From assembly GCA_029863605.1 (NCBI GenBank), contig JAOTVB010000001.1:160187-224186 (forward strand): a stretch of 64,000 nt of DNA. Reading direction: 5' to 3'. Of this stretch, positions 1 through 64,000 are shown piece by piece. How positions within the stretch are numbered: the first letter of the stretch is position 1; each line of letters begins with the position of its first letter. A program made the position numbers and the translations under genes. The notes beneath the pieces were generated by a model. It ran no database searches. It worked only from the letters and a program-made list of their open reading frames with translations, and was not told the origin of the DNA. Source of the stretch: Myxococcales bacterium (GTDB lineage: Bacteria > Myxococcota_A > Polyangia > Polyangiales > Houyiibacteriaceae).

Positions 1-1415
1 TGCTCGAGCGAGGCGACTGGATAGGCACAGTAGTCGGCTGCGTAATAGGCGCTAGGCCGGTGATTGCCGCTCGCGCCGATGCCGCCAAAGGGCGCAGCGC
101 TGCTCGCGCCGGTCAAAGGCCGGTTCCAATTGATGATCCCGGCGCGGACCCGCTCGAGGAAGAGCTCCCAGGCTACGCGGTCATCTGCGATGAGCCCCGC
201 GGCGAGGCCGAAGCGAGTCTCATTGGCGAGCTCGATCGCACGTTCGAGGTCGTCGTAGTAGTGCAACTGCAATAGAGGACCGAAATACTCTTCGTCGGGA
301 AGCTGTCGGATGCCGGTGACATCGATCAAGCCCGGAGACACGAAACCGGTGCCCACTTGGAGCTTGCGCATCTCGAGGATCGGCTCGCCGCCGAGCGCGA
401 TGAGCTTCCCTTGGGCCGTGAGTAAGGCGTCAGCGGCCTGCTCGGAGATGACCGGCCCCATGAACGGTGGCTCGGCGTCGTCGAATCGGCCCACCCTGAG
501 CTTTGCGATGGCTTTGGTGAGTCGGCCGATCAGTGCTCGCCCAAACGCGTCGTTGGGTAGGAACAGCCTTCGCGCGCAGGTGCATCGCTGGCCTGCGGTG
601 ATGTATGCCGACTGAAGGATCGTGTAGATCGCCGCGTCGACATCATCGACCCGGTCGACGACGAGCGGGTTGTTGCCGCCCATCTCCAAAGCGAGAATCT
701 TTTCCGGGGATCCCGCGAGTTGCCGATGCAGTGCGTGCCCCGCCGCCGCGCTTCCGGTGAACAACAGGCCGTCGAGCAGCGGGTGCGCGACGATCCCCAG
801 GCCTGTCTCCTTGCCTCCTTGGAGCAGATTGAGCACGCCGGGGATGACCCCCGCTTTTTCCCACAGCTTGACGGTCTCGATTGCGGTTGATGGTGCTTGT
901 TCGCTTGGCTTGAACACGATAGTGTTACCAGCGAGCAATGCGGGCACGATGTGCCCATTCGGGAGATGACCGGGGAAATTGTAAGGTCCCAAAACGGCGA
1001 GCACGCCATGGGGGAGGTGCCGCACCACCGATCGATAGATGCCAAGCTCACGCTCGGCCGTTCCGGTTCGCTCTCGATAGGCGCGGACCGAAAGCTCGAT
1101 CTTCGCGATCATCGAGCTCACCTCGGTGAGCGCCTCCCAGGTCGGCTTTCCCGTTTCGAGCGAGATCACGCGTGCGAGCCCGTCGCGGTGCGTCTCGAGC
1201 AAGGCGCCAAAGCGCTCGATGATCGCGATGCGGCCTTCGAGGGAAATGGCGCGCCAGCCGACGCATGCCCGCCGCGCAGCCTGAAACGCACGGTCGACTT
1301 GAGCCTCGCTCGCCGCGCGGCCTTCCCAGACTGGCGTGCCCGTGGCCGGGTCGAGCGAACGAAGCTCCGATCCTTCTCCTTTTTCCCATGCGCCGTCGAG
1401 ATGGAGCTGTGACAT
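1..1415 (-). CDS. astD: N-succinylglutamate 5-semialdehyde dehydrogenase (aldehyde dehydrogenase family); the 3' end lies beyond the left window edge
   Basis: Absent from the ORF track because there is no in-window stop. My translation of the minus strand from ATG 1415 reads MSQLHLDGAWEKGEGSELRSLDPATGTPVWEG... It continues with IVFKPSEQAP, LEMGGNNPLVV and AGQRCTCARRLF (ALDH catalytic Glu/Cys motifs) and stays open to position 3. The start is 8 nt downstream of the astA stop. Confidence 0.85.
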   Translation of the reverse strand, partial: MSQLHLDGAWEKGEGSELRSLDPATGTPVWEGRAASEAQVDRAFQAARRACVGWRAISLEGRIAIIERFGALLETHRDGLARVISLETGKPTWEALTEVSSMIAKIELSVRAYRERTGTAERELGIYRSVVRHLPHGVLAVLGPYNFPGHLPNGHIVPALLAGNTIVFKPSEQAPSTAIETVKLWEKAGVIPGVLNLLQGGKETGLGIVAHPLLDGLLFTGSAAAGHALHRQLAGSPEKILALEMGGNNPLVVDRVDDVDAAIYTILQSAYITAGQRCTCARRLFLPNDAFGRALIGRLTKAIAKLRVGRFDDAEPPFMGPVISEQAADALLTAQGKLIALGGEPILEMRKLQVGTGFVSPGLIDVTGIRQLPDEEYFGPLLQLHYYDDLERAIELANETRFGLAAGLIADDRVAWELFLERVRAGIINWNRPLTGASSAAPFGGIGASGNHRPSAYYAADYCAYPVASLE

Positions 1416-1422
1416 CGGTCTT

Positions 1423-2439
1423 CTACAATTCTAGCACCCGGACCGGCTCGCCCTCCCTGATCCGAATGGCGCGGGCCATCTCGGGGTCGAGGGTTACCCC
1501 GTCCGTTCCCTCTAGGCGAGCGCTCCCGACCGAGCACCGAAAGTCTTGAACTCTCGTATTGGCGACTAGACACCTCACCGGGTTGTTCAATGGGCCGATC
1601 CGAGCGGCGTGCCGTTGGCTGTCGCGCACGGCGTGAATGTCGTTGCGGCGGCATTCGACGGTAGGGCCGCCGTCGAAGATATCGACGTAGCTCTCATAGC
1701 GAAAGCCTTCGCCCTCGAGCATCTCGAGGGCTTTCTTGCTGTTGGGGTGCGGTTTCCCAATCGCTTCACGCGCGTCCTCCGGCAAGAAGAGCACGTAGAT
1801 CGCGTGCTTAGGCATGAGCTCGGCGATGAAGGATTTGTGCCCCGTACCCACGAGATGATCGGCCGTCGGGAAATCCATCGAAAAGAAGTGCTGGCCGAGC
1901 CCGTCCCAGAAAGGGGAGCGACCTCGCTCGTCCGACACGCCCCTGATCTCGGCGATGACTTTGTCCGCAAAGCGGTGCGGAAACTCCGCGATGAAGAGCA
2001 GCCGCGATTTAGAAAGCAAGGTGCCTAGACCCTTGCTCCGTTGCCCGGGGCCGAGAAAGAGCGAGGTGAGCTCCGTGCAACCGGTGTAGTCGTTCGAGAG
2101 GTAGAGCGCCGGGTGCGCGCGGTGCACCTTGAGCTCCTTCGATGCATGCACGACCGTGCCGATCCGATAGCTGTAGAAAGGATCCTTGAGCCCCACCGCG
2201 GCCTTGATTGCGCACATGCCAGCGACTTCTTGGATGTCGTCATCCGCCAGGACGAAAAAGTAGTCTTCGCTTCTCGCTTTGCCGATCTCGGCCGCGAACG
2301 ACTTCGCCGAGGTTTCGATTTTCTGGAGAAGCGTGTCGCGGTCGATCGCGAGCGAAGTGATCCCCGCCTGCACCTGTGCGATGAGGGATTCTAGACGTTC
2401 GAGGTCGGCGAGCTCGGCCGGACGAATGACAAAGGCCAC
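1423..2439 (-). CDS. astA: arginine N-succinyltransferase
   Basis: ORF-track entry 1423..2850 is over-extended into the upstream gene. The conserved part starts at GTG 2439 (VAFVIRPAELADLERLESLI...) and gives 338 aa. Full-length resemblance to AstA (…SNDYTGCTELTSLFL…, …GRSPFWDGLG…). It lies directly upstream of astD. Confidence 0.9.
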   Translation of the reverse strand: MAFVIRPAELADLERLESLIAQVQAGITSLAIDRDTLLQKIETSAKSFAAEIGKARSEDYFFVLADDDIQEVAGMCAIKAAVGLKDPFYSYRIGTVVHASKELKVHRAHPALYLSNDYTGCTELTSLFLGPGQRSKGLGTLLSKSRLLFIAEFPHRFADKVIAEIRGVSDERGRSPFWDGLGQHFFSMDFPTADHLVGTGHKSFIAELMPKHAIYVLFLPEDAREAIGKPHPNSKKALEMLEGEGFRYESYVDIFDGGPTVECRRNDIHAVRDSQRHAARIGPLNNPVRCLVANTRVQDFRCSVGSARLEGTDGVTLDPEMARAIRIREGEPVRVLEL

Positions 2440-2474
2440 GTCACCGACAGGATCGCACAGCTGGCGGCGTGGAC

Positions 2475-4310
2475 CTAGTTCAACGTGCAGGTCGGGTTGA
2501 CGCAGTAGCTTGCGCCGTCGCCGCTGGCGTCGAAGCAGCTGAAGCCACCGGGGCACTCCGCGTTGCCCGTGCAGCTGAGCTGGCACGTGTTTGTGTCGGG
2601 ATCGCACGCAAGCGAGAGATTGTCGCGATCGTACTGCTCGGCGAGCGACTCCGAGGAGCGGTCGCAGTCTGTCTCGATGCTGCACGGCCAACCAACGTCG
2701 ACGTCCTTTGGCGGGGCGGTTTGGAGGCACTCGAAGCGAATTCGAGTGCCCAACTGCGGCTCTGCCCCATCGGTGAAGCGCACGCGTTGCTTGTACTCGT
2801 TGAAGAAGCAAGCGTCGGCGGTCTCCTGCGTGAAGTCGTCGTAGAACCAACCGAGACCCTGGGGAACACCGGCTCCGGGGTCGCTCGGCAGCTGGGTAAT
2901 CCGGCAGACCTCACGGCCGTCCTCGTTCGCGACGGCTTCGGGCTCACGCCCGCGCGCAGCAGCATCTGCGCAGGTGACACCCTCGGGTTGCACCTCGCGA
3001 ACCTCGCATCCCACCATGTCCTCGGAGTTGCGATTGAGTCGCCGTGGCAGACAGAGCCGGCGAAGCGCATCCGCAATCCGATCGACGATCGCCTCGAGTG
3101 CCCGTTTGTAGTCCGAAGCGCAGATCGATTCGACGACCGTGCCGACGTCGCTGTTCGTTTCAGCGAGACCTTTGGCGACCTCGACGACGCGGCGGCCCGG
3201 GGCGGCGGCACCGTCAGTCGATCCAGCGCCGCACGCGGGCCGGAGCTGTTGGGTCTGGGTATTCGCGAAGGCCGGGTCTGGAGTCTCCGCCATCCCTGGA
3301 TGCGCGAGAATCGCATCGTAACGGGCCTCATCGGTCGCAAAGTTCTCGCGATTGAGGGCGCTGTCGTCAGGAATGCCGGTGATTGCGGCAAACACGACCT
3401 GGCTCGGGTCGTCCTTCAGCTCTGCGATGCCCGTGACATAGCGGTCGATCGCTTGAAGCGCCTCGCTGTGCTCCCAGCAACGAAGATTGAATTGGACCTC
3501 GTCGTTGGTGGTAAACGGCCCCTGGAACGGGTTGCCCGGGTTCGGAACGGTATCGAAGATGCGCGGGTCGGTGGTCGAACAGTCATCTTCATCGGTGATG
3601 AGGATCACGGCGAGCAACGCGTCCTGACGGCTGAACCCGGCGTTGGCGGTGTTCCGGTCCTGGGCGAGGATGGCCTCGAGCTGTTGTTCGAAGCCGCAAC
3701 CATCGGTTTGCCCTGTGACGCATTCCACGTCCTCCACGAATTGGGCATCGAAGGTCATGCTCGCGTCAGCCGGCCTGTCCAAATAGAAGGTGTCGACGGG
3801 TGGTGTCTGTGCCGCACACATGACGCGCGGCGTGCCAGAGTTGTTGTCATCGTCGATCAACCCGGTGACCTGCATGAAGCCCGCTAAGCCGGCTCCACCG
3901 TTACGTTCACATGCTGTGGTCGGGAAAAAGTTGACGCCGGACGTGAAGCCGTGTGGCGGCTCGGTCGAATGGCCGAGGTCCGGCGTAATGATCCCGACAT
4001 GAAGGCTCTCGACCGCGGGGAACTCCCCCCCCTCCAAGGGCGTCGACATGTCGACGTCGATGCCTCCGGTGAGCAATAGATTCACCAGGCGTGGCACCTG
4101 CAGGGCGAGCTTGCTCTGCTCCGCCAACATCGAGGGCGAATCATCGATGACGAACAGAACGTCGAGCGCCCTCTGCGGATTGACCGGTACGTTCTGGACG
4201 ACGCCGTTAATCGTGCACGGGTTCAGGGGACTGAGCGGCCTGTTGGAGCAACTCCCAACCGTCGCGACGAGCCCCACCATCACGAGCAAAAAAGCAAAGC
4301 GAACCTTCAT
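2475..4310 (-). CDS. VWA-like domain lipoprotein with Cys-rich C-terminus
   Basis: 611-aa ORF with a strong SD (ggggaggag) before ATG 4310. The N-terminus MKVRFAFLLVMVGLVATVGSC is a signal peptide plus Cys. VLFVIDDSPSM is a DxSxS MIDAS-type motif. The last ~200 aa contain many paired cysteines. Confidence 0.8.
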   Translation of the reverse strand: MKVRFAFLLVMVGLVATVGSCSNRPLSPLNPCTINGVVQNVPVNPQRALDVLFVIDDSPSMLAEQSKLALQVPRLVNLLLTGGIDVDMSTPLEGGEFPAVESLHVGIITPDLGHSTEPPHGFTSGVNFFPTTACERNGGAGLAGFMQVTGLIDDDNNSGTPRVMCAAQTPPVDTFYLDRPADASMTFDAQFVEDVECVTGQTDGCGFEQQLEAILAQDRNTANAGFSRQDALLAVILITDEDDCSTTDPRIFDTVPNPGNPFQGPFTTNDEVQFNLRCWEHSEALQAIDRYVTGIAELKDDPSQVVFAAITGIPDDSALNRENFATDEARYDAILAHPGMAETPDPAFANTQTQQLRPACGAGSTDGAAAPGRRVVEVAKGLAETNSDVGTVVESICASDYKRALEAIVDRIADALRRLCLPRRLNRNSEDMVGCEVREVQPEGVTCADAAARGREPEAVANEDGREVCRITQLPSDPGAGVPQGLGWFYDDFTQETADACFFNEYKQRVRFTDGAEPQLGTRIRFECLQTAPPKDVDVGWPCSIETDCDRSSESLAEQYDRDNLSLACDPDTNTCQLSCTGNAECPGGFSCFDASGDGASYCVNPTCTLN

Positions 4311-4537
4311 GTCTCCTCCCCGTACCCGACAGGCTGATCATAACCACTTGGGCCGCACAAAGCCAATCGAGCGGGAACTTTACAGCAGGCTTCACATTGG
4401 CGTCCGTTCGGATGGAGGGGCTCTAACCACATGAGATCACAACTGTTCCCACGCGTGAGCTCCACAGCGCATCCTGGAATCCTGCTACTTATTTCAGAGT
4501 CTTGGGTCTGCTATGCAGAAAGTATAGGGATCCTATC

Positions 4538-5896
4538 ATGCGCCGAGTTCTGGTCGTCGACGACGAAGAAAACATCCGGGTCGTGCTCCGCACGCTCTTG
4601 AAGAAGCACAACTACCAGGTGGAGGCTGCCAATTCCGCGGAGACCGCCCTCGAGCAACTCGAGCGCTTCGATCCCGACTTCGTGCTCGCCGACGTTCGGA
4701 TGAGCGGAATGACCGGTCTCGAGCTCTGCGCCGAGCTCAAAGCACGCTCGTCGCTTGCGACCGTGATCTTGATGAGCGCCTACGGTTCGGTCGACTTGGC
4801 GATCGACGCGATGAAAGCCGGCGCCTACGACTACATCTCGAAGCCCTTCAAGCAGGACGAGGTGTTGCTTGCGCTCACCAAAGCCGAAGAGCGCGAGACG
4901 CTCCGTCGGGAAAATCGCGCGCTCAAGGAAGCGATGCGCAAGGAACGAACCTTTCACGACATCCTCGGAAAGAGTGATGCCATCGAGAAAGTCTTTGCGA
5001 CGATCGGTAAAGTCGCCGACTACAAGACCACCGTTCTGATCCAAGGCGAAAGCGGTACCGGCAAGGAGCTCGTTGCACGTGCGCTCCACCTCGGGAGCCC
5101 AAGAAAAGACAAGCCGTTCATTCCGCTCAACTGCGGTGCAATCCCCGAGACCCTTCTCGAAAGCCAACTTTTCGGCCACAAAAAAGGGGCATTCACCGAT
5201 GCCCACGTCGACAAGCGCGGGCTATTCACCGAAGCGGATCAAGGCACGCTATTCCTCGACGAGATCGGAGAGCTGCCGCTCGGTTTGCAGGTGAAGTTGC
5301 TGCGCGTGCTTCAAGAGGGCCGGGTTCGTCCCGTCGGGGCAAACCGCGATCAAGAGGTCGACGTGCGCGTCATTGCAGCCACCGTGCGGGACCTACAACG
5401 AGAGGTTGCTGAAGGACGGTTTCGCGAAGACCTCTACTACCGATTGAACGTGTTGCAGATCAACGTGCCGCCACTACGCGATCGACGCGACGACATCATG
5501 TTGCTCGTCGATCATTTCATCGAACGCAACAACAGCCGTCTCGGCACCAAGATTCGCGATGTCGATCAGAAGGCACGCAAGCTGCTGCTCAATTATCCTT
5601 GGCCGGGGAACGTGCGTGAGCTCGAGAACACGATCGAGCGGGCCGCAGTCCTCTCGGAAAGCGACGTAGTCGGCGTGGGCGACCTGCCGGAACGCATGCG
5701 CGAACCAGCCGATCCTGTCGCCGCGAGCCTTGCCACCGGTGAGCTTTCGATCAAGAAGACCGCCCGATTCATGGAAGAGACGTTGATCCGGCGCGCTCTC
5801 GAAAAGACCGGCGGAAACCGAACGGCAGCCTCGAAATTGCTGGAGATCAGCCACCGCGCTCTACTTTACAAGATCAAAGATTATGGGATTCACTAG
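4538..5896 (+). CDS. sigma-54-dependent response regulator (NtrC family: REC + AAA+ + Fis-type HTH)
   Basis: MRRVLVVDDEENIRVVL... with ADVRMSGMTG (receiver Asp). It has the GESGTGKE Walker A, the HKKGAFTDA (GAFTGA-loop variant), the ELENTIERA sensor region, and a C-terminal NRTAASKLLEISHRALLYKIKDYGI HTH. The start is chosen at ATG 4538 rather than the ORF-track TTG/GTG 4502. Confidence 0.9.
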   Translation: MRRVLVVDDEENIRVVLRTLLKKHNYQVEAANSAETALEQLERFDPDFVLADVRMSGMTGLELCAELKARSSLATVILMSAYGSVDLAIDAMKAGAYDYISKPFKQDEVLLALTKAEERETLRRENRALKEAMRKERTFHDILGKSDAIEKVFATIGKVADYKTTVLIQGESGTGKELVARALHLGSPRKDKPFIPLNCGAIPETLLESQLFGHKKGAFTDAHVDKRGLFTEADQGTLFLDEIGELPLGLQVKLLRVLQEGRVRPVGANRDQEVDVRVIAATVRDLQREVAEGRFREDLYYRLNVLQINVPPLRDRRDDIMLLVDHFIERNNSRLGTKIRDVDQKARKLLLNYPWPGNVRELENTIERAAVLSESDVVGVGDLPERMREPADPVAASLATGELSIKKTARFMEETLIRRALEKTGGNRTAASKLLEISHRALLYKIKDYGIH

Positions 5897-5948
5897 CTCC
5901 GACTGGATAATCGGGAATGACGAGGTTAGAAGGAGCGTTGGTTTCGTG

Positions 5949-6446
5949 ATGAGCTCTATGCGGAGTGGCTTAGCTTTTGCGGTGATTTGCGCCGTATTCG
6001 TCTCCTCGACGGCGACCGGGTGTAAGAAGAACATCCCCAACACCACCGTCGAGGACACCCCCGGGAACCGGTCGATCATCACCTTCATGGAGAACTATCG
6101 CCGGGCGGTCGAGGAGCGGGATATCGGCGCTCTGTTGGCTATGGCCCATCCCCAATACTTGGACGACAATGGCACCCCTACGGGTGATGACGACATCGAC
6201 TATCGAGCTCTCCGCATCAAGCTCGGCAGTTGGCGCGAGCGGGTCACCGATGTCCGCTACGAGATCAAGTACCGCACTATCGGAGCCGATATGGAGCGAA
6301 TTATGGTGGATTATCGCTACAGTGCGAGCTTCCGAATCGCCTATGGTGAAGAGGATGAGCGCTGGTCCCGTCGTATCGGCGAGAACCGCATGGTGCTCCT
6401 GTATGACGAGATCGAGAGTCGCTACTACGTCCTCTCCGGCATGTAA
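5949..6446 (+). CDS. lipoprotein, possibly NTF2/SnoaL-like fold
   Basis: MSSMRSGLAFAVICAVFVSSTATGC is a signal peptide plus lipobox. GGAG lies ~12 nt upstream. The mature part (…YRRAVEERDIGALLAMAHPQYLDDNG…) resembles DUF4440/NTF2-like proteins (tentative). High third-position GC. Confidence 0.6.
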   Translation: MSSMRSGLAFAVICAVFVSSTATGCKKNIPNTTVEDTPGNRSIITFMENYRRAVEERDIGALLAMAHPQYLDDNGTPTGDDDIDYRALRIKLGSWRERVTDVRYEIKYRTIGADMERIMVDYRYSASFRIAYGEEDERWSRRIGENRMVLLYDEIESRYYVLSGM

Positions 6447-6551
6447 TTCGTACATTCCTATTGAATAAGTACACCAATTTGCGCTACGATTCAGTCGTTG
6501 CCGAGGTGGAATCGGTGCAACTGAGTGGGATAGCCCACAATCGACGAGAGC

Positions 6552-8378
6552 ATGAGATTCGAGTGCGATAGCTGCCACGCCAAGTACAAGATCTCCGACG
6601 CGAAGGTCGCAGGTCGGGTCGTGCGCTTTCCATGTCGGAAGTGTGAGCACAAGATCGTGATCGACGGCAGACGTCAGGTTGGGGATGTCACCGTTCCTGC
6701 CGGTGCCGCGTACGGGCTCGAGGAGGTGACCCGGCGATCGGAGCCCGCGCCATTTGTCCGGGAGGCTGCGACCGTGAGGCAAAGGCGTCCGTCTTCGCCG
6801 GTTCGGCGTCGGCCATCATCGGTGCCACCTCGGCGTCCGTCCTCGGTTGCACGGCGCCTGTCTTCTTCGCCAGCGGCCGCCAGCAGCGCGCTCGTGGGTC
6901 AGCATCCTGGGCTTGCACCACCGGTTCCGACGCGATCGAAAGTCGGGGGTCCCCCTAGGATTGCCGACAAGGCCGAATGGCACGTCTCGGTCAACGACGT
7001 CCCGATCGGCCCGATCAAGCTCGAAGAGATGGCGCACAAGGTAGACGCTGGCGCCGTCAGCGAATACTCGCTCGTGTGGCGCGACGGTTTTGACGAATGG
7101 CGTCCACTTGCAACGGTGCCCGAGCTCATGTCTTTGCTTTACGAGCGTCGTAGCTCGGGTCCGCCGGCACGCAGCCGGTTTTCCTCGGCCCCGCCATTCG
7201 TCGAGGCGCAAACGGCCATCAAAGAGACGCCAGAAGTTTCTCGGGTGTCCGGTCCAGCGAAGCCGCCGGTTCACGCCTTAGGCAAGCGGCCGAGCGTGGC
7301 CGAATTCTTGCCCCTTGCCGACTCGCTCCAGCCCGAGTCGGGCCTTCCGACTCCGCTCGGCGAAATGTCGCAGCCGCCTGCGCCGCTTGGTCCACCACCT
7401 ATCTTCGAATCCTTACCAGAGAGCGGCGCGTTTTCGGGGCTTTCGCAACCGCCCGACGAGCTCATCTCGGTGCCCGCCGTTCCGCCGGAGCCCGCTGGCG
7501 TCGAGCCGCGAACCGGTCTTTCGCGGTGGGTCTCGGCATTGCTGGTTGCCATCGCCTTTTTTTCGGGCGTGGCTGCGATGTTGGCATTTGACGCGTACGG
7601 CGATCTGATTCTGGAAAGGATCTTGGGGTCGCCTAGCGGGTCAGTCCAGCAAGCGACGAAGGCCGTACCGCCGATCGATACGGCCGCGCCGGTCGAAGAG
7701 GTTGCACCTGCGGAAGAGGCCGAAGGCGTCGACGAAAGCGAAGCGGCGGAGCCGGGAGAAGCGGCGGCAGAGGAAGCCGACGATGTCGAGGGAGCGGAAG
7801 CGATCGAAGACAAAGACACGCTCGAAGCGGCTACGACCAAATCGACACTGGTCGTCGAACCGCCTAAGCCCACGGAGGATGGCCCTGCCATGGAACCCGC
7901 GAAACCCCGTCGGCGCGTGCGGGCGAAACGGTCTGCCGACACCGTGGAGGATTCTTCGGCAGGCATCAAAAAGCTAGGAGACGATTCGCTGAGCGCCGAG
8001 GAGCAAAAGCTCTTGGCCGACTTCGGTTCGAGCACCAGCGCTGGAGTCGCGAAGATCGACGTCTCGGAATCCGGCAGCTCCGCGAGTAAGCGCGATCCGC
8101 TCGACGGCAAGGCGGTAAGCGCAACCGTGAATACCAATAAACCGCGCCTTCAGCGCTGCTACGAGCGGGCCATCCGTGGACAACAGTCGCCAACGGCGGT
8201 CCGCATGAACGTATCGATCAACGTCGCGTCCTCTGGACGCGTGTCAGACGTGGAAGTCGACGGTACCGGGCCTGGCGGGCTCAAGGAGTGCATCGAGGCG
8301 TCGATTCGGCGTTGGCGCTTTCCGGCCTCCTCTGAAGGTGGCCCCGCGAAGTTCCCGATCGTATTCTCCGCCAACTGA
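6552..8378 (+). CDS. MJ0042-type zinc-ribbon / GYF_2 domain / TM / AgmX-PglI-type C-terminal domain protein
   Basis: The N-terminus MRFECDSCHAKYKISDAKVAGRVVRFPCRKCEHKIVI carries two CxxC pairs. WHVSVNDVPIGPIKLEEMAHKVDAGAVSEYSLVWRDGFDEWRPLATVPEL is GYF_2-like. There is one TM helix (WVSALLVAIAFFSGVAAMLAF). The TonB_C-like tail LQRCYERAI…ECIEASIRRWRFP is typical of myxobacterial AgmX/PglI. Confidence 0.8.
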   Translation: MRFECDSCHAKYKISDAKVAGRVVRFPCRKCEHKIVIDGRRQVGDVTVPAGAAYGLEEVTRRSEPAPFVREAATVRQRRPSSPVRRRPSSVPPRRPSSVARRLSSSPAAASSALVGQHPGLAPPVPTRSKVGGPPRIADKAEWHVSVNDVPIGPIKLEEMAHKVDAGAVSEYSLVWRDGFDEWRPLATVPELMSLLYERRSSGPPARSRFSSAPPFVEAQTAIKETPEVSRVSGPAKPPVHALGKRPSVAEFLPLADSLQPESGLPTPLGEMSQPPAPLGPPPIFESLPESGAFSGLSQPPDELISVPAVPPEPAGVEPRTGLSRWVSALLVAIAFFSGVAAMLAFDAYGDLILERILGSPSGSVQQATKAVPPIDTAAPVEEVAPAEEAEGVDESEAAEPGEAAAEEADDVEGAEAIEDKDTLEAATTKSTLVVEPPKPTEDGPAMEPAKPRRRVRAKRSADTVEDSSAGIKKLGDDSLSAEEQKLLADFGSSTSAGVAKIDVSESGSSASKRDPLDGKAVSATVNTNKPRLQRCYERAIRGQQSPTAVRMNVSINVASSGRVSDVEVDGTGPGGLKECIEASIRRWRFPASSEGGPAKFPIVFSAN

Positions 8379-8387
8379 CGGTCGGTC

Positions 8388-8927
8388 ATGACGATCAAGC
8401 CTCTCATCGACGCGAGCACGATTGCTCAGCGTGTCATCGAGCTCGCTCACGAGATCACACACGATTATCTCGGCAAGGAGCTGGTGATCGTTCCCGTGCT
8501 CAAGGGAAGCTACGTTTTTGCAGCCGACTTGGTGCGGCACATCGACCTCGAACTGTCGGTCGACTTCCTCGGGGTACGTAGCTATGGCGATGCTCAGAAC
8601 AGCAGCGGGGTCGTCGAGATCACGACAGACCTCAGTCACTCGATCGAGGGTAAGCACGTCATCCTGATCGAGGACATCGTCGATACGGGTTTAACCGTAT
8701 CGTACCTCTTCAAGAACCTGACCACGCGTCGGCCGGCGTCATTGAAGCTTGCTTCGTTGCTGCACAAGCCTTCTCGGACGCGCGAGCCCGTGAAGATCGA
8801 CTACCTCGGTTTCACTGTCGAAGACGTTTTCGTCGTCGGGTATGGCCTCGACCACGCACAGAAGTTCCGTAACCTCCCGTACTTGGCTGTGGTGACCGAC
8901 CAACTGCCGCCGAAGGCGTCTCAGTAA
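8388..8927 (+). CDS. hpt: hypoxanthine phosphoribosyltransferase
   Basis: 179 aa. VIVPVLKGSYVFAADLVRHI and the PRPP-binding loop VILIEDIVDTGLT are present. The size and order of motifs are typical of Hpt. Confidence 0.9.
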   Translation: MTIKPLIDASTIAQRVIELAHEITHDYLGKELVIVPVLKGSYVFAADLVRHIDLELSVDFLGVRSYGDAQNSSGVVEITTDLSHSIEGKHVILIEDIVDTGLTVSYLFKNLTTRRPASLKLASLLHKPSRTREPVKIDYLGFTVEDVFVVGYGLDHAQKFRNLPYLAVVTDQLPPKASQ

Positions 8928-9913
8928 CCGGATCCGGACTTTCCGCTCTTCTCTGCGGCTACCGCCGCCGCGCCCGCGGCAGCGGCTCCCGGATCGTACG
9001 TGACGGTCATCCGAACCTGAAACGCTCGATCGATCTCGACGTCCTCGGTGCCTTCGACGGTACGTACCTTCAACGTCCCGGCCGATTCACCGTTTGCGGC
9101 CGCGTTCGCTTCGAGGGCGTTGAGATTCGCGATGATTTCGCCGTTTGCGTACATGCTGAAGGATTCGACCGTGAGCTCGATCCCCTCTCTATCGAAAGTG
9201 ACCGTTTGCGGTTCGGCGGTCTGCTGAATCGCGACCCTCATCCGAAGCTCGTCGCCGACCTTTTCGGTCAAGGTGTACGTATCGACCTGGCTCACCTTGA
9301 AACCGTAGAGAACGAGGTCTTTGCGGGCCTCCCAGCGGGCGCCCTTTCCGACCGGTTCCGCCGGCAAGAGGACGCGCGATAGCGAGGTACGCGCGTTGAT
9401 GATCATCACCAGCAAGCGGATGGGGACGTCAGCGCGCTTGGCTCGCTCGTTCAGCTCACTCGCTTGAATGATGCCTCTGTCGTCGATCTCGACCCAACCG
9501 CCGATGTTGTTGAGGACCGATGCGCTCTTGCTGAGGTCACGTGCAAGCTGCGGGTCGGCGCCTTCTGGAACGAGAGCCTCCGCCTTGATGATGCGGACGT
9601 CGAACCGCGTGCCCCGCCTCGATTGGATCGACGGTCCTGAGACGACGTGCAAACGGACGCCCGGGACGACGCTGAGCTGTGCGCCTTTAGATGACGTGGC
9701 AAGCGAGGCGAGACCAAAGTCCATGTTGGACGTCGTGGTCGTTCCTTCGGCCACCTTGTACCGCAGCACCTCGTGCGGCTCTTTGCCCGCGTCGAGCACG
9801 AGGACTGGATCGCCGCTCTTGGCGTCTTTGGCCGTGTTGGACTTACTGCAGCCGCTCAAGACGAGGAGCGCGCACATGACAATCAACCCGCGCGTGATCA
9901 CTTGTTTCGTCAT
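8921..9913 (-). CDS. lipoprotein, unknown function
   Basis: ATG 9913 is preceded by aaaggag. MTKQVITRGLIVMCALLVLSGC is a canonical lipobox LSGC. High GC3 throughout. No domain recognised. Confidence 0.7.
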   Translation of the reverse strand: MTKQVITRGLIVMCALLVLSGCSKSNTAKDAKSGDPVLVLDAGKEPHEVLRYKVAEGTTTTSNMDFGLASLATSSKGAQLSVVPGVRLHVVSGPSIQSRRGTRFDVRIIKAEALVPEGADPQLARDLSKSASVLNNIGGWVEIDDRGIIQASELNERAKRADVPIRLLVMIINARTSLSRVLLPAEPVGKGARWEARKDLVLYGFKVSQVDTYTLTEKVGDELRMRVAIQQTAEPQTVTFDREGIELTVESFSMYANGEIIANLNALEANAAANGESAGTLKVRTVEGTEDVEIDRAFQVRMTVTYDPGAAAAGAAAVAAEKSGKSGSGY

Positions 9914-9982
9914 CGATACTCCTTTACGGCACCTCAAACAATCGCCGTTGCAAGGCGGCTCTAGATCGCTGCAGCGCCGGGG

Positions 9983-10729
9983 TCAAGGATCAGCGCTCTT
10001 TGGCACGGCTTTTTCAACGACACCCTTCACACGTCGGTAACCCGGCGGCAGGGCGAATATGTCTCGGGACACTTTCGATCGCTTGATGTCTTCGACCAAG
10101 AACTCGACCAGTGGACGCCCAGGTTGCCGCACTTGCATTCTCATCGAAAAGCCGGGCTCGATGCCGTACTTCTTCATCGCCTTCATGCGTTCCTCGTCGG
10201 ACATCTCGAGCCCGAGGTTGCGACCGCGAAACGCCTGAGTCCACAGGTCGGGGGGGTATTTCGGTGTCATCCAAAGATCGATCGTCGCGTTGTTGTCTTT
10301 GTCGAGGACACGAACGTGCTCAGTCTCCACGCCGCTCACAGTGTCTGTGCCTAGCTTTTCGATCTCTAGGTTCGTGTCTCGTCCCTTGCCTACGACATCC
10401 CCGCTCGATTCGCGCAACGCTTCGTAGGGGACTTCGACGATGACTTTCTGGTTGTGAGAGATCGAATAGTAGCTCTTGCCGGCCGCCGGCATGAGGGTGG
10501 ATCCGTGCATCATTTCACCTTCGGGGCTCTTGCCCGAAGTGTCGATCCGCACGTCTCCTGCCTTGGAGTACCAGGCATGCACCCGCACCGAGGTCCCGGG
10601 CTGGCCGGATAACTTCGCCTTGAGCTCGCCCTCGAACGCGCGGGCCGGGTTGGCGACACAGGTTGCCAAAAAGGCCGCTACTAGGCCAACGACGGCAACG
10701 CTGAGAAGCCGGGGGGGCATGGGGGGCAT
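9983..10729 (-). CDS. secreted protein (DUF4412/LolA-like, tentative)
   Basis: Signal peptide MPPMPPRLLSVAVVGLVAAFLATCVANPARA. 248 aa, and probably cotranscribed with 8921..9913 (45-nt gap). The family call is from memory only. Confidence 0.65.
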   Translation of the reverse strand: MPPMPPRLLSVAVVGLVAAFLATCVANPARAFEGELKAKLSGQPGTSVRVHAWYSKAGDVRIDTSGKSPEGEMMHGSTLMPAAGKSYYSISHNQKVIVEVPYEALRESSGDVVGKGRDTNLEIEKLGTDTVSGVETEHVRVLDKDNNATIDLWMTPKYPPDLWTQAFRGRNLGLEMSDEERMKAMKKYGIEPGFSMRMQVRQPGRPLVEFLVEDIKRSKVSRDIFALPPGYRRVKGVVEKAVPKSADP

Positions 10730-10836
10730 TGAAGCGGGGTTATATCGGATTGGATTCTTGGATCCAGGCCTCGGGTAGCGGCATTTGACCGAGGTGGGTC
10801 CACGGCTACAATCCGCCCCCTCGAGCGAGGAACATC

Positions 10837-10998
10837 ATGCGAGACCTGATCAAGCTCAGCTGCGAAAACTGCGGAAAAGACAACTACGTGACGGACAAGA
10901 ACCGACGCACGATGCCAGAAAAGTTTCACATCAAAAAGTTCTGTCCGAAATGCCGCAGTCACCAGTCGCACAAAGAGGGCAAGATCAGCAAGGGCTGA
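10837..10998 (+). CDS. rpmG: 50S ribosomal protein L33 (Cys-containing, zinc-ribbon type)
   Basis: Below the ORF-track size cut-off. My translation is [53 protein letters not shown] (53 aa). The KNRRTMPEK core and the CxxC…CxxC pairs are diagnostic of L33. SD gagcgagg lies upstream. Confidence 0.9.
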
Positions 10999-11031
10999 TC
11001 GACGCCGTACGCCTAGGGACTGTCCCCTTTT

Positions 11032-11772
11032 TCACAGGCGGTCGACGAGGCGCACGGCGAAAGCCCCTGTGCCTCCATGACGCCGAGGTGCCGTGCAGAA
11101 GGCCAGCACATATCTTGCCGCTGCGCGCTTGCTGAGCGTGCCGACGATGTGCTCCCTGAGAGTGCCCTTGCCGCCAGGGCTGTGAAGCCCCTTGCCAACG
11201 ATGATCAGGACCCACCGGTGCCCGCACTCTTGGTGGTCGCGCACAAACCGCAGAACTCTGTGATCGGCTTCCGCCGCGGTCATCCCATGCAGATCGCATT
11301 CTGCCTCGATTTCGAGCCGAGGGTCCGCCAAGGTGTCGATAATGCTGGGGTGGGTCGCGTTGCGGTGGCCGAGGACACTTCCGTCGCTGTCGCGCTCCAC
11401 CAGAAGTGGCACTGTCGGCGTGTGTCTGGCCGAGACAGGCGAGCTTCGAGAAGCGCGTTGATCGTCGGAGGGCATCACGCGCTTCTTGACCCTTCCGCCA
11501 AGCGGCTTGACGTCCGAGAACGCCTCCCGCAGCGCGTCCTGATCGGCCTCCGAGCGTCCGCCGCCCGCCGCCGAGCCACCCTTGGTTCTGGCGCCTTTTC
11601 GTTTCGACTTGCCCACGACCCAACCATCATGAACCCCCGGCCGGCTCCCGCGCAATTGGCGCACCCGCTGCAGCTCACCTGCCTCGTGCGAAGAATCTTC
11701 GCCCGTCACCTCAAAACGATGCCCGCGAGCGGCGCCTTTGCCGGCTGCGAGGGTGGCACATCGCTTGCACAC
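11032..11772 (-). CDS. Smr domain-containing protein
   Basis: The C-terminal ~80 aa, ECDLHGMTAAEADHRVLRFVRDHQECGHRWVLIIVGKGLHSPGGKGTLREHI, match the Smr/MutS2 C-terminal nuclease-domain pattern (LDLHG…, …GKG.HS). The exact start is uncertain. Confidence 0.8.
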   Translation of the reverse strand: MCKRCATLAAGKGAARGHRFEVTGEDSSHEAGELQRVRQLRGSRPGVHDGWVVGKSKRKGARTKGGSAAGGGRSEADQDALREAFSDVKPLGGRVKKRVMPSDDQRASRSSPVSARHTPTVPLLVERDSDGSVLGHRNATHPSIIDTLADPRLEIEAECDLHGMTAAEADHRVLRFVRDHQECGHRWVLIIVGKGLHSPGGKGTLREHIVGTLSKRAAARYVLAFCTAPRRHGGTGAFAVRLVDRL

Positions 11773-11957
11773 GAATATGACCGATGGATTTCAGTCGCCG
11801 GTGTTGGACGAGTGAGTTGGTTCTGCCGAGCGCGCTGGCGTTCCCGGGAGTCTGCGGCGGATCCCCCGACGAGCACATCTTGCGGTTTCGGCAACCCTTG
11901 CACTGCAGCTAAGTTCGGGCCGAGCGACTGAAGTCCCTCGTTAACTCGCGTGTCATG

Positions 11958-13772
11958 TCAACCGGCCTTCGGGCCGTCCCGACGCGGGCGACGATTGCAC
12001 TCGAGTGCGGCCTTGCGAACACGCACCGCATCTGGGGTCACCTCGACGAGCTCGTCCTGGTCGATCCAGTCGAGCGCGGTCTCGATCGTGAGCTGGCGAT
12101 GCGGCGTGAGAATGACGTTCTCGTCCCGACCGGCCGCGCGAATGTTAGTCAGCTTTTTTTCACGGGTGCAGTTCACATTCAGATCACTCGGTCGGTTGTG
12201 CTCCCCTACGATCATGCCCTCGTAGACCTTGGTCCCGGCACCCACGAAGAGCTTGCCGCGCGGTTGTAGATTGAACAGCGCGTACGGCGTGGTCGTGCCT
12301 CCGCGGTCGGCGACGATCGCGCCGTTCTTACGTCGAAGAAGCGGGCCCGCGTACGGATCCCACCCCTCGAACATCGCGTTGAGAAGCCCCTCACCGCGCG
12401 TCTCGGTCATGAAGATCGAACGAAACCCGATCAATCCCCGCGACGGCACACGGTACTCAACACGAGCCCGATTGGCGCCGATCGGGTTCATCTTGCCCAT
12501 GACGCCCCGCCGATCGCCCAGCAACTGGGTGACCGTCCCGACGTGGGATTGCGGTACGTCGACTACCACGGTCTCGACGGGCTCGCACTTGCGCCCATCG
12601 ATCGTCCGAACCACGACCTCCGGCATTCCAAGCGCGAATTCGTAGCCCTCGCGGCGCATGGTTTCGGCCAAGATCGCCAGCATCAGCTCGCCGCGCCCGT
12701 ACACGACGAACGTGTCGGGTTCTTCGGTCTCTTCGACGCGCATGGCGATATTGCGCTGGGCTTCTTTGAGGAGTCTCTCGCGCACTTGCCGGGAGGTCAC
12801 GAAGTCGCCTACGCGCCCGGCGAACGGCGACGTGTTGACCAGGAAGCGGACTTTGATCGTCGGCTCTTCGACCGAAATGCGGTCGAGTGGGGCAGCGTGA
12901 CTTGGGTGTGTGATCGTGTCGCCGATGCGCACTTCTTCGATGCCAGAGATCGCGACGATGTCTCCTGCTGCCGCTTCGTCGATGCGCACCCTGTCGAGGC
13001 TCTCGAAGCCCCATAGGGCGCCGACCTTGCGCTCTACCGTAGCGTCGTGTCCGATGACAGCGACATTCTCGAGCGGTTTGATGGTCCCTCCGCGAATGCG
13101 TCCGATCGCTATCCGGCCGATGTAGTCGTCGTGAATGGTGTTGTGCACCAAGAGCTGGAGCGGAAGAGTCGCGTCGCCGTCAGGCGCAGGGAGGTACTCG
13201 ACGAGTGTTTCAAAGAGAGGTGTGAGGTCGGTCGAATCATCATCCAGCGCCCGCTTTGCGATCCCGTCCTTGCCAATGGCATACACCGTCGCGAAGTTCG
13301 CTTGCTCGTCCGTCGCACCGAGGTCGCAGAAGAGGTCGAAGAGCTCGTTGAGAGCCTCGTCCGGCCGGGCATCGCGCCGGTCGATCTTGTTGATCACGGC
13401 GACTACTGGAAGTCCGAGCTCGATGCACTTCGAGAGGACGAATCGTGTTTGCGGTAGCGCCCCCTCGGCAGCGTCGACCAGCAAGAGCGCTCCGTCGGCC
13501 ATTCGGAGAGTCCGCTCGACCTCGCCCCCAAAGTCCGCATGACCAGGGGTGTCGATGAGATTGATCTTGTAATCCTTCCAGCGAATCGACGCGTGCTTGG
13601 CGAGGATGGTGATCCCGCGCTCTCGCTCGAGGTCGTTCGAATCGAGGACACGTTCGCGCACGGCTTCGTTCGAGCGAAACACGCCCGTCTGATGCAACAT
13701 CGCGTCGACCAGGGTCGTCTTGCCATGATCGACGTGGGCGATAATCGCCACGTTTCTAAGCTTGTCCTGCAC
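11958..13772 (-). CDS. typA: translational GTPase TypA/BipA
   Basis: MQDKLRNVAIIAHVDHGKTTLVDAMLHQTG (G1), DTPGHADFGGEVER (G3) and NKIDR (G4). 604 aa, typical of BipA. Confidence 0.95.
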   Translation of the reverse strand: MQDKLRNVAIIAHVDHGKTTLVDAMLHQTGVFRSNEAVRERVLDSNDLERERGITILAKHASIRWKDYKINLIDTPGHADFGGEVERTLRMADGALLLVDAAEGALPQTRFVLSKCIELGLPVVAVINKIDRRDARPDEALNELFDLFCDLGATDEQANFATVYAIGKDGIAKRALDDDSTDLTPLFETLVEYLPAPDGDATLPLQLLVHNTIHDDYIGRIAIGRIRGGTIKPLENVAVIGHDATVERKVGALWGFESLDRVRIDEAAAGDIVAISGIEEVRIGDTITHPSHAAPLDRISVEEPTIKVRFLVNTSPFAGRVGDFVTSRQVRERLLKEAQRNIAMRVEETEEPDTFVVYGRGELMLAILAETMRREGYEFALGMPEVVVRTIDGRKCEPVETVVVDVPQSHVGTVTQLLGDRRGVMGKMNPIGANRARVEYRVPSRGLIGFRSIFMTETRGEGLLNAMFEGWDPYAGPLLRRKNGAIVADRGGTTTPYALFNLQPRGKLFVGAGTKVYEGMIVGEHNRPSDLNVNCTREKKLTNIRAAGRDENVILTPHRQLTIETALDWIDQDELVEVTPDAVRVRKAALECNRRPRRDGPKAG

Positions 13773-13893
13773 GCGCTAACCCCCACGCCGTCGCGTGAGC
13801 GCGCGTCTTGCCAGATCCACGGCAACGCCGCCACCCGGCTCGATTTGGGAGGTCCATGCGGTCCCGCTATCCTGACGCTGGGGGTAATCTTCT

Positions 13894-14976
13894 ATGTTAC
13901 GAGCATGGCTGCCGCACAGGGTAATCGCGGTTCTGGTGACCGGCATCGTTGGTTGTGGTGGTGGCTCGACCGACCCGCGCACGAATCCAGACCCCGGACT
14001 GCCGTCGGGTAACGGCGACGGCACCTGCACCGTTCCCGTGGGAGCCGGCGCAGAAGACGCATCCGACCCCGACACGATCATCGGTGACGGGACTCCTCAA
14101 AGCTGTACGTCCGACGCCTTCGTCGAGGCGGTTGCCCTTGGTGGGGTGATCACTTTCGACTGCGGACCGGACCCCGTCGTCATCACACTCGATCGGACCG
14201 CGAAAGTCTTCAACGATCAGAACCCCGACATCGTCATCGACGGCGGCGGCAAAGTGACTCTGAGCGGTGGCGGGCGAGTGCGAATCCTCTACCAGAACAC
14301 CTGCGATGAGGCGCAGGTCTGGACGACGCCGCACTGCAACGACCAAGACCATCCTCGCCTCACGGTGCAGAACCTGACGCTCGTCGACGGGAACGCAAAG
14401 TCCGAAGCGGACGGGGGCGGCGCGATCTTCGCGCGCGGCGGTAGGCTCAAGGTCGTCAACTCGAGCTTCTTCAACAACGTGTGCGATGACGTCGGGCCCG
14501 ACGTTGGCGGTGGAGCAATTCGTACTTTCGACCAGTTCGAGGATCGGCCCGTCTACGTGGTGAACAGCACTTTCGGCGCAGAGGGGATCGGGAACGTCTG
14601 CTCGAACGGCGGCGCGCTGAGCAGCATCGGGGTGTCGTACACGGTAATCAACAGCATGCTCGCCCACAACGAAGCGATCGGCAATGGCGCCAACCCCGCG
14701 CAACCTGGTACGCCTGGCGGCGGAAGCGGCGGCGCGATCTACAACGACGGAAACACCTTCACCCTCTCGGTGTGCGGCACGGTGATCTCCAACAACACCT
14801 CGAACGAGGGCGGCGGCGCGATCTTCTTCGTCAGCAACGACCGGACCGGAACGCTGATCATCGAAGACTCGGTGCTCCGTAACAACCCGAGCGATGGTTT
14901 CGAGACCGCAGGCTACCCGGGGATCTTCGTGCTCGCCAGCGGGGACCCGCAAGTAAACAACTCGGTGATCGAGTAG
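13894..14976 (+). CDS. right-handed parallel beta-helix repeat lipoprotein
   Basis: Signal peptide plus Cys (VLVTGIVGCGGG). Repeated GGGAI(F/R/Y) … N(S/N)xF turns (GGGAIFARGGRLKVVNSSFFNN, GGGAIRTF, GGGAIFFVSND) are typical of pectate-lyase-fold/Pmp-like repeats. Confidence 0.75.
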   Translation: MLRAWLPHRVIAVLVTGIVGCGGGSTDPRTNPDPGLPSGNGDGTCTVPVGAGAEDASDPDTIIGDGTPQSCTSDAFVEAVALGGVITFDCGPDPVVITLDRTAKVFNDQNPDIVIDGGGKVTLSGGGRVRILYQNTCDEAQVWTTPHCNDQDHPRLTVQNLTLVDGNAKSEADGGGAIFARGGRLKVVNSSFFNNVCDDVGPDVGGGAIRTFDQFEDRPVYVVNSTFGAEGIGNVCSNGGALSSIGVSYTVINSMLAHNEAIGNGANPAQPGTPGGGSGGAIYNDGNTFTLSVCGTVISNNTSNEGGGAIFFVSNDRTGTLIIEDSVLRNNPSDGFETAGYPGIFVLASGDPQVNNSVIE

Positions 14977-15016
14977 ACCTTGCGGTCCACCGATAGAAGA
15001 GCCTACAACGGGCTCT

Positions 15017-15400
15017 ATGAACGAAACGCTTCGCACATGGCATCGTGTGGTCAAAGAGAAGGACATCGCTGCCCTGGACGGCCTTCTTGCAGACGACGTC
15101 GTGTTTCACTCACCCGTCGTCCACTCGCCGCAAGAGGGTAAGGCGCTCACGAAGCTCTACCTCTCGGCGGCCGCGATGGTACTGGCCAACGATACCTTCA
15201 CCTACGTGAGAGAAGTGGTTGGGGAGTCAGACGCCATGCTCGAGTTCACAGTCGAGGTGCAAGGCGTCCACGTCAACGGCGTCGACATGATCCGCTGGAA
15301 CGCCGACGGCCAAATCGTGGACTTCAAAGTGATGGTTCGCCCCCTCAAGGCGATCAATCTCTTGCACGGACTAATGCGCCAGATGCTCGACCAAATGTAA
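15017..15400 (+). CDS. SnoaL-like / NTF2 family protein
   Basis: 127 aa. MNETLRTWHRVVKEKDIAALDGLLADDVVFHSPV… follows the SnoaL_2-type pattern. Confidence 0.75.
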   Translation: MNETLRTWHRVVKEKDIAALDGLLADDVVFHSPVVHSPQEGKALTKLYLSAAAMVLANDTFTYVREVVGESDAMLEFTVEVQGVHVNGVDMIRWNADGQIVDFKVMVRPLKAINLLHGLMRQMLDQM

Positions 15401-15444
15401 TGTGCGGATCTTTTCTCTCGCAGACCATGTTTGCGGAACGGGAG

Positions 15445-15951
15445 CTACTGTAGGGTGGATAGTTTGTCGCGGTGCTTGGACTGAATTGCGTTGTAGTCGT
15501 CTTGGGTGAGGTTCAAAGCCTTCGCGATGCGGCGGAGCTGGGTTTGCTCTTCTTGTTTGAGCACTTCGTCTGCGACCCCCATCTCGACCAGCACCTCGAG
15601 GATTTCCAGCCGTAGCTCCCGGCTCGCCAGGTCGCGGAGGTCCCGCGTCCAGTCGTGATCGCCAATTAGGGCGACATGGCTGATTTGGTCTGCAAGCAAA
15701 CCGCAAATCGCGTCGACACCCGCCGCGCTCAACCCGTGAACCCGACCGAGCTCCGCCCGAATGGTGACCTCTTCTCGTTCGGAGTAGTCACCGTCCGCGT
15801 ATGCCACTTTCGCGAGTAGGCCAGCGACCGCGGTGACGATTTGCCGCGTCGCGTCGTCTGCGTCAGCGAGATACTGCTCGACGATCTTCGCGAGGCGATC
15901 ACGTGCCTGGACCATGCCAGCTTCATTAGACCCCGATGCGATTCGAGACAA
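15445..15951 (-). CDS. TerB-like (tellurite-resistance TerB family) protein
   Basis: 168 aa. LAKVAYADGDYSEREEVTIRAEL… and a second helical repeat with ADEVLKQEEQTQLRRIAKAL follow the TerB-fold pattern (from memory). Confidence 0.65.
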   Translation of the reverse strand: MSRIASGSNEAGMVQARDRLAKIVEQYLADADDATRQIVTAVAGLLAKVAYADGDYSEREEVTIRAELGRVHGLSAAGVDAICGLLADQISHVALIGDHDWTRDLRDLASRELRLEILEVLVEMGVADEVLKQEEQTQLRRIAKALNLTQDDYNAIQSKHRDKLSTLQ

Positions 15952-15954
15952 GCG

Positions 15955-16170
15955 CTAAAGCCCAGCTTTGACGCTGCCCCAAACGCCCGCACAGATGCCC
16001 GCAGAGGCGAGCCCGAGCCACAGTGGGTCGCGCACGAGAAACGGTAACACCAACAACAGAATACCGGCAGCCAGCTGAACGGGTCGATGTTGCTTCTTAC
16101 CGTACACCAACATCACGAACCCGACGCTGCTGACCAAAAGACCAATGAATAGATAGCTCGGCTCTGGCAT
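15955..16170 (-). CDS. small two-TM membrane protein
   Basis: The ORF-track entry is trimmed to ATG 16170 (GGAG upstream). MPEPSYLFIGLLVSSVGFVMLVYGKKQHRPVQLAAGILLLVLPFLV… gives 71 aa. It sits between two same-strand genes with 3- and 13-nt gaps. Confidence 0.5.
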   Translation of the reverse strand: MPEPSYLFIGLLVSSVGFVMLVYGKKQHRPVQLAAGILLLVLPFLVRDPLWLGLASAGICAGVWGSVKAGL

Positions 16171-16183
16171 GGTCAGGACTCCA

Positions 16184-17080
16184 TCAAGACGGGGTCGGCC
16201 TCTGGTCGACGTCCCCGGTGGGGAGCGCGCCGTCGACGGAATGAAGCCCGCTTCGTGCTTTAGCGCGAGTGAGGATGGCGTCGCTGCCGTGAAGCAGCAC
16301 GACGAACACGAGCACCGGGAGGGCAATCAGGACACCAGAAAACCCTCGTGCTCTCACCGCAGGCACCAGGACCGTGACGAACAACGCCCAAAGAAATGTC
16401 GCGCCGAGGATCTCCAACAGCGCGTACCCACGATACCCTAGATAGAAATCACCGAGACCGGGAAACAACAATGAACGGAGCGCGGCTTTGCGGGGCTCTT
16501 TGAACTTCGCTCCGCAGCGTTCGCACGCGGAGGGGGTGTCGTCGGTCGCCGTGAAGCAGCGCGGGCATAGGTTCTGCCAACCGCCCTCCTTGGCAGGGGT
16601 AGACTCGAGCAACCCTCGAAGGTACTTCACCTCACCGCGCTTGACCCCGTGGAACATGAGCTGTTCGCGTCCCGTCCGGATGAAGGCGTAGCTGTGCCTG
16701 CCGGTCACCGTTCGGACGCGTTCGAGCGGAAGTTGGTTGGCAAACAATCGCGGGCGCTGCTTCGAGTCGGTGTGAATGAGCAGGATGCGCCTGTCGGTGA
16801 GCACGAAGGTCGTACGGTTGGTGAAAGGGTTCATCGAGCCCGCCGTGATCAGGCCCCAAGCGAACTGGCGTGCGCCATTGGTCACGAAGCGCACCACCTC
16901 CAAGGGTCCAAGCACGCGACGCAGGACCGGCTCTGCCTTGCGCAGCATTTCGGCGCGCTTGCGATCGCGCCTCCGGACGCTCCGCGCGCGAATGCTCGGG
17001 AACATCTCATCGAAGCGCACCGCGATGGAGGCCGGCAAGAGCGCCTTGAGCTCTTCCTCTGGGCTACCCCCCCGTACCAT
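16184..17080 (-). CDS. bacterial PH-like domain / zinc-ribbon / multi-TM membrane protein
   Basis: TFVLTDRRILLIHTD…ERVRTV is bPH-like. CPRCFTATDDTPSACERCGAKF is a zinc ribbon. It is followed by 3 hydrophobic helices. Confidence 0.65.
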   Translation of the reverse strand: MVRGGSPEEELKALLPASIAVRFDEMFPSIRARSVRRRDRKRAEMLRKAEPVLRRVLGPLEVVRFVTNGARQFAWGLITAGSMNPFTNRTTFVLTDRRILLIHTDSKQRPRLFANQLPLERVRTVTGRHSYAFIRTGREQLMFHGVKRGEVKYLRGLLESTPAKEGGWQNLCPRCFTATDDTPSACERCGAKFKEPRKAALRSLLFPGLGDFYLGYRGYALLEILGATFLWALFVTVLVPAVRARGFSGVLIALPVLVFVVLLHGSDAILTRAKARSGLHSVDGALPTGDVDQRPTPS

Positions 17081-17134
17081 ATCCGCCGCTCAACCTAGCA
17101 CGCCCCCTCATTCAGCACTGCGCAAAAAGTCAGG

Positions 17135-18529
17135 ATGGTGCTACCCTCCTCGCAACTCATCGCTCGGGGGACTTGGGAGATGGTAGTTCCACTGCTGGTG
17201 GCCGCGATTCTGCTGCTCGCCGCCAATCTAGTCATCGCAATTATTGTCTTAAATAGGCAGTCGGCCGGGGGCTCTGCGGACGCGCGCGACCAAGCCGAGG
17301 CACGGGCCGAGGCGGCCAAACTGCTTCGATCGGAGCTCCGGGACGCTCGCGAAGAGGCCGCCCAGGCTGCCCGCGATCTGCGTGAAGAGGTCTCCGGGAC
17401 GCAAAAGAGAGGCACCGAGACCCTCGTGAAGACGATCTCCGAGATCGGCCAGGCCCAGACGACCAAGTTCCAAGCCTTCACGGTCCAGCTCAACACGCTC
17501 ACTGAATCGAACCAGGGCGGCCTCCGACAACTTCGTGAGACGGTCGATCTTCGTCTTCAGGAGCTCCACCAAAACAACGAAAAGAAGCTCGACCAAATGC
17601 GCCACGTGGTCGACGAGAAGCTCCAAAGCACGCTCGAAAAGCGGCTTGGCGAGTCGTTCAAGCTCGTCGGCGATCGTCTCGAAGCCGTACAGAAGGGCCT
17701 TGGCGAGATGCGAAGCCTGGCGAGCGGCGTCGGCGATCTAAAAAAGGTGCTCACCAACGTCAAGACGCGTGGCACGTGGGGCGAGGTTCAACTCGGCGCG
17801 CTCCTCGAGCAGATCCTCACGCCCGAGCAGTTCGACCGAAACGTGCAGCCTCGGCTCGACTCGCGGGATGTGGTCGAGTTCGCGATTCGTCTCCCCGGGC
17901 CGAGCGATGATCCGACGCAGTGCGTTTGGCTGCCGATCGACTCGAAGTTCCCACAAGAAGACTACCTGCGCCTCGTCGAAGCGAGCGAGGATGGCGACGC
18001 GACTGCAGTGCAACAGGCGCAGTCCGCGCTGCTCCGCTCGATTCAAGACTCGGCTCGCGACGTCGGCACCAAGTACCTGAATCCACCCCGGACGACCGAC
18101 TTCGCGATTTTGTTTTTGCCTACCGAAGGCCTCTATGCTGAAGCTCTCCGTCACCCCGGTCTGGTCGAGCGTCTGCAGCGCGAGCACCGAATCGTGGTCG
18201 CGGGGCCGACGACCCTTGCCGCCGTCCTGAACAGCTTACGCATCGGCTTTCGCACGCTCGCGATCGAGCAGCGCTCGAGTGAGGTGTGGAAGGTGCTCGC
18301 CGCCGTGAAGACCGAATTTGGCAGGTTCGGGGACGTTCTCACGAAGGTTAAGCGACAGCTCGAGACCGCGGGTCGAACGATCGACGAAACCGGCGTTCGT
18401 ACCCGCGCGATGGAGCGCAAGCTTCGTACGGTCGAAGAGCTCCCCGCGGATGCAGCCACCGCCGTCCTCGACCTCGCAGAGGGAGAGCCTGTCGACCTGC
18501 TCGAGGCCCAAGAAGACGGGGCCGCCTAG
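17135..18529 (+). CDS. rmuC: DNA recombination protein RmuC
   Basis: An N-terminal TM helix and a long coiled-coil are followed by a conserved C-terminal region (LTNVKTRGTWGEVQLGALLEQILTPEQF…, FAILFLPTEGLYAEALR, IVVAGPTTLAAVLNSL). Confidence 0.9.
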   Translation: MVLPSSQLIARGTWEMVVPLLVAAILLLAANLVIAIIVLNRQSAGGSADARDQAEARAEAAKLLRSELRDAREEAAQAARDLREEVSGTQKRGTETLVKTISEIGQAQTTKFQAFTVQLNTLTESNQGGLRQLRETVDLRLQELHQNNEKKLDQMRHVVDEKLQSTLEKRLGESFKLVGDRLEAVQKGLGEMRSLASGVGDLKKVLTNVKTRGTWGEVQLGALLEQILTPEQFDRNVQPRLDSRDVVEFAIRLPGPSDDPTQCVWLPIDSKFPQEDYLRLVEASEDGDATAVQQAQSALLRSIQDSARDVGTKYLNPPRTTDFAILFLPTEGLYAEALRHPGLVERLQREHRIVVAGPTTLAAVLNSLRIGFRTLAIEQRSSEVWKVLAAVKTEFGRFGDVLTKVKRQLETAGRTIDETGVRTRAMERKLRTVEELPADAATAVLDLAEGEPVDLLEAQEDGAA

Positions 18530-18534
18530 GCTAG

Positions 18535-19914
18535 TCAGAAGACGTACGGGATAAACAAGTACGGGACTTCTTCGCAATAGCGATCCCAGTCCTTTCCGTA
18601 CTTCTTCTTGCACCGCGCGATGTCTCGACCGGCACGATGGAAGATCATGACCGTGAAGAAGGTGACGTAGAGATAGGGGAGAAAGTGATCAAACCCGCAG
18701 ATCAGGCCCCACGAAAGCGCCATCAAGATGTCCGCGGTGTAGTGGATCTTTCGGGCATGGGCCCACCAACCATCGACGAGAAGCTTCGACCCGGCTTCAG
18801 TTTCGAGGTAGCGCGGGTTTTTCAAGGTGCCCCAGGGGAGTTGCGGGAACGCCTTTCGTTTCACGTAGCTTCCGTTGAGTTGCATCCGGAAGCGATTGCG
18901 TTGGCTCTGCGCCGTGTCCCACACGTAATAGGCGCCGATCAATAGAGCGAACACGAAGACCGTGTATGGGACTGAATGCTCGAACGGCGGTCGGGACGCG
19001 ATGTACATCGAGTTGAAACAGTAGACGAAGGGCACGCCTGCGAGGTTCCAGAAGATCAACATCCAGCCCCACTTCTCGTAGAAGATGTCCCAGGTCGTGG
19101 GGATGCACTCTTCGCCCTTCATGCAGGCATTGGTGTAGAGCCAATGCGCCAGGACCATGAAGATCATCGGCGTGCTGACCAACCCGAAGGTTTCGTACTG
19201 GTGGGCGGCGGCGCTCGCGGTCAGCAAGAAGAGCATCAGCCAAGAAACCCGAACTTCGGCCCACATCTTGAGGTCGAGCGGCCCGATCCTCGGATTGAGC
19301 CAGGCGCCCATGAAAAAGTCGTAGAAGAAGCTCCCCGTCATGCGTTCGGCATTGCCCGTGATCTTCGCGCCGAAGTAAATCGCGAACGCCACGATATTCG
19401 CCGAGATCATCGAGACGATCATGAACGAGCCGAACTGGTCGTAGAGCGTTTGCAGTGGAAAGACACCGGTGAGGTGAAGGACTGCCATCGCGGCGAGCGT
19501 GATCCACCAAGCGGAGATCGCATTGCACCGGTAGACCAGTCGTTTGCCTCCGCGTGACGGAATCGGTAGGCCCTTGATTCTGATCCCGGGGAGGTATGCC
19601 GCCATCACTCCTTCGACGAACAGGAACGCCCAGTACATCCCGAATACGCGCCAGCTCGGAGCGGCGTAGGTCACGATCTGTTCCCATGCGCGGGCGAAGA
19701 ACGGGCCGATGTCGGCGAAGCCCGCCGGATGAAAGATGGCCCCTTCGTGGAACCGCCAGGCCATCCACAGGTAAAGCATCAACCCGTGCGAGACGGTCAT
19801 GAGCAGAGCGGCGCCGATCGTGCCTCCAAACTCACGAGTCGCTTCGCCCTTTTTGGCGGCTGCGGTGGGTGCAGCAGTTGGAGCCTGCAGTTTCGACCTC
19901 ATCGCCTTCTGCAT
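18535..19914 (-). CDS. ERG4/ERG24-family sterol reductase homolog
   Basis: 459-aa polytopic membrane protein. FYDFFMGAWLNPRIGPLDLKMWAEVR and the C-terminal signature LLVDGWWAHARKIHYTADILMALSWGL…FHRAGRDIARCKKKYGKDWDRYCEEVPYLFIPYVF match the eukaryotic sterol reductase family. Confidence 0.9.
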   Translation of the reverse strand: MQKAMRSKLQAPTAAPTAAAKKGEATREFGGTIGAALLMTVSHGLMLYLWMAWRFHEGAIFHPAGFADIGPFFARAWEQIVTYAAPSWRVFGMYWAFLFVEGVMAAYLPGIRIKGLPIPSRGGKRLVYRCNAISAWWITLAAMAVLHLTGVFPLQTLYDQFGSFMIVSMISANIVAFAIYFGAKITGNAERMTGSFFYDFFMGAWLNPRIGPLDLKMWAEVRVSWLMLFLLTASAAAHQYETFGLVSTPMIFMVLAHWLYTNACMKGEECIPTTWDIFYEKWGWMLIFWNLAGVPFVYCFNSMYIASRPPFEHSVPYTVFVFALLIGAYYVWDTAQSQRNRFRMQLNGSYVKRKAFPQLPWGTLKNPRYLETEAGSKLLVDGWWAHARKIHYTADILMALSWGLICGFDHFLPYLYVTFFTVMIFHRAGRDIARCKKKYGKDWDRYCEEVPYLFIPYVF

Positions 19915-20031
19915 CCACGCCTCCTACGGTTGCCGCGGTTCTACCTCACACTCGAGGAAAAAAAAAGAGCCCTGCATCGCGAAAAATAAAAGCGCCTCGC
20001 CAGTTGGCATGGACTGCCGTCGCGCGCCAGC

Positions 20032-20904
20032 ATGCACGCCATGGACGCAGGCGAGTGGCAGAAGCGGGGACAGATGCACCGGGTCGGTCAGCACGAATTG
20101 TTCTGCGTCGACACCGGTGGGGACAAACCGGTGCTTCTCATTCTCCACGGATACCCTACGAGCAGCTATGACTACTGGCGTTCGCTGCCGATTCTAGCCG
20201 AACACTACCGCGTGATCGTCCACGACCACCTGGGGTTCGGGTTCTCGGACAAGCCGCACGACTATTCGTACTCGCTGGTGGACCAGGCGGATTACGCGAT
20301 CGCGCTCTGGCGGGAGCTGGGCGTTACCGAGGCCGACGTTCTAGGACATGACTACGGCTCGAGCGTCGCCACCGAGCTCTTGGCCCGACGCAATTTCGGC
20401 TCTGAGCCGATCAAGCTTCGCTCCCTCACCCTGTGCAACGGCAGCATGCACATCGAGCTCGCGAATCTGCGGATCATGCAGCGCCTGCTCAAGGCGCCGC
20501 GGGTCGGCTCGGTTGTCGCTCGGCTTGCCAGCGAGCCTCTGTTCCATCGCAACATTCGCAAGATCTTCGCTGACCCGTCGTTTCTGGACGAGCAAGAGCT
20601 CAATGCCATGTGGAGTCAGCTCATCGGCGGCGGTGGCCGGGATGTGCTCCCGGTGATCACGCGACACATCGACGAGCGTTACAGGCTCTGGCACCGGTGG
20701 ATCGGCGCGTTACGCGACACGAACCTTCACATCCACATCGTGTGGGCGCGCCAGGACCCGGTTGCCGTGGAGAAAATGGCTCACGTTCTCCACGACGAGA
20801 TCGCCAATAGCGACCTACAGTTGCTCGATGGGGTCGGGCACTTTCCGATGATCGAGGCCGCCGAGCGCTGGTCTGCTGCCGTGCTGTCCGTGTTGCGGCG
20901 CTAG
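20032..20904 (+). CDS. alpha/beta-fold hydrolase
   Basis: LILHGYPTSSYDYWRSL (oxyanion HG), nucleophile elbow VLGHDYGSSVA, and a C-terminal GHFPMIE His motif. Confidence 0.85.
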   Translation: MHAMDAGEWQKRGQMHRVGQHELFCVDTGGDKPVLLILHGYPTSSYDYWRSLPILAEHYRVIVHDHLGFGFSDKPHDYSYSLVDQADYAIALWRELGVTEADVLGHDYGSSVATELLARRNFGSEPIKLRSLTLCNGSMHIELANLRIMQRLLKAPRVGSVVARLASEPLFHRNIRKIFADPSFLDEQELNAMWSQLIGGGGRDVLPVITRHIDERYRLWHRWIGALRDTNLHIHIVWARQDPVAVEKMAHVLHDEIANSDLQLLDGVGHFPMIEAAERWSAAVLSVLRR

Positions 20905-23411
20905 TCGCCAATCGAGATCAAGCTCAATCGGGGTGCGCCGGCTTGGCGACTTGCATCGAGGTCGACTCGTACCGCCATCCGCCAGCTTCGATCGTTTTGG
21001 GGGTCGCGCAAAATTTGGGTGAAAGCCCATGCGGTCTCGCCGCGCTCGACGTCGATCTCTTTGGTGCTCCGCGCGTCGGGTCCGATCTGAATCTCATCGT
21101 ACTCGGCCCAGTAGCTTGCCAAAGCCTCGCGCAGCCGATCGGCATCCCAGTTGTCGTCCCCCGAGTCGACGAGCGCCTCGGCGGCGCGATCGTAGTGCTT
21201 GAAAGCGAGCAAACGCACGATCTTCCAGACTGCGTTCCGCACCATCGTCGTGAAGCCCCGGACGTCTTTGGTGATATCGGGCGGCTCATCGCTTTCACGC
21301 TCCGGTATGGGCGCGCCCGGTTCGATCGGTGCCTGGAGCTGCTCCCATTCGGCGAGCAGGCTCGCGTCGACGTAGCGTACCGAAAGCCCCAACCAGTCGC
21401 AGAGATCGTACAGTGCATCGGTCTTGGCAGATTCGGGGACGGTTTGAACTAGCGCCTTGTAGCTGTCGGTAAGATACCGGAGCAACACGCCTTCGGACCT
21501 CTGAAGGCCGTACTCCTTCACATATTCGACGAACGTCATGCCGAGCTCGTACATATCGCGGGCAATCGATTTCGGCCGAAGAATGTCGTTCCCGACCCAC
21601 GGATGCCGCTTCGCGAAGATGTCGAATGTCCCATACAGAAACTCTTCGTTGGGTTTCGGGTAGTCGATCTTTTCGAGCTCTTCCATGCGTTGGTCGTACT
21701 CCATGCCCTCGGCTTTCATCGCGGAGATGGCACGCGACTTCAGGATATCGGTTTGCCGATAGAGAATGGCCATCGGGTCTTCGAGGGTCGCTTCGACCAG
21801 GGTCAAGACGTCGAGCGCGTAGGCCGGGTCCTCAGGCTCGAGCACTTCGACCGCCTCGACGACATAGAGGGAGAGTGCCTGGTTGAGCGAGAAGTCCGAC
21901 TGGAAATCTTCATGGACCCGCGGACCGTCGCGATCGAGCTCGACGACCCCCGCGTCGCGAAGCGATCGGATCATCGCGATCGCGTTTCGTGCGTGCCGTC
22001 GCTTCGCAGTTGGGCCTTCGTGACTCTTTCGAATTAGCGTTCGAAGCGCCAGGCATCCATCGTCCTCGCGTTCGAAGAGGTTGAGGATCATCGCGTTGCT
22101 CACGACAAATCGCGATCTGAGCGGTTCCGGGTCCGAGTCTCGTAGACGGACGAAGGTGTCGGCATCCCAATGGGCATAGCCCCGTTCTGGGGGCTGGCGC
22201 ATCTTGAGCTTTCGAAGCTTCTTCTGGTCGTCACCTGCCTTGGCGCGAAGCTTCTTGTTCTCGATCGCATGGTCCGGTGCCTGCGCGACCACGCTGCCCA
22301 GCGTGTCGTATCCACGGCGGCCGGCCCGACCGGCGATCTGCTTGAAATCGCGGACCGTCAAGACCTTGGTGCCCTGTCCATCGTACTTGCAGAGCTTGGT
22401 GAAGAGCACCGTTCGAATGGGTACATTGACACCGACACCGAGCGTATCGGTCCCACAGATCACGCGGAGCGTTCCCTGTTGCGCGAGCCGTTCCACCAGG
22501 CGCCGGTACCGCGGCAGCATTCCTGCGTGGTGCACCCCGATCCCGTGGTGCAGAAACTTCTTGAGCTCCTTGCCGAACGGCGTGTCGAATCGCGTCTGGC
22601 GCAGCTCCTCCTTCATCGCCTTCTTCTGGTCCTTCGACAGGAAGTCGATGCTCATGAAGCTCTGCGCCTGCTCAGTCGCGGCTCGTTGCGCGAAGTGCAC
22701 GACGTACATGGGGGCCTTGCCGTCATCGAGCAGCTCGACGACCGTGTTGTGTAGGGGTTGCTCGGCGTAATCGAAATCGAGCGGAACGGGCCGGTCGGTG
22801 CTCTTGACCAACGTCGTTTGGACACCGGTAAGCTCGGTGACCGCCTCCTCGAACATCCGCGTGTCCCCGAGTGTGGCGCTCATCAACAAAAACCGCGCCT
22901 GTGGCAGGGTCAGTAGCGGGACCTGCCACGCTACCCCGCGGTCTCTGTCCGAATAATAGTGGAACTCGTCCATGACCACGCTGTCGACCTCAGCCCGTTC
23001 GCCCTCGCGGAGCGCCAGGTTCGAGAGGATCTCCGCCGTGCAACAGATCACCGGGGCATCGCGGTTGACGGTCGCATCGCCAGTCATCATCCCGACCCGC
23101 TGCGCGCCAAGCACGCGACAAAGGTCGAAGAACTTCTCACTCACCAACGCTTTGATAGGCGCTGTGTAGAAGGATCGTTCGCCGAGCGCGATCGATCGAA
23201 AGTGCATCGCCAACGCGACCAGTGACTTCCCGGAGCCCGTCGGCGTGTTGAGAATCACGTTGTTGCCGACGAAGAGCTCCATCACCGCCTCTTCTTGGGC
23301 GGGGTAGAGCTCGATTCCCTGGTCCGACACGTACTCGACGAACCGCATCAGCAGCGCATCGGGATCGACATCGGAGCCGAGCTCGTCGAGGTAGTGGTCA
23401 AGCGAAGCCAA
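20901..23411 (-). CDS. DEAD/DEAH-box (Ski2-like) helicase with long C-terminal domain (DUF3516-like)
   Basis: NTPTGSGKS (motif I), VVMDEFHYY (motif II), MSATLG (motif III), HHAGMLP and GRAGRRG (motif VI). 836 aa. Confidence 0.9.
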   Translation of the reverse strand: MASLDHYLDELGSDVDPDALLMRFVEYVSDQGIELYPAQEEAVMELFVGNNVILNTPTGSGKSLVALAMHFRSIALGERSFYTAPIKALVSEKFFDLCRVLGAQRVGMMTGDATVNRDAPVICCTAEILSNLALREGERAEVDSVVMDEFHYYSDRDRGVAWQVPLLTLPQARFLLMSATLGDTRMFEEAVTELTGVQTTLVKSTDRPVPLDFDYAEQPLHNTVVELLDDGKAPMYVVHFAQRAATEQAQSFMSIDFLSKDQKKAMKEELRQTRFDTPFGKELKKFLHHGIGVHHAGMLPRYRRLVERLAQQGTLRVICGTDTLGVGVNVPIRTVLFTKLCKYDGQGTKVLTVRDFKQIAGRAGRRGYDTLGSVVAQAPDHAIENKKLRAKAGDDQKKLRKLKMRQPPERGYAHWDADTFVRLRDSDPEPLRSRFVVSNAMILNLFEREDDGCLALRTLIRKSHEGPTAKRRHARNAIAMIRSLRDAGVVELDRDGPRVHEDFQSDFSLNQALSLYVVEAVEVLEPEDPAYALDVLTLVEATLEDPMAILYRQTDILKSRAISAMKAEGMEYDQRMEELEKIDYPKPNEEFLYGTFDIFAKRHPWVGNDILRPKSIARDMYELGMTFVEYVKEYGLQRSEGVLLRYLTDSYKALVQTVPESAKTDALYDLCDWLGLSVRYVDASLLAEWEQLQAPIEPGAPIPERESDEPPDITKDVRGFTTMVRNAVWKIVRLLAFKHYDRAAEALVDSGDDNWDADRLREALASYWAEYDEIQIGPDARSTKEIDVERGETAWAFTQILRDPQNDRSWRMAVRVDLDASRQAGAPRLSLISIGD

Positions 23412-23554
23412 TGCGAACCTTCCTGTGCGGGACTCTTAGCAGACCCGGTTTGCGGGTGACCTTTTTGCACGCCCCCCAAGAGTCGATGGCCCGCTGTGGC
23501 ACACATTACGTTGTGAGCCAGCTTGGAATTGCTTCACTTTTCGGCGCTCTTCAC

Positions 23555-23569
23555 TGGCATTCTTGTTGC
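23555..23569 (+). promoter_or_regulatory. candidate sigma-54 promoter (-24 TGGCAT / -12 TTGC)
   Basis: TGGCAT tcttg TTGC has exact GG-N10-GC spacing. It lies 40 nt upstream of ATG 23609 (SD aaaggag), is intergenic and is correctly oriented. Confidence 0.6.
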
Positions 23570-23608
23570 GTACTTCAAGACGCCGGGTATCCGTAAAGGA
23601 GAGTCAAA

Positions 23609-24661
23609 ATGAAGCGTTTTGGGTTTGCATGCGCCCTGCTGGTGGGCACGATTGGTTGCGGTCAAAGCGGCGACGTCGAGGGTCTCGAAGGCTTCGTATG
23701 CGGTACCGACGGTCGCACATACACGGTCGAACAAGCAGCCGAGCGCGATCACGAGGTGGCGCATCGGGGCAAATGCGACGCCCCGATGGGCTGCAGCACG
23801 CCAAGCGACTGCTTTGCGGGTGACGAGTGTAACGCAGACGTTTGTGTTCCCGTCCCAAGTGGTTGTCCTTGCGTAGGAGTCTTCGAACCGGTCTGCGGAG
23901 CCGACGGTCGAACCTACATCAACGCCTGCGAGGCGCGGTGCGTCGACGTCGGGGTCGTGCACCACGGAATGTGCGGGGATGACCCCTGTGCTCTGATCGA
24001 CTGCGCACCCGGGTTCATCTGTGAGCAAGGCCAATGTCTGCCCATCCAAGAGTGCGAGGGCAAGGAGTGCGAGCCCGACGAGATCTGTATCGACTGGCCC
24101 CAACAAGAGCCCGCCTATTGTGTGTGGGTCGGCTGCGACAGCGACGAGCAATGTCGTCGAGGGGAGCGTTGCGTGATCGATGACCCATGTCTCGCCCCGG
24201 CCGTGGTAGGCCCCTGCGACGCCGCGATCCCGAGGTGGTTCTACAACTCCAATACCGGTGAGTGCGAGCAGTTCACGTGGGGCGGTTGCGGTGGCAACGA
24301 CAACAACTTCGAAACTCGAGACGACTGCGAGGCCGCCTGCCCCGATCACGACGTTCCGAAGCTCAGCATCGCGCTTCGAGCCGGTCGCTGCGAGCCTGAT
24401 GTGTTCTGTCCCGAGGGGCGCTACGCACCGGAAATCTACGCGCCGGTTTGCGGAGTAGATGGTGTCACCTACAGCAACCCGTGCGAAGCCGAGCGCGCAG
24501 GTGTCGACATCGCGTACGACGGGGAATGCATCCCAGAAGTCACCTGCGTCGATCGGGGCTGCCCCGAAGGCTGGACGTGTGACTTCTGCCAGACATCCAG
24601 CGGGGCGCGCTACATCTGCTTGTCTCCGCTCGCCGGCGCGTGCTTGCCGCCGAGCGACTGA
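23609..24661 (+). CDS. lipoprotein with Kazal-type domains and one Kunitz/BPTI domain (protease-inhibitor-like)
   Basis: MKRFGFACALLVGTIGC is a signal peptide plus Cys. Kazal cores: CPCVGVFEPVCGADGRTYINACEARC…HHGMC and YAPVCGVDGVTYSNPCEAERAGVDIAYDGEC. The Kunitz domain is CLAPAVVGPCDAAIPRWFYNSNTGECEQFTWGGCGGNDNNFETRDDCEAAC (C-8-C-15-C-7-C-12-C-3-C). Confidence 0.85.
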   Translation: MKRFGFACALLVGTIGCGQSGDVEGLEGFVCGTDGRTYTVEQAAERDHEVAHRGKCDAPMGCSTPSDCFAGDECNADVCVPVPSGCPCVGVFEPVCGADGRTYINACEARCVDVGVVHHGMCGDDPCALIDCAPGFICEQGQCLPIQECEGKECEPDEICIDWPQQEPAYCVWVGCDSDEQCRRGERCVIDDPCLAPAVVGPCDAAIPRWFYNSNTGECEQFTWGGCGGNDNNFETRDDCEAACPDHDVPKLSIALRAGRCEPDVFCPEGRYAPEIYAPVCGVDGVTYSNPCEAERAGVDIAYDGECIPEVTCVDRGCPEGWTCDFCQTSSGARYICLSPLAGACLPPSD

Positions 24662-24689
24662 CGACGAGCCCACGACTCGCATAAGAAAA

Positions 24690-24728
24690 GGACCGACGCC
24701 CGGAGCTTGGCTCGCGGGCTTGGTCCTC
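24690..24728 (+). terminator. candidate intrinsic terminator
   Basis: It lies 30 nt after the stop. Nested GC-rich hairpin: AGGACC…GGTCCT enclosing GCCCGGAGC-ttg-GCTC(g)CGGGC, followed by CTCTTATT. Confidence 0.5.
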
Positions 24729-25016
24729 TTATTGGGCCTTCGATTACTGTCGGAAAGTAGGGCTAGGAAACAACGAGCACCGGGCAAAGAGCAAGAGCGG
24801 GCACCGTTGAGCGGGGTACAGTGTCTCGCCTGACCGTAGGACGGGATGGTGGGCTCATCCTAGGATCTGCACCCCACGCGACCGGTGCCCGCCTTGCATC
24901 GAAGGCACCAACGCGAAGCTAGCGGCCGATGCCGCACAACGGGCGACAAAAGCGGGCACCCAATACGCCAGGTTTTTTCGCGATTCACCCATTGGGCTTG
25001 AAATTGCGGCCCCAGT

Positions 25017-26027
25017 GTGGATCCATCATCAGTCTTGCAAGAAGCATCTGCGAAGCGGAAGCCCCCTCCCAGGGTATCCGGGGCCTGGACGAAGGGCGTC
25101 GTGTACGCGTTTCGGCGGCTGGGGCTCGACGTCGAGGAGCTGTGCGCCTCGATCGGCGTCGATATCGAGGTCTTCTTGGACACTACCGGTCGCCCAGCCC
25201 GCGATGCTTCAGGCCGCCTCTGGCGAGCAGCTCTCGTCCAGAGCGGTGATCGATTCCTCGGCCTGAACGCTGCCGAGGTCTGGGAGGCTCGGGTCGACCA
25301 TCTGGTCTTTCTGCTGCTTTTGAGCGCGGACACGTTTGGCGAAGGGCTCACGGCCGGCATTCGGTTTCAAGAGCTCCTCTCCCATGGGCGAGTCCTCACC
25401 TTTGGCGAGCATCCCAAGCACCATGCGCTTCATATCAACAGGATCGAGCACGAGCTTCCTGTGCTGGCGCACGAGGTCGAGTTCCTCGCTGCGATCTTGA
25501 CGAAGCTTTTTCGGTTTGCCACCGACGATGCGTTTGTCCTGGAGGAGGTCCACTTCGAGCATCCCTACCGGGGCAGCATAGAGAAGTACAGCCGCGCGTT
25601 TCGGACTACGGTGCTCTTCGGACAGAGCCGGAACACCCTGCTGATCGGCGACGATTCGTGGAACCTCAGCCTCGCGCATGGCAATCAGGTGCTCCACCGC
25701 GAGCTTCGCGGCATCGCGGCGGGGCTTCACGCGGGACATCCGGACCGTAGCTTCCTCGACAGCGTTCGCCACCGCATCAAGGGCCTTCTCCCCAAGGGCA
25801 ACTGCGGCGTCGAACCCGTGGCCACTGCGCTTCACATGACTCCTCGAACGCTACAACGACGCCTCCAAGAAGACGGCACCACTTTTCGCGCCCTCGTGGA
25901 CGCCACCCGAAAGTCGATCGTCCTCGACGGTGTGGAACGCCACCAGGCTCCAGAGGAAATCGTCCGCCACGCGGGCTTCACCAATCCCCGAAGCTTTCGC
26001 CGGGCGATGAAACGCTGGAATCTCTAG
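25017..26027 (+). CDS. AraC family transcriptional regulator
   Basis: C-terminal AraC-type dual HTH (VEPVATALHMTPRTLQRRLQEDGTTFRALVDATRKSIV… EEIVRHAGFTNPRSFRRAMKRW). The N-terminal region resembles the Arabinose_bd-type ligand domain. The start (GTG 25017) is uncertain. Confidence 0.85.
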   Translation: MDPSSVLQEASAKRKPPPRVSGAWTKGVVYAFRRLGLDVEELCASIGVDIEVFLDTTGRPARDASGRLWRAALVQSGDRFLGLNAAEVWEARVDHLVFLLLLSADTFGEGLTAGIRFQELLSHGRVLTFGEHPKHHALHINRIEHELPVLAHEVEFLAAILTKLFRFATDDAFVLEEVHFEHPYRGSIEKYSRAFRTTVLFGQSRNTLLIGDDSWNLSLAHGNQVLHRELRGIAAGLHAGHPDRSFLDSVRHRIKGLLPKGNCGVEPVATALHMTPRTLQRRLQEDGTTFRALVDATRKSIVLDGVERHQAPEEIVRHAGFTNPRSFRRAMKRWNL

Positions 26028-26057
26028 GGGGCATTTCCGTTACCTCCGAGGTTATTG

Positions 26058-26080
26058 CGTGGCAGCTCCTGGGTGCCACG
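26058..26080. promoter_or_regulatory. palindrome CGTGGCA-N9-TGCCACG (possible operator)
   Basis: Perfect 7-bp inverted arms lie between the AraC-family gene and the downstream hydrolase gene, 28 nt before ATG 26108. Confidence 0.3.
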
Positions 26081-26107
26081 ATCCACGCACCAACCTGGAG
26101 GTTTGCC

Positions 26108-26971
26108 ATGCCAACGATCGAGTTACCTCAGGGAACCCTTCGCTACGAAGACGTCGGAACCGGCCCAGCTGTCGTGTTCATCCACGGTTTGCTGGTCAAC
26201 GGAAAGCTTTGGCGTAACGTGACGCCGGAGCTGTCTCGCTCCGCGCGTTGTATCGTTCCCGATTTGCCGCTCGGTTCTCACCCATTCCCAATGAACCCGG
26301 ATGCCGATCTGAGCGTCGAGGGGGTCGCGAAGCTGGTCGCCGATCTTCTCGAGGCCCTCGACCTTCGCGATGTCACCCTCGTCGGTAACGACTCGGGTGG
26401 GGCGATTTCACAAGTGGTGGCGGCGCGTCACGGGGAGCGGGTCGGACGTCTGGTGCTGACGACCTGCGATGCGTACGAAGTCTTCCCGCCGCCGCTTTTC
26501 AGCTACCTGCGTCTTCTGCCGGTCGTTCCTGGCTTGGTGACCGTGCTCGCCAAGAGCATGTTTCGCGTGAAGGCCCTTCGGGACCTTCCGCTCGCCTACG
26601 GATGGCTCGCCAAATCGGGAATCCCGGACGAAATCGTGAAGAGCTATGTCAAACCCTGCGCCACCGACTCCCGGATTCGGCGCGATGTGAAAAAGTTCGT
26701 CCGCACGGTGTCTCCGGCGTTGACGCTCAAAATCGCCAAGGAGCTCCAGTCGTTCGACCGTCCTGTGCTCCTTCTCTGGACGCCGGAGGATCGGTTCTTC
26801 CCGGTCTCTCTTGCGGAGCGTCTCTGCGAGGACCTGCCGAACGCGCGCCTCGAGCTGATCGACGACGCCTACGTGTTCGTCGCCGAGGATCAGCCCGAGC
26901 GCGTGGCCCGGGAGATCGCTCGTTTTGTGGCGACAGAAGCGACGGACGGCGTTCGTGCCCCCGTCAACTAG
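26108..26971 (+). CDS. alpha/beta-fold hydrolase
   Basis: VVFIHGLLVNGKLWRNV and the nucleophile elbow LVGNDSGGAIS. 287 aa. Confidence 0.85.
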   Translation: MPTIELPQGTLRYEDVGTGPAVVFIHGLLVNGKLWRNVTPELSRSARCIVPDLPLGSHPFPMNPDADLSVEGVAKLVADLLEALDLRDVTLVGNDSGGAISQVVAARHGERVGRLVLTTCDAYEVFPPPLFSYLRLLPVVPGLVTVLAKSMFRVKALRDLPLAYGWLAKSGIPDEIVKSYVKPCATDSRIRRDVKKFVRTVSPALTLKIAKELQSFDRPVLLLWTPEDRFFPVSLAERLCEDLPNARLELIDDAYVFVAEDQPERVAREIARFVATEATDGVRAPVN

Positions 26972-26976
26972 ACGGC

Positions 26977-27726
26977 CTACGCGTTTGCGGGCTTGATCAC
27001 GCCGATCATGCCACCGAGTGGGTCACGGAAAATACCAAACCGGCCGACTCCTTGGGCGTCCACGGGCTCTGCGACGACGGTCGCGCCGTTCTTCTTGGCG
27101 CGTGCGAGCGCTGCATCGCAGTCGTCGACCGTGATGTATTGCAACCACATCGTCGGGATGTCCGAGCTCGGTGCCTGCAACATGCCGCCACGAGGGTCGT
27201 CACCGTCTTTGAACATGTAGTACGTGCCGTTCGGCATGGACATCTCTTCGTGGGTGTAGCCGAGCACGCTCTTATAGAAGGCAAGCGATGCTTTCGGGTC
27301 TTGCGTCCAAAGCTCATTCCAGTGGAGCGAGCCGGGGCCGTCTACGCGTGGGGGATCGGCGGTTTCCGCCTTGAACAGACAGAACATGCCGCCCTGTGGG
27401 TCGCTCACCGGCTGCATGCGACCGACGCCCGGCGCATCGAACGCATCCATGTGCGTTGCGCCGCCGGCGGCCTTGACCTTCTTGGCAGTCTCATCGACGT
27501 CGGCCACCGACACGTAGCTCACCCACGTGGCGGGAACGTCGCCCTGGGGCGACATGAGTCCGCCGACCCCAGCGTCGCCGACCTTGATGAGGTTGTAGGT
27601 AGACCCGTTCTGCATCGTCATGGGCTCGATGCGCCAGGGTAGGGCTTCGGGATAGAAGGAGATGGCTTTATCGATGTCTTTGGTCAGCAACTCGAACCAA
27701 ACGAATCTTCCGTGTTCGTAGCTCAT
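26977..27726 (-). CDS. VOC (glyoxalase/bleomycin-resistance/dioxygenase) family protein, two tandem modules
   Basis: Start at ATG 27726 (aaggag SD): MSYEHGRFVWFELLTKDIDKAISFY… A second repeat reads LHWNELWTQDPKASLAFY…. It matches the two-module VOC pattern. Confidence 0.85.
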   Translation of the reverse strand: MSYEHGRFVWFELLTKDIDKAISFYPEALPWRIEPMTMQNGSTYNLIKVGDAGVGGLMSPQGDVPATWVSYVSVADVDETAKKVKAAGGATHMDAFDAPGVGRMQPVSDPQGGMFCLFKAETADPPRVDGPGSLHWNELWTQDPKASLAFYKSVLGYTHEEMSMPNGTYYMFKDGDDPRGGMLQAPSSDIPTMWLQYITVDDCDAALARAKKNGATVVAEPVDAQGVGRFGIFRDPLGGMIGVIKPANA

Positions 27727-27928
27727 TGGGGCTCCTTTTCGTGATGGGGCGCCTGCCCCTTTCTCCTCAGTCGAACTGGGCCCGAAGAATTGGACACCCA
27801 TGAGCGATTTTTTTCCACCTCGATGTCGATCTTCCCGGGTCTTGCTCGACTAGTCGGAAAAAGGCAGGCAATTTCGACTCTGCGTCGTGCCTGCGGTGAC
27901 CCAACCCAACCGCCCTGGAGGAGATCCG

Positions 27929-28279
27929 ATGCAATATCTGTTGTTGATCTACGAAGACGAGAGAAAGATGCAAGGTCGAGACGAGCAGACCCGGAACCAA
28001 ATCTTCGATGAGTATCGGACCTTTTCCGAGTCGGTCCGCGAGGCAGGACAGTTCGTGGCGGCCGATGCGCTTCAACCGACGAGCACGGCCACGTCCGTGC
28101 GGGTGCGGGATGGCAAGGCGATCACCACCGATGGTCCGTTTGCCGAGACCAAAGAACAGCTAGGCGGGTTTTACCTGGTCGAAGCTGACGACTTGGATCA
28201 GGCGATCTCGATCGCGGCGCGCATTCCCTCGGCGCGTTTCGGGACCATCGAAGTCCGGCCGATTTGGGCCTTCGAGTAA
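27929..28279 (+). CDS. YciI family protein
   Basis: ATG 27929 is preceded by ggagga. MQYLLLIYEDE…TDGPFAETKEQLGGFYLVEADDLDQAISIAARIP is the classic YciI/DGPF pattern. Confidence 0.85.
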   Translation: MQYLLLIYEDERKMQGRDEQTRNQIFDEYRTFSESVREAGQFVAADALQPTSTATSVRVRDGKAITTDGPFAETKEQLGGFYLVEADDLDQAISIAARIPSARFGTIEVRPIWAFE

Positions 28280-28302
28280 CGTAGCCTCGGAGATTCGCGC
28301 GC

Positions 28303-29547
28303 GTGCCGGCTTCCGCCCATTCCAGCTTGCAAGCAGTTCTCGAAACGGACCGCGTGCGGATTTTGTCGTCGCTCATTCGGACCTGCGGAGGTGATTTCGA
28401 CCTTGCCGAGGAAGCCCTTCACGATGCGGTCATCGCCGCGACAACCCAATGGCCCCAGCACGGTGTGCCGGATGCCCCCGATGCGTGGCTTCTTCAGACC
28501 GCTCGACACAAAGCGATCGACGCGATCCGGCATGACCAACGCAAGCGACAAAAGCTCGAAGAGCTCGGATACACCACCGAGCTCTTACGGGAGGAAGAGG
28601 AGTTGACCCCGATCCCTTACGACATGCTGCGCTTGATCTTCACGTGCTGTCACCCGGCGCTGAGCGAAGAGTCCCGGCTGGCGTTGACCCTGCGGACGGT
28701 CGTGGGGCTCCCGACGACAGGGATTGCGCGCGCGTTCCTGGTGACCGAACAGACCATGGCCCAGCGTCTCGTGCGCGCGAAGAAGAAGATCCGCGAAGCG
28801 CGCATCCCGTATCGGGTCCCCGAACGCAGTGATATGCCCGAGCGGCTCGAAGCGGTGCTCTTGGTGATCTACCTGGTCTTCAACGAAGGCTACAGCGCCT
28901 CGAGTGGCGAGCACATCGTGCGACGGGAGCTCTGTGCACACGCGATCCACATTGGGAGGATTCTCTCGGAGCTGATGCCAGACGAGAGCGAAGCGATCGG
29001 GCTCTTAGCGCTAATGCTTTTGCAGGACTCGAGACGCGAGGCGCGGGCCAACGCCGAGGGTGACCTCGTGCTGCTACGCGACCAGGACCGCCGCCTCTGG
29101 GACCGTGAGCAGATCGACGAAGGGGTTCGGCTGTGTCGTGCGGCCCACCGTGCGCCGCCGGTTGGAGCCTATGCGATCCAGGCAGCGATCGCGGCGGAGC
29201 ATGCCCGCGCGGTCCACGCCGAAGACACAGACTGGAAAAAGATTGTGCGGCTCTACCGTCAGCTCCTGAGCCTGAGGCCCACTCCGGTCGTCGCGCTCAA
29301 TCATGCCGTGGCGGCAGCGATGGCCTACGGTGCCGAAGAAGGGCTTCGCTTGGTCGATTCGCTTGCGAAAGATCTGGACGGCTACGGACCGTTTCACGCG
29401 GCCCGCGCCGATTTCTGTCGGACCACCGGTCGCTGGCAGGACGCCGAGGATGGGTACCGGCGTGCGATCGCGCTCGCCACCAATGACCCGGAGCGGCGCT
29501 TCCTCGAAGGGCGGCTCCGAGAAACGCAAGAGGCTGTGGACCACTGA
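28303..29547 (+). CDS. ECF-type RNA polymerase sigma factor with long C-terminal extension
   Basis: Sigma-2 (…FDLAEEALHDAVIAATTQW…WLLQTARHKAIDAIR) and sigma-4 (LPTTGIARAFLVTEQTMAQRLVRAKKKIREA), followed by a ~200-aa TPR-like tail. It starts 23 nt after the YciI gene, a commonly seen pairing. Confidence 0.85.
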   Translation: MPASAHSSLQAVLETDRVRILSSLIRTCGGDFDLAEEALHDAVIAATTQWPQHGVPDAPDAWLLQTARHKAIDAIRHDQRKRQKLEELGYTTELLREEEELTPIPYDMLRLIFTCCHPALSEESRLALTLRTVVGLPTTGIARAFLVTEQTMAQRLVRAKKKIREARIPYRVPERSDMPERLEAVLLVIYLVFNEGYSASSGEHIVRRELCAHAIHIGRILSELMPDESEAIGLLALMLLQDSRREARANAEGDLVLLRDQDRRLWDREQIDEGVRLCRAAHRAPPVGAYAIQAAIAAEHARAVHAEDTDWKKIVRLYRQLLSLRPTPVVALNHAVAAAMAYGAEEGLRLVDSLAKDLDGYGPFHAARADFCRTTGRWQDAEDGYRRAIALATNDPERRFLEGRLRETQEAVDH

Positions 29548-29589
29548 TCGGAGCTTGGGAGGGCGCGCGCTTCGGCGTACACTCCGCCC

Positions 29590-32061
29590 GTGAGACGACT
29601 CGCGCTTCTGATGCTTGTGCTCTGTGCGGCCTGTGACAAGGGCCAAACCCCGTTTTCCGTCGGGGCTTGCGAGCAGTTTAGGGTCGAGGAGCCCGCGCCG
29701 ATCCCCTCGACCTGCGGCATCGACATCGCGGGCGAGGGCGAGGCCGTTCGGGTCTTCGCTGTGGGCGCGGTGATTCGGTACGCGGAGATGGAGGACTACG
29801 CGACGTTCTGCAAAGCGTGGGACGACGTCGTGCGGACCGAGGTGTTGCCTTGTCTCGCCAATGACAAGCCGAACCTCTTGGTGTTTCCCGAGAACGCGAC
29901 CTTGGCGGGTGCGTTCATCGGGTCGCGGGGAGTCGAGAGTCGCGCGGAAACCGACACCCTTCCGGCGTTCTTGTCGTTGTTTCGGACGTATGCCGATCCG
30001 TTTTCGTACTACGGCGAACGCTACCCCGATACCTCAGACAACGCGCGACTGGTGATCTCCCTGACGGACACCCTTCATCGTGCATTTCAAACCTTTCCCG
30101 AGATAGCGAGGCGATACGGGGTGTACGTCGCAGTCTCCTCGGACTTTGCCCCAGCCGAGCTCAGCCAAGACCCTGAGGACATCGCGGCCCTTTCCGATCC
30201 GGATCTCGAAGAGGTCGAAAGTGTGTACGTCGCGACCGAGGGTGCAGCGTACAACTGGGGTTTATACTTCGGGCCTGACGGCGAGGAGATCGGCCGCGTA
30301 GCCAAGAGCTATCTCGTCCCCGCTGAAGAAGACTTGTTGGATTTGACCCACGGTTCCCTCGAGCAAGCGAGGCCGGTCGTTCTTCCCTTTGCCCGCACCG
30401 GCATGGTGATCTCGAAAGATGCCTGGATGCCGGGGCTCTTGGAGCGTCTCGATGCCCTCGGTGCCAATGTCATGCTCCAGCCGGAGGCTTTTTCGGGTTG
30501 GGCAGTCGAGGAATTCGAGGGCGATTGGCTCCCTGACATCGTCCGGCAATCCGGATGGGCGCACACGCAACGACACGCGGGCTTTCGCCACAACGTCACG
30601 CCGTGCATCAAAGGTAACCTGCTCGACTTAGTGTTCGACTGCCAGTCGCACGTGACGAACGTGAGCCGGCTCGACGATGTGCCGAGGACGTTCATCGGGC
30701 AAGACCCGTACCTCGGCCTCACCACTGTCGAGCCTTGGGCGATCGAAGACCCAGGGCCGCCCGCATCGCTCGAACAGCGCCGTGCTATCTTGCGCAACCT
30801 CGGAGAGCGCCTGCTTCCCGGGAGCGGTGATCCACTCGAAGACCAGTACCACGCGGAAGTGGTCGCCGCCGATCTCGAGCTCCGAAGCGATGGGCGATTT
30901 CCCGAATCGGGTGATGGCGCGCCGGGTGCGTTTGGCAGGAGCAGCCTGGTTGCTGAGCCGCGCGCCGCCCAGATGCATCAGCGCTTTCCTGCGCTGGCGG
31001 TCGATGACGACGCTGCGATCGTGGCATGGATGGAGGGCACACTTGGCGACGAAAACGTACGGGCATTCGTCGAGTCAGGAGATGCTTTCGCAGAGGTCAC
31101 GCTCCGTACGGATGTGAGTCTCGTGCAGCGACTTCCTCGCGTGGCACTCGGGGCAGGGCGTGCGGCGGTCGTCTGGGAAGAGGAATTGGATGAGGGCACG
31201 CGCGTCGTTGCGGGCATTCGCATGGACGAAACTTGGACCGTCTTGAACATCACTGACCCGGAGGTTGCGCCCGCCTGGGCGCCAGACGTCGCCATCGATC
31301 CGGTGACGGGTCGGTTTTTGGTGACTTGGCTCGATCTGCGAGCTGGCGGGCGCGCCAAGCCTTGGATAGCGCAAAGCGACGATGCGATGTTCTGGCAGCT
31401 CAACCCGGTCGATCCCGACAACACCATCGACGACAACCCGCGCGGGGATGCGGCCTTCGTGCGCGTGAAAGCCCGCGATGGGGCTGTGTTCGTCGCGTTT
31501 TCGGATTTTCGAGAGTTCAGTTGGGACGTGTACCTGAGTGTGAGCGAAGATGGCGGCGTGAGGTTTGCCCCCGCAACTCGAATCAACCCCAGCGCGGAGA
31601 TGGTGATGCCGGTGGGCACGAATGACTTCGTCGAATCCGAGCGCATCCATGGCGACGTGGCGCTCGCGATCGACCTCACTGGAAACCCGACCGTCGCCTG
31701 GACCGAACGACAAGACCGTCGCTACGAAAGCCACGTGCGATTGTGGCGTGCCAACGTCACCGAACGTGCCGACGACGCACCTGTGGGCGTCGATGCGTGG
31801 CGCCCCGCGCTTGCCGTGACTCCCTCCGCCGAGATCCTGACCGTGTGGCAAGACCTCCGCGATGGCACCAACCACTTGCGCCTTGCCGGCGCGCTGGGCC
31901 CCGACCTCGACGTCGAGCAGAGCATCGTGTTGGACGATGCGGCCGAGGGCGCCCACGTCTACGCCCCGCAGATAGGGATTCGGCGGAGTGAAGCATGGGT
32001 TGTTTGGGAGGACCCGCGTTCGGGTTACGCGCGCGTCCGTCTCGTCCGAGGTGCTTACTAG
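29590..32061 (+). CDS. lipoprotein: nitrilase-superfamily-like N-domain + BNR/sialidase-like beta-propeller region
   Basis: MRRLALLMLVLCAAC is a lipobox. LLVFPENATL (Glu), GRVAKSYLVP (Lys) and TGMVISKDAWMPG (Ser where Cys is expected). The C-half has BNR-like LSVSEDGGVRF and repeated W-rich strands. Confidence 0.7.
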   Translation: MRRLALLMLVLCAACDKGQTPFSVGACEQFRVEEPAPIPSTCGIDIAGEGEAVRVFAVGAVIRYAEMEDYATFCKAWDDVVRTEVLPCLANDKPNLLVFPENATLAGAFIGSRGVESRAETDTLPAFLSLFRTYADPFSYYGERYPDTSDNARLVISLTDTLHRAFQTFPEIARRYGVYVAVSSDFAPAELSQDPEDIAALSDPDLEEVESVYVATEGAAYNWGLYFGPDGEEIGRVAKSYLVPAEEDLLDLTHGSLEQARPVVLPFARTGMVISKDAWMPGLLERLDALGANVMLQPEAFSGWAVEEFEGDWLPDIVRQSGWAHTQRHAGFRHNVTPCIKGNLLDLVFDCQSHVTNVSRLDDVPRTFIGQDPYLGLTTVEPWAIEDPGPPASLEQRRAILRNLGERLLPGSGDPLEDQYHAEVVAADLELRSDGRFPESGDGAPGAFGRSSLVAEPRAAQMHQRFPALAVDDDAAIVAWMEGTLGDENVRAFVESGDAFAEVTLRTDVSLVQRLPRVALGAGRAAVVWEEELDEGTRVVAGIRMDETWTVLNITDPEVAPAWAPDVAIDPVTGRFLVTWLDLRAGGRAKPWIAQSDDAMFWQLNPVDPDNTIDDNPRGDAAFVRVKARDGAVFVAFSDFREFSWDVYLSVSEDGGVRFAPATRINPSAEMVMPVGTNDFVESERIHGDVALAIDLTGNPTVAWTERQDRRYESHVRLWRANVTERADDAPVGVDAWRPALAVTPSAEILTVWQDLRDGTNHLRLAGALGPDLDVEQSIVLDDAAEGAHVYAPQIGIRRSEAWVVWEDPRSGYARVRLVRGAY

Positions 32062-32690
32062 TCGTCGACGGGCCCGGTCACTTCGTCGCCGGTCCACCCA
32101 TCTGCGCCGCGTATGGTGTGGCTCGCCCGAAACTCTTTGTCTGCGGCTTTCCACGCCTCCTTGGCCCGGGCCGCTTTGGTCGCCAACTTCGATTGCCGCT
32201 TGGCGACCCACGCCGTGCACTCCTCGAGGTTTGGTTTAAAGGGCCCGGTTTCGCGGAGCGACGCTGGAAACATCTCGAGCGGTTCGGTGCTTCGACGCAA
32301 GATGGTGAGCTCGACCGGGTTCTTGGCGTTGACCCGCGGCCGCATCTTCACGACGTAGGTCTTGCCTGCCTCGGCTTTCACCTTCAGGAGCTGCACCTGG
32401 GGTTGCGCCACACCGGTGACCACCATCAGCATCTGGGTTCCGGGCTCGACGCGCGCCACGACCTTCCAATCGTTTGCCACCGAGGCAATGCACCGCCCCC
32501 GCTCGTTGACGATCGAATAGATCACCTCACTCGCCAACCGCTTTCGTTTCCGCACGAACACCACGAGCGCCTTGCCTTCAGGTGCAATGTAGGGAGATTC
32601 GCCCGGGGTCGTCGCCAGGTCGGCCTCTACGGAGGTTGTTTCGGCAGCCAAGATGGCAAGTAACACAAAGACGATGCGCGCGCTCCGCAT
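32058..32690 (-). CDS. secreted protein, unknown function
   Basis: Trimmed to ATG 32690: MRSARIVFVLLAILAAETTSVEA is a signal peptide. High GC3. Its stop overlaps the convergent gene in CTAG. Confidence 0.6.
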   Translation of the reverse strand: MRSARIVFVLLAILAAETTSVEADLATTPGESPYIAPEGKALVVFVRKRKRLASEVIYSIVNERGRCIASVANDWKVVARVEPGTQMLMVVTGVAQPQVQLLKVKAEAGKTYVVKMRPRVNAKNPVELTILRRSTEPLEMFPASLRETGPFKPNLEECTAWVAKRQSKLATKAARAKEAWKAADKEFRASHTIRGADGWTGDEVTGPVDD

Positions 32691-32835
32691 GACCGGGCGA
32701 TATAGCCTGAAGGCGCGTTTCGCGTAACCCATGCTGAACCGCGCCTCGATTCCGACTGTGGTCGAATCGATCACACTGTAGCGAAACGACGACGCACAGC
32801 AGCGAATGCTTCGCCGAATTTGCGATCAATACCGC

Positions 32836-32850
32836 TGGCACGCCCCTTGC
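32836..32850 (+). promoter_or_regulatory. candidate sigma-54 promoter (consensus TGGCAC-N5-TTGC)
   Basis: TGGCAC gcccc TTGC lies 25 nt upstream of ATG 32875, with SD gaggagg in between. It is intergenic and correctly oriented. Confidence 0.65.
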
Positions 32851-32874
32851 TCAATCACGTGTGAGGAGGCTGCC

Positions 32875-33975
32875 ATGTCCTTACGCTTTATCTTTGTAGT
32901 GACGCTTGTCCTAAGCTCAATCGGTTGCTTTAGCGACTGGAACCACAACCCCAACAATACCGGCTTTTCCCCTTCTGTAGGTGGGGGGTCTGCGCTGTGG
33001 ACGCCGCCAGATCCGCCACCGAGCCTCGACGAATGTTCGCCGAGTGACGACGCCTGGAATGACATCACCCGTTTGTACGTCGACACCGAATGGTCGATCC
33101 ACGAGTTGATCACGTGCGGGCAGGTGCAGGTGCGCCTCGCGCAAAGCATGCTCGCCATTGTGCTTGCCTCGAACGAAGATCTCTTTCGCGGGGATACTTT
33201 CGAGCGGGTTGCACAGTACGCGGCGAGCTTCGGCCTGGATCTCGAATCGCCCTTCGAACAGGCGGAAAACGGGCGCTGGTCGATGCCGATCGACGGGGCA
33301 GATCCAACCTCGCGATTCTGGGTGCAGTTCTTTCGACCAGGGAGCGAGGAGCCGATCCTCGACGACCCCTTCCGTCTCGATAGCTACCTCCAGGGCGTGC
33401 ACGTCGAGACCGAGCTCACACTCGACGAAATGCTCGACGACATCGAGCGTCGAAACACCTTTTGGTTCTTCTGGCAAGAGGAAGGTCCGCTTATCGACCT
33501 GCTCAATGATGGCGAGCCCCTCGCCCGGATCTTCAAGGTCGAGGTGTCGATCGCCGACATCGCCGCGCTGGTCTATCCCTTTTTCGATAACTCGGGTGCC
33601 GAGTATGGCCCTCTGGTCTCTCTCGTCGACGCAGAAATGATCTCGTGCGTCGAGCTGCGCGACACGCGCGACCGCACCGTCGTCGAATACCGCGCCGACG
33701 GGCGGCGAGACACGATTGCCGCAATAGCGGGTGACGGCAAGGTCGCGTTCGACGTCGACGCCATCGATGCGACCGACGGCACCTACACGATGCACGGGGA
33801 CGCCACGGACTTGCGCTTCCTCGACGTGAAGAGCCTCGCTGGTGAAATCTTCTACGAAATCACGGGACCCGATCTCTCAATCGAGGTCGTCAGCGACTTC
33901 GGCTCGGGTAATCCCTGGCCGGTCACCCGCTGGGCTTGCGGCGACTGCGAAGGGCCACACGAGGCGCCTGAGTGA
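32875..33975 (+). CDS. lipoprotein, unknown function
   Basis: MSLRFIFVVTLVLSSIGC is a signal peptide plus Cys. 366 aa, acidic, with no domain recognised. The start is trimmed from ORF-track 32806. Confidence 0.7.
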   Translation: MSLRFIFVVTLVLSSIGCFSDWNHNPNNTGFSPSVGGGSALWTPPDPPPSLDECSPSDDAWNDITRLYVDTEWSIHELITCGQVQVRLAQSMLAIVLASNEDLFRGDTFERVAQYAASFGLDLESPFEQAENGRWSMPIDGADPTSRFWVQFFRPGSEEPILDDPFRLDSYLQGVHVETELTLDEMLDDIERRNTFWFFWQEEGPLIDLLNDGEPLARIFKVEVSIADIAALVYPFFDNSGAEYGPLVSLVDAEMISCVELRDTRDRTVVEYRADGRRDTIAAIAGDGKVAFDVDAIDATDGTYTMHGDATDLRFLDVKSLAGEIFYEITGPDLSIEVVSDFGSGNPWPVTRWACGDCEGPHEAPE

Positions 33976-34029
33976 CGGCGCCGTTCGCGGCAGTCCTGTT
34001 TTCGTTGCGAAAAACGTGCTAGAAGAGCT

Positions 34030-34848
34030 GTGGTCCAACAGACCACATCCCACGGGCGTCCCCTCGGTTTGTTCGCCATACTGATGGTCTGGTCAGTGTC
34101 TGACCGCCATGCTTATCATGAGATCATCGCGGCCGAACAACCAGCTCCATCTGCTCTTCTTGCGCCGGAGATCCCGCGGCTCGTGACCTCCGTGGCACGC
34201 CGCTATCTGCAAGAGTTGCTCGCCCACCCCGGCGTCGAAGAGGAGCTGACTCTGCGCTCGGAGTTCGGGATCATGGCGTTTCACGGCGGTAATCTCGAGG
34301 CGTACACCGATCACATCGCGGTGGAAACCGCCGCGCGTTGTGACGCGTCGCTCTACGTCGTGCGTCAGCCGCGCGACTTTCGGTGGCACGTTCCGTCGAC
34401 TCGTTTTCGCCCGGAAGAATCCAGCAGGCTTCGCGCATTCTGCAACCACGTGCGCACCGTCATCACGTTGCACGGGTTTCGTCGTCGTCACATGCCCCAC
34501 AGCATTCTATTGGGCGGGCACAATCGGACCTTGGCGAGCGTGGTATCGCGACACCTGCGGCGTACGCTTCCAGAGTACGTCGTCGAAGACTCGCTCGAGG
34601 CGATTCCGATCGCGCTCCGCGGCCTCAAAGCAGACAATCCCGTCAACATTCCAGCCGACCGAGGCGTGCAAATCGAGCTCCCACCGACAATCCGCCATCA
34701 GCACGAGTTCTGGTCACGTCCCACCTTCGACCCTTCGCGATCCGACCACGAAGCGAAACGCCCCGCACCAGTTCGTCTCGTCGACGGCTTAGCCGAGGCA
34801 GTTCGTTCTTACCGGGCTGTCCCTGACATTTTGGGCTCATCAGGATAG
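34030..34848 (+). CDS. poly-gamma-glutamate hydrolase family (PghP-like, DUF867) protein
   Basis: The motifs MAFHGGNLEAYTD…, HVPSTRF…, VITLHGF, LLGGHN and NPVNIPADRGVQIELP occur in the same order as in the phage/Bacillus PghP/YjqB family (HGG.E, H..S..F, HG, GG, N..N..G.Q.E). The start is uncertain. Confidence 0.7.
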   Translation: MVQQTTSHGRPLGLFAILMVWSVSDRHAYHEIIAAEQPAPSALLAPEIPRLVTSVARRYLQELLAHPGVEEELTLRSEFGIMAFHGGNLEAYTDHIAVETAARCDASLYVVRQPRDFRWHVPSTRFRPEESSRLRAFCNHVRTVITLHGFRRRHMPHSILLGGHNRTLASVVSRHLRRTLPEYVVEDSLEAIPIALRGLKADNPVNIPADRGVQIELPPTIRHQHEFWSRPTFDPSRSDHEAKRPAPVRLVDGLAEAVRSYRAVPDILGSSG

Positions 34849-34856
34849 GTTGCGCC

Positions 34857-35621
34857 GTGCTCGAGCTCCAACGCCCCTCGGACATCCGGGTCATCGGCGT
34901 CGACTGCGCCACGCAGCCGCGCAATGTGGGCCTTGCGCTTTGCACGTTCGCGCGCGGCGGTCCGCGAGTCGACGAGGTGGCGATCGGCAAAAGCTGGGCG
35001 TCGATCGACGAGCAGGTCGGGCAGTGGTTGAGCGCGACGACACTCATCGCCGTGGATGCCCCGCTCGGGTGGCCCCTGCCGCTGTCGCAAGCCCTGGTCG
35101 ATCATGCGGCTGGGGAGGAGCTCTGGGGCAACGCGAACCGATTGTTCCGACGCCGGACCGATGACGTCGTCGCCGAGGCTCTCGGCAAGCGCCCCCTCGA
35201 TGTCGGCGCAGACCGAATCGCGCGCACCGCCTACACCGCATTGAGCTTCATCGGACGCTTGCGTGACGCCCGCCATCTCCCGATTCCGCTCGCGTGGGAG
35301 CCAGGCTGGGTGCGCGGCGTGGAAGCGATCGAAGTCTACCCCGCGGGCACCCTGGCGAGCCGCGAGCTCCCGTACTCGGGCTACAAAGGCGCAGGCTCCA
35401 AGGTCACTGCTCTTCGCGAACGTATCGTCAGGGCGGTGGCCGAAGAAATCACGGTCGACGCCGCGGTGACCGAAGCGATGATCCACAGCGACCACGTGCT
35501 CGACGCCGTCCTCTGCGCACTGGCCGGCTGCGATTTCCTTCAAGGAAGCGTGATGGCTCCCGAAGACCTCGAGCTCGCCCAGCGCGAGGGATGGATTTGG
35601 GTGCAGGGGGTAGGGCGGTAG
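34857..35621 (+). CDS. DUF429 domain-containing protein (RNase-H-like fold, predicted)
   Basis: 254 aa. IRVIGVDCATQPRNVGLAL… TLIAVDAPLGWP… DHVLDAVLCALAG follows the DUF429 pattern (from memory). Confidence 0.7.
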   Translation: MLELQRPSDIRVIGVDCATQPRNVGLALCTFARGGPRVDEVAIGKSWASIDEQVGQWLSATTLIAVDAPLGWPLPLSQALVDHAAGEELWGNANRLFRRRTDDVVAEALGKRPLDVGADRIARTAYTALSFIGRLRDARHLPIPLAWEPGWVRGVEAIEVYPAGTLASRELPYSGYKGAGSKVTALRERIVRAVAEEITVDAAVTEAMIHSDHVLDAVLCALAGCDFLQGSVMAPEDLELAQREGWIWVQGVGR

Positions 35622-35759
35622 CGCAACGGCCCAACGATAGGGCCGCGAGTCCCCTGCTTGCCCGAGGCCCCGTCGATGATACGGTCGAGCTTCCACACGG
35701 ATGGAGGCTTGGCCGCGCGGATAACCCGGACTTGGCGTGCCCCTGTCGAGAGGCGCTGA

Positions 35760-36668
35760 GTGTCCCCGGCTGGACGAGAACGAAGAGGGCGATGGATTGC
35801 GGTCCTGGTCGCTTCGCTTGCGGCGCACCTGGTCGCGCTTTCGGCCCTGAGCGTCGTCCCGCGCACCGCGGCCCCTTGGGAGTTGAATGCGATCGACGTC
35901 ACCTTCAGCGTCGCGGCCCCACCGCCACGCGCGGAGCTAGCCGTAGAGCCTCCGGAACCGAAGAAGACACCACCGCCCGATCGACGTCTCTCACCGAAGC
36001 CCCCCGCGACCTCGCCAACGCTCTCGAAAGCCGAGCCGACACGCGCGCTCGACCCGACAAGCGTCGCACGCGCGTTCATCGTCTTCGAAGAATCCGCGCC
36101 GAGCGACGGTTCAGGAGCCGACCCGGCAGGGCTGCACGCCGCCGCCGAGGCCGAGCCGCGCAACTATTTCGAAGGCGTCAGCGCCAAGCGTTATCTTTCC
36201 GTTCGCGAACCCCCGCGTCTGCAGCGCCACCAAGATGGGACGCATCGCTACCGGGGCCACGCATTCAAGGCGATCGTGGAGAGAGATGGCTCGGTCACGT
36301 TCGATGATGGATACCGTCAGGGCACCGCCGTCGTCTTCGACATCACCGACGCCATCATGCGGCGGCGCGGAGAAGACCCCTATCGAGTAGAAAAGCGCTG
36401 GTTCCTCGAAGGCACTGTCGAGTTTCGTCAGGAGCTATTCGAACGCTGGAGAGCCAAGCAAGCCCTGGTCGCCCTCCGCAAGCTCCGCGGCCGCCTCCTC
36501 CGCATCATCGAAGACGGAATACTGACCGCTCCACAAAAGGCCACGCGGGTGATCGCGATGTTCCTAGACACGGCAGACGACGAAGCAGGCGCCGCTGCGC
36601 GCAACACGATCGCAGAGCTCGTGGCAGAGAGGATGCCAGAGATCGACTTGCCGAACCATGTTCGGTGA
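35760..36668 (+). CDS. membrane-anchored protein, unknown function
   Basis: GTG start. N-terminal anchor RWIAVLVASLAAHLVALSAL, then a Pro-rich linker (PPEPKKTPPPDRRLSPKPP) and a conserved-looking C-domain. High GC3. It is flanked by duplicated DUF429 3' ends. Confidence 0.65.
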   Translation: MSPAGRERRGRWIAVLVASLAAHLVALSALSVVPRTAAPWELNAIDVTFSVAAPPPRAELAVEPPEPKKTPPPDRRLSPKPPATSPTLSKAEPTRALDPTSVARAFIVFEESAPSDGSGADPAGLHAAAEAEPRNYFEGVSAKRYLSVREPPRLQRHQDGTHRYRGHAFKAIVERDGSVTFDDGYRQGTAVVFDITDAIMRRRGEDPYRVEKRWFLEGTVEFRQELFERWRAKQALVALRKLRGRLLRIIEDGILTAPQKATRVIAMFLDTADDEAGAAARNTIAELVAERMPEIDLPNHVR

Positions 36669-36683
36669 GTTTCTTGGCGCGCC

Positions 36684-36702
36684 GCTACTGGTTCCCGATA
36701 TC
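36684..36702. repeat. 19-bp exact copy of the 3' end (last 5 codons + stop) of the gene at 39398..40861
   Basis: GCTACTGGTTCCCGATATC is identical at 36684-36702 and 39397-39415. Confidence 0.6.
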
Positions 36703-36738
36703 ACTCATGAGGGGTTCTGCGGAATTCAGTAGCTGAGT

Positions 36739-36915
36739 GAGCCAGGCTGGGTGCGCGGCGTGGAAGCGGTCGAAGTCTACCCCGCCGGCACCCTGGCGAG
36801 CCGCAAGCTCCCGTACTCGGGCTACACAGGCGCAGGCTCCAAGGTCACTGTTCCCGAAGACCTCGAGCTCGCCGAGCGCGAGGGATGGATTTGGGTGCAG
36901 GGGATAGGGCGGTAA
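36739..36915 (+). pseudogene. truncated, internally deleted copy of the DUF429 gene 3' end
   Basis: 36739-36850 matches 35298-35409 (112 nt, 4 mismatches). 36852-36915 matches 35558-35621 (64 nt, 3 mismatches, including the stop). The missing 147 nt equal 49 codons, so the frame is kept. There is no start codon, and a TAG lies 9 nt upstream. Confidence 0.8.
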
Positions 36916-36928
36916 CGGGGCTCCCGGG

Positions 36929-37720
36929 TTACGGAAGTCCCCACGAGTGCCGGAGTGCGTCGTATTCGCGTTGCGGGAGAGCGACGAGAACGGCAGCGTT
37001 GGGCCGTAGCCAGCGGGCGAAGGTTTCGAGTGTGTCCATCGGCATGGCGATGCATCCAGTCATGCCGCTGTCAGGGCCCCTCCACACGTGAATGAAAATG
37101 CAGCTCCCCGCCCCGGGCTCGGTTGCCTGGGTGTTGTGCTCGACGACGATCGCGATCGAGTAAAGATCGTCTCGGCGACGCATATGCTCGGCGCTCCGCC
37201 AATCGCGGGCGGTGCTCGCGGTCGACACGATGCGGTTGTAATGACGTGACTTCGGGTCGTCGACGCACCGGAGCTCCGGGGTCGCTTGGACATAAGGGAG
37301 AGACACACCATCCCGCGCAGCCTCGTAACCATAAACCGGGCCGATCTCAAAAATGCCAGCCGGCGAGCGACCGTCCCCCTCGCGCTTCACCGGTCCCGGC
37401 CGCTCCGCCGGCGGCCCACCTCCGTGGAGCCCCCGCCCCCAGCCATACCCTTCGCGCCCGATCACCGCGTCGATCGGCGGCCCAACCGACTCCCACGCCT
37501 GACCCGGCAACCGCTCATAGCGCCGAAGCACGACCCGAAACCGATCCCAATCGTCCGACAGGACCGTCACCACCTGGGTCTTCCGTGGATCGATCGGCGC
37601 GTTCACTTCGGCAGCTGGCTTCGACGCGGTGGCCGGCAGCGTTTCACCGCGACACCCGCTCCACGAGAAAGCGAAGACGAGCAGCACCAGCACCCAACAA
37701 CGCCAGATCTCCTTCGGCAT
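36929..37720 (-). CDS. L,D-transpeptidase (YkuD-like) lipoprotein
   Basis: The real part of ORF 36929..39226 starts at ATG 37720: MPKEIWRCWVLVLLVFAFSWSGC. The catalytic region is GSCIFIHVW…MTGCIAM (His…Cys). Confidence 0.85.
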   Translation of the reverse strand: MPKEIWRCWVLVLLVFAFSWSGCRGETLPATASKPAAEVNAPIDPRKTQVVTVLSDDWDRFRVVLRRYERLPGQAWESVGPPIDAVIGREGYGWGRGLHGGGPPAERPGPVKREGDGRSPAGIFEIGPVYGYEAARDGVSLPYVQATPELRCVDDPKSRHYNRIVSTASTARDWRSAEHMRRRDDLYSIAIVVEHNTQATEPGAGSCIFIHVWRGPDSGMTGCIAMPMDTLETFARWLRPNAAVLVALPQREYDALRHSWGLP

Positions 37721-37725
37721 CTCGG

Positions 37726-39303
37726 TCACCACCACCAGACGACCACCGCGAGGGTGATGATGAGAAGCAGGACCGCTTGCAGTCTGTAATCTTGTCTCCA
37801 AGGGTGCCCTGCTGGGACCGCCGCGTCTTCTCGGCGCCAGAGGTGGCCTTCGACCTCGCGTGCTGGTGGTGCCGGCGTCAGCGAGCTCACCCCGACCACC
37901 AAGGCGAGCCCGACTACGAACATCACCACGGCTGCGTACAAGTACTGAAGCTCGATCAGGCCGAGCCATTCGACGATGCCCCAGCCAATGACACCGAGCG
38001 GAACCCCCACTGCAAGACCTGCAAGCGCACCAGCGGCATTGGCACGGCCCCAGAACAGACCGAGCAAGAACACGGCAACCACCGGAGGCGTCAAATACGA
38101 AAGGATCGACTGCAGGTACTGCCAGAGCGTCGGAAAGCGAGAGATCTGAGGCGTCCAAAGCACGGCGAACACCATGAACACCAGGGTTGCGCCGCGTCCC
38201 CAGCGCGCCAACCGTTGGGTGCTCAGGTCGGGCCGGGCGGACTTCACGAAGTCCATGGTGAAGAGGGTGGACGCAGAGTGAAGGATGGCCTCCAAACTCG
38301 AGAGCATCGCGGCGGTGAGGACGGCCAGCATGAACCCACGAAGCCCGAACGGCAGCAGGTCGAACGCCAGCATCGGAAAGACCAGGTCCGGGTTGTCGAG
38401 ATCGGGGTACAGCACGGTCGCAAAAACACCAGGCAGGATCAAAATGAAGAGGTTTGGCAATTTCAGCAGCCCCGCGAACAGGGCGCCCCAACGGCCATCG
38501 TCCAACGTTTGCGCACCGAGCGCGCGCTGAATGATGAACTGGTTGGTGCACCAGAAGTACATGCCCACGAGGAAGACTCCCGCAAGCCCGGGCCACGGCA
38601 TCACCGGGTCGTCCGCTGGTTGCGCGAGGCTCAGCGCGCCCGGTGGCGCCGCTTCGACGACGGCATCCCACGACGGAACGGCCTGCCAGGCGAGCACCGA
38701 GATCACGATGCCGCCCGCCAAAATCAAAACGGCCTGCAGCGCGTCGTTGGCCACCACCGCGCCCAAGCCGCCAAACGCGATGTACACCCCTGCGGCCAGC
38801 GCGGCGACGGTGATGGTGATCCAGATCGACATCCCCGGAAGCAACGTCTTGAGCACCATCGCTCCCGCGTAGAGCGAGCCGGGCGCATCGACCAACATGC
38901 TCGTCAGCAACAGCATCGCCGAAAACGCAAGGCGCGGTGCACGTCCGAACCGCTCCTCGAGATATTGCGGTGCCGTGTAGATGCGCGCGCGCAAGAACAC
39001 CGGCAGGAAAAACGTCGCAAAGAGCACCAGCAGCACCGCCGGCATCCATTCGTAGTGAAAGACGCTGATCCCGCTGTGGTATCCCGCGCCCGGCAGCCCG
39101 ACGAAGCTGCTGCCTCCCATGTTGGCGACGTAAAACGAAAGCCCGATGATCGGCCAACGCATGCGGTGCCCCGCAAGGAAGAACCCCTCGGCACCCTCTC
39201 CACGCGTCCGTCTCGCGAAGAACCACCCGAACGCGACGCGCGTGATCACGACGTAGCCGATCAGGATCGCCAGATCCCAGGCGGAGATCTCTAGCTGAGG
39301 CAT
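37726..39303 (-). CDS. sodium:solute symporter (SSS) family transporter
   Basis: 525 aa with about 13 TM helices. …GFFLAGHRMRWPIIGLSFYVANMGGSSFVGLPGAGY… is typical of the SSS/SGLT family. Its stop is 5 nt before the L,D-transpeptidase start. Confidence 0.9.
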   Translation of the reverse strand: MPQLEISAWDLAILIGYVVITRVAFGWFFARRTRGEGAEGFFLAGHRMRWPIIGLSFYVANMGGSSFVGLPGAGYHSGISVFHYEWMPAVLLVLFATFFLPVFLRARIYTAPQYLEERFGRAPRLAFSAMLLLTSMLVDAPGSLYAGAMVLKTLLPGMSIWITITVAALAAGVYIAFGGLGAVVANDALQAVLILAGGIVISVLAWQAVPSWDAVVEAAPPGALSLAQPADDPVMPWPGLAGVFLVGMYFWCTNQFIIQRALGAQTLDDGRWGALFAGLLKLPNLFILILPGVFATVLYPDLDNPDLVFPMLAFDLLPFGLRGFMLAVLTAAMLSSLEAILHSASTLFTMDFVKSARPDLSTQRLARWGRGATLVFMVFAVLWTPQISRFPTLWQYLQSILSYLTPPVVAVFLLGLFWGRANAAGALAGLAVGVPLGVIGWGIVEWLGLIELQYLYAAVVMFVVGLALVVGVSSLTPAPPAREVEGHLWRREDAAVPAGHPWRQDYRLQAVLLLIITLAVVVWWW

Positions 39304-39397
39304 GCGCCTTTCATCAGACCGATCGCGCCTGCGAGTCTAGGCCGAAGCATGATCGGTCGCAATCACGGTGCATTGGCAACAGGCCCCGCGGCCTACG

Positions 39398-40861
39398 CTA
39401 CTGGTTCCCGATATCCGAGGCTTCCGCTGCCGCGATGATCAATGCCGCGTCTACCGGCAAAATGAAGCCCGCCTCGACCGCGCTTTGCGTCGAGCTGGTG
39501 ACCGCACCGAGATACGCTTGGCGGGTCGGATAGAGCTCGGCCAGCTGCGTTTCATCAAACAGCCGCGTGGTCCCGAAAATCCGACAGAAGCCCTCACCAG
39601 TCTGGCCAAGCCCCGACAACACCGCCACGGGAGCATCGACGTAGGGTGTGCGGATGCCGCCGAGGACGTTCCCCAACTCGTCGAGCTGGAACGCGTCTCC
39701 ATCCGCGGTCACCGAGAGCCGCGGGGCTTCAGGTAGGGGCGTGCCCGTAGCGATCCACTCTACCAATCCGTGGAGGCCCGCCTTGAGCACCCAGTGCTGC
39801 GGGCCCGAATTGATCGGCAGCTCGCACTGGATGGGCGCTGGGTTATCGTTTTCAACGACGTCGGCCACGGATGGATCATCGCCAAGATCACTGTTGCTGG
39901 TGATCAGCGTGTAGACATCGGCATGCGCCGTGCCTGCCACTTCCCAGAGTCGAAACATCGCCGAGTCGGGTTGATTGCTGGGCAGCGAATTCAAAAGGAG
40001 CAGGTCGGACTCGGTTTGGAACATGAGGACCGGCTGCTCCAGATCGTCGCGGACGCGCACGATCTCTGGTGTCGTCACTTCGGCCTGCGGGCTTTGCGAC
40101 ACCCGAGGGCTGCCGCCGCCCCGGCTATGGATCAGGTACCCATCGAAGACTCGGTAGCGAGGTGCGAACGCGTTCACGTAGGTCACCAATCGCCCGGCCG
40201 ATTGGGATTCGCCGATCGCGATCACCTGTTCTGCTATGAGCCCCTCGAGCGGGTCGATGCCCACCGGGCTTCTCACCGCCTGCGCAATCTGCGAGTAAAT
40301 CTCATAGGAGAAACTGTCGCCCGGGTGGGAGAGCGAACCATAGCGTTCCGGGTCCACTATCTTGAGACCCAACGGGAAGTTGCCGGAACCCTCGATGCCG
40401 CCAAGCTGCGCCGACACCCCGACCCAAACGTGCCCCTCGCGAAGGACCTCCGTGTGCATCGCGCTCCAGTCCGGCGCCGCATCGAGCCCCCCACTCACAT
40501 TCAGCCATTCGAGAATGACCGTGCCGCTGAACGCATTCGCATCCTGCGGCCGGTACACGAGAATCCGGGTCTTGTAGTCGGCAGTGTCGGCTTCTTGAAC
40601 ACGCCAGCGCCCATCGGAGCTCAGTTGGTTCGCATTGGTGTAGGACACCGCCGTCCCCGAGACGAAATACTCCGACTGCTGAAAACCCACATCACCGAGA
40701 TCGATGTCACGGGTCCCTGCGACAAACGGGACCCCCGGTTCAACAATGGGCCCCTCGACCGTCGCATCGGCCGGCGTTCCCACGACGATGTTTCCGCCGT
40801 CATCGCTACAGCCGACCATGCCAGCCACCAAGCCGCAAAGAATCGAAGCCCGCAACATCAT
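39398..40861 (-). CDS. lipoprotein, alpha/beta-hydrolase-domain-like (Abhydrolase_10-type, tentative)
   Basis: Trimmed to ATG 40861: MMLRASILCGLVAGMVGC. YKTRILVYRPQDANAFSGTVILEWLNVSGGLDAAPDW resembles a conserved hypothetical alpha/beta-hydrolase-domain family (from memory). Confidence 0.65.
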   Translation of the reverse strand: MMLRASILCGLVAGMVGCSDDGGNIVVGTPADATVEGPIVEPGVPFVAGTRDIDLGDVGFQQSEYFVSGTAVSYTNANQLSSDGRWRVQEADTADYKTRILVYRPQDANAFSGTVILEWLNVSGGLDAAPDWSAMHTEVLREGHVWVGVSAQLGGIEGSGNFPLGLKIVDPERYGSLSHPGDSFSYEIYSQIAQAVRSPVGIDPLEGLIAEQVIAIGESQSAGRLVTYVNAFAPRYRVFDGYLIHSRGGGSPRVSQSPQAEVTTPEIVRVRDDLEQPVLMFQTESDLLLLNSLPSNQPDSAMFRLWEVAGTAHADVYTLITSNSDLGDDPSVADVVENDNPAPIQCELPINSGPQHWVLKAGLHGLVEWIATGTPLPEAPRLSVTADGDAFQLDELGNVLGGIRTPYVDAPVAVLSGLGQTGEGFCRIFGTTRLFDETQLAELYPTRQAYLGAVTSSTQSAVEAGFILPVDAALIIAAAEASDIGNQ

Positions 40862-41068
40862 CCCCGGCCGAGCCGCTGTTGGGTGCCAAGTTACGAAGAA
40901 AGGAGGTACCGAATCGAAGTTGTTCATAGTCGATGCTCTCGAATCGAATGAATACCAAGAGACCCGGATATGTTCTCTAGCCACCGGCGCGAGTCAAGAG
41001 CCATGGTCGGCGTGTCGGTCGCCCAAGCGCGGGATCCTTGGTATGAACGGGGGCGAAAGAGGTGATTC

Positions 41069-41908
41069 ATGACTCGATGCTTCTCGATCGCGTGCTTGGC
41101 GCTGTCCTTCACCATCCTCGGCTGTCCGAGCTCGAACGGAGCCGACGGTGCGGGGGGTACCGCAGGGTTCGGGGGGACGGGTGGCCTTGGGGGAGCCGGC
41201 GGCGCGGGCGGGGCCGGTGGAGCGGGCGGACTTGGCTTCACCTCGGTCGCGGAAGTCATCGAATCCGGCCTGAGCTACCGGCTCGCGATTTGCCAATGTC
41301 CGGATTACCTAGCGTTTTCGTCGGAGAATGCGTGCCTTGCCGCTGCCGAGAACCTGCGCTTCTCCGAGCGACAAGTCGACTGCTTCAATGCCCTAGCGGC
41401 CGATGACGAGACGACCCGCAACCAATTCGACTGCCTTCTACAGGCCGATCTCGAAGCCATCGATTGCGTAGAGCGGGTCATCGCCTGCGATCTGGTTTCT
41501 CTCGACACATGCGATGACGCGCGACAGGTCGCGGAAGATGCGTGCCCCGATCCAGACCCTGATGTGATCATGGCGGCCGCCCCGTGTGCCGAGACCACTG
41601 TCGAGGATGCGGTCGACGCTTTTTTCGACGCATTCGCGGCCCGATGCGATTGCTTATCCACCTGCACCCCCGCCGACCTGCCGGGTGCAGACGTTGAGGC
41701 CTGCATGGTCGACATGGTGCGCGATCAGGCGGCGGCCCTCGGTGAGGGTGGTCCCGATGCGCTCGCGTGCGCCGCGCGCGCATCGCGCAGACAGGAAGTT
41801 TGTTTAGGCAACCAAACCAACTGTGACAGCGGCCTCCGCGATTGCCTCCTTGCTGTGACATGCCCATTCGTTCTCAGCGCGGTGTTCGTCGATTGCACGA
41901 TGCCGTAG
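41069..41908 (+). CDS. Gly-rich-linker, Cys-rich lipoprotein
   Basis: MTRCFSIACLALSFTILGC is followed by GADGAGGTAGFGGTGGLGGAGGAGGAGGAGG and then ~20 cysteines in an acidic domain. Confidence 0.7.
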   Translation: MTRCFSIACLALSFTILGCPSSNGADGAGGTAGFGGTGGLGGAGGAGGAGGAGGLGFTSVAEVIESGLSYRLAICQCPDYLAFSSENACLAAAENLRFSERQVDCFNALAADDETTRNQFDCLLQADLEAIDCVERVIACDLVSLDTCDDARQVAEDACPDPDPDVIMAAAPCAETTVEDAVDAFFDAFAARCDCLSTCTPADLPGADVEACMVDMVRDQAAALGEGGPDALACAARASRRQEVCLGNQTNCDSGLRDCLLAVTCPFVLSAVFVDCTMP

Positions 41909-41946
41909 TCTTTGCGCAAGCCGAACTCCTTGCGAAACGAATCGAA

Positions 41947-42675
41947 ATGACCAACCAAACCGCCGATGCATCACCTCTCGCTTACGCAAGAGTCGCGGGG
42001 GCCGCGTACCTCGTCATCACAATCGTTGCGGTGCTTTACGGGGGGCTCGTAGAGTCTAGGCTCATCGAGGCGGGAAACGACGCGGCGACGGCCCACAACA
42101 TCCTGGCCCACGAATCGCTGTTTCGCATCGGCATCGTTCTGGTCCTCATCATCTACGTGAGTGTCGTGGTGGCGTCTTGGGCGCTCTACGTGATCCTGAA
42201 AACGGTCCACGCGAACCTTGCCTTGCTCGGTCTGCTGCTCAGGATGGCGGAGGCGATCGTCGGCGCCACCACGGTGCTCATCAGCTTCGCCGTTTTATTC
42301 GTTCTAGGGGGCGGTTCCTCGAATGTCTTTGAACCGGAACAGTTGCAGGCTTTCGCGGGGCGATTTCTCGATGTGCGGACTGCCGGGCTCGACATCGTCT
42401 TGGTGTTCATCGGCCTCGGCGCGACGATCTTTTGCGTCTTGCTCTTCGAGTCGAGGTACATCCCCAGATTGCTGGCCGCTTGGGGGGTCTTCACGTACCT
42501 GTCGATACTATTGCTCGCGCTGGTAAGCATCCTCTTTCCCAGCCATCCGTTGATGCTCGAAACCGTTCTCTATTCGGTGGGCGCGTTGTTCGAGCTCGTT
42601 TTTGGCCTTTGGCTCGTCTTCAAAGGCATCGACCTCAAGCGATGGGAGAGCTACGCACGGGCACACGCCTCATGA
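41947..42675 (+). CDS. DUF4386 domain-containing membrane protein
   Basis: ATG 41947: MTNQTADASPLAYARVAGAAYLVITIVAVLYGGLVESRLIEAGNDAATAHNI… The DUF4386 pattern with 5-6 TM helices. Confidence 0.75.
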   Translation: MTNQTADASPLAYARVAGAAYLVITIVAVLYGGLVESRLIEAGNDAATAHNILAHESLFRIGIVLVLIIYVSVVVASWALYVILKTVHANLALLGLLLRMAEAIVGATTVLISFAVLFVLGGGSSNVFEPEQLQAFAGRFLDVRTAGLDIVLVFIGLGATIFCVLLFESRYIPRLLAAWGVFTYLSILLLALVSILFPSHPLMLETVLYSVGALFELVFGLWLVFKGIDLKRWESYARAHAS

Positions 42676-43352
42676 ACACCAACGTTGCAAAGCCCGCCAA
42701 GGTGGCGATCATCGGCGCCAGTGGAACCTACGGCGAGGGGATCCTCGCCCGCGCCGAGGAGGTCGGTGTCGAGGCAGTGGTGGTCACCCGCTCGCCGCAC
42801 AAGTTCCAAGACGTGAAGCCGACGACGAAGGTGGTCGAGGCCGAGCTGCACGAGGAGGACAAGTTGAAAGAGGCGTTCACCGGCTGCGATGGCGTCATCT
42901 CTGCGCTCGGCGACGACCGAAAGACGCGTCCGAAGACGCACAACCTCCCGCATGTCTGGAACGCCATGAAGGCGGCCGGCGTGACGAAGTATATCGGCAT
43001 GGGCTCGGGACCGATGATGATGCCCGGCGAGAAGCGTGGGCGTTTCCAGCGCACCATTCACGCCTTGCTGAGCGTTCTAAAACTCTTTGGCGTCGACCTG
43101 CTGGAACAAAACGAGTGGGAGCGCGACAGCCTACTCATGGGCAAAAACGGCGCCGATGGCCTCACCTGGGTGCTCACCCGACCGGTGAGGCCGACCAAGA
43201 CCCCCTTCGTCGGAGCCTACGTGCACAAGGACGAGCGCGGCCCGATGGACTGTTCAATCTACGACCACGGCGACTTCTGCTTGTACTGCGTGGCATCGAA
43301 CGAGTGGAATGAGCTAGCCCCGCACGTCAGCTCCGGGCCGCGCGGCCGCTAG
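42672..43352 (+). CDS. NAD(P)H-binding (NmrA/atypical SDR-like) protein
   Basis: ATGA start/stop overlap with the upstream gene. MNTNVAKPAKVAIIGASGTYGEGIL is a Rossmann GxxGxxG. Confidence 0.8.
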   Translation: MNTNVAKPAKVAIIGASGTYGEGILARAEEVGVEAVVVTRSPHKFQDVKPTTKVVEAELHEEDKLKEAFTGCDGVISALGDDRKTRPKTHNLPHVWNAMKAAGVTKYIGMGSGPMMMPGEKRGRFQRTIHALLSVLKLFGVDLLEQNEWERDSLLMGKNGADGLTWVLTRPVRPTKTPFVGAYVHKDERGPMDCSIYDHGDFCLYCVASNEWNELAPHVSSGPRGR

Positions 43353-43570
43353 CGAACGCCCTCGAATGCCTCGTCTTCCACGAGGCAACCATAGACGACG
43401 CCCTTGCCGCCCGTCTTCAGGTTCGACACCGCGCCCTTGCGCTCATTGAGGATCACGAACCAGCCCTTGGACACGATGCCGTCGCCGCTCTTGACCTTGC
43501 GTGGTGACGAGACTTTGGTGCCCGCCCACGTCGCAGCAAGCCCCTCATTCCCGCGCAGCGCCGGTCCCAC
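43349..43570 (-). CDS. small hypothetical protein
   Basis: 73 codons with a GTG start 6 nt after the upstream stop. Very high GC3. No family recognised. Confidence 0.45.
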   Translation of the reverse strand: MGPALRGNEGLAATWAGTKVSSPRKVKSGDGIVSKGWFVILNERKGAVSNLKTGGKGVVYGCLVEDEAFEGVR

Positions 43571-43576
43571 GCTCGG

Positions 43577-44281
43577 CTAGCAGAGGGTCCAAATGAAGAG
43601 TGTGCGCGGCGCGGAGATCGTCGTGGCTCCGTCGCTGTCGGTGACCTCGAGCACAATGATGTGCTCGGTGCCGGTGCATACGTTGGAGTACAACCGCAGG
43701 ATAGGGTTCGTTCCAGTCCCGAGCAGCTCGGCTTGGATACCAGTCTGGTTCGTCTTCCACTCGAGGGAGGCTCCGGTGAGCGTACCGTCCTCGGCGTCTT
43801 CTCCGAGACCTTCGACCGTCACGTCCTTGTACCAGAGACCCAAGCCGTCATCGAAGCCGTCGTAGACGTAATCGAGGTTGTCGGTCCCGGAATCGCTTGC
43901 GGGGTCGACGATGGTCGCCTCCGGAGGCGTGTTGTCGGTGCCGCCCGTGCCTCCGGTGCCGCCCGTACCGCCCATGCCTGCGGCGCCGCCCGCGCCTGCG
44001 GAGCCGCCCGCGCCACCGCCGCCCTCGCCCACGTCGACACAGGCGATCAACGCCACCGCGGCGACTAGGGCAATCAGGTATTGTCGATTGGGTCTTACAG
44101 TCCGTCCAAATGCCTTCATGCTTGCAAGAGTACCGTCAGCGCACGGCCCAATCAAACATCCGGCGTACGCGGTCAGAAAGGCGAGAGGCACGAGAAGGGG
44201 TTTGCGCATGTCTTGCTGCGTCATGATTCGCTCCATTCGATTTGGTCGTTGTGGTGGTGATTTGGGATTGCGGTCAGTCAT
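43577..44281 (-). CDS. lipoprotein with Gly-rich linker and Ig/PKD-like domain
   Basis: The most convincing start is ATG 44119 (MKAFGRTVRPNRQYLIALVAAVALIAC). Upstream codons have low GC3. The Gly-rich GEGGGGAGGSAGAGGAAGMGGTGGTGGTGG precedes a beta-rich domain (…EHIIVLEVTDSDGATTISAPRTLFI) that resembles the C-terminal modules of the S8 peptidase at 45232. Confidence 0.65.
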   Translation of the reverse strand: MTDRNPKSPPQRPNRMERIMTQQDMRKPLLVPLAFLTAYAGCLIGPCADGTLASMKAFGRTVRPNRQYLIALVAAVALIACVDVGEGGGGAGGSAGAGGAAGMGGTGGTGGTGGTDNTPPEATIVDPASDSGTDNLDYVYDGFDDGLGLWYKDVTVEGLGEDAEDGTLTGASLEWKTNQTGIQAELLGTGTNPILRLYSNVCTGTEHIIVLEVTDSDGATTISAPRTLFIWTLC

Positions 44282-44912
44282 CGTCTGAGACTCCGAACCA
44301 AGGAAAGTCGCCGTTCAAGACGCTGTCGGGGATCTCAGCGATCACGACGGGATCGGTGACATCGATGATTTCCGGTGCCTCGTCCTCGGACCCATCCGCC
44401 GGGCCCGTCTCCTCGGCGCCGCCATCCGCGCCTGGTCCCGGGGGATCATCGATCTCAAAGACCAGCTCCCGATCGGACTCTGGGACGACCCTGGCTCTCA
44501 ACTCTCCGGCTCCGCAAGTGGCGCGAGCTTCCCTGACGGCGTCGGCGCACTCGCCCTCGTCGTCGAACGGCAACGCTGAGCAGCCCAAGGCCGAGTAGCA
44601 ATTGAGGAGGTCTATCCCCGCGGCAGCGCATTCGTCGCCTGCCTCGGCGCCGACCCCGAACGCGGCTATGCAACTATCTACGCAATCGGTGGTGACGTAC
44701 ATTCCGGGGCACGCCCCAATGGCGTCGCAGGACGATTCACACGCGAGCTCGAGCTCTGCCTCGAGTGACGCGCCGGTGCCGCTCTCCGACGGGCCGATCG
44801 CGGTGGGCTCGTCGAGGACGCTGCGCTCATCGACGCTCGGGTCACCGCAGCCGATCGCCGCGAGAATCATGCCTGAGCTGATGAGTGTTCGAAAGATGTT
44901 GTAACGAGTCAT
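44274..44912 (-). CDS. Cys-rich acidic lipoprotein
   Basis: MTRYNIFRTLISSGMILAAIGC. SD aggagag. 14 cysteines in the mature part and a highly acidic tail. Confidence 0.7.
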   Translation of the reverse strand: MTRYNIFRTLISSGMILAAIGCGDPSVDERSVLDEPTAIGPSESGTGASLEAELELACESSCDAIGACPGMYVTTDCVDSCIAAFGVGAEAGDECAAAGIDLLNCYSALGCSALPFDDEGECADAVREARATCGAGELRARVVPESDRELVFEIDDPPGPGADGGAEETGPADGSEDEAPEIIDVTDPVVIAEIPDSVLNGDFPWFGVSDDD

Positions 44913-44949
44913 GGTCTCTCCTGTGGGTTTGGGTTTGAATCCTGCTCAC

Positions 44950-44964
44950 GCACGAGGCGTGCCA
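44950..44964 (-). promoter_or_regulatory. candidate sigma-54 promoter (TGGCAC-N5-GTGC on minus strand)
   Basis: The minus strand reads TGGCAC gcctc GTGC, 38 nt upstream of ATG 44912. It is identical to the 15-mer at 45166-45180 on the plus strand. Confidence 0.55.
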
Positions 44965-45010
44965 CTCACAAAGCTCCGTGATTTCAGGGAGCGCGCCGGT
45001 TGGGACAGAA

Positions 45011-45036
45011 AAATGACGGACTCCCGTCGGTCATTT
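45011..45036. promoter_or_regulatory. 26-bp near-perfect palindrome (possible activator binding site)
   Basis: AAATGACGGAC-tccc-GTCGGTCATTT has 11-bp arms with one mismatch. It sits between the two divergent sigma-54-type promoters. Further TGACG/CGTCA half-sites run to 45091, including TGACGC-atgc-GCGTCA at 45076-45091. Confidence 0.35.
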
Positions 45037-45165
45037 CAGACCGGGCGTCGTCAGGTATCGTCACAGACCCGCGAGTGACGCATGCGCGTCAGAATTCGGC
45101 GGCGCACGTCGGTCGAATCGAGCTCGGAGTTGCGATTACCGCACGGATTTCCCGCCGACGACGGC

Positions 45166-45180
45166 TGGCACGCCTCGTGC
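45166..45180 (+). promoter_or_regulatory. candidate sigma-54 promoter (TGGCAC-N5-GTGC)
   Basis: TGGCAC gcctc GTGC lies 52 nt upstream of ATG 45232 (SD ggag). Confidence 0.55.
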
Positions 45181-45231
45181 TGAAGAACCCTGCACATCGG
45201 CTCTTCGGGGCCCTCAACCAGGAGATCAGTC

Positions 45232-47769
45232 ATGCACGAGTCACTATCTTTCCGTAGCGCCATCGCGCTCTTCCTTGCCTTCTGGCTTGCTGCCTGCGGT
45301 GGCAGTGCCACCGACCCCCAGGTGGAGGCGACTTTCGAAGTCGATCCAACCGTGGAGCCGAACGCCGACGCGATTTCGTTCGTCGACGACACCGGCTCGC
45401 GCCCGCTCGCCTCGATCGTCGACGGACAAGGCCGTCAGATCGACTTCGTCGAGGACGAAGTGATCCTGACGCTCGACGACCGCGACGCGTTGCCCGCCAT
45501 CCTCGAGCGGCTTCACGGCACAGTCATCCGCGAGGTCGACCCGAACGCCACGGGCTTGTTGAGCGAACCTTCGCCGATCTTCGTTCTACTTCGGGTTAAC
45601 CCCCCCGATGCCGAAGCTTCGGACCTCGCCGAGCTCATCATGGCGCAAGGCGAAAACGGAGGCCAGCACCGCGTGTCTTCTCAAAAAGGGCTCAACACAC
45701 TGATGGCGATGGCACGCGAGAGTGTGAACGAAGGGACCGACCTCGGTGCCAACTTCTTGTTCACCTACGATGAGCTGAGTGATCGCGAGACTGCGGAGTC
45801 TCCCTCGGGCGACGCGTCGGGCTATTCAGCGAACGCGTTCGAGCTTCCATACATGAACCGAGGTTCTCGGCAGGACATCGGCGCCGCCGAGGCCGCTCGG
45901 ATGGTTCACGAAGCGGTCGGAGTGCCGACCGGGCGCAATCGCGTCGACTTCATGATCATGGACGGTGGATTCCTAAACATCCCGGACTACCCGGGAGCGG
46001 AGATCATCCCGCGGGGCCGTTTCTCTCGAATCAATCCCCCGAACTCGTGCTCTGGCGGCGGTGATTGCCCCTGGCACGGGACGAACGTTGCGTCTGCCGC
46101 GCTCGGCGTGTTCGATGACAACATCGGTGCTGCGGGCCCGGCCGCAGAGGTCGTGAATCCGATCTTCGTGCAAAGCCCCCGACCCAACCTCTGGGACTAT
46201 CTCGACTACGTCTTCGACACCGTACCAAGCGCCCTTGGCCGCTTCCCCGACATCGTGAACATCTCCGCGTCGGGCGACATTCCGGCGGGGCTTTGCCTCG
46301 TCGGCGTCTGCACGGCGGTCGACGTGGTGGGCCGCTCGGTTCGCGCGGCGGGCATCCTCGTGTTCGCCTCGGCCGGGAACGATGGTGCCAACGTCGATAG
46401 TCGAGACTGCGGACCCTTCGGCCTCGTCTGCTGGGAAGGGGCATACCGCGTTCCTTGCGAGGCGCCGGGCGTCATCTGCGTCGGCGGTCTTCAGCATGAT
46501 CGCGACACGAAGGCGACGAACAGCGCGACGGGCTCGAAGCAGCGCGACTCGCGCGACTCCGTCGACGTCTATGCCCCTTACTCCGTGTGGGTTCATGACA
46601 CGCCCACCAGGGGGGCAGGTCTCGTCCCGCCCACTACGAGCGCAACGCTCAAGAACGGCACTTCGTTTGCGTCTCCCTTCGCTGCTGGGATTGCTGCGCT
46701 GATCAAGGCCGCCAGTCCGCGCCTCGGCCCGGGTGAGATTTGGGAGATCATGCGAGACACGGCGCACACCAAAGCAAGAGGCTCGGTTCACCGCTGGGTG
46801 AATGCCCAAGGGGCCGTCCAACGTGCCCTTGGTGGAGCGCCGCCCTTCGTCCGGATCGAGAGGCCCACGGCCGACGAACGATTCTCGATCGGGGGCAGCG
46901 TGCCGCTCAGCTGTGACGTGCAAGACGACGACGGCATGGACGACGTGACGGTGGCGTGGGCGAGCGATCTCGATGGCAGCATCGGTGCGGCGTCCTCGTT
47001 CACCAGCGCAACGCGCCTTCGCTCGGGTGTGCACGAGATCACGTGTACCGCGACCGACGGTCGCTTCACCGTGAGCGATAGCGTCCAGATCTCGGTTGGC
47101 AACGAGGCTCCGACGGTCGTGATCACTGCACCAACGGGTTCCGACCCTCTGTACACTGGCAACGCGATCGCTGTGACCGCGGACGCCTACGACGTCGACG
47201 CGAACCTCGACGATGTCTATTGGCAGGTGATCAACGACTTCGGTTTCCCGACGGGGTGGACGGCCACGGGCCGTGAAGCGACGATCCCGAGGGGTCACCT
47301 GGCGCCAGGCCGATACACGCTGGTCGCGACCGCCTACGACACGGAGGGTGAGCGAGCGCAGGATACGAGGAGGCTCGTCATTCAGGCGAACCCCAGCAAC
47401 CTCGGCCCGAGCATCAACAGCTTGTCCGCCATCGCGACGCCAACCGACCCGTATGACACCGACCTGGCATACTGGGCCGACGCCTGCACGTTCGACGTGA
47501 ACGGAGATGGCCGGGTCGACGGGGCCGACCTCTGCCAGCGCCTCCGTTTCGTCGCCGACGTCACCGATGATCACGATCCAGTGAGCGCGTTGACGTTCCA
47601 GTGGAACGTCTACGAAGAAGGCGTCCTCGTCGACTCCTTCATGACCAGCACCCCAACCATCACGCTCGACTTCGAAATAGGACAACACTCGATCGAGCTC
47701 GTCGCGTCGGACACGGAATCCGCGTCGAGTCAGCGAGCTCTCAGCGTCACGGTCATTACCCTGTTCTAG
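45232..47769 (+). CDS. S8 family (subtilisin-like) serine peptidase lipoprotein with C-terminal Ig/PKD-like modules
   Basis: MHESLSFRSAIALFLAFWLAAC is a lipobox. Catalytic motifs: FMIMDGG (Asp), WHGTNVASAALG (His) and NGTSFASPFAAGIAALI (Ser). At least three C-terminal beta modules (…GVHEITCTATDGRFTVSDSVQISV…). Confidence 0.9.
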   Translation: MHESLSFRSAIALFLAFWLAACGGSATDPQVEATFEVDPTVEPNADAISFVDDTGSRPLASIVDGQGRQIDFVEDEVILTLDDRDALPAILERLHGTVIREVDPNATGLLSEPSPIFVLLRVNPPDAEASDLAELIMAQGENGGQHRVSSQKGLNTLMAMARESVNEGTDLGANFLFTYDELSDRETAESPSGDASGYSANAFELPYMNRGSRQDIGAAEAARMVHEAVGVPTGRNRVDFMIMDGGFLNIPDYPGAEIIPRGRFSRINPPNSCSGGGDCPWHGTNVASAALGVFDDNIGAAGPAAEVVNPIFVQSPRPNLWDYLDYVFDTVPSALGRFPDIVNISASGDIPAGLCLVGVCTAVDVVGRSVRAAGILVFASAGNDGANVDSRDCGPFGLVCWEGAYRVPCEAPGVICVGGLQHDRDTKATNSATGSKQRDSRDSVDVYAPYSVWVHDTPTRGAGLVPPTTSATLKNGTSFASPFAAGIAALIKAASPRLGPGEIWEIMRDTAHTKARGSVHRWVNAQGAVQRALGGAPPFVRIERPTADERFSIGGSVPLSCDVQDDDGMDDVTVAWASDLDGSIGAASSFTSATRLRSGVHEITCTATDGRFTVSDSVQISVGNEAPTVVITAPTGSDPLYTGNAIAVTADAYDVDANLDDVYWQVINDFGFPTGWTATGREATIPRGHLAPGRYTLVATAYDTEGERAQDTRRLVIQANPSNLGPSINSLSAIATPTDPYDTDLAYWADACTFDVNGDGRVDGADLCQRLRFVADVTDDHDPVSALTFQWNVYEEGVLVDSFMTSTPTITLDFEIGQHSIELVASDTESASSQRALSVTVITLF

Positions 47770-47794
47770 AGACGGAGAAACGACCCCAACCCCA

Positions 47795-47828
47795 GCGCGC
47801 CGTGCGGTCCTCGAGCCGCGCGGCGCGC
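47795..47828 (+). terminator. candidate intrinsic terminator between convergent genes
   Basis: 13-bp GC stem GCGCGCCGTGCGG / CCGCGCGGCGCGC (one G·U pair) with an 8-nt loop, followed by TCTTTC. It lies 26 nt after the S8 stop. Confidence 0.5.
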
Positions 47829-47852
47829 TCTTTCATGTCGGTAGCCCCTCGA

Positions 47853-49487
47853 TCATTTCGTGACGTTCAGCTTCAGCTTCTTCTTCTGGCCCGGCCGGAG
47901 TCGGATGGTTTGAGTGACCGTAGGCTCCCCCTGGCCGGCGCCGATTCGATAGCGGCCGGGCTTGAGCGAGAGGTTCTTCAGTGGCGCGGTTCCCCGTGGC
48001 TTCCCGTTGATCCAGACGTCGCCCCAGGGGTAGACGACGACAGTCAGGCTTGCGGGTGCCTGGAGCGCCGGCTCCGCGCGCGGTTCTGGCTTCGGCTGGG
48101 CGCTCGCTGCCTCGGACTCGTCGGCCGAAGTTGGCGGCTCATCGATCTTCGACTCTTCGGGCTCGACGCCCGGCTCGACTTGGTCGACCGCGACGACCGG
48201 CTCGGCTTCGAACTCACTCGCGGCGGGTAAAGTCTCTTGGCCCGCGTCGCGCGTTGCGCGCCAGGCCAGCGCGCCCCCGGCCAACAGCGCGACGGTGAGC
48301 AACAACGCCGTGACCGCTCTGCTCCGTCGTCGCCCTGGCAACGTGCCGGTCACCAACGATTCCGATTGGACTGGGCTTGGTGGCTCAGGCGCGGGTGGTC
48401 TGCTCTCGGCCCAACGCTCGACCTGCTTCTGTCCTTCTCCTGCGCCAACGATTCCGCTGATCTGTTCGCCTGCCTCTGCCCCTACGCTGTCTGGCTGATG
48501 GGCTGTCGCCTGCTCGCCGAACGCCTGCAGTTCTGCTTCCGCGGGCCGGAGCTCGGCAACTCTCTTGCCGAGCTCGCGCCGAACCCGCGGAACGGGCACG
48601 AACGGATCGAGGAGCTCGGTCAACTGTGCAGCGCTCGCGGGGCGCTTGTCGCGGTCCGGTTCGATGAGGCTCTCGATCAACGCGCAGAACTCAGGCGGGG
48701 CTCCCGGTGCAAGCGAAGCGAGCGGCTGATGTTGACCCTGCAGGATCAACATGATCGTTGCGGGGTCGTGACCGCCTTCGTAGGGACGCTGCCCGCACAG
48801 CGCTTCGAACAGGACAACGCCCACCCCGAAGAGGTCCGCGCGTCCATCCAGCGGCTCGAGTCGCAACTGCTCAGGCGACATGTACGGAATCTTGCCCTTC
48901 ACGGCGCTCTGTTGCCGCGAGCTCCCTGTGACCGCTTTGGCAACGCCGAAGTCGCTCAGCATGATTTCGCCGTGAATGCTGATGAGCACGTTCGACGGGG
49001 AGATGTCGCGGTGGACGATCGCCGCAGCATGCCCGCCATCAAAGCTGCTGTCGCGAGGCGGGTTGTGTGCGTGGTTCAGCGCTGCAGCGAGGTCGTGGCC
49101 GAGGAGCGCGACCCGCTCCGGCGAAAGTCGCTGAGCGCTTTCGGCGTCGAGCAGGACCCGGAGGTCCACACCGTCGACTAGCTCCATGGCCATGTATGCA
49201 CGGCCTGCGATTTCTCCGAAGTCGATGACACCGACGATGTTGCTGTGACGCAACTTCGCGGCGAGTCGCGCTTCGCGTTGAAATAGCTTTACGAACTCCT
49301 CGTCTTCGCGAAAGAAGGGCAGTACGAGCTTGAGACACACCCGCTGAGAGAACCCGCTAGGCCCACGCCGGATGGCCACGAAGGTTTCGGCCATTCCACC
49401 CATGCCCAGCCGTCGCACCAACGTGTAGGGTCCAATCTCCGTCCCGAGCAAATCGCTTGAAGAGGCATCAAAGTCGATTTTGGACAT
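47853..49487 (-). CDS. Ser/Thr protein kinase with C-terminal PEGA domain
   Basis: GMGGMAETFVA (G-loop), VCLKLV (Lys), HRDISPSNVL (catalytic loop), DFG and PYMSPEQ. One TM helix (AVTALLLTVALLAGGALAW) and a PEGA-like tail LTVVVYPWGDVWINGKPRGTAPL…PGRYRI. Confidence 0.9.
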   Translation of the reverse strand: MSKIDFDASSSDLLGTEIGPYTLVRRLGMGGMAETFVAIRRGPSGFSQRVCLKLVLPFFREDEEFVKLFQREARLAAKLRHSNIVGVIDFGEIAGRAYMAMELVDGVDLRVLLDAESAQRLSPERVALLGHDLAAALNHAHNPPRDSSFDGGHAAAIVHRDISPSNVLISIHGEIMLSDFGVAKAVTGSSRQQSAVKGKIPYMSPEQLRLEPLDGRADLFGVGVVLFEALCGQRPYEGGHDPATIMLILQGQHQPLASLAPGAPPEFCALIESLIEPDRDKRPASAAQLTELLDPFVPVPRVRRELGKRVAELRPAEAELQAFGEQATAHQPDSVGAEAGEQISGIVGAGEGQKQVERWAESRPPAPEPPSPVQSESLVTGTLPGRRRSRAVTALLLTVALLAGGALAWRATRDAGQETLPAASEFEAEPVVAVDQVEPGVEPEESKIDEPPTSADESEAASAQPKPEPRAEPALQAPASLTVVVYPWGDVWINGKPRGTAPLKNLSLKPGRYRIGAGQGEPTVTQTIRLRPGQKKKLKLNVTK

Positions 49488-49496
49488 CGGCTCGGG

Positions 49497-51062
49497 TCAT
49501 CCCTTTCGTTCTTTGAACCTCTCCGTGTCGATGTCGAGCCGTCCCATTCGGCTGATCAAGCCGGTGCGCGGGATATCCAACATGCGCGCGGTTCGTGCAA
49601 CGATACCATGGCAGAGAGCTAGCGCATCTTCGATGACGGCTCGCTCCGCCGATTCTAGGTCTTGCTGTTGGTCGGTCAGTTTCCGCCAACGGTCCCGAAT
49701 GTCGTCGTGGGCTGCAGGGCGCACCGACTGCGGGCCAGAGGACGTCGGAAGCTCACTGACGCCCAGCTCTAAGTGCTTTGCCTCGATGACGGGATCCCCG
49801 TCTCCCGCCGTGCGGACTCGGTTTCGGGCGCGCTTGAGTACCGCCTCTAGCTCGCGAATGTTGCCTTCCCAAGGGAGCTTCGGCGACAGAAGAGCGTCCA
49901 TCGCACTTCCGTCGAGCTCCCAGCTCGTTTTTGGGTCGATTCGATGAAGGTAACCGACGGCGATGTTGGGGATGTCCCAGCGGCGTTCGCGAAGTGGAGG
50001 CAAAACGATCGGTACGGCGGCGAGCCGGTAGTACAGGTCTTGACGAAACACCTTGTCGGCGATGGCCTGCTGTATGTCGCCGTTGGTCACGGAGATGATG
50101 CGCAGACTCGCCGTCTTGGGCTGCGGCCCCTGATAGCCGAGCGGCCGGTACGAACCGAATTGGGTGAAGTCGAGAAGCAGTTGCTGCGCGTGGTGCGTTA
50201 GGTTGAGCACCTCGTCGAAGATCAGGGTGCCCTTGTCTGCGTATTCGACCAGGCCTTTGCGTTTGGACACCGCACCGGAGAACGAGCCGCGTTCATGGCC
50301 GAAGAGCTCGGATGTGATCGTGTTTAAGTCGTCCGCGAGCCCCAACGTCGCCCGCACGATGGGGGTTTGGTTGCTCGCGTGTGCAAACGCCGTGGCGAGC
50401 TGAGTCTTGCCGGTGCCGGACTCGCCGAGGATCATGATCGACTCGTCACCTCCGATGGCAGAGCGGAGCTCTTGACCGATGCCGGCCATGCTCTCTGGGG
50501 CGAGAAGCTCGTCGAGCGTGAGCTGCGCACCACTGGGCTCGGTCGCTCGCTCGGCGCGCAGATCCTCCCGGGTGTCTTCGATGACCGTCTGCTGTGCAAT
50601 GAGGCCTCCAAGCAGTGCGCCTGCTGTTTCCACCACGCCGACGACCGCTTCGCTGGTGCCCTGATCCTTGCCGAACTCCAAGTAGAGTGCGCCGATCAGG
50701 CTTCGGCCTTGTGACGAGGCGGTCGGGAGCGACCACAATGGCACGGCAATGAAAGAGCCGTCCGGCGCGTAGGGAACGGGGCCGGCAACCGTCTTGAGCT
50801 TGGACTGCACCAGACCGAGCACGTCGCTCACATGCGCTGCGAGGACTGCCGGGGCCACGCCGCGAAAGTTCGTCGTCCGCGAGCGGTGCATGGGTCCGCC
50901 GCCTTTGGTTTCCAGGGTGCTCCAGGCGGAAGCCGCACCAAGCTGCACGCACAATGCTTCGAGTGTCTCTTCGATGAAGCGCCCGCGATGGAGCCCGGTG
51001 ACGGAGGCTTCCACGACGTCGCGCACTCGCGGCCATGGCTCTGTCGGGTTGCTGGAGGACAT
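49497..51062 (-). CDS. sigma-54-dependent transcriptional activator, GAF-like sensor + AAA+ + HTH
   Basis: The ORF-track entry (to 51566) is over-extended across the divergent gene, so the start is set at ATG 51062 (MSSSNPTEPWP…). ILGESGTGKT Walker A, GHERGSFSGA (GAFTGA-loop variant), NIRELEAV, and the C-terminal HTH GIVARTARMLDIPRTGLISRM. Confidence 0.85.
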   Translation of the reverse strand: MSSSNPTEPWPRVRDVVEASVTGLHRGRFIEETLEALCVQLGAASAWSTLETKGGGPMHRSRTTNFRGVAPAVLAAHVSDVLGLVQSKLKTVAGPVPYAPDGSFIAVPLWSLPTASSQGRSLIGALYLEFGKDQGTSEAVVGVVETAGALLGGLIAQQTVIEDTREDLRAERATEPSGAQLTLDELLAPESMAGIGQELRSAIGGDESIMILGESGTGKTQLATAFAHASNQTPIVRATLGLADDLNTITSELFGHERGSFSGAVSKRKGLVEYADKGTLIFDEVLNLTHHAQQLLLDFTQFGSYRPLGYQGPQPKTASLRIISVTNGDIQQAIADKVFRQDLYYRLAAVPIVLPPLRERRWDIPNIAVGYLHRIDPKTSWELDGSAMDALLSPKLPWEGNIRELEAVLKRARNRVRTAGDGDPVIEAKHLELGVSELPTSSGPQSVRPAAHDDIRDRWRKLTDQQQDLESAERAVIEDALALCHGIVARTARMLDIPRTGLISRMGRLDIDTERFKERKG

Positions 51063-51156
51063 CGACGCTACCGAGACTACATGCTCGCCGGGGCAACGAC
51101 TACCCCTCCGCGATGTTGTTGATCCCGAGTTTCCGAAGCTGTGATAATACCGCGCC

Positions 51157-52893
51157 ATGCGGCTGACCTCGTTGACGTTCCTCTGTTGGTGCCTGCTGGT
51201 TTCGTTGGTTTCCGCACAAGCGGAGAGCGGATGGGTGATCGTGCCGAGCCACTCCGGCGCGCCAGCCGACTGGATGGACGCGGCGGTATTGGACCTTCGC
51301 ACCGAGCTCGTCGGTCGAGGCGCAACGGTTTGGTCCCAAGAGCAGGCTGCCACCGAGCTCGAGATGAAGGTTTCTGCGCCGGCGTCGAAGCTCGAGGACC
51401 GCGAGATCCGCCGTTGGATCTCGCTATCCGACGCGGCGGTCGACGACCTCGCGGAAGGCGAGCATCGCAGGGCCCTAAACAAGCTCAATTCGGCGCAGGC
51501 AATATCGCGAAAAGCAATCGAAGAGCTCAACCGCGAGCCCGAACGCTCTAGGCGGGTCTTCGACACTTGTCTTTACCTCGTACGTGCGGAGCTCGCGACG
51601 CAATCTGCGTCGCGCGCAAGGGCTGTCGTGCGGGAGTGCAGGCAGCTGGTTCCTCGCGGACAGCCGAGCCCTCAAATGCATCCGCCCGCCGTAACCGATT
51701 TGCTCGATCAGGTCGATGCTCTGCTGGCTAAACAGACCGGAGAGCTTCGTGTGGAAAGCACTCCTTCCGGATGTGCGGCACGCCTCAACGGATTACTTCT
51801 CGGCGAGACACCCGTCTCGATCGGGGATTTGTTTCCTGGCAACTATCGCGTTCAGGTCGAGTGCAGCAAGGACACTCGCGGTCGCGTGCACGCGGTGACC
51901 GTCGGCGCAGGGAAGACGCAGCATCGCGTCGACTGGCGCTTTGATGACGTCATCGAAAGCAGGCCAAGCCTTTCGCTCGGTTATTCGAACACCTCCGAGG
52001 AGCGCGAGCGCCGGGTGCCAGACGCTCGGCGGCTTACCATGGAGATCGGCGCCGGCGCGGTCGTTCTCCTTTCGATGCCCACTCTGGACACGCTCGAGGT
52101 CGAGCTGATCGAAATCGAAGAGGCGGAATCGTCGGTGCCGCTCGCGCTCGTGCGGCTTTCCGCGGGAGCTGAGGGGCCCCGCAAGCCGGATCTCCGTTTG
52201 GCCGCGCGCGCCTTGACCGACCGTCGATGCATGGACTTCACGTCGCCCGAGCCGGCTGCTCTGCCCTGCAAAGGCCGCGAGCCTGCGGGTGCGGTTCCCG
52301 CAGCGACCGACGCGTGGCCTGCCCATCGTCGGCCGCGCGGCCAGTTCATCGCTGGCCTCACGCTCGTCGGGGTCGGCGTAGCAGGCCTCGCGACGAGCTA
52401 TGCGCTTCTCATACCACGACGCGACGCAGCGATGGACTGGGTCAACGTAGTCGACATGGGCGGGCAGGACACGTCTGCCCAGCAGAAGTGGTTCGACCTC
52501 CGAGGGGCGATCATCGCAACCGGGTCGGTCAGCGCGGCAGCGTTGGTTGCCGCGATGCCACTCGCGTTACCGGAACGCGAAAAGACTCCCTGGTGGGCAT
52601 GGGTTTCTGGCGGTGTAGGACTGGGCTTGGCGGGATTCTCGATCGCGTGGGGCGTCACCGCTGAGGCAGAGCCGTCTACCTCGTGCTCCACTCAAGACCT
52701 CGATACCGTCGAAGTGCGTAGCTGCGTCAATGGGGGACAACAAAGGAGCGCTGCGTTGCTTACGGGCTTGACTTCCGCGCCTCTCATCACGATGCCGTTG
52801 GTCTACCTGTTCCGACCGAGTCGAGCTCAGCTCGAGCCGCGAGTCGTGGTGGGACGCACCGGAGCCCACTTGGCGCTCCAAGGCCAGTTCTGA
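51157..52893 (+). CDS. secreted/membrane protein with PEGA domain
   Basis: Signal peptide MRLTSLTFLCWCLLVSLVSAQA. PEGA-like LRVESTPSGCAARLNGLLLGETPVSIGDLFPGNYRVQVE. Three C-terminal TM helices. Confidence 0.7.
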   Translation: MRLTSLTFLCWCLLVSLVSAQAESGWVIVPSHSGAPADWMDAAVLDLRTELVGRGATVWSQEQAATELEMKVSAPASKLEDREIRRWISLSDAAVDDLAEGEHRRALNKLNSAQAISRKAIEELNREPERSRRVFDTCLYLVRAELATQSASRARAVVRECRQLVPRGQPSPQMHPPAVTDLLDQVDALLAKQTGELRVESTPSGCAARLNGLLLGETPVSIGDLFPGNYRVQVECSKDTRGRVHAVTVGAGKTQHRVDWRFDDVIESRPSLSLGYSNTSEERERRVPDARRLTMEIGAGAVVLLSMPTLDTLEVELIEIEEAESSVPLALVRLSAGAEGPRKPDLRLAARALTDRRCMDFTSPEPAALPCKGREPAGAVPAATDAWPAHRRPRGQFIAGLTLVGVGVAGLATSYALLIPRRDAAMDWVNVVDMGGQDTSAQQKWFDLRGAIIATGSVSAAALVAAMPLALPEREKTPWWAWVSGGVGLGLAGFSIAWGVTAEAEPSTSCSTQDLDTVEVRSCVNGGQQRSAALLTGLTSAPLITMPLVYLFRPSRAQLEPRVVVGRTGAHLALQGQF

Positions 52894-53010
52894 CAGGCCG
52901 CCAAAGTCCGAGACATCGGAGCGTCAGTGACGACGGCGCAGACTAGCTCTTGCGAGAACTGGAGTTAGCCTCCCTGCGTGGGACTCGACGCGGAGTATGG
53001 CTCGGGGCTT

Positions 53011-53175
53011 CTAGCCCTTTTCCTTGGATCGCAGAAATCGCTCTAGGGCTTCTCCAACTACGGCGGATAGCGTCTGCCTCGTGGTGGCGGCGTGGACGCG
53101 CAAGCGAGTCACGAGCTCAGGATCGAGCCGGACGAACAGACCCTCGCTCGTGGTGGTGTCGGCCTTCTTTGGCAT
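53011..53175 (-). CDS. ribbon-helix-helix (CopG/Arc/ParG-like) small DNA-binding protein
   Basis: Below the ORF-track cut-off. My translation is MPKKADTTTSEGLFVRLDPELVTRLRVHAATTRQTLSAVVGEALERFLRSKEKG (54 aa). It follows the beta-strand/helix/helix RHH pattern. No partner (toxin/ParA) ORF is adjacent. Confidence 0.6.
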   Translation of the reverse strand: MPKKADTTTSEGLFVRLDPELVTRLRVHAATTRQTLSAVVGEALERFLRSKEKG

Positions 53176-53288
53176 GGCAGCAGTGTAGCCTTTTGATAGG
53201 GATCTAACAAAACTGTGTGATTGTATGATTTGTTGATTGCGAAAACATTATTACTGTAGCTAGATTGCTATCAAATAAGCGAGGGGTT

Positions 53289-54497
53289 ATGAAAAATGAA
53301 AGGTTTCTATTCGGTTCTGATGGCGCTGGCATGCGCATTTCGAAGCTTGGAATCTACGTAGTCGCGTTTGGGCTGCTTGCCGCCGCGATGGGGTGTGGGG
53401 ATAGCGCTCCGTTTCCGCCGGCGTATAGCCCGGTGGACGGGCCTGTGGGCGACGGTGCGGACCGTGAAGACTCTGCAGGAGCCAGTTTTCTCGCGCTCGC
53501 TGGCAAGTTTTCTTTTGGTGGGGGACCGAACGCACCGCACTTGCTCGAGGTGACGGGAGTGACGCCGGTGAGGCTCACCGGGGACGGTAGCGAAGTCGCC
53601 CTCGCGCCTCACGAAGCGCTGATGAGCCTGACGATCGTGCAATGGAACCTGGACGGTGAATCGGACACCCACACCCTGCTCGAGGGTGCGCGCATCACCG
53701 TGCCTTTCGACGTGGGCAGCGTAGGTTTCGGATTTGGGCGACAGCTCGAGCTCCAGTTTCGCTTGAGCGCGAACGACTACGACGTCCGGTGTAATCTCGT
53801 GTTCGATGCGGATGGCAATGTGTCGGGCGCCGCTCGCGTGGACGCAGGGGTGGGTTTCGAGTTTGGTGAGTTGCTGTGCCCCGACGAGCGGAATGGTTTC
53901 GGGATCGTCATCGGCTTCCGAGTTGCGGAAAATCCGCGCCCACCGAACCTCCCTTCCGAGGCAGACTTCGTTTGCGATAGCACGCCACTTCCAACGCGCG
54001 GACAAACCGCCGTGGGCTCGATTTCCTGTCCCTCGCTCGACGTGAACGGTTTGCCTGCGTTCCAGGTGCGCGTATGGGCGGAACCGCTCGGGCCGATCGG
54101 CGGAGAGACGGAGTTCAGCGTGCAAGCGCAGTTGATCAATCCTGAAGAGATCGTGAACGTCTACCGTGATTTTATTGGCGTGGTAGTGCTCGCCGAGGCG
54201 ACCATCGAGTTGGCGCAGATCGACGGGAGCAACCCGATCACGGTTGCCGTCGATGGGCCCTGCGAGCTCGACTACACCCTTGGCGGGAGCGGAACACCCG
54301 GCCCAGTCGAGATGACCACCCGCATCGAGACCGCGCGATGGACCGCCACGAACGACTCGATCACGGTAGAGGCCACCGAGATGACGTTCTTTCTCGGCAG
54401 CCCCGCCGTGACCGCCACGACATATCCCGTGCCGAGCCCTGGCTGCCAATGGGTGGATGTGCCGCGGTTGACATTTGACGCGGCCGACGGGCTCTAA
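53289..54497 (+). CDS. lipoprotein, unknown function
   Basis: ATG 53289 with gagggg SD (alternative ATG 53331). …MRISKLGIYVVAFGLLAAAMGC is a lipobox. A beta-rich mature part with no domain recognised. Confidence 0.65.
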   Translation: MKNERFLFGSDGAGMRISKLGIYVVAFGLLAAAMGCGDSAPFPPAYSPVDGPVGDGADREDSAGASFLALAGKFSFGGGPNAPHLLEVTGVTPVRLTGDGSEVALAPHEALMSLTIVQWNLDGESDTHTLLEGARITVPFDVGSVGFGFGRQLELQFRLSANDYDVRCNLVFDADGNVSGAARVDAGVGFEFGELLCPDERNGFGIVIGFRVAENPRPPNLPSEADFVCDSTPLPTRGQTAVGSISCPSLDVNGLPAFQVRVWAEPLGPIGGETEFSVQAQLINPEEIVNVYRDFIGVVVLAEATIELAQIDGSNPITVAVDGPCELDYTLGGSGTPGPVEMTTRIETARWTATNDSITVEATEMTFFLGSPAVTATTYPVPSPGCQWVDVPRLTFDAADGL

Positions 54498-54512
54498 GCG
54501 CGCTGATCGGTT

Positions 54513-55196
54513 TCAGGACCGTGGGTTGAGCCAGGTGTAGCTGGCGCGCAGGACTTCTTGGCCGCCTTCGAGGATGGGGTCGCCGTGGGCGAGTGCGATC
54601 TTGTCGATGGGGTGCTCGAGGATGGCATCGATGCTCTTGCGTCCCGCGCGCTTGTCTCGGAACGCGAACCGCAGAGCGCGACTCAGCCCGGGCTTGCCGA
54701 GGACCCCGTTGACTTTGAGATAGGTGCGCGTGAACCAATGGTCTGACGTTTTGAAGTTCTCGATCAGGTCGGAACAGAGGAGCGTGCCGGAAGGATGGTG
54801 TACGAACGCGGTCTCGTTCAGGATGGTGCCGTCGATCGGCATGGCTTCGAGCTCACCGCGCCAGCTTGGGTCTGCAGAGGCGCCGAGGATCGCATCTGCG
54901 CGCAAGTCCGGGCGCTTCTTCTCGAGCCCGGGCGCAAGGTGCACCTTGGCCAAAGGATAGAGCTCGCTCGCCGGCTTTGCGTACACGTGATGAAAGAGAT
55001 TGGGAGCGACGATATGCCCGACAGGCCCGAGGGCATCGATGTCAGCCTTCATCGTATCGTCGATCGCGATTGGCGAATGCATGAAGAGCGTGCCGTCGCC
55101 CAAACGGACGATCGTCATACGCGCGCCAAACTGCAGGCCGTAGAAACTCTTGGGAGTGTCGGCGACCCAGACGTTGTCGGTGAGTTGGTTGAGCAT
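54513..55196 (-). CDS. DUF4336 domain-containing (MBL-fold-like) protein
   Basis: MLNQLTDNVWVADTPKSFYGLQFGARMTIVRLGDGTLFMHSPIAIDDTMKADIDALGPVGHIVAPNLFHH… follows the DUF4336 pattern (from memory). Confidence 0.75.
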   Translation of the reverse strand: MLNQLTDNVWVADTPKSFYGLQFGARMTIVRLGDGTLFMHSPIAIDDTMKADIDALGPVGHIVAPNLFHHVYAKPASELYPLAKVHLAPGLEKKRPDLRADAILGASADPSWRGELEAMPIDGTILNETAFVHHPSGTLLCSDLIENFKTSDHWFTRTYLKVNGVLGKPGLSRALRFAFRDKRAGRKSIDAILEHPIDKIALAHGDPILEGGQEVLRASYTWLNPRS

Positions 55197-55346
55197 GGGA
55201 CGGGTATAGGGTCGTTGGGGGGCGGCTGGCTAGGCCCTGATTCGAGCTGTGAACCGATCCACAACCGAAAAAGAGAAACCAGCTTCGCGGCGGTCCTTAC
55301 CTGGATCTACCTCGAGCACATTAGGTAGTGTTGGTCCTAGGGCCAT

Positions 55347-55679
55347 ATGAACGAAACACTCTTGGTGCTCTATTTCCCCGTTTGGATTGCCTGCGTGATT
55401 GGAACGTGGCTCTTCTTCAGAGGACGGGATCCGGCATTCAAGAAGCGTTGGTATCGCCACGCGTACGCGTTCAACATCACTGTCATCGGCGGCATGATCG
55501 TTCTGATGACGATTCCGCACTGGGAAGCATTCGTGATTTTCACTGCGGCGGTCCTGTTCTTCATGTGGATTGCCCTCTTTCGGACTCGCATCTGCCCCAG
55601 TTGCGGGAAGGTCTGCCAGCCAGAGTACCTGATCACCCCGCAGAAGTTTTGCAGCAAGTGCGGGGCTGCCTTGGATTGA
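55347..55679 (+). CDS. small membrane protein with C-terminal zinc-ribbon
   Basis: Three hydrophobic helices, then CPSCGKVCQPEYLITPQKFCSKCG. The gene is visibly lower in GC (~53 % by eye) than its surroundings. Confidence 0.5.
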   Translation: MNETLLVLYFPVWIACVIGTWLFFRGRDPAFKKRWYRHAYAFNITVIGGMIVLMTIPHWEAFVIFTAAVLFFMWIALFRTRICPSCGKVCQPEYLITPQKFCSKCGAALD

Positions 55680-55710
55680 AAAGCAGCCCCAACCGACGAT
55701 GATCAATCCC

Positions 55711-55830
55711 TCAGCCGACCCAAAACGCTTTGCTTCCTACGAGCGTGAGCTTGCCCATCAGGAACGCGAGGCCGGCGATCATGACGCCGTTGAGGATTCC
55801 GCCGACGTGGGCGGGGACCCAGCCGTTGCA
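55711..55830 (-). pseudogene. possible 3' remnant of a membrane-protein gene
   Basis: Only the last ~39 codons (…CNGWVPAHVGGILNGVMIAGLAFLMGKLTLVGSKAFWVG*) show coding-like GC3. The upstream part of ORF 55711..55995 has A-rich third positions and overlaps the plus-strand gene at 55905. Confidence 0.25.
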
Positions 55831-55904
55831 TTCTTTGTTCGATCGCTGGGTTGCGGCATATCCTTGACGCCAACCTGAGAGGGGTTGTTGGGAGAGGCAG
55901 AAGC

Positions 55905-56180
55905 ATGACGCAGCAATTCGGCGGGAAACCGTCTCACGTCCCCGGTATCGTCTTGTTTCTGACGCTCTGGATCTTATCGCTGGCGTTTGCGGCACCCGTG
56001 TTTGTCGACTTCCGCAGGACCGGCGATCTCAAGCTGGCCGGGAGCCCCCTCGAGGGAGTGGAGGCGGTCGTGGTCGCGACGATTCTCGTCTTGATCCCCG
56101 TCACGATGCTTGCCCTGGCACTGCAGCGCATCCATCGCTACTTCCGCGACGCCCGCCGGAACGGGCCACCCGGCGAGTGA
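55905..56180 (+). CDS. small two-TM membrane protein
   Basis: ATG 55905 is preceded by gggagagg. MTQQFGGKPSHVPGIVLFLTLWILSLAFAAPVFV…VVVATILVLIPVTMLALAL. High GC3. Confidence 0.5.
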   Translation: MTQQFGGKPSHVPGIVLFLTLWILSLAFAAPVFVDFRRTGDLKLAGSPLEGVEAVVVATILVLIPVTMLALALQRIHRYFRDARRNGPPGE

Positions 56181-56468
56181 GGTGACCAGTCCTGCCGCCA
56201 GCGTGATATCCGAGCGGAGGAAGCCCGAACGACAGCCGGAGACCTCGATGTTTGCGGGGTAGGAAACGGTCGGTTCCTGCAAGAACGACTCGGTCCCATT
56301 GAGCACGATGAGCCCATCGTCGCTGTAGTTCACGTACTCGATCGACACCCCGGCGCTTAAGCCGGTGCCTAGGACGTCCACACGCGCCTCCCCGAATACC
56401 TGTCCCGGTACGACATGGAGCCCAAGGTCACGGGCCGGCTGCCCAACGACAGCCCGAGTGTGCTGCAT
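56181..56468 (-). pseudogene. possible remnant of a beta-rich protein gene
   Basis: …DVLGTGLSAGVSIEYVNYSDDGLIVLNGTESFLQEPTVSYPANIEVSGCRSGFLRSDITL has coding-like GC3. However, the ORF continues antisense through the 55905..56180 gene and overlaps the DUF3604 ORF start. Confidence 0.3.
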
Positions 56469-58454
56469 GCGCGAATTGAGTTGCTAGCAAAGAAGCGAAA
56501 GGAATACCGTCGTGGAGTGTCGAATCGTCCGCTTATCGTCTTTGCGAACATTGTAGTACTCGTTTTCTTCATTCTGGTCAGCTGCACAGAAGAGAGCACC
56601 AATGCAGAGCCAGATCCCGTGGTCGGACGGTGCGCCGACATTGAACCGCTTCGCAAGCCGCTCTTCGGCGATACGCACGTTCACACGACGCTGTCTCACG
56701 ACGCGAACATTACCGGAACACGCCTGGGGCCCGAGGGCGCGTACCGTTATGCGCGCGGCGAACCGGTGGGAATCCAACCTTTCGACGAAGAGGGAAATGC
56801 AACGCGTACAATTCAACGCTCGCGACCACTCGATTTCGTGGTGGTTTCGGATCACGCCGACTTCTTCGGCACGGTAGTCCAGTGCACTGACCCGACGGCC
56901 CCCGGATATGACGACCCCGTGTGTGAGATCTTTCGGGGCGATCCGGTCTCGGCGTTCGCTAACATCGGTATTTTCTTGTCTGCCCCTCCAGAGGCCGCCA
57001 GCTACCCCTCGCTGTGCGGTTCGGACGGTTCGATCTGCATTGAAGCGGGCTTGGACGTGTGGCAATCCTCGATCGACGCTGCGAACGCCGCCAACGACTC
57101 TTCCGACGCGTGCGAGTTTACAGCGCTCGTCGGATACGAATGGACCGGCAATCCGGTATCGAACAACCTGCATCGCAACGTGATCTTTCGCGGCGGTAAC
57201 GTCCCTGAGAGAGCGGTCGGCTACTTTGATGAGCCCTTTATCGAGGGGCTCTGGGAACGCCTTCGAACGGAATGCATTGAAGGCATCGACGGCTGCGAGG
57301 TTCTGACGATTCCGCACAACCCCAATCTGTCCTCGGGGACGTTCTTCGAGCCGATCGATCGCAACGGTCAACCGATCGACGCGGCCTACGCCAACGAGCG
57401 CGCGTTCATGGAGCCCCTGATCGAGATTTATCAGCACAAAGGAGAGTCGGAGTGCCTGCCAGGCCAGAGCAGCTCAGACGAGCTATGTGGCTTCGAGAAA
57501 CTTCCATTCACGAATTTTACGGACATCGCGCTGAACATTTTCCACGATCCGTCTCCCAAGGACTTCATCCGACAAGCTCTCGGAGAGGGAATGAGGCTCG
57601 AGGGCGTTCTCGGAGCAAACCCCTTCAAGCATGGAATCGTTGCGAGCACCGACACGCACATCGCAGCTCCTGGCAGCGCGGATGAGCGAAACTACCCAGG
57701 ACACTCGAACGTTGGGGCCGGTGCGTCGTCCGACGCGCTACCACCGGGACTTCTCGACAATCCGTACAACAGCGCGGGCGGGCTGGCCGTTGTCTGGGCC
57801 GTCGAGAACTCACGTGAGGCAATCTTTGATGCGATGCGACGACGAGAGGCGTATGGAACCAGCGGGCCCCAGATCGTCGTTCGGTTCTTCGGCGGTTGGG
57901 ACCTTCCGGCTGACATGTGTGATCGCCCCGATTTCGCAGAGATCGGCTACGAGAGTGGCGTTCCGATGGGTGGCGACCTGAGCGAGCTCCCAGGAGCCAA
58001 CGCAGCGCCCGTTTTCTCGGTCTCCGGCCGACGAGATCTGGGCACACCCGAACAGCCGGGAACAGCGCTTCAGCGCCTTCAGGTCGTAAAGGGCTGGATC
58101 GACCCAGCGGGGGAGTTTCAAGCGCAGGTGTTCGACGTGGCAGGAAACCCAGACAATGGCGCAACCGTCAACGTCGACACGTGTGACCCTGACGCCGGAA
58201 CGGGCGGTTTCGATGAACTGTGCGCGACCTGGACCGATCCTAGTTTTGATCCCGAGCAGCCCGCCTATTACTACGCACGAGTGATCGAGAACCCCACCTG
58301 TCGTTGGAGCCAGTACGCCTGCAACGCCGCCGGCGTCGATTGCGGCGATCCCGCCACGGTGACCGAAGGCTTTGAGGGCTGCTGCGACACCAACGTTCCT
58401 CAGGCCGTCCAGGAGCGCGCGTGGACATCCCCGATCTGGTATTCGCCCAGTTGA
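56415..58454 (+). CDS. DUF3604 domain-containing (PHP-like metal-dependent hydrolase fold) lipoprotein
   Basis: LFGDTHVHTTLSHDA and LDFVVVSDHADFFG are DUF3604 hallmarks. The likely true start is TTG 56481 (LLAKKRKEYRRGVSNRPLIVFANIVVLVFFILVSC, a signal peptide plus lipobox). Confidence 0.85.
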   Translation: MEPKVTGRLPNDSPSVLHARIELLAKKRKEYRRGVSNRPLIVFANIVVLVFFILVSCTEESTNAEPDPVVGRCADIEPLRKPLFGDTHVHTTLSHDANITGTRLGPEGAYRYARGEPVGIQPFDEEGNATRTIQRSRPLDFVVVSDHADFFGTVVQCTDPTAPGYDDPVCEIFRGDPVSAFANIGIFLSAPPEAASYPSLCGSDGSICIEAGLDVWQSSIDAANAANDSSDACEFTALVGYEWTGNPVSNNLHRNVIFRGGNVPERAVGYFDEPFIEGLWERLRTECIEGIDGCEVLTIPHNPNLSSGTFFEPIDRNGQPIDAAYANERAFMEPLIEIYQHKGESECLPGQSSSDELCGFEKLPFTNFTDIALNIFHDPSPKDFIRQALGEGMRLEGVLGANPFKHGIVASTDTHIAAPGSADERNYPGHSNVGAGASSDALPPGLLDNPYNSAGGLAVVWAVENSREAIFDAMRRREAYGTSGPQIVVRFFGGWDLPADMCDRPDFAEIGYESGVPMGGDLSELPGANAAPVFSVSGRRDLGTPEQPGTALQRLQVVKGWIDPAGEFQAQVFDVAGNPDNGATVNVDTCDPDAGTGGFDELCATWTDPSFDPEQPAYYYARVIENPTCRWSQYACNAAGVDCGDPATVTEGFEGCCDTNVPQAVQERAWTSPIWYSPS

Positions 58455-58497
58455 CATACGAACTACTCCACGGACGAGAACAGACCTTGGCAAGCGC

Positions 58498-60114
58498 ATG
58501 GACTACGACGTCATCATCATCGGTAGCGGCTTCGGCGGGAGCGTCCCCGCGCTTCGTTTGACTGAAAAAGGCTACCGAGTCGTGGTGCTCGAGCAAGGGC
58601 GGAGTGTCTCGCCTGACGACATGCGGGCAGCCGATCGGAGCATGCGGAAGCTGTTTTGGATCCCTCAGCTCGGCTTTCACGGTTTTTTCGTTCAGCACAT
58701 CTTCAGGCATGTCGGCATTGTGGGCGGCGTCGGCGTCGGCGGAGGAAGCTTGGTCTACGCGGCGGTGTTGTTGAAGCCCGGCGACGCGTTTTTTGAAGAC
58801 CGTGCCTGGGCGGGTCTCGGGGTCGATTGGAAAGAAGAGCTCTCCCCGCATTACGCCACTGCCGAAGCGATGCTGGGACGAACGCCCAACCCCGACTACG
58901 GCAAGATGGACGATTGGCTGCGCGCAACCGCCGAAGCAATGGGGGCAGGTGAAACGTTTGGCCCCGTCCCGCAGGGGATCTACTTCGGGGAAGCAGGCGA
59001 GACCAAACCTGACCCGTTTTTCGACGGCGCGGGCCCGGCGCGAACCGGCTGCACGCGTTGCGGAGGATGCCTGACCGGCTGCGCCGACGGCGCGAAGAAC
59101 AGCCTCGACAAGAACTACCTCTATTTGGCGCGGAAGCTCGGGGCCGAGGTTCTGTCGGAGCGAAAGGTGGTTTCAATCCGGCCACTCGAAGGGGGCGGCT
59201 ACGAAATTCAAACCGTGAACCCGCTGCGTCGGGGACAGGATCATCCACCGCTTCGTGCGCGGCGCGTGATCGTATCCGCCGGGGTGGTTGGGACCCTTGA
59301 TCTACTGTTCAAATGCCGGGACGAGCTCGGAACCCTTCCCGAGATCTCGTCGAGGCTGGGTGACGTGGTGCGAACCAACAGCGAAGCGATCGTGTCTGCG
59401 CTCTCACCAAACCCCGATGATGACCTCACGTACGGTGCCGCGATCTCCTCGCATTTCCACGCCAACGCGCACACCCACATCACGCAGAACCGTTTTCCAC
59501 CAGGTTACGACTTCATGCGGTGGTACATGGGACCGCTCATCGATGGCCCAAAGGCTTTCGGCCGCGCCATTCGCACGATCGTCGCCATCGTGTTGCACCC
59601 GATCCGAATGCTCCGGGCACTGTTCGCACGCAATTGGCACAAGCGGATCACCGTGTTGACCGTGATGCAAAATCTCGACAGCCAAATCGCGTTTCGCCGA
59701 GGCCGGCGACTGCTTTGGCCCTTCAAGCCTGCGCTGCACTCCACGGTAGGCCCAGGTGGCGGCACGCCAGCATACATCCCCGAGGCCAACGAGGCCGCCC
59801 GCAAGCTCGCCGAGCACATCGGCGGAACCGCCCACAACAACGTGCTCGAAAGCGTTGGAAACCTGTCGGTCACCGCTCATATCCTCGGCGGATGCGCGAT
59901 GGCCGCAACGCCCGACATCGGCGTGGTCGACATCGACCACCAGGTGTTCGGCTACCCGGGACTCTTCGTAAGCGATGCTTCCGCGATCCCGGCCAACGTT
60001 GGCGTCAATCCCGCGCTGACGATCACCGCCCTTGCCGAACGCTTCAGCTCGCGCTTTCCAGCGAAGGACGGAAGATCGGCCCCGGTGCGAAAATCGCCGG
60101 CGACGCGCACGTGA
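58498..60114 (+). CDS. GMC family oxidoreductase, ChoD-like (putative cholesterol/3-beta-hydroxysteroid oxidase type)
   Basis: ATG 58498: MDYDVIIIGSGFGGSVPALRLTEKGYRVVVLEQGR is an FAD GxGxxG. GVGGGSLVYAAV, GAGPARTGCTRCGGCLTGCADGAKNSLDKNYL, RTNSEAIV, LTAHILGGC and GVNPALTITALAERF run colinear with mycobacterial ChoD as I remember it. Confidence 0.85.
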   Translation: MDYDVIIIGSGFGGSVPALRLTEKGYRVVVLEQGRSVSPDDMRAADRSMRKLFWIPQLGFHGFFVQHIFRHVGIVGGVGVGGGSLVYAAVLLKPGDAFFEDRAWAGLGVDWKEELSPHYATAEAMLGRTPNPDYGKMDDWLRATAEAMGAGETFGPVPQGIYFGEAGETKPDPFFDGAGPARTGCTRCGGCLTGCADGAKNSLDKNYLYLARKLGAEVLSERKVVSIRPLEGGGYEIQTVNPLRRGQDHPPLRARRVIVSAGVVGTLDLLFKCRDELGTLPEISSRLGDVVRTNSEAIVSALSPNPDDDLTYGAAISSHFHANAHTHITQNRFPPGYDFMRWYMGPLIDGPKAFGRAIRTIVAIVLHPIRMLRALFARNWHKRITVLTVMQNLDSQIAFRRGRRLLWPFKPALHSTVGPGGGTPAYIPEANEAARKLAEHIGGTAHNNVLESVGNLSVTAHILGGCAMAATPDIGVVDIDHQVFGYPGLFVSDASAIPANVGVNPALTITALAERFSSRFPAKDGRSAPVRKSPATRT

Positions 60115-60330
60115 CCCTGTGCCGGTGCCAGGTCCCACACGGTCCTCAACGCCCTGGGCGCAGCGCTCGCACTGATCAACTGGCCAATCGAAATCGACGT
60201 TGACGCTGCCTAGCACCGCCTACGTCGGCTTGCTGTGAAGGGAACCTCGTCGTGTCCGGCGTGGCACGCGATGGCACACCCGCATACCCTTGCATACCCT
60301 GGAAATGCTGGAGTTTCGCGGTTCCCGCGT

Positions 60331-60345
60331 TGGCATCGATGTTGC
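60331..60345 (+). promoter_or_regulatory. candidate sigma-54 promoter (-24 TGGCAT / -12 TTGC)
   Basis: TGGCAT cgatg TTGC lies 37 nt upstream of ATG 60382. It has the same box sequences as 23555-23569. Confidence 0.6.
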
Positions 60346-60381
60346 TTTAAGGGTAGTTGTCTCTTGTCCAGCGAGGACGAC

Positions 60382-61431
60382 ATGAAACGAGTTTGCCTAG
60401 CCATCATCGCTGTCACGGTGGGCCTTTGGGGTTGTGGCGGGGCCGGGGAAGCTCTCGGCACCGAGGGGTTCATCTGCAGCATCGAGGGGAACACCTACAC
60501 GCTCAAAGAGGCGGCTGAAGGGGGACACGAGGCCCGGCACCGCGGTCGATGCGACGATCCGATGTACTGCGAGGCGCCGACCGATTGCTTCGTCGGTGAC
60601 CGGTGTATGCCGACGGTCGCCCCGGCAGACGAAGGGGGAGCAGGGTTGCTTGCGAATGAACCCGTCCCGCACTGGTGTGTTCCTGGCCCTACGCACTGCA
60701 ACTGTCCCACCGTGTACCAACCGGTCTGCGGCACGGATGGCCGCAACTACGTAAGCGCGTGTGAAGCCGCCTGCGCCGGGGTAAGCATTGCGCACGAAGG
60801 GTATTGCGAGGAACCGCCTGGAGCTGCCTGCGTCCGCGGTGGATGCAGCGGGCAACTCTGCGTCGAAGAGGGTATGGACATCGCCAGCACGTGCGAGTGG
60901 CGCCCCGTGTACCAGTGCTACCAAGAAGCCACTTGTGAGCGTCAGCTCAACGGACAGTGCGGATTCACGCCCACACACGAGCTGGTCGAGTGCCTCGAGC
61001 AGTTCGGCGAGTGCCAAAGCAACGACGACTGCCCGGGCCGCTTGATCTGCTACCCGCCGACCAAGACCTGCCAGCCGAGCTGCGAGATCTACTGCTTCCG
61101 GTATGACCCGGTGTGCGGGACGGACGGCGTCACCTACGCTTGTGGCGTCGCCGATGCGCACTGCCATGGCGTCGAGGTCGCGTATGAGGGGGAGTGTATC
61201 CCGGGTCCGATGTGCGGTGGCTTCAACACGGGCACATGCGCAGACCCAAGCCTGAGCTGCGAGTGCTGCCCAATCGGCGGTCCCGCACAGAGCTGTCTCT
61301 GCTCGACGCCCTGCCACAGTGATGACGACTGCACTGATTCGAGCCGGCCGACATGCAACCGGCCCGACTTCGTCGGTTCGACGGGCTTTTGCGCTCCGGC
61401 AGCGTTCCAGTGCTGCTGGTTCTGTTTCTGA
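60382..61431 (+). CDS. lipoprotein with Kazal-type domains and an eight-cysteine module (paralog of 23609..24661)
   Basis: Trimmed to ATG 60382: MKRVCLAIIAVTVGLWGC. Kazal cores: CNCPTVYQPVCGTDGRNYVSACEAACAGVSIAHEGYC and CFRYDPVCGTDGVTYACGVADAHCHGVEVAYEGEC. The N-terminal 60 aa are colinear with protein 23609. Confidence 0.85.
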   Translation: MKRVCLAIIAVTVGLWGCGGAGEALGTEGFICSIEGNTYTLKEAAEGGHEARHRGRCDDPMYCEAPTDCFVGDRCMPTVAPADEGGAGLLANEPVPHWCVPGPTHCNCPTVYQPVCGTDGRNYVSACEAACAGVSIAHEGYCEEPPGAACVRGGCSGQLCVEEGMDIASTCEWRPVYQCYQEATCERQLNGQCGFTPTHELVECLEQFGECQSNDDCPGRLICYPPTKTCQPSCEIYCFRYDPVCGTDGVTYACGVADAHCHGVEVAYEGECIPGPMCGGFNTGTCADPSLSCECCPIGGPAQSCLCSTPCHSDDDCTDSSRPTCNRPDFVGSTGFCAPAAFQCCWFCF

Positions 61432-61432
61432 G

Positions 61433-61846
61433 CTATCCTGGTTTGCTGCCCGAAGCGCCGCTTCGTCCGAAGAGGCCGGAGAAAAAGCCTTCGCCCCGGG
61501 ACTTTCGAAGTAGCCACTGCGCCTTCTTGGTCAACGCCGAACCGGGAAGCGCGCCAACACGCACATCCAAGATCTCGCCGTTGTTCACGAACAGCAACGT
61601 GGGCACCGAGTGGATGTTGAAGGGCTGGGCCAGCGACGGCTGGCTTGCGGTGTTGATCTTAACGAAGCGAATCGGCTCATCTTCGAGCTCGTTGGCTACC
61701 AATTCGAAGTGCGGCGCCATTGCCATGCACGGCCCGCAGGAGGGCGACCAAAAGTCGATGATGGCGGCCCCGCCGTCCTCGCTCATCAGGGCTTCGAGCT
61801 CCTGGCGCGTCGTCAAGTCTTCGATCATAGAAGCTCTGTAGCACAT
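61433..61846 (-). CDS. thioredoxin
   Basis: The WSPSCGPCMAMAP active site (CGPC) and the VPTLLFVNNG cis-Pro loop. A ~35-aa basic/Gly-rich C-terminal tail. Alternative start at ATG 61828. Confidence 0.85.
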   Translation of the reverse strand: MCYRASMIEDLTTRQELEALMSEDGGAAIIDFWSPSCGPCMAMAPHFELVANELEDEPIRFVKINTASQPSLAQPFNIHSVPTLLFVNNGEILDVRVGALPGSALTKKAQWLLRKSRGEGFFSGLFGRSGASGSKPG

Positions 61847-61922
61847 GCGTTTGAGTTACTCTCCGTAGGATGCGATTCAGGTCCCCGGTCACGGCCGAGA
61901 GCGCTAGTCCAAAGGAGACACG

Positions 61923-62753
61923 ATGACCGAGCTGTCCTCCCACCACGTGCCCGTCAACAACCTCCGCATTCACTACCTCGAAGCTGGCTCGGGCCCGCCC
62001 GTCCTGCTCATCCACGGCTTTCCGACGTCCTCGCACCTCTGGCGCAACGTCATGCCGGAGCTCGCCAAGACGCACCGGGTGATCGCGATCGACCTCCCAG
62101 GCTACGGCCTTTCCGACAAGCCGTTGGATGTGAAGTACGACTTCTTCTTTTTCGAGGAGGTGCTCGAGGGGTTTGTCGACGCGCTTGGGATCGGGGAGAC
62201 GGGGCTTGCGGTGCATGACCTTGGAGGGCCCGTGGGGTTGTTTTGGGCATTGCGGCATCCGGAGCGGGTGAGGCAGCTCGTCATTCTGAATACACTCCTC
62301 TACCCGGAGACGTCGTGGGCGGTGAAGCTCTTCCTGATCGCCTTGCGAACGCCGGGGGTGCGCGACTATTTGGTGAGCCAAAAGGGGCTCGTCGCTTCGA
62401 TGAAGTTCGGCGTGGTGCACAAGGGCCGGCTCAACCGCCAAGCGCTTACTCCCTACACGGCGCCTTTCAAAGACGCGCCCGCACGCCAAGCATTGATCAA
62501 GGCAGGCTCCGGCCTCCACATCAAGGGCCTCGCCGAAATCGCCCAAAAGCTACCGACGCTCAAAGCCCCGGTCCGTATCATCTATGCCGAAAACGACCGC
62601 GTCCTCCCTGACATCGCCAAGACCATGGAGCGCGTGAAGCGAGACCTGCCCGGGGCCGAGGTGACGGCGTTGCCCAACTGCGGGCACTTCTTGCAGGAAG
62701 ATGAGCCACAGCGGCTCGGGGAGTTGATGGCGGAGTTCTTCAACCGGCGGTAG
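61923..62753 (+). CDS. alpha/beta-fold hydrolase (haloalkane-dehalogenase/epoxide-hydrolase-like)
   Basis: VLLIHGFPTSSHLWRNV, the nucleophile elbow AVHDLGGPVG and the C-terminal CGHFLQEDEP. Confidence 0.85.
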   Translation: MTELSSHHVPVNNLRIHYLEAGSGPPVLLIHGFPTSSHLWRNVMPELAKTHRVIAIDLPGYGLSDKPLDVKYDFFFFEEVLEGFVDALGIGETGLAVHDLGGPVGLFWALRHPERVRQLVILNTLLYPETSWAVKLFLIALRTPGVRDYLVSQKGLVASMKFGVVHKGRLNRQALTPYTAPFKDAPARQALIKAGSGLHIKGLAEIAQKLPTLKAPVRIIYAENDRVLPDIAKTMERVKRDLPGAEVTALPNCGHFLQEDEPQRLGELMAEFFNRR

Positions 62754-62786
62754 CGGTCGCCAACGGCCTTCCAGCGTCGCCTGCCA

Positions 62787-64000
62787 TCAGAGGCGTTGCA
62801 GGTACTGAATCGCTTCGTTTGCACTGCCGCGGAGGCAAGCGTTGGTGTTGACCCTCTTTCTTCCGAGGCCACCCCTGGGCCGGTTTCTGGCTTTGCGCAG
62901 CGCGGGAATCGCTTTCTTGCTGCCGAGGGCGCGAAGGTTTGCGACGGCTTCCTTGCGATCTGGACAGGTTTCTCCCTGCTGCAGGTCGAGCGTATAGGAA
63001 TCTAGGCGGTCGATTCGGTCGCTCAGGCCTACCTCTTCGGCGACCTTGACGGCTTTGTGCCGTCGACGTGGCTCCTTCGACGAAGAAGCGAAGTCGATGA
63101 GCTGATCGGCCGCCGTTTGGTCGCCCGCCGTGGAGACCAACATGCCCAGGAAGTCCAGCGCCGCATCGACGACATCAGGGGGAGACTTTTTGTCCAGCAT
63201 CCGCTCGACATTGGCGCGCATGCGCTTGTTGTTGGCAAGTTCGGGATCGAGAGAGAGGGCCTTCTCGTAGGCGATCAGAGCCTGCATGCTGAGCTCTTTG
63301 TTGGCCTGCGCATGACCGAGGCTCATGACCGCGTAGGGCTCTTCGGGCGCCGGGGTGTCGGGGCCCGTGCTCCCGAACGCGAGAGCAAGACCGGCTGTCA
63401 GGGCGATGACCACTATCGCAGCTGCCAGCATTCGCTTGGTTGGCTTCTTTTTGGGGACTACGCGAGCAAACCGAGTCGTAAGCAATGCGCGAATGCGATG
63501 GATGTCGAAGGGGGGGATCTCGCGAAGCCCAGAGCGGAGTCGATCTTTGCCCCGCACGATCTTGTCGATTCGCTGGATGTAATCTTTGGCGCTGCCGATA
63601 CGGTCGTCCGGCTTTTTTTCGAGGCCGTGGAGGATGAGCCGCTCGACCGCGTCGGGAACGTCGACGTCCGGTGCCACGTCTGCGAACCTGGGGACACTCT
63701 GCGAAACATGCATGCGTAGGAGCGCGCCGACATCGTCCGTGTCGAACGGAGGGACGCCCGTGATCATCTCGTACAGCATGACCGACAGGGAGTAGAGGTC
63801 GGCTCGCCCGTCGATCGGGAGCCCATATGCCTGCTCGGGTGCGATGTACGTCGGGGTGCCGATGGCAACCCCTTGCTGGGTCAGCTTGGCGTCATTGACC
63901 AGCAGCAGCGTGTCCGATTCGGGTTTCGCGTCATCGTGCAAGAGCTTTGCGATTCCAAAATCGAGGATCTTGGCGAAGTCGGGGTCGCCGTCCTGCTCGA
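62787..64000 (-). CDS. Ser/Thr protein kinase with TM helix and TPR/HEAT-like C-terminus; the 5' end lies beyond the right window edge
   Basis: The frame stays open to the window end: …KILDFGIAKLL… (DFG), GTPTYIAPEQ (APE). One TM helix (LAAAIVVIALTAGLALAF) and a helical-repeat tail. Confidence 0.85.
   Translation of the reverse strand, partial: EQDGDPDFAKILDFGIAKLLHDDAKPESDTLLLVNDAKLTQQGVAIGTPTYIAPEQAYGLPIDGRADLYSLSVMLYEMITGVPPFDTDDVGALLRMHVSQSVPRFADVAPDVDVPDAVERLILHGLEKKPDDRIGSAKDYIQRIDKIVRGKDRLRSGLREIPPFDIHRIRALLTTRFARVVPKKKPTKRMLAAAIVVIALTAGLALAFGSTGPDTPAPEEPYAVMSLGHAQANKELSMQALIAYEKALSLDPELANNKRMRANVERMLDKKSPPDVVDAALDFLGMLVSTAGDQTAADQLIDFASSSKEPRRRHKAVKVAEEVGLSDRIDRLDSYTLDLQQGETCPDRKEAVANLRALGSKKAIPALRKARNRPRGGLGRKRVNTNACLRGSANEAIQYLQRL

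Follow-up and report, generated by a model that had tools for sequence, protein, structure and literature searches.

Two paralogous genes of the Kazal family, here called gene A and gene B, are most probably both transcribed from a sigma-54 (RpoN)-dependent promoter with an upstream enhancer for an unlinked activator, a reading to which we give a probability of roughly 0.8 on the basis of sequence comparison. Both genes lie in a single stretch of 64 kb, which we call the window. The same module of ~115 bp is carried by some 40 related genes of uncultured marine myxobacteria, and in an alignment of 38 upstream regions it consists, from 5′ to 3′, of box 1, a tandem repeat (box 2), a TGRAAT motif (box 3), a T-run (box 4), the −24/−12 core and a GGAGAG sequence. 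The features of both genes are summarized in Table 1. The two encoded proteins are paralogs that share 34% identity (E = 8e-40), and a signal ending in GC marks them as probable lipoproteins. Judging by their Kazal and Kunitz domains, the products may act as protease inhibitors.

Table 1. Promoter features and coding regions of genes A and B. Positions are those of the window, distances are counted from the predicted transcription start, and A3 is the alignment of 38 upstream regions.
Feature	Gene	Position	Distance	Strand	Basis or remark
Box 1, TGACCTTTTTGCA, distal enhancer-like, ends TTGCA	A	23457-23469	~−124 to −112	+	A3 columns 47-61, high information
Box 2, tandem direct repeat TGGCCCG-ctg-TGGCACA, 10-bp period	A	23487-23503	~−94 to −78	+	Candidate activator site (UAS)
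Box 3, TGGAAT, inside CTTGGAATTGCT (23522-23533)	A	23524-23529	~−57 to −52	+	A3 columns 125-130
Box 4, T-run TTTT, one helical turn after box 3	A	23538-23541	~−43 to −40	+	A3 columns 139-142, identity 0.89 between types
Candidate sigma-54 −24/−12 core promoter, TGGCATtcttgTTGC	A	23555-23569		+	GG 23556-57, GC 23568-69
Predicted transcription start	A	23580-23582 (~23581)		+	Standard sigma-54 geometry, C 23569 = −12
Ribosome-binding site GGAGAG	A	23598-23603		+	A3 columns 207-212, identity 0.97 between A/B types
350-aa probable lipoprotein, one Kunitz/BPTI and two Kazal domains	A	23609-24661		+	Pfam; start codon and signal ending GC kept in 15 orthologs
Box 2, TGGCACG-cga-TGGCACA	B	60262-60278		+	Sequence, alignment, window count
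Box 3, TGGAAA, inside CCTGGAAATGCT (60298-60309)	B	60300-60305		+	Sequence, alignment, window count
Box 4, shortened T-run TTT	B	60314-60316		+	Sequence, alignment
Candidate sigma-54 −24/−12 core promoter, TGGCATcgatgTTGC	B	60331-60345		+	Sequence read, motif count, alignment
349-aa Kazal-only probable lipoprotein, gene A paralog	B	60382-61431		+	Pfam, protein comparison

Core promoter elements at the two genes

At both genes a TGGCAC-like −24 element and a TTGC-like −12 element are found at canonical spacing, with the GG and GC doublets exactly 10 bp apart and the whole core oriented towards the gene. The end of TTGC lies 40 nt before the ATG of gene A and 37 nt before that of gene B. These coordinates and spacings, together with those of the upstream boxes, had already been given by a first-pass annotation of the same DNA, and all of them were confirmed by reading the sequence at both genes. 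Compared with the published sigma-54 consensus TGGCACG-N4-TTGC(T/A) (PMC9765219), the window cores depart at two or three less critical positions, having TGGCATT or TGGCATC in place of TGGCACG and, at gene A, also a G after TTGC. A −24 element of the TGGCAT type is also present in the PilR-dependent pilA promoter of M. xanthus, where it reads TGGCATG (PMC9765219, Table 1) and precedes another gene for an exported protein, although the gene itself is unrelated and the activator different.

The pattern TGGCAY-N5-TTGC has four matches in the window, all on the plus strand, against 0.20 expected, and none of 100 shuffles reached four. When the −12 element was relaxed, the number of matches in the window rose to seven (0.9 expected), five of which precede a start codon on the same strand by 24-52 nt. 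In sigma-54 promoters the C of the GC doublet is position −12, and transcription starts ~12 nt downstream. From this core geometry the start of gene B is predicted near 60357, as that of gene A is in Table 1, and the predicted leaders would measure 25-28 nt (~28 nt at gene A) and contain the conserved GGAGAG.

The window also encodes two AAA+ activators of sigma-54 (EBPs). One is an NtrC-type response regulator with Sigma54_activat and HTH_8 domains and a GAFTDA loop (4502-5896); the other, on the minus strand, has the same two domains and a GSFSGA loop and adjoins a Ser/Thr kinase (49497-51566). Proteins with Sigma54_activat and HTH_8 act only with sigma-54, and the presence of two such genes suggests that the organism uses the sigma-54 system. 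Neither EBP gene is linked to the Kazal genes, and rpoN itself is not among the genes of the 64 kb.

Conservation and geometry of the module

A protein search returned many full-length relatives in Myxococcota/Polyangiales MAGs, and 160 loci were fetched from genome and metagenome contigs. A contig of JGI sample 3300022209, from the source sediment, bears a gene A identical to that of the window. The checked set comprised 36 relatives with a located start codon and upstream sequence; 38 upstream regions were then aligned with MAFFT (alignment A3), over which conservation was measured as weighted information content. Ten of these loci are orthologs of gene A and are termed A-type, and the other 28, gene B included, are termed B-type. 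Upstream of gene A, the A-type loci carry a divergent DEAD/DUF3516 helicase gene, and the upstream neighbours at B-type loci are a helicase gene and an exonuclease-like gene.

All 36 checked relatives have TGGCA[CT]-N5-TTGC 50-65 nt before the ATG, so that the position of the −24/−12 pair is shared by every relative with a located start and upstream sequence, which supports the sigma-54 promoter proposed by the first-pass annotation. Among the 38 aligned loci, which are kin by descent and whose counts are hence not independent events, the T, G, G, C, A and the T, T, G, C of the core are invariant, and the gap from TTGC to ATG is 35-44 nt throughout. Protein identity among the module-bearing relatives goes down to ~33%. 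Across 1.03 Mb of fetched flanking DNA, 44 matches to the strict core motif were counted, none of them on the opposite strand, and 41 of the 44 stand just upstream of a family gene. The core motif is absent at more distant Kazal proteins, such as those of Saprospiraceae, Woeseiaceae and others. The MAGs JAOTYL01, JBFICQ01 and JAHELW01 are among those with the module. Each genome holds at least two paralogs with the module, for example the locus pairs L001 and L012, L002 and L016, and L007 and L018, each pair from one MAG; pattern searches and an nhmmer model found no extra copies before other genes in the window or in 1.1 Mb of flanks.

We also considered whether the module could be coding sequence, given that the orthologs receive N-terminal extensions from some gene callers. 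This candidate was rejected, as 23609 is the first start after an in-frame stop, the MKRF start is conserved among the relatives in the protein alignment, and the spacers vary by 1-2 nt.

Conservation extends well upstream of the core. Between the two deep paralog types the boxes are 75-97% identical, against 28% for the 102 non-box intergenic columns, a value near the level of unrelated sequence. TGGCACA is invariant in the 38 aligned regions and TGRAAT nearly so, which supports the view of the first-pass annotation that the upstream boxes are functional cis elements. The same annotation had named the loss of the boxes from orthologous promoters as a finding that would speak against it; with the orthologous regions aligned, the boxes proved to be retained.

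The most upstream block, box 1, an addition to the first-pass annotation, has an identity of 0.75 between A-type and B-type loci, compared with 0.28 for the spacers. Within the window it can be recognised at gene A alone; the gene B copy is decayed (7 of 14 positions), so box 1 cannot be essential in every copy. Two other roles for this box were tried and rejected. The first was that of an intrinsic terminator or insulator: the copy in the window does look terminator-like, but a hairpin before the T-run is present in only 7 of the 38 loci, against 22% of shuffles. The second was that of the stop or 3′ end of the upstream gene: the TGA of box 1 does serve as the stop codon of the exonuclease-like gene at B-type loci, yet the box is kept equally well at A-type loci, where the upstream gene is divergent.

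Box 2 is a tandem direct repeat whose invariant columns across the 38 regions are T,G,G,C,-,C,G and T,G,-,C,A,C,A. The exact pattern TGGCNCG-N3-TGGCACA is found twice in the window against 0.09 expected, solely at the two genes, and once per locus in 40 loci, always on the plus strand. The box TGGCACAC reported by the first-pass annotation (23497-23504 at gene A and 60272-60279 at gene B, 58 and 59 nt upstream of the −24 box) is thus real and conserved, but incomplete, being the 3′ half of this repeat. Taken alone it is not enriched in the window (2 matches against 1.72 expected), and its significance comes solely from the fixed offset and from its place in the larger motif.

A similar correction applies to the 12-mer CYTGGAAWTGCT, which lies 33 nt upstream of the −24 box at both genes and has 2 window matches against 0.03 expected: it is conserved, but family-wide only the TGRAAT of box 3 is kept. 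In the weighted profile the two A's and the T of box 3 come close to maximal information, one A is strictly invariant, and identity between the types is 0.75. The conserved T-run follows 11 nt after TGRAAT. We propose this box 4 as a bend, an IHF-like or a UP-like element. Between enhancer and core the IHF consensus WATCAANNNNTTR is matched weakly, with 2-3 mismatches at best, and a 2-mismatch match is present in 11 of the 38 loci against 13% of shuffles, both figures referring to the E. coli consensus, which may not be that of Myxococcota. Since the match is marginal, a role for a bending protein is something that we infer.

The geometry of the module is strict. From the tandem repeat to the core the distance is 68 nt in 26 of the 38 loci, with a range of 66-71 (the loci being related by descent), and from the start of the TTGCA of box 1 to the tandem repeat it is 22 nt in 27 of 38; in nearly all loci box 3 starts 29-31 nt before the core. 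In a divergent copy, L130, the repeat lies 58 nt from a TGGCAT-N5-CTGC core, that is, 10 nt or about one helical turn closer, which hints at helical phasing of enhancer and core. The three T(T/G)GCA-like half-sites begin at intervals of 22 and 10 nt, which places them on one face of the helix. The enhancer half-sites also resemble the promoter's own elements, with the first half of box 2 (box 2a) being CTGGCACG in most loci and box 1 ending in TTGCA.

Proposed mechanism and its alternatives

To open DNA, sigma-54 polymerase needs an AAA+ EBP that is bound ~100 bp upstream and reaches it through DNA looping (PMC4641369). We propose that sigma-54 RNA polymerase would rest on TGGCAT-N5-TTGC as a closed complex, and that transcription would begin only upon remodelling by such an upstream-bound EBP. 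The enhancer is most likely the tandem repeat TGGCNCG-N3-TGGCACA, probably assisted by box 1 in gene A and most relatives; both lie within the ~70-150 bp before the start at which repeated EBP half-sites are expected. TGRAAT and TTTT, lying between the enhancer and the core at −57 to −40, would probably form a DNA bend, or bind a bending protein or the alpha subunit of the polymerase, so that the DNA can loop. With the same module in front of two or more paralogs in each genome, these genes would make up a small regulon, presumably under one unlinked activator. Within 4 kb of the 160 fetched loci no EBP gene was detected, either by a search for GAFTGA-like loops or by tblastn with the EBP AAA+ domain.

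A variant of this scheme, which we regard as improbable, is that the enhancer is built from copies of promoter elements (one −12-like TTGCA and two −24-like TGGCNC) and is read by sigma-54, by its holoenzyme or by an activator that mimics sigma-54, forming a "landing pad" that would concentrate polymerase. If true, this would be an undescribed sigma-54 promoter architecture, specific to the Kazal/Kunitz lipoprotein regulon of uncultured marine Myxococcota. Slightly less probable still is the simpler idea that sigma-54 or the holoenzyme, and not an activator, occupies the TGGCAC repeats and the box 1 TTGCA, which would then serve for docking or as a decoy. In most loci box 2a does fit the −24 consensus better than the true core, and the end of box 1 is −12-like. 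However, the GG and GC doublets within box 2 stand one nt too close for the obligatory spacing, the order of the elements is reversed because box 1 precedes box 2, and the A-type sequences TGGCCCG and TGGCTCG are without the A of the −24 element. Literature searches gave no known precedent for such a site.

About equally doubtful is a reading in which the boxes are operators of ordinary factors at a sigma-70 or ECF-type promoter and the likeness to −24/−12 is coincidental. OmpR/PhoB-type regulators typically bind direct repeats with a 10-bp period, and a winged-helix response regulator could be imagined on those of box 2; an AraC-family gene follows gene A on its 3′ side (25017-26027), an ECF-type sigma gene is present in the window (28303-29547), and the missing linkage between EBP and Kazal genes would also fit. 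On the other hand, every locus has both sigma-54 elements at exact spacing with TGG, C, A and TTGC invariant, whereas no sigma-70-like promoter, that is no −35/−10 pair, was found in 23300-23700 or 60080-60480. With ~55 nt between them and the nearest possible polymerase site, the repeats moreover lie further upstream than a class I/II activator at the core would allow, and the AraC-family neighbour is absent from B-type loci.

It is very unlikely that transcription arrives from further upstream and that the blocks belong to a structured RNA leader or a small RNA. In principle, ~115 nt of conserved non-coding sequence immediately before a gene could be a cis-regulatory RNA, but RNAalifold on the 38 sequences gave −2.4 kcal/mol with 7 pairs and 0 compensatory changes, and the window has no Rfam match at the gathering threshold. 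The blocks are also short, with unconstrained spacers of fixed length between them, and the three TGGCA copies, being direct repeats, cannot base-pair with one another. Finally, the notion that the shared boxes are functionless leftovers of a recent duplication or chance matches, for which the paralogy of the genes and the lack of enrichment of TGGCACAC alone might be cited, has a negligible probability, as the proteins are too far apart, the leaders agree at only 18 of 77 positions outside the boxes (in line with the first-pass annotation, which had called the rest of the leaders diverged), the boxes are retained across 38 loci of many MAGs but the spacers are not, the core motif is almost absent elsewhere in the 1 Mb of flanks, and the exact-pattern counts exclude an alignment artefact.

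Relation to known sigma-54 promoters

Judged by its sequence, the module belongs to the known class of enhancer-dependent sigma-54 promoters, with all defining features of that level present. Like glnAp2 with NtrC, nifH with NifA and Pu with XylR, it has a core of −24 GG and −12 GC at fixed spacing without a −35/−10 pair. Classical sigma-54 promoters likewise have repeated activator sites ~80-125 bp upstream and an A/T-rich stretch where IHF or a bend aids looping (PMC4641369). There are differences too: the classical NtrC and NifA sites are typically inverted repeats, whereas those described here are direct with a 10-bp period, the repeats (TGGCNCG and TGGCACA) are −24-like, the E. coli IHF consensus is not clear, and an adjacent activator gene is missing.

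A closer parallel is offered by Nla28 of M. xanthus, whose proposed sites are tandem direct repeats of ~7-8 bp upstream of −24/−12 (PMC9765219), so that in both cases a Myxococcota sigma-54 promoter is combined with upstream tandem direct repeats as the proposed activator site. The Nla28 half-site is CT(C/G)CG(C/G)AG, its spacing varies and many of its promoters are intragenic, whereas the present module has the half-site TGGCNC(G/A), a strict 10-bp period, 68 nt to the core (26 of 38 loci) and an intergenic position. Literature searches on sigma-54 and Kazal proteins in myxobacteria, and on EBP sites made of TGGCAC direct repeats, returned no prior description, and those for regulatory data on this group of uncultured marine Myxococcota found none. 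What is new is the enhancer motif, the strict geometry and the tie to Kazal/Kunitz lipoprotein genes in these organisms; the understanding of how sigma-54 promoters function is unchanged by the module.

TGGCNCG-N3-TGGCACA together with TGACCTTTTTGCA provides a precise candidate binding motif for an orphan EBP, and it can be used for scanning MAGs for the remaining regulon as well as in DNA-binding screens. The Kazal/Kunitz lipoprotein paralogs are predicted to be co-regulated, and to be induced by a signal rather than expressed constitutively. A subtilase gene in the same window also lies behind a sigma-54-like promoter. Because of this, and if the Kazal-family products are indeed inhibitors, one may speculate that secreted proteolysis by the subtilase and its inhibitors are both under sigma-54 control.

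Subfamily-specific leaders and a divergent copy

In the 38-region alignment, the leaders of all gene A orthologs (A-type) carry CGGGTATYC, followed after a gap of 3-4 nt by AAGGAGAG (window 23583-23603). These two blocks are placed between the predicted transcription start and the ATG, and are found at the equivalent position in the fetched loci L001-L007 and L081-L083. B-type leaders, those of the remaining aligned loci including gene B, hold in their place a C-rich run ahead of GGAGAG. Judged from the alignment, such subfamily-specific blocks may represent a translational or leader element.

A divergent family member was found in another fetched locus, L130 (3802-3874). This copy keeps the tandem repeat as well as the GAAAAC...TTTTCC blocks, and its core reads TGGCAT-N5-CTGC. 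Its repeat-to-core distance is 58 nt versus the usual 68 nt, about one helical turn less.

Further sigma-54-like boxes and the enhancer-binding proteins

The exact 15-nt sequence TGGCACGCCTCGTGC occurs in the window as an inverted pair, both copies lying 37-52 nt upstream of divergent start codons, and by their sequence the two look like divergent sigma-54 promoters. Sigma-54 may thus control both a secreted protease and the protease-inhibitor-like genes. The single box TGGCACGCCCCTTGC is likely a further sigma-54 promoter; it stands without the tandem TGGCAC enhancer, and the lipoprotein-like ORF of 366 aa that follows has a GAGGAGG ribosome-binding site and no Pfam match. No plus-strand gene lies 3′ of the near-consensus box TGGCACATCGCTTGCA, to which typA/bipA (11958-13772, minus strand) is convergent; this box could be spurious, or else a promoter for an antisense or small RNA.

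The window also encodes two sigma-54 enhancer-binding proteins (EBPs), both with non-canonical GAFTGA loops. The long N-terminal region of the second gave no Pfam match, and its gene is adjoined by a Ser/Thr protein kinase gene (47853-49487).

Sigma-54-like boxes and EBP genes in the window
Feature	Position	Strand	Remark
NtrC-type response-regulator EBP	4502-5896	+	GAFTDA loop
Near-consensus box TGGCACATCGCTTGCA	11754-11768	+	aimed into typA/bipA 3′ end
Box TGGCACGCCCCTTGC	32836-32850	+	24 nt 5′ of ATG 32875
-24/-12 box TGGCACGCCTCGTGC	44950-44964	-	faces ATG 44912, hypothetical 211-aa protein
-24/-12 box TGGCACGCCTCGTGC	45166-45180	+	faces ATG 45232, S8 subtilase with Big_7/PKD domains
Second EBP, 688 aa	49497-51566	-	GSFSGA loop

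Domains of the gene A product and a sterol reductase gene

Gene A (23609-24661, plus strand) encodes a probable bacterial lipoprotein that has Kazal domains as well as a Kunitz/BPTI domain (E = 2.4e-21). Eukaryotic proteins are among its strongest Kunitz-only matches, and this suggests an unusual domain history.

Separately, the gene at 18535-19914 on the minus strand belongs to the ERG4/ERG24 sterol reductases (Pfam E = 3e-133), a family known mainly from the sterol synthesis of eukaryotes.

Follow-up and report, generated by a model that had tools for sequence, protein, structure and literature searches.

A Kunitz/BPTI domain joined with Kazal domains in a predicted lipoprotein of an uncultured myxobacterium

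Kunitz/BPTI domains are among the best studied of all protein domains, and are usually seen as an animal invention that blocks trypsin-like enzymes. BPTI itself, and the Kunitz domain of APP (PF00014, MEROPS I2), have Lys or Arg at P1. The non-classical Kazal inhibitors leech-derived tryptase inhibitor (LDTI) and rhodniin (MEROPS I1) have Lys or His. Such modules also occur in larger proteins. SmCI and boophilin, which are metazoan and soluble, contain tandem Kunitz domains only. In the follistatin and agrin FS arrays, which are metazoan and mostly non-inhibitory, a short four-Cys hairpin precedes a Kazal subdomain, in tandem. WFIKKN1 and WFIKKN2 are secreted vertebrate proteins with WAP, Ig, and NTR domains. 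They carry a follistatin/Kazal unit and Kunitz domains in one chain, and WFIKKN acts mainly through binding GDF8/11.

Here, we describe a gene of an uncultured myxobacterium encoding a Kunitz/BPTI domain joined with Kazal domains. The gene lies within a window of 64,000 nucleotides, this being the whole stretch of DNA analysed. As in WFIKKN1/2, both module types share one chain, but the domain order differs and the myxobacterial protein has a predicted lipid anchor that WFIKKN1/2 lack. WFIKKN1 provides, with its second Kunitz domain (2ddi), one of the strongest PDB matches (E 6e-15, 52% identity). With BPTI and APP, the Kunitz domain shares the six-Cys spacing, the GPC...A...RW/YFYN core, the GGCGGN.NNF second loop, 45-49% identity, and a closely similar backbone. 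However, P1 is Asp, and the domain is bacterial and embedded between Kazal units of a predicted lipoprotein. Over the full length, the strongest PDB sequence matches are to SmCI and boophilin (summed over domains, 1e-31 to 4e-39). The hairpin and Kazal order recalls the FS arrays, although whole-chain TM-scores against FS proteins are low (0.1-0.2, Foldseek), so that the match is one of modules rather than arrangement. The features of the locus are as follows.

20901-23411, minus strand: DEAD-box helicase with DUF3516, divergent neighbour (Pfam); syntenic flank with no evident functional link
23597-23601, plus strand: Shine-Dalgarno sequence AGGAG, 7 nt 5' of the ATG (direct sequence reading)
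23609-24661, plus strand: complete gene, 350 aa and stop codon; predicted Cys-rich lipoprotein with 40 Cys beyond the lipobox Cys
23609-23659, plus strand: signal peptide and lipobox T14-I15-G16-C17 (PROSITE PS51257-type pattern, by eye)
23693-23776, plus strand: Kazal-1, minimal Kazal-like unit (aa 29-56), motif FVCGTDGRTY...RGKC, Cys3-Cys6 pair only
23792-23845, plus strand: four-Cys hairpin (aa 62-79), C-x5-C-x5-C-x4-C (follistatin matches with phmmer and Foldseek)
23864-23974, plus strand: Kazal-2 (aa 86-122), non-classical CxC type, six Cys, loop C88(P3)-V-G90(P1)-V-F-E-P-V-C96
23987-24172, plus strand: three further short Cys-rich hairpin modules (aa 127-188), a variable cassette region (alignments; pLDDT 55-70)
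24188-24340, plus strand: Kunitz/BPTI domain (aa 194-244), Pfam 76.1 bits, Foldseek TM 0.95
24218-24220, plus strand: Kunitz P1 codon, Asp204, in G201-P-C-D-A-A (aligned with BPTI Lys15)
24389-24529, plus strand: Kazal-3 (aa 261-307), five Cys, matches to agrin, ovomucoid, and follistatin
24545-24643, plus strand: C-terminal six-Cys module (aa 313-345), common to Kunitz-less paralogues (alignments A1 and A3)
25017-26027, plus strand: AraC-family regulator, downstream (Pfam Arabinose_bd and HTH_18); syntenic flank
45232-47769: S8 peptidase (subtilase)
60382-61431, plus strand: paralogue, a 349-aa lipoprotein with no Kunitz domain (BLASTP 34% identity, E 8e-40; Kazal_2 27.8 bits)

The ORF is a genuine gene. 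Public metagenomes contain an identical protein (P0001) and approximately 18 full-length orthologues (54-100% identity), across which the N-terminus (MKRFGF...) is kept. Conservation was scored in alignment A1, which holds 16 orthologues of 61-84% identity; paralogues are about 50% identical. The GC content of the gene (0.60-0.63) equals that of its flanks and the whole window (0.623). Furthermore, the order helicase, inhibitor gene, AraC regulator is kept in eight independent Myxococcota MAG or metagenome contigs, with 69-88% nucleotide identity (blastn). We conclude that the gene is native bacterial DNA: old, syntenic, and vertically inherited on the chromosome. A scan for sigma-70 promoters found none, terminator-like sites do not exceed chance level, and an NCBIfam search with the protein returned no matching model.

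The PS51257-type pattern combines a basic N-terminus, a hydrophobic stretch, and [LIVMFWSTAG](2)-[LIVMFYSTAGCQ]-[AGS]-C at position 15-35. Residues K2 and R3, followed by G13-T14-I15-G16-C17, fit this description, and G16 and C17 are invariant (16/16 orthologues in A1). The lipobox named in the initial annotation is thus upheld. The same annotation called the protein surface-anchored. The lipobox supports anchoring as a lipoprotein, with Cys17 the predicted site of lipidation. It indicates no particular membrane or face, the cell surface included.

In HMM searches, Kunitz_BPTI, Kazal_1, and Kazal_2 all score above the Pfam cutoffs. The Kunitz_BPTI match (E 2.4e-21, 76.1 bits against a cutoff of 21) covers profile positions 2-52 of 53. 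The domain has exactly the spacing C-x8-C-x15-C-x7-C-x12-C-x3-C (regex), with all six Cys invariant among orthologues, and carries GPCDAAIPRWFYNSNTGEC and FTWGGCGGNDNNFET. Its relatives among PDB sequences are SmCI, boophilin, TFPI, HAI-1, and BPTI (phmmer, domain E-values 1e-10 to 1e-15), and it shares 45-55% identity with domains from tick, sea anemone, human, and tapeworm. The Kunitz part of the AF2 model folds as a Kunitz domain (Foldseek target-normalised TM 0.92-0.96 and rmsd 0.6-1.0 Å against APPI, HAI-2, and BPTI). From this close superposition, in which all Cys align, we infer disulfide pairing 1-6, 2-4, 3-5. Outside the domain, C176, C182, C188, and C261 are odd cysteines. Hence, the Kunitz/BPTI identity first assigned by eye is borne out by profile, spacing, PDB sequences, and fold. 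The canonical-loop determinants are complete: G201-P-C, Ala at P1', G225-G226-C, and N232-N233-F. D204 and A205 do not vary among the 16 orthologues, and A206 hardly does; the invariance of the P1 Asp is new here. Asp at this position is unfavourable for trypsin or chymotrypsin, as known from BPTI P1-variant studies. Structures of BPTI P1 variants occur among the Foldseek matches.

The Kazal units vary in completeness. Pfam scores are 41.4 bits for Kazal_1 (cutoff 21) and 40.7 bits for Kazal_2 (cutoff 22.8), the latter over three stretches. Of the three units, only Kazal-2 holds the full six-Cys set (C86, C88, C96, C107, C111, and C122), which Kazal domains pair 1-5, 2-4, 3-6, with PVCGxDGxTYxNxC. 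Among PDB sequences it is closest to LDTI (E 3e-9). Kazal-2 shares with LDTI and rhodniin the C-x-C start, the 7-residue loop, and PVCGxDGRTYxNxCxARC, but has Gly at P1 and is one module of a 350-aa predicted lipoprotein. The reactive loop is kept in orthologues and paralogues. Together with the preceding hairpin, Kazal-2 (aa 62-122) has the 10-Cys count and order of an FS unit. With phmmer, the alignment runs over residues 11-57 of a 69-aa segment (protein residues ~67-113) with follistatin FS domains (E 3e-4 to 1e-3). Foldseek matches the unit to follistatin with E 6e-6 but low TM, and there is no Pfam FOLN match.

Kazal-1 and Kazal-3 are Kazal-derived but atypical. Kazal-1, which probably accounts for one of the three Kazal_2 stretches, lacks a reactive-site loop and the full six Cys. 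Its AF2 model is beta-beta-alpha-beta, with pLDDT about 80-86, and its matches to PDB sequences are weak (follistatin, E 0.017). Kazal-3 has five Cys because Arg296 replaces Cys5. In addition, a 6-aa insert (PEGRYA) after C267 extends the gap between Cys2 and Cys3 to 13 residues rather than 7, and this unit also falls short of the six-Cys pattern. Whichever register is taken, its P1 residue is a Glu (E269 or E275). Orthologues free of the insert read C-[PTL]-[ED]-I-Y-x-P-V-C, giving Glu or Asp at P1; this acidic residue, like the Gly of Kazal-2, is reported here as new. The initial description of two Kazal cores, and one truncated unit after the lipobox, agrees with HMM, PDB-sequence, and fold comparisons. 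It was also correct in assigning non-trypsin-like P1 residues: by alignment, these are Asp204 in the Kunitz domain and, in Kazal-2, Gly90 (facing LDTI Lys8 and OMTKY3 Leu18).

Among bacteria overall, Kunitz domains are rare. We identified 179 Kunitz-coding stretches in 185,579 GTDB species genomes, a lower bound given that the scan used one narrow peptide pattern. Most are in Myxococcota, complete Sorangium genomes included. Other hosts are Acidobacteriota, Binatia, Planctomycetota, Bacteroidota, and one Streptomyces. At 79 loci retained, at least 29 of 85 Kunitz ORFs also have Kazal cores, and 48 of the 85 have a lipobox by the pattern above. The combination initially flagged as unusual is thus less singular than claimed: Kunitz domains, rare as they are, have an established place in Myxococcota and further instances in several other phyla, and their fusion with Kazal domains recurs. 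P1 is acidic in 72% of 144 bacterial Kunitz domains (77 Asp and 26 Glu), a predominance that is also new here. In bacterial proteins with multiple Kunitz domains, P1 differs between domains (D, E, R, L, Q, K, T). NCBI annotation already gives names to some orthologues. Databases already contain proteins with both Kunitz and Kazal domains, from several bacterial phyla, though seemingly none has been studied. A literature search, excluding review listings of prokaryotic family I2 inhibitors, found no studies of bacterial or myxobacterial Kunitz proteins.

What might the protein do? We lean, with moderate confidence, towards an envelope-anchored, multi-headed protease inhibitor of non-trypsin, possibly Glu/Asp-directed, specificity. 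The chain would offer up to three standard-mechanism (Laskowski-type) heads, one Kunitz/BPTI and two Kazal, alongside a Kazal remnant that lacks a loop and several small Cys-rich hairpins as spacers. Once exported by Sec, the protein would be lipidated at Cys17 and would fold oxidatively in the periplasm. Each head could then insert a rigid, substrate-like loop into the active site of a target endopeptidase. Because P1 is Asp in the Kunitz domain, Glu in Kazal-3, and Gly in Kazal-2, trypsin- and chymotrypsin-like targets would be excluded. The Kunitz and Kazal-3 heads may instead act on Glu/Asp-specific serine endopeptidases, and Kazal-2 on an enzyme whose S1 pocket is small, or on none. The likely role would be envelope protection in a protease-secreting bacterium. 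Since P1 residues are invariant across orthologues and paralogues, rather than hypervariable, a conserved enzyme, whether made by the cell itself or encountered regularly, is a more likely target than an arms-race partner. In this proposed role only, the protein resembles ecotin, alpha-2-macroglobulin lipoproteins, and the Brucella lipoprotein Omp19, as periplasmic or lipid-anchored inhibitors guarding the envelope. Folds and mechanisms are unrelated, and the comparison is of how things work, with no homology implied. Omp19 is described as a bacterial protease inhibitor (PMC9486555).

Several observations favour inhibition. The closest PDB sequence relatives (SmCI, boophilin, TFPI, HAI-1, BPTI, LDTI) are true inhibitors, and the Kunitz part of the model fits structures of inhibitor-protease complexes with 0.6-1.0 Å rmsd. 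Pfam scores, canonical-loop determinants, conservation of lipobox and loops, the dominance of acidic P1 residues, and the frequency of lipoboxes in bacterial Kunitz ORFs point the same way. Komiyama et al., in 1991, reportedly found that the Kazal domain OMTKY3, once given Glu at P1, strongly inhibits the Glu-specific protease of Streptomyces griseus. Against this, in the P1-variant series of Laskowski and Otlewski, Asp and Gly are said to be among the weakest P1 residues for all standard serine proteases. A loop is missing from Kazal-1, Kazal-3 has lost one canonical disulfide and gained a 6-residue loop insert, and the literature search yielded no inhibition data for any bacterial Kunitz protein.

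The genomic context also counts against inhibition, with one exception. The initial annotation had put forward the S8 peptidase as an enzyme to assay. While this is a real subtilase, it is 20 kb distant and absent from the ~10 kb flanks of two orthologous loci. Neither here nor in syntenic relatives is a peptidase gene next to the inhibitor gene. An operon-partner protease can thus be rejected: the ±10 kb flanks of the two orthologues, and blastn synteny over eight loci, give only the DUF3516 helicase and AraC regulator as constant neighbours. Across ~820 kb flanking 79 bacterial Kunitz loci, a relaxed motif scan found no S1 peptidase motif and only two S8 genes, both in one MAG; note that this is a crude motif test rather than an HMM scan. 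The exception favours inhibition: in one distant Myxococcota MAG, a Kunitz and Kazal gene follows each of two S8 subtilase genes.

A possible, though less probable, explanation is that the modules are stable, disulfide-rich interaction domains of a binding or scaffold protein, contacting an envelope or extracellular ligand and blocking no protease. Follistatin, agrin, SPARC, the collagen VI C5 domain, and dendrotoxins are non-inhibitory precedents, and the FS domains of the first three are among our Foldseek and phmmer matches. The FS-like unit, the absence of a protease neighbour, P1 residues (Asp, Gly, and Glu) poorly suited to common proteases, and the defects of Kazal-1 and Kazal-3 all fit. 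So do the loops, which are invariant rather than hypervariable; invariant reactive sites would be equally expected of a non-inhibitory binding surface. What argues for inhibition instead is that every canonical determinant is kept in the Kunitz loop, that the nearest relatives with solved structures are bona fide inhibitors, and that P1 differs from domain to domain in multi-Kunitz bacterial proteins, as in real multi-headed inhibitors.

We think it improbable that the protein is an effector against eukaryotes, that is, a toxin-like or host-protease inhibitor gained from an animal or alga and used on grazers or hosts. The identity with animal Kunitz domains, the algal and protist relatives P0026 (Ulva) and P0092 (MMETSP), and an origin of the MAGs in sediment and sand, going by isolate names, would suit such a role. 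However, the lipobox would keep the protein fixed in the envelope of the cell that makes it, instead of releasing it, P1 Asp is unsuited to the trypsin-like digestive or immune proteases of animals, and the gene is an old, vertically inherited part of the chromosome. An artefact, whether contamination with eukaryotic DNA, a chimeric assembly, or a Cys-rich ORF arising by chance in GC-rich DNA, is very nearly inconceivable. In its favour are the mainly metazoan distribution of Kunitz domains and the overlap of the gene with a long antisense ORF (23534-24787, minus strand). Nevertheless, synteny and composition refute this explanation: gene order is the same in eight independent contigs and GC content matches. 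The Shine-Dalgarno sequence, the bacterial lipobox, Kunitz genes inside complete Sorangium chromosomes, and the HMM E-value (2e-21) are also at odds with it. Recent transfer fails on the same GC, Shine-Dalgarno, lipobox, and synteny evidence.

The locus and its relatives form a sizeable, uncharacterised bacterial Kunitz branch, often predicted to be lipid-anchored, often fused to Kazal domains, and usually with an acidic reactive-site residue. Tentatively, this may be a prokaryote-adapted branch, centred on Myxococcota but with members in at least five other phyla, with P1 mostly Asp or Glu and many lipoproteins, acting on a protease class that animal Kunitz domains leave alone. This class could be Glu/Asp-specific serine endopeptidases or even a non-serine enzyme. 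The protein described here, with acidic P1 residues in its Kunitz and one Kazal head, would then be a dedicated envelope guard, and the idea would bear on the origin of the "metazoan" Kunitz domain. Bacterial and animal Kunitz domains are ~50% identical, an evolutionary link worth attention either way. If the proteins are active inhibitors, a classic scaffold would gain a new specificity class, of possible use for selective inhibition of Glu/Asp-specific bacterial proteases, and predatory bacteria that secrete proteases would prove to have a further, new level of protease control. If not, a classic inhibitor fold has been turned to another purpose. Related genes in cultured Sorangium strains, such as two Kunitz loci of So ce1099, make experiments feasible.

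The Kunitz domain sits in a variable cassette of a larger Kazal-lipoprotein family, which is new here. The paralogue at 60382-61431 shares the N-terminal scaffold and Kazal domains of our protein. In the region of aa 127-188, orthologues have an additional Kazal domain, or one module missing, and paralogues have a different module. PF27854 is annotated on Kunitz-less relatives, according to precomputed annotations.

The start codon of the window gene is sound, since an AGGAG ribosome-binding site precedes the ATG and the N-terminus (MKRFGF...) is common to aligned orthologues. An antisense ORF of 417 residues (23534..24787, minus strand) was rejected, having no support of any sort; such spurious frames are expected in 62% GC DNA. 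The window protein has 40 cysteines downstream of its signal peptide and lipobox (T-I-G-C17). The gene, its product and a related gene have the following features.

Features of the window gene, its protein (aa) and a paralogue
23609..24661, plus strand: window gene, 350 residues, from ORF reading
Ending 7 nt 5' of the ATG, plus strand: AGGAG ribosome-binding site, from sequence reading
aa 29-56: Kazal-1, a Kazal remnant with the Cys3-Cys6 pair only and no reactive loop
aa 62-79: four-cysteine hairpin
aa 86-122: Kazal-2, a six-cysteine non-classical "CxC" Kazal (closest solved relative leech-derived tryptase inhibitor, E 3e-9)
aa 127-188: three further short hairpin modules
aa 194-244: Kunitz domain
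aa 261-307: Kazal-3, matching agrin, ovomucoid and follistatin
aa 313-345: C-terminal six-cysteine module
60382-61431, plus strand: Kunitz-less paralogue, a cysteine-rich lipoprotein (34% identity to the window protein, E 8e-40)

The initial annotation described a lipoprotein joining Kazal units to a Kunitz domain. Its coordinates, motifs and assignments of the reactive-site residue (P1) all proved correct on ORF reading, Pfam and PDB sequence matches. Residues 194-244 fit C-x8-C-x15-C-x7-C-x12-C-x3-C exactly, and Pfam Kunitz_BPTI matches with E 2.4e-21 and 76.1 bits (cutoff 21) over nearly the entire profile. Kazal_1 and Kazal_2 score 41.4 and 40.7 bits, and Kazal_CFAI matches below threshold; no NCBIfam model was found with the window protein. 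Among PDB sequences, the Kunitz segment matched SmCI, boophilin, TFPI, HAI-1, bikunin, WFIKKN1 and BPTI. The hairpin at 62-79 and Kazal-2 together mimic the ten cysteines of a follistatin FS unit, and both phmmer and Foldseek match follistatin.

An AF2 model, built from 16 sequences, was of moderate quality (mean pLDDT 68, pTM 0.32). Its Kunitz part has the predicted fold, superposing on APPI, HAI-2, TFPI-2 and BPTI with target-normalised TM of 0.9-0.96 and rmsd of 0.5-1.0 Å. For the Kazal remnant, PDB sequence support is weak; AF2 is confident there and gives a beta-beta-alpha-beta arrangement. Disulfide pairing was inferred from the close superposition of the Kunitz part. Odd numbers of cysteines flank the Kunitz domain, with three in 176-188 and eleven in 261-345. 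Hence, at least one disulfide may, speculatively, bridge across the domain. This would be geometrically easy, because the termini of Kunitz domains are near each other.

An artefact, whether contamination or misassembly, is excluded by native GC content, orthologues in other assemblies and synteny. The GC content of the gene (0.60-0.63) equals that of its flanks and the window mean (0.623). Public data hold one identical protein and some 18 full-length orthologues (54-100% identity, same Pfam set), from MAGs labelled Deltaproteobacteria, Myxococcota or Polyangiales. The order DUF3516/DEAD helicase (minus strand), window gene (plus), AraC regulator (plus) is kept in eight loci from other genomes (L001, L002, L003, L004, L005, L012, L015 and L065), with 69-88% nucleotide identity to the window. 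Identity is highest, 88% over 9.4 kb, to a MAG labelled "Myxococcales bacterium". The gene is therefore older than the diversification of its uncultured clade. Elsewhere in the window, the ORF at 18535-19914 (minus strand) has 80% nucleotide identity to a gene of L001 that carries Pfam ERG4_ERG24 (sterol reductase family), in keeping with sterol biosynthesis, a known trait of Myxococcota.

The reactive sites are strongly conserved. In 16 orthologues the Kunitz motif G-P-C-D-A-A is essentially unaltered, and D204 (P1) and A205 are invariant. Kazal-2 keeps its loop, C-x-G-V/L-F-E/D-P-V-C with P1 Gly, both in orthologues and in paralogues at ~50% identity. In Kazal-3 of the window protein, Arg296 replaces Cys5 and six residues are inserted after Cys267. 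In orthologues that lack the insert the equivalent loop is C-[PTL]-[ED]-I-Y-x-P-V-C, and in paralogues it is C-[LPA]-[DE]-I-Y, so P1 is acidic. Since the insert duplicates a Pro-Glu pair, P1 of the window protein is Glu in either register.

To survey bacteria, one genome per GTDB species was scanned for the peptide pattern [WY]GGC[GE]GNxN, of which P1 is not part. This gave 179 stretches coding for Kunitz relatives, a lower bound since the scan relied on a single pattern. Most of the 79 loci kept are from Myxococcota (Polyangiales, Polyangiaceae, Nannocystaceae, Bradymonadia), among them loci on several complete Sorangium chromosomes from cultured strains. Others are from Acidobacteriota, Candidatus Binatia, Planctomycetota (Phycisphaerales) and Bacteroidota (Saprospiraceae, Chitinophagales). 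An isolated occurrence outside Gram-negative phyla is L045, from a cultured actinomycete (Streptomyces sp. NPDC050659, NZ_JBFAIK010000028.1), with one Kunitz domain, 55% identical to the query, and P1 Ser. Across 144 domains with canonical spacing, P1 was Asp in 77, Glu in 26, Arg in 13 and Leu in 8. Acidic P1 (72%, a count that takes in domains of just 47-57% identity to the query) is the rule among bacterial Kunitz domains, and GPCDAAIPRW is the most frequent loop motif. The few eukaryotic relatives retrieved have mostly Arg or Lys (tapeworm P0027 R,R,K,Y,R; Ulva K,D; a protist R,K,D). Some bacterial domains (P0013, P0033, P0050, P0068) have two more cysteines, one at P3' (GPCDGVCPRW) and one in the second loop (WGCCGGN), which probably form a fourth disulfide tying both binding loops together. 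P0013, from Acidobacteriota locus L016, has nine Kunitz domains in tandem.

The combination of Kunitz and Kazal folds had been called unusual. This is true of bacteria as a whole, where the fusion is rare, but overstated for the few lineages in which it recurs and is visible in databases. At least 29 of 85 Kunitz ORFs in the 79 loci also carry a strict Kazal core. Orthologues of the window gene account for about 10 of these. Among the others are giant proteins in which 3-4 Kunitz units are combined with 9-10 Kazal units (L013, L018). NCBI annotation already names some orthologues of the window gene. Pfam confirmed four Kunitz domains with one Kazal in P0024 and with two in P0028. The literature collection searched yielded no study of a bacterial Kunitz protein.

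Judged by lipoboxes at candidate starts (48 of 85 ORFs, Sorangium genes included), lipoprotein anchoring appears common among bacterial Kunitz proteins. The N- and C-terminal scaffold of the window protein recurs in a larger, Kazal-only lipoprotein family with another middle module, and some orthologues have an extra Kazal domain in that region. The Kunitz domain is a cassette in a Kazal-lipoprotein scaffold. One member of the family, the paralogue at 60382-61431, has a lipobox, minimal Kazal, hairpin plus Kazal (loop C-N-C-P-T-V-Y-Q-P-V-C, P1 Thr) and a differing middle module. Precomputed annotation assigns PF27854 to Kunitz-less relatives (P0040, P0055, P0060 and others).

The window protein represents two classic inhibitor families in an uncharacterised bacterial form; beyond domain identity, its properties are inferred. 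The evidence best supports a standard-mechanism inhibitor that is lipid-anchored and multi-headed, because the canonical Kunitz loop keeps each of its structural determinants, the closest relatives of solved structure are true inhibitors, and P1 varies between domains of bacterial multi-Kunitz proteins, as in genuine multi-headed inhibitors. A non-inhibitory binding role, like that of follistatin, agrin or collagen VI C5, is possible though rather doubtful; it would agree with the poor P1 residues, the frozen loops, the degeneracy of Kazal-1 and Kazal-3, and the missing partner gene. Less likely is an effector directed at eukaryotes, against which the lipid anchor and acidic P1 both argue.

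For an inhibitor, Asp at the Kunitz P1 and Glu at that of Kazal-3 would point to Glu/Asp-specific serine endopeptidases as targets. The Kazal domain OMTKY3, given Glu at P1, strongly inhibits the Glu-specific Streptomyces griseus protease. Gly at P1 of Kazal-2 suggests that this head either targets an enzyme whose S1 pocket is very small, or is silent. That the loops are invariant implies that the target is conserved; it could plausibly be an enzyme which the cell itself secretes or keeps in its periplasm. The protein might then protect the envelope of a protease-secreting predatory lineage, in the manner of ecotin, alpha-2-macroglobulin lipoproteins and Omp19. Of interest are the invariant acidic P1, lipoprotein anchoring and cassette-like insertion, the more so if acidic-P1 bacterial domains selectively inhibit a distinct protease class.

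Gene order at the window locus and in syntenic relatives revealed no linked peptidase, and no S1 gene turned up near any bacterial Kunitz gene in a crude motif scan. On two contigs of MAG Myxococcota IP29b_bin.29 (L037:1089-6888 and L040:492-7128), a large S8 subtilase, with I9 propeptide and PA domain, precedes a Kunitz+Kazal gene on the same strand. This is the only protease adjacency among the 79 loci, and hints that in some lineages the targets may be subtilases. The window also encodes an S8 subtilase (45232-47769, plus strand; Pfam 73.9 bits), with Big_7 and PKD domains. Its lipobox-like N-terminus, LAFWLAACGGS, indicates that it may likewise be a lipoprotein.

Follow-up and report, generated by a model that had tools for sequence, protein, structure and literature searches.

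Two identical 15-bp sequences, arranged as a perfect inverted repeat between two divergent lipoprotein genes, are very probably genuine sigma-54 promoters, each accompanied by its own conserved candidate activator site, as judged from the DNA of this locus and of its relatives. The pair lies within a stretch of 64,000 nucleotides (hereafter, the window) from a metagenome-assembled genome of an uncultured member of the Myxococcales. The interpretation that we favour, and regard as likely, is that the two copies are the -24/-12 elements of two back-to-back sigma-54 (RpoN) promoters, on which an enhancer-binding protein (EBP) encoded nearby would act through palindromes located in the spacer.

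According to this model, the + copy would direct transcription of an S8 lipoprotein peptidase gene, with a leader of about 40 nt, and the - copy that of a cysteine-rich lipoprotein operon, with a leader of about 26 nt. The sigma-54 holoenzyme would wait on each promoter as a closed complex, and firing would occur only once the AAA+ EBP, bound to the TGACG-rich palindromes, loops over and remodels that complex: the lipoprotein side would depend on the palindrome UAS1, and the S8 side on UAS2. A ligand of the EBP's GAF domain, the Ser/Thr kinase encoded next to it, or the two together may in turn control how active the EBP is. The features discussed are listed in Table 1.

Table 1. Location of the genes, predicted promoters and candidate sites discussed in the text, in window coordinates
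Feature	Position	Strand	Remarks
Second EBP gene	4502-5896		NtrC-type response regulator; PF00158, E 3e-72
Two further leftward ORFs	43349..44281	-	43577-44281 and 43349-43570
Cysteine-rich lipoprotein gene	44274..44912	-	212 aa; first in leftward unit
Lipoprotein-side sigma-54 promoter (predicted)	44949..44964	-	TGGCACGCCTCGTGCG; GG 44963-44962; GC 44951-44950; from consensus and conservation
A/T-rich conserved block between UAS1 and lipoprotein-side promoter	44970..44984		AAATCA..GAG.TTT on - strand; alignment A6
UAS1, candidate EBP-binding site	45013..45035		ATGACGGACTCCCGTCGGTCATT; imperfect 22-23 bp palindrome containing TGACG-N6-CGTCG
UAS2, candidate EBP-binding site	45076..45091		TGACGCATGCGCGTCA; perfect palindrome (TGACG-N6-CGTCA)
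Conserved block	45107..45121		CGTCGGTCGAATCGA; CGTCGGTC is a second copy of the UAS1 right half, at a distance of 82 nt
S8-side sigma-54 promoter (predicted)	45166..45181	+	TGGCACGCCTCGTGCT; GG (-24) 45167-45168; GC (-12) 45179-45180; from consensus and conservation
Small hairpin in predicted S8 leader	45199..45212	+	GGCTCTTCGGGGCC
S8 (subtilase) lipoprotein peptidase gene	45232..47769	+	845 aa; C-terminal Ig/PKD-like domains
Ser/Thr protein kinase gene	47853..49487	-	Membrane segment; weak PEGA-like C-terminus; co-oriented pair with EBP gene
EBP gene	49497..51062	-	521 aa; GAF-fold sensor, AAA+ sigma-54 interaction domain, Fis-type HTH

The inverted pair and its match to the sigma-54 consensus

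An earlier note on this DNA had pointed out the inverted 15-mer and read its two copies as outward-facing promoters of the sigma-54 type. The repeat is indeed exact on both strands: TGGCACGCCTCGTGC is found at 45166-45180 on the + strand and at 44950-44964 on the - strand, with 201 nt between the two arms and no further copies in the window. When the flanking bases are compared, the identity ends precisely at the motif ends, as had been stated: the + copy has C before the initial T and T after TGC, and the - copy has G at both places. The outward orientation is equally clear, since the motif ends 52 nt short of the S8 ATG (45232) on one side and 38 nt short of the lipoprotein ATG (44912) on the other; both motifs sit in non-coding DNA, upstream of a gene start and aimed at that gene. 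An AGGAG Shine-Dalgarno sequence, kept in the orthologs, precedes both ATGs, and each of the two proteins has a lipoprotein signal peptide at its N-terminus (LAAC, AIGC).

The inverted repeat by itself is only mildly unusual. The window contains two perfect inverted repeats whose arms measure 15 nt or more and lie within 300 nt of each other; 100 first-order Markov randomisations gave 0.13 on average, and 8% of the randomised sequences contain at least one. The non-randomness of the pair follows from the combination of sigma-54 consensus match, position and conservation. The pattern TGGCAC-N6-TGC occurs four times in the window, with 0.63 expected, and three of these four sites face a lipoprotein start codon located no more than 70 nt downstream; a third full-consensus site precedes another lipoprotein gene (32836) and, like the second EBP gene of the window, suggests that the sigma-54 system is employed elsewhere in this stretch.

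Both copies have the GG-N10-GC spacing ascribed to them (TGG-CACGCCTCGT-GC), and the same spacing is found in every orthologous locus. Compared to TGGCACG-N4-TTGC(T/A), the consensus used for Myxococcus xanthus (PMC9765219), the + copy matches at 11 and the - copy at 10 of the 12 positions. Both carry a G for the first T of TTGC, the -12 region thus being GTGC and not TTGC, and the - copy also has a G at the terminal T/A position. A G at the equivalent position of the -12 region (GTGTT) is present in the M. xanthus nla6 promoter, which was characterised by mutation (PMC9765219). Scoring relied on consensus mismatches, evaluated against shuffled and empirical backgrounds, rather than on a published sigma-54 position weight matrix. 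Consensus spacing, together with conservation in related metagenomic loci, supports the sigma-54-type reading of both copies, and from the position of the motifs we infer transcription starts near 45192 on the S8 side and near 44938 on the lipoprotein side.

No sigma-70-like promoter was found in the region 44700-45400 by a scan with an E. coli type consensus, which may miss myxobacterial promoters. The rpoN gene was not found among the scanned ORFs of the 64-kb window; its presence in the genome is assumed from the EBP genes and from the known biology of Myxococcota.

Conservation of the predicted promoters and of the genes they face

The earlier note had proposed a search for conservation in related genomes, and this gave the same picture for both copies: the core is invariant, while the spacer varies at larger distances. 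On the S8 side, the analysis covered 16 loci, namely those syntenic with the window and those whose adjacent product shares 50% identity or more with the S8 protein (the loci named are L005, L044, L045, L006-L009, L019, L046-L049, L109 and L112). All 16 have the motif 66-77 nt ahead of the start codon, with TGGCAC and TGCT invariant and variation at position 7 and at the five spacer positions (GCCTCG, AGATGG, ACATGG, GAGTAG, GACTGC, GAGTCC, GGCTGC). The background rate of equally good motifs, estimated from 92 unrelated loci, is 4.7e-5 per nt. The motif is absent in five more distant S8 homologs (45-55% identity).

On the lipoprotein side, a 10-locus alignment (A6) shows positions 1-5, 7, 8, 11 and 13-16 of the promoter as invariant, changes being confined to positions 6, 9, 10 and 12, all non-core. 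Across these loci 13-16 of the 16 promoter positions are the same as in the window, against 42-66% identity for the other intergenic DNA (84% in the closest relative, L109), and the lipoprotein leader features indels of 0-50 nt.

The sharp end of the identity had been taken as a sign of selection on the motif, rather than of a recent duplication of a larger segment, and the relatives bear this out. The same perfect pair is found in L109 and L112, whose lipoproteins are 81% and 58% identical to that of the window, and the identity of the two copies must therefore be old. This also rules out that the identity is unique to the window genome, a candidate considered in view of L005, L044 and L045, which differ on the lipoprotein side. 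Moreover, the S8-side motif is without exception followed by T and the lipoprotein-side motif by G, and single copies with no nearby partner are found in L110, L111, L113 and L114. An inverted duplication of the full promoter and UAS module finds no support either, because the CGTCGGTC repeats are direct, not mirrored, and a repeat search shows no similarity past the 15-mer.

The cysteine-rich lipoprotein belongs to a narrow family, whose 25 proteins come without exception from Myxococcales/Polyangiales metagenome assemblies; a Pfam search of the lipoproteins returned zero matches. The two further leftward ORFs probably share its operon. The first, of 234 aa (215 aa according to gene callers), overlaps the lipoprotein stop and accompanies the lipoprotein gene in L109, L110 and L111; the second encodes 73 aa.

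As a separate observation, which stands outside the promoter claim, the small hairpin in the predicted S8 leader is kept in orthologs with altered loop and stem bases. Single-sequence folds of S8 leaders do give hairpins; RNAalifold, run on a MAFFT alignment, proposed no common structure for the leader across all orthologs, and no known RNA family was found in the region.

Upstream palindromes and the candidate activator

The 200-bp spacer had also been suggested to hold shared enhancer sites. Conserved candidate sites are indeed present, but sharing is not required, each UAS following its own promoter. UAS1 and UAS2 have the common form TGACG-N6-CGTCA. The pentamer TGACG/CGTCA occurs five times in the 201-nt spacer, with 0.57 expected, a count reached by 0.24% of 201-nt windows, and two of the four palindrome matches found in the window with no more than one mismatch lie in this spacer. 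UAS1 is centred about 58 nt upstream of the lipoprotein-side TGGCAC, and UAS2 about 82 nt upstream of the S8-side one; relative to the predicted starts, the two candidate activator palindromes would be at about -83 and -108, the expected range being roughly 70-150 nt.

UAS1 is identical at 19-22 of 23 positions in nine other loci, at a fixed spacing from the promoter, and is found wherever the lipoprotein promoter is, loci devoid of the S8 gene included. UAS2 is kept in L005, L044, L045, L109 and L112. When the promoters separate, each UAS stays with its partner, UAS1 beside the lipoprotein promoter and UAS2 beside the S8 one: L110 and L111 feature UAS1 alone beside the lipoprotein promoter, and in L005, L044 and L045 an extra gene splits the two promoter modules. 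Because this gene parts the promoters in three relatives, two juxtaposed promoter/enhancer modules, shuffled as units among relatives, fit better than one necessarily shared enhancer; in the window genome sharing is geometrically possible.

Other conserved positions accompany the palindromes. The block at 45107..45121 is a possible third half-site, and a G/A variant at position 5 of the 8-mer switches jointly in both copies between two groups of loci. An M/I change in the EBP recognition helix was considered as a counterpart of this variant and discarded as inconsistent, since L114 breaks the pattern. The A/T-rich block at 44970..44984 is possibly a DNA-bending, IHF-like site, as a by-eye comparison with the textbook IHF consensus would suggest. 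UAS1 was also flagged by a scan as an intrinsic terminator on the - strand; this was rejected, as no - strand gene lies upstream and the T-run is lost in relatives.

The GAF/AAA+/HTH protein encoded two genes away, at 49497-51062, is most likely the activator of both promoters, to judge from its domains and its gene neighbourhood. Gene calling gives it a length of 521 aa, and Pfam recognises PF00158 (E 7e-38), PF25601 and PF02954. No match to the Pfam GAF profile was found in the sensor at the sequence level; its predicted structure (pLDDT 70.6, from a shallow alignment of 9 sequences) gave, by Foldseek, the GAF domain of Aquifex Nlh1 as best PDB match (4g3k, E 4e-6), along with that of NifA (8jrc, E 1e-4). 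The sensor has only 14 detectable relatives, all from the same uncultured lineage. The sigma-54 contact loop, canonically GAFTGA, has the sequence GSFSGA in the window and either that or GAFSGA in orthologs; it reads as a conservative variant.

In the window, L044 and L045, the locus is flanked by the EBP and kinase genes. No S8 gene intervenes in L110, L111 and L114, where the two genes are found immediately upstream of the lipoprotein promoter, and the synteny of the kinase is kept in all five of these relatives.

It is rather unlikely, in our estimate, that the two motifs are sigma-54 promoters governed by a different activator, either the NtrC-type regulator encoded at 4502-5896 or an EBP encoded elsewhere, the palindromes binding that protein or some unrelated regulator. 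Myxococcota have many EBPs, two being encoded in this window alone, and the non-canonical loop of the neighbouring EBP also points this way. In addition, distant S8 orthologs keep the promoter with no neighbouring EBP gene, and GTGCCA-type upstream repeats replace there the TGACG palindromes; the proposed pairing of activator and site, drawn from synteny alone, is thus clade-specific. What speaks for the neighbouring EBP is that the EBP-kinase pair adjoins the lipoprotein promoter in three layouts (window, L044 and L045; L110 and L111; L114), and that its HTH is nearly invariant across loci, as the UAS sequences are.

Other readings of the 15-mer and relation to known systems

We hold it to be unlikely that selection acts, on both sides, on the whole 15-mer, which forms an internal palindrome, GCACG-N3-CGTGC, and includes six extra- or non-consensus positions (GCCTCG). 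In this case a second, lineage-specific factor would read the core, or the sigma-54 of the lineage would recognise an extended motif. The S8 protease and the cysteine-rich lipoprotein would then be tied to strictly equal promoter strength, and control by a GAF-EBP/Ser-Thr kinase switch would be exclusive to this uncultured myxobacterial group.

The same palindrome (GCACG-CCT-CGTGC) might make the 15-mer, in addition to or instead of a promoter, the operator of a dimeric regulator, the two copies forming an operator pair, for example for looping repression. This is very unlikely. Such an operator would explain the retention of non-consensus spacer bases: GCCTCG, which comprises the spacer and the G of the -12 region, is the same on both sides in the window, L109 and L112, and is kept on the lipoprotein side in L113, L110 and L111, and GCACG/CGTGC constitutes a 5-bp inverted repeat within the motif. 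However, the sigma-54 consensus is already partly palindromic (GCA...TGC), and the core stays intact where the spacer changes, as it does next to the lipoprotein gene in L005, L044, L045 and L114, and next to the S8 gene in every more distant ortholog; this pattern is expected of sigma-54 and not of a 13-bp operator. Finally, perfect 15-bp arms, 201 nt apart in non-coding DNA, might be the ends of a MITE-like 231-bp unit with terminal inverted repeats, or what remains of a recent inverted duplication, in either case devoid of promoter function, but this is extremely improbable, because there are no other copies in the window, a target-site duplication is lacking (the flanks are CTCAC on the left and TGAAG on the right), similarity stops exactly at the motif, and the arms are conserved independently, each at a fixed distance from its own gene where the other is absent or 660-770 nt off, with a gene between.

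Taken as two sigma-54 promoters, the locus is an ordinary kind of control region and leaves knowledge of sigma-54 transcription unchanged. The analysis yields a candidate activator, along with a defined promoter and two sites where an activator may bind. For this uncultured lineage of marine or sediment myxobacteria the regulatory prediction is well supported: the lipoprotein subtilase and the cysteine-rich lipoprotein operon, which is restricted to the lineage, appear to be co-activated via sigma-54 by a GAF-type activator paired genetically with a Ser/Thr kinase.

Divergent sigma-54 promoter pairs are already known, and this locus is another example. In E. coli and Salmonella, zraP and zraSR have divergent sigma-54 promoters activated by ZraR (PMC4987338). 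As in that system, two opposite-strand promoters, here predicted, share one intergenic region with candidate sites between them, a layout found also in L109 and L112; the EBP, here the proposed activator, is encoded at the locus, and one target is an envelope protein (PMC4987338). Unlike ZraR, a two-component response regulator which activates its own operon, the EBP described here has a GAF sensor and as partner a Ser/Thr kinase, not a histidine kinase, and its gene is in neither divergent unit. Also unlike zraP/zraSR, each promoter has its own UAS, and relatives have a gene between the promoters.

M. xanthus sigma-54 promoters, such as the Nla28 targets, belong to the same phylum and share the consensus used above; their EBP dimers bind tandem or paired short upstream sites, and targets include envelope and secreted functions (PMC9765219). 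Short paired candidate sites upstream and predicted targets of the envelope type are features of the present locus, too. The half-site of Nla28, CT(C/G)CG(C/G)AG, differs from the TGACG-N6-CGTCA palindromes found here.

The order of the GAF, AAA+ and HTH domains is that of NifA/Nlh-type EBPs, in keeping with the matches of the predicted sensor to 4g3k and 8jrc. Palindromic UASs about 80-110 nt upstream of the start, and an A/T-rich block between UAS and promoter, here on one side, are further points of likeness. In contrast with this type, a sequence-level match to the GAF profile is missing, the L1 loop is GSFSGA and not GAFTGA, and the targets are lipoproteins, not nitrogen fixation genes. 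The NifA site is TGT-N10-ACA, from which the UASs described here differ.

The inverted 15-mer and its conservation

The 15-mer TGGCACGCCTCGTGC is present on both strands without a single mismatch, its two copies, 201 nt apart, being flanked by bases which differ at each end, so that identity ends exactly at the motif. The plus copy ends 52 nt before the ATG (45232) of an S8 (subtilase) peptidase of 845 aa, the minus copy 38 nt before the ATG (44912) of a cysteine-rich protein of 212 aa: both proteins have a lipoprotein signal peptide at the N-terminus, and an AGGAG ribosome-binding site precedes either ATG. On all these points, repeat, distances and abrupt ends, the earlier note was accurate. 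Judged purely as an inverted repeat, the pair is no more than mildly unusual: the window (G+C about 62%) has two perfect inverted repeats with arms of 15 nt or more, at most 300 nt apart, where randomised sequence has 0.13 on average. The only other one with close arms has 96 nt between them (see table). The 15-mer stands out more as a sigma-54-type motif, TGGCAC-N6-TGC being observed four times against 0.63 expected, with three of the four sites directly upstream of lipoprotein genes and pointing at them.

On the S8 side, 104 fetched loci encoding S8 homologs were compared. All loci with a protein sharing 50% identity or more with that of the window have a motif matching the consensus at 10 or more of 12 positions, 66-77 nt upstream of the start codon; in five more distant homologs (45-55% identity) it is absent. 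TGGCAC and TGCT are invariant; position 7, four spacer bases and position 12 vary, a pattern of fixed and variable positions that reads as the signature of a -24/-12 promoter. Motifs this good occur at 4.7e-5 per nt in 92 unrelated loci, so that about 6 loci in 10,000 would be expected to have one within a 12-nt interval of fixed position.

The lipoprotein family is narrow (25 proteins, every one from Myxococcales/Polyangiales assemblies); six further loci were fetched through it, for an alignment of 10 loci. Here T1 G2 G3 C4 A5, G7 C8, C11 and T13 G14 C15 G16 are invariant, changes being found at positions 6, 9, 10 and 12 only, and 13-16 of the 16 promoter positions are the same as in the window. 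Outside the promoter and the candidate upstream activator site UAS1, identity is just 42-66% (84% in the closest relative), and the leader shows indels of 0-50 nt. Given the drift of the spacer on this side (GCGGCA in L005, GCCACA in L044, GCCGCA in L045, GCATCA in L114, all related metagenomic loci), no selection on the spacer bases is claimed; such selection is a minority reading.

Both motifs are thus very probably functional sigma-54 promoters, as the earlier note proposed: consensus match, position upstream of genes and a core kept in related genomes on either side, with a varying spacer, all support this reading, and at the sequence level the locus has the features of a sigma-54 promoter pair. 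Neither a sigma-70-like promoter nor an Rfam family match was detected in the intergenic region. The internal palindrome GCACG-N3-CGTGC would also suit an operator, a reading which fits the pattern of variation less well than sigma-54 does. A recent duplication, already disfavoured in the earlier note, is contradicted by the occurrence of the arms in relatives and by similarity ending at the motif. Two loci, L109 (lipoprotein 81% identical) and L112 (58%), have the same back-to-back layout with the same 15-mer, perfect on both sides; in L112 the divergent gene codes for no more of the S8 protein than its C-terminal, Ig/PKD-like part. Moreover, the base 3' of the motif is without exception T at the S8 copies and G at the lipoprotein copies. 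This argues that the identity of the sigma-54-type pair is old and maintained, rather than a product of conversion still going on over a longer tract. A mobile element with terminal repeats is contradicted by the independent conservation of the arms in relatives and the lack of further copies in the window, and chance by conservation set against the background motif rate.

Divergent sigma-54 promoters under one enhancer-binding protein (EBP) are already known (zraP and zraSR under ZraR; PMC4987338), and Myxococcus xanthus has many sigma-54 promoters of this consensus with EBP sites upstream (PMC9765219).

In the S8 leader a small hairpin is kept. The leader folds of more distant orthologs (z-scores -3.2 to -4.8) have an inner hairpin enclosed by an outer pairing between the leader's 5' end and the AGGAG site, suggestive of translational control in those orthologs; in the window this outer pairing is weak.

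Features of the window and of related loci (handles beginning with L)
Feature	Position (strand)	Sequence	Remark
15-mer, S8 side	45166-45180 (+)	TGGCACGCCTCGTGC	
15-mer, lipoprotein side	44950-44964 (-)	TGGCACGCCTCGTGC	
Other inverted repeat	1103-1117 / 1214-1228	TCGCGATCATCGAGC	and complement
S8-side motif, window, L005, L044, L045, L109, L112		TGGCACGCCTCGTGCT	exact 16-mer common to all six; L109, L112 fetched later via lipoprotein gene
S8-side motif, L008		TGGCACAGATGGTGCT	
S8-side motif, L006, L046, L009		TGGCACACATGGTGCT	
S8-side motif, L047		TGGCACACATGCTGCT	
S8-side motif, L007		TGGCACGAGTAGTGCT	
S8-side motif, L048		TGGCACGACTGCTGCT	
S8-side motif, L049		TGGCACGAGTCCTGCT	
S8-side motif, L019		TGGCACGGCTGCTGCT	
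UAS1 (candidate)	45013-45035	ATGACGGACTCCCGTCGGTCATT	19-22 of 23 conserved in nine other loci
UAS2 (candidate)	45076-45091	TGACGCATGCGCGTCA	
Further conserved block	45107-45121		repeats CGTCGGTC of UAS1
Conserved A/T-rich block	44970-44984		between UAS1 and lipoprotein promoter
S8 leader	45190-45231		
Leader hairpin	45199-45212	GGCTCTTCGGGGCC	
Leader folds, distant orthologs	L048 3929-3990; L007 3934-3992; L008 3943-4006		
GTGCCA-type repeats	L048 3814-3837; L019 1281-1304; L008 3819-3834; L007, L049		L007, L049: about 75-100 nt upstream of promoter
Third sigma-54 site	32836-32851 (+)	TGGCACGCCCCTTGCT	full consensus match
Shared 11-mer	32760-32770; 45111-45121	GGTCGAATCGA	only two exact copies in window
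Sigma-54-like site	11754-11769 (+)	TGGCACATCGCTTGCA	consensus at all specified positions but one
Rightward unit			S8 gene alone
Leftward unit			lipoprotein gene, overlapping ORF, 73-aa ORF
Ser/Thr kinase gene	47853-49487		downstream of S8 gene, opposite strand
EBP gene	49497-51062 (-)		downstream of S8 gene, opposite strand, with kinase gene

Candidate upstream sites and promoter modules

Clear phylogenetic footprints mark two candidate activator sites between the promoters. UAS1 and UAS2 have the form TGACG-N6-CGTCA, being two of just four matches (at most 1 mismatch) in the 64-kb window, and TGACG/CGTCA pentamers number five in the 201-nt spacer against 0.57 expected. The distance of UAS1 to the lipoprotein promoter is fixed, its centre lying about 58 nt from TGGCAC (about -83 from the predicted start); the centre of UAS2 is about 82 nt from the S8-side TGGCAC (about -108). 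The A/T-rich block lies where a bending protein might be expected.

The two promoters of L005, L044 and L045 are separated by one more gene, for a small cysteine-rich lipoprotein: UAS1 remains with the lipoprotein promoter, UAS2 with the S8 promoter. L110 and L111 are without S8 gene, S8-side promoter and UAS2, and their lipoprotein promoter and UAS1 follow the EBP-kinase pair immediately; L114 has a similar layout, with a UAS2-like stretch retained. This partition points to an own upstream site for each promoter, and the arrangement in the window, L109 and L112 would represent two promoter/UAS modules side by side; a single shared enhancer need not be assumed. The distances here (about -83/-145 and -108/-170) are such that either UAS could reach either promoter by looping, and sharing is possible, not required: conserved candidate sites do lie in the spacer, where the earlier note thought shared enhancer sites possible, but each promoter appears to have its own.

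The extra gene (MARSW...; about 3425-3860 in L005, with equivalents in L044 and L045; 85-87% relatives) seems to be a paralog of the gene for the 212-aa lipoprotein; it is absent in the window, L109 and L112.

The neighbouring EBP as candidate activator

The EBP (521 aa, start 51062, according to gene calls on four independent contigs) contains a sigma-54 interaction domain (E 7e-38), an AAA+ lid and a Fis-type HTH; its sigma-54 contact loop reads GSFSGA or GAFSGA, not GAFTGA. The long ORF 49497-51566 is misleading as to its extent, the upstream part being frameshifted in L044 and all four contigs calling 521 aa. Pfam has no match for the N-terminal 200 aa; their structure model (pLDDT 70.6, shallow alignment) resembles GAF domains, the best match being the EBP Nlh1 of Aquifex (4g3k, E 4e-6), with NifA (8jrc) among the next ones. 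By this modelled likeness of the sensor, the system recalls the NifA/Nlh pattern, in which GAF-type EBPs act from palindromic upstream sites, the NifA site itself being one.

The EBP-kinase pair adjoins the lipoprotein promoter in six independent contexts and three gene arrangements, and the HTH is almost invariant across loci, as are the sites: kept synteny and near-invariance make this EBP the best candidate activator, a role which, resting on synteny, is somewhat more probable than not. Any role of the kinase would be speculation. More distant S8 orthologs keeping the promoter have no EBP gene within 4 kb. Upstream of distant orthologs GTGCCA-type repeats or palindromes, such as TGTGCCGTTGTGAGTCACGGCACA and GTGCCAGCCTGTGCCA, replace the TGACG palindromes; this looks like a different activator specificity in these lineages.

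A second EBP gene, of the NtrC type (receiver domain, sigma-54 interaction domain, HTH_8), is found at 4502-5896 (+); no rpoN was found among the ORFs scanned in the 64-kb window.

Other sites and genes

Another lipoprotein gene (start 32875), with no Pfam match, has its ATG 25 nt beyond the third sigma-54 site. The 11-mer common to its upstream region and that of the S8 gene suggests that this gene may be in the same regulon. The site at 11754-11769 has no obvious plus-strand gene downstream, BipA (11958-13772) being on the minus strand, and overlaps the listed 5' end of a Smr-domain ORF (11032-11772, -): chance, an antisense or small-RNA promoter, and an intragenic sigma-54 site are all possible readings.

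An identical S8 protein is annotated in a Myxococcales metagenome-assembled genome and found on several metagenomic contigs. In the second ORF of the leftward operon (43577-44281, -), residues 117-234 are similar to the Ig-like domains with which more distant S8 homologs end (tblastn, E 4e-12 to 5e-6, identity 31-43%), so that the protease and its operon partners may have a domain in common. A PEGA-domain protein gene (51157-52893, +) is divergent from the EBP gene; a similar-sized PEGA protein is encoded near the lipoprotein locus in L113, and the C-terminus of the Ser/Thr kinase is weakly PEGA-like. Finally, a gene at 18535-19914 (-) strongly matches (E 3e-133) the ERG4/ERG24 sterol reductase family, sterol enzymes that are typical of eukaryotes and here encoded by a myxobacterium.
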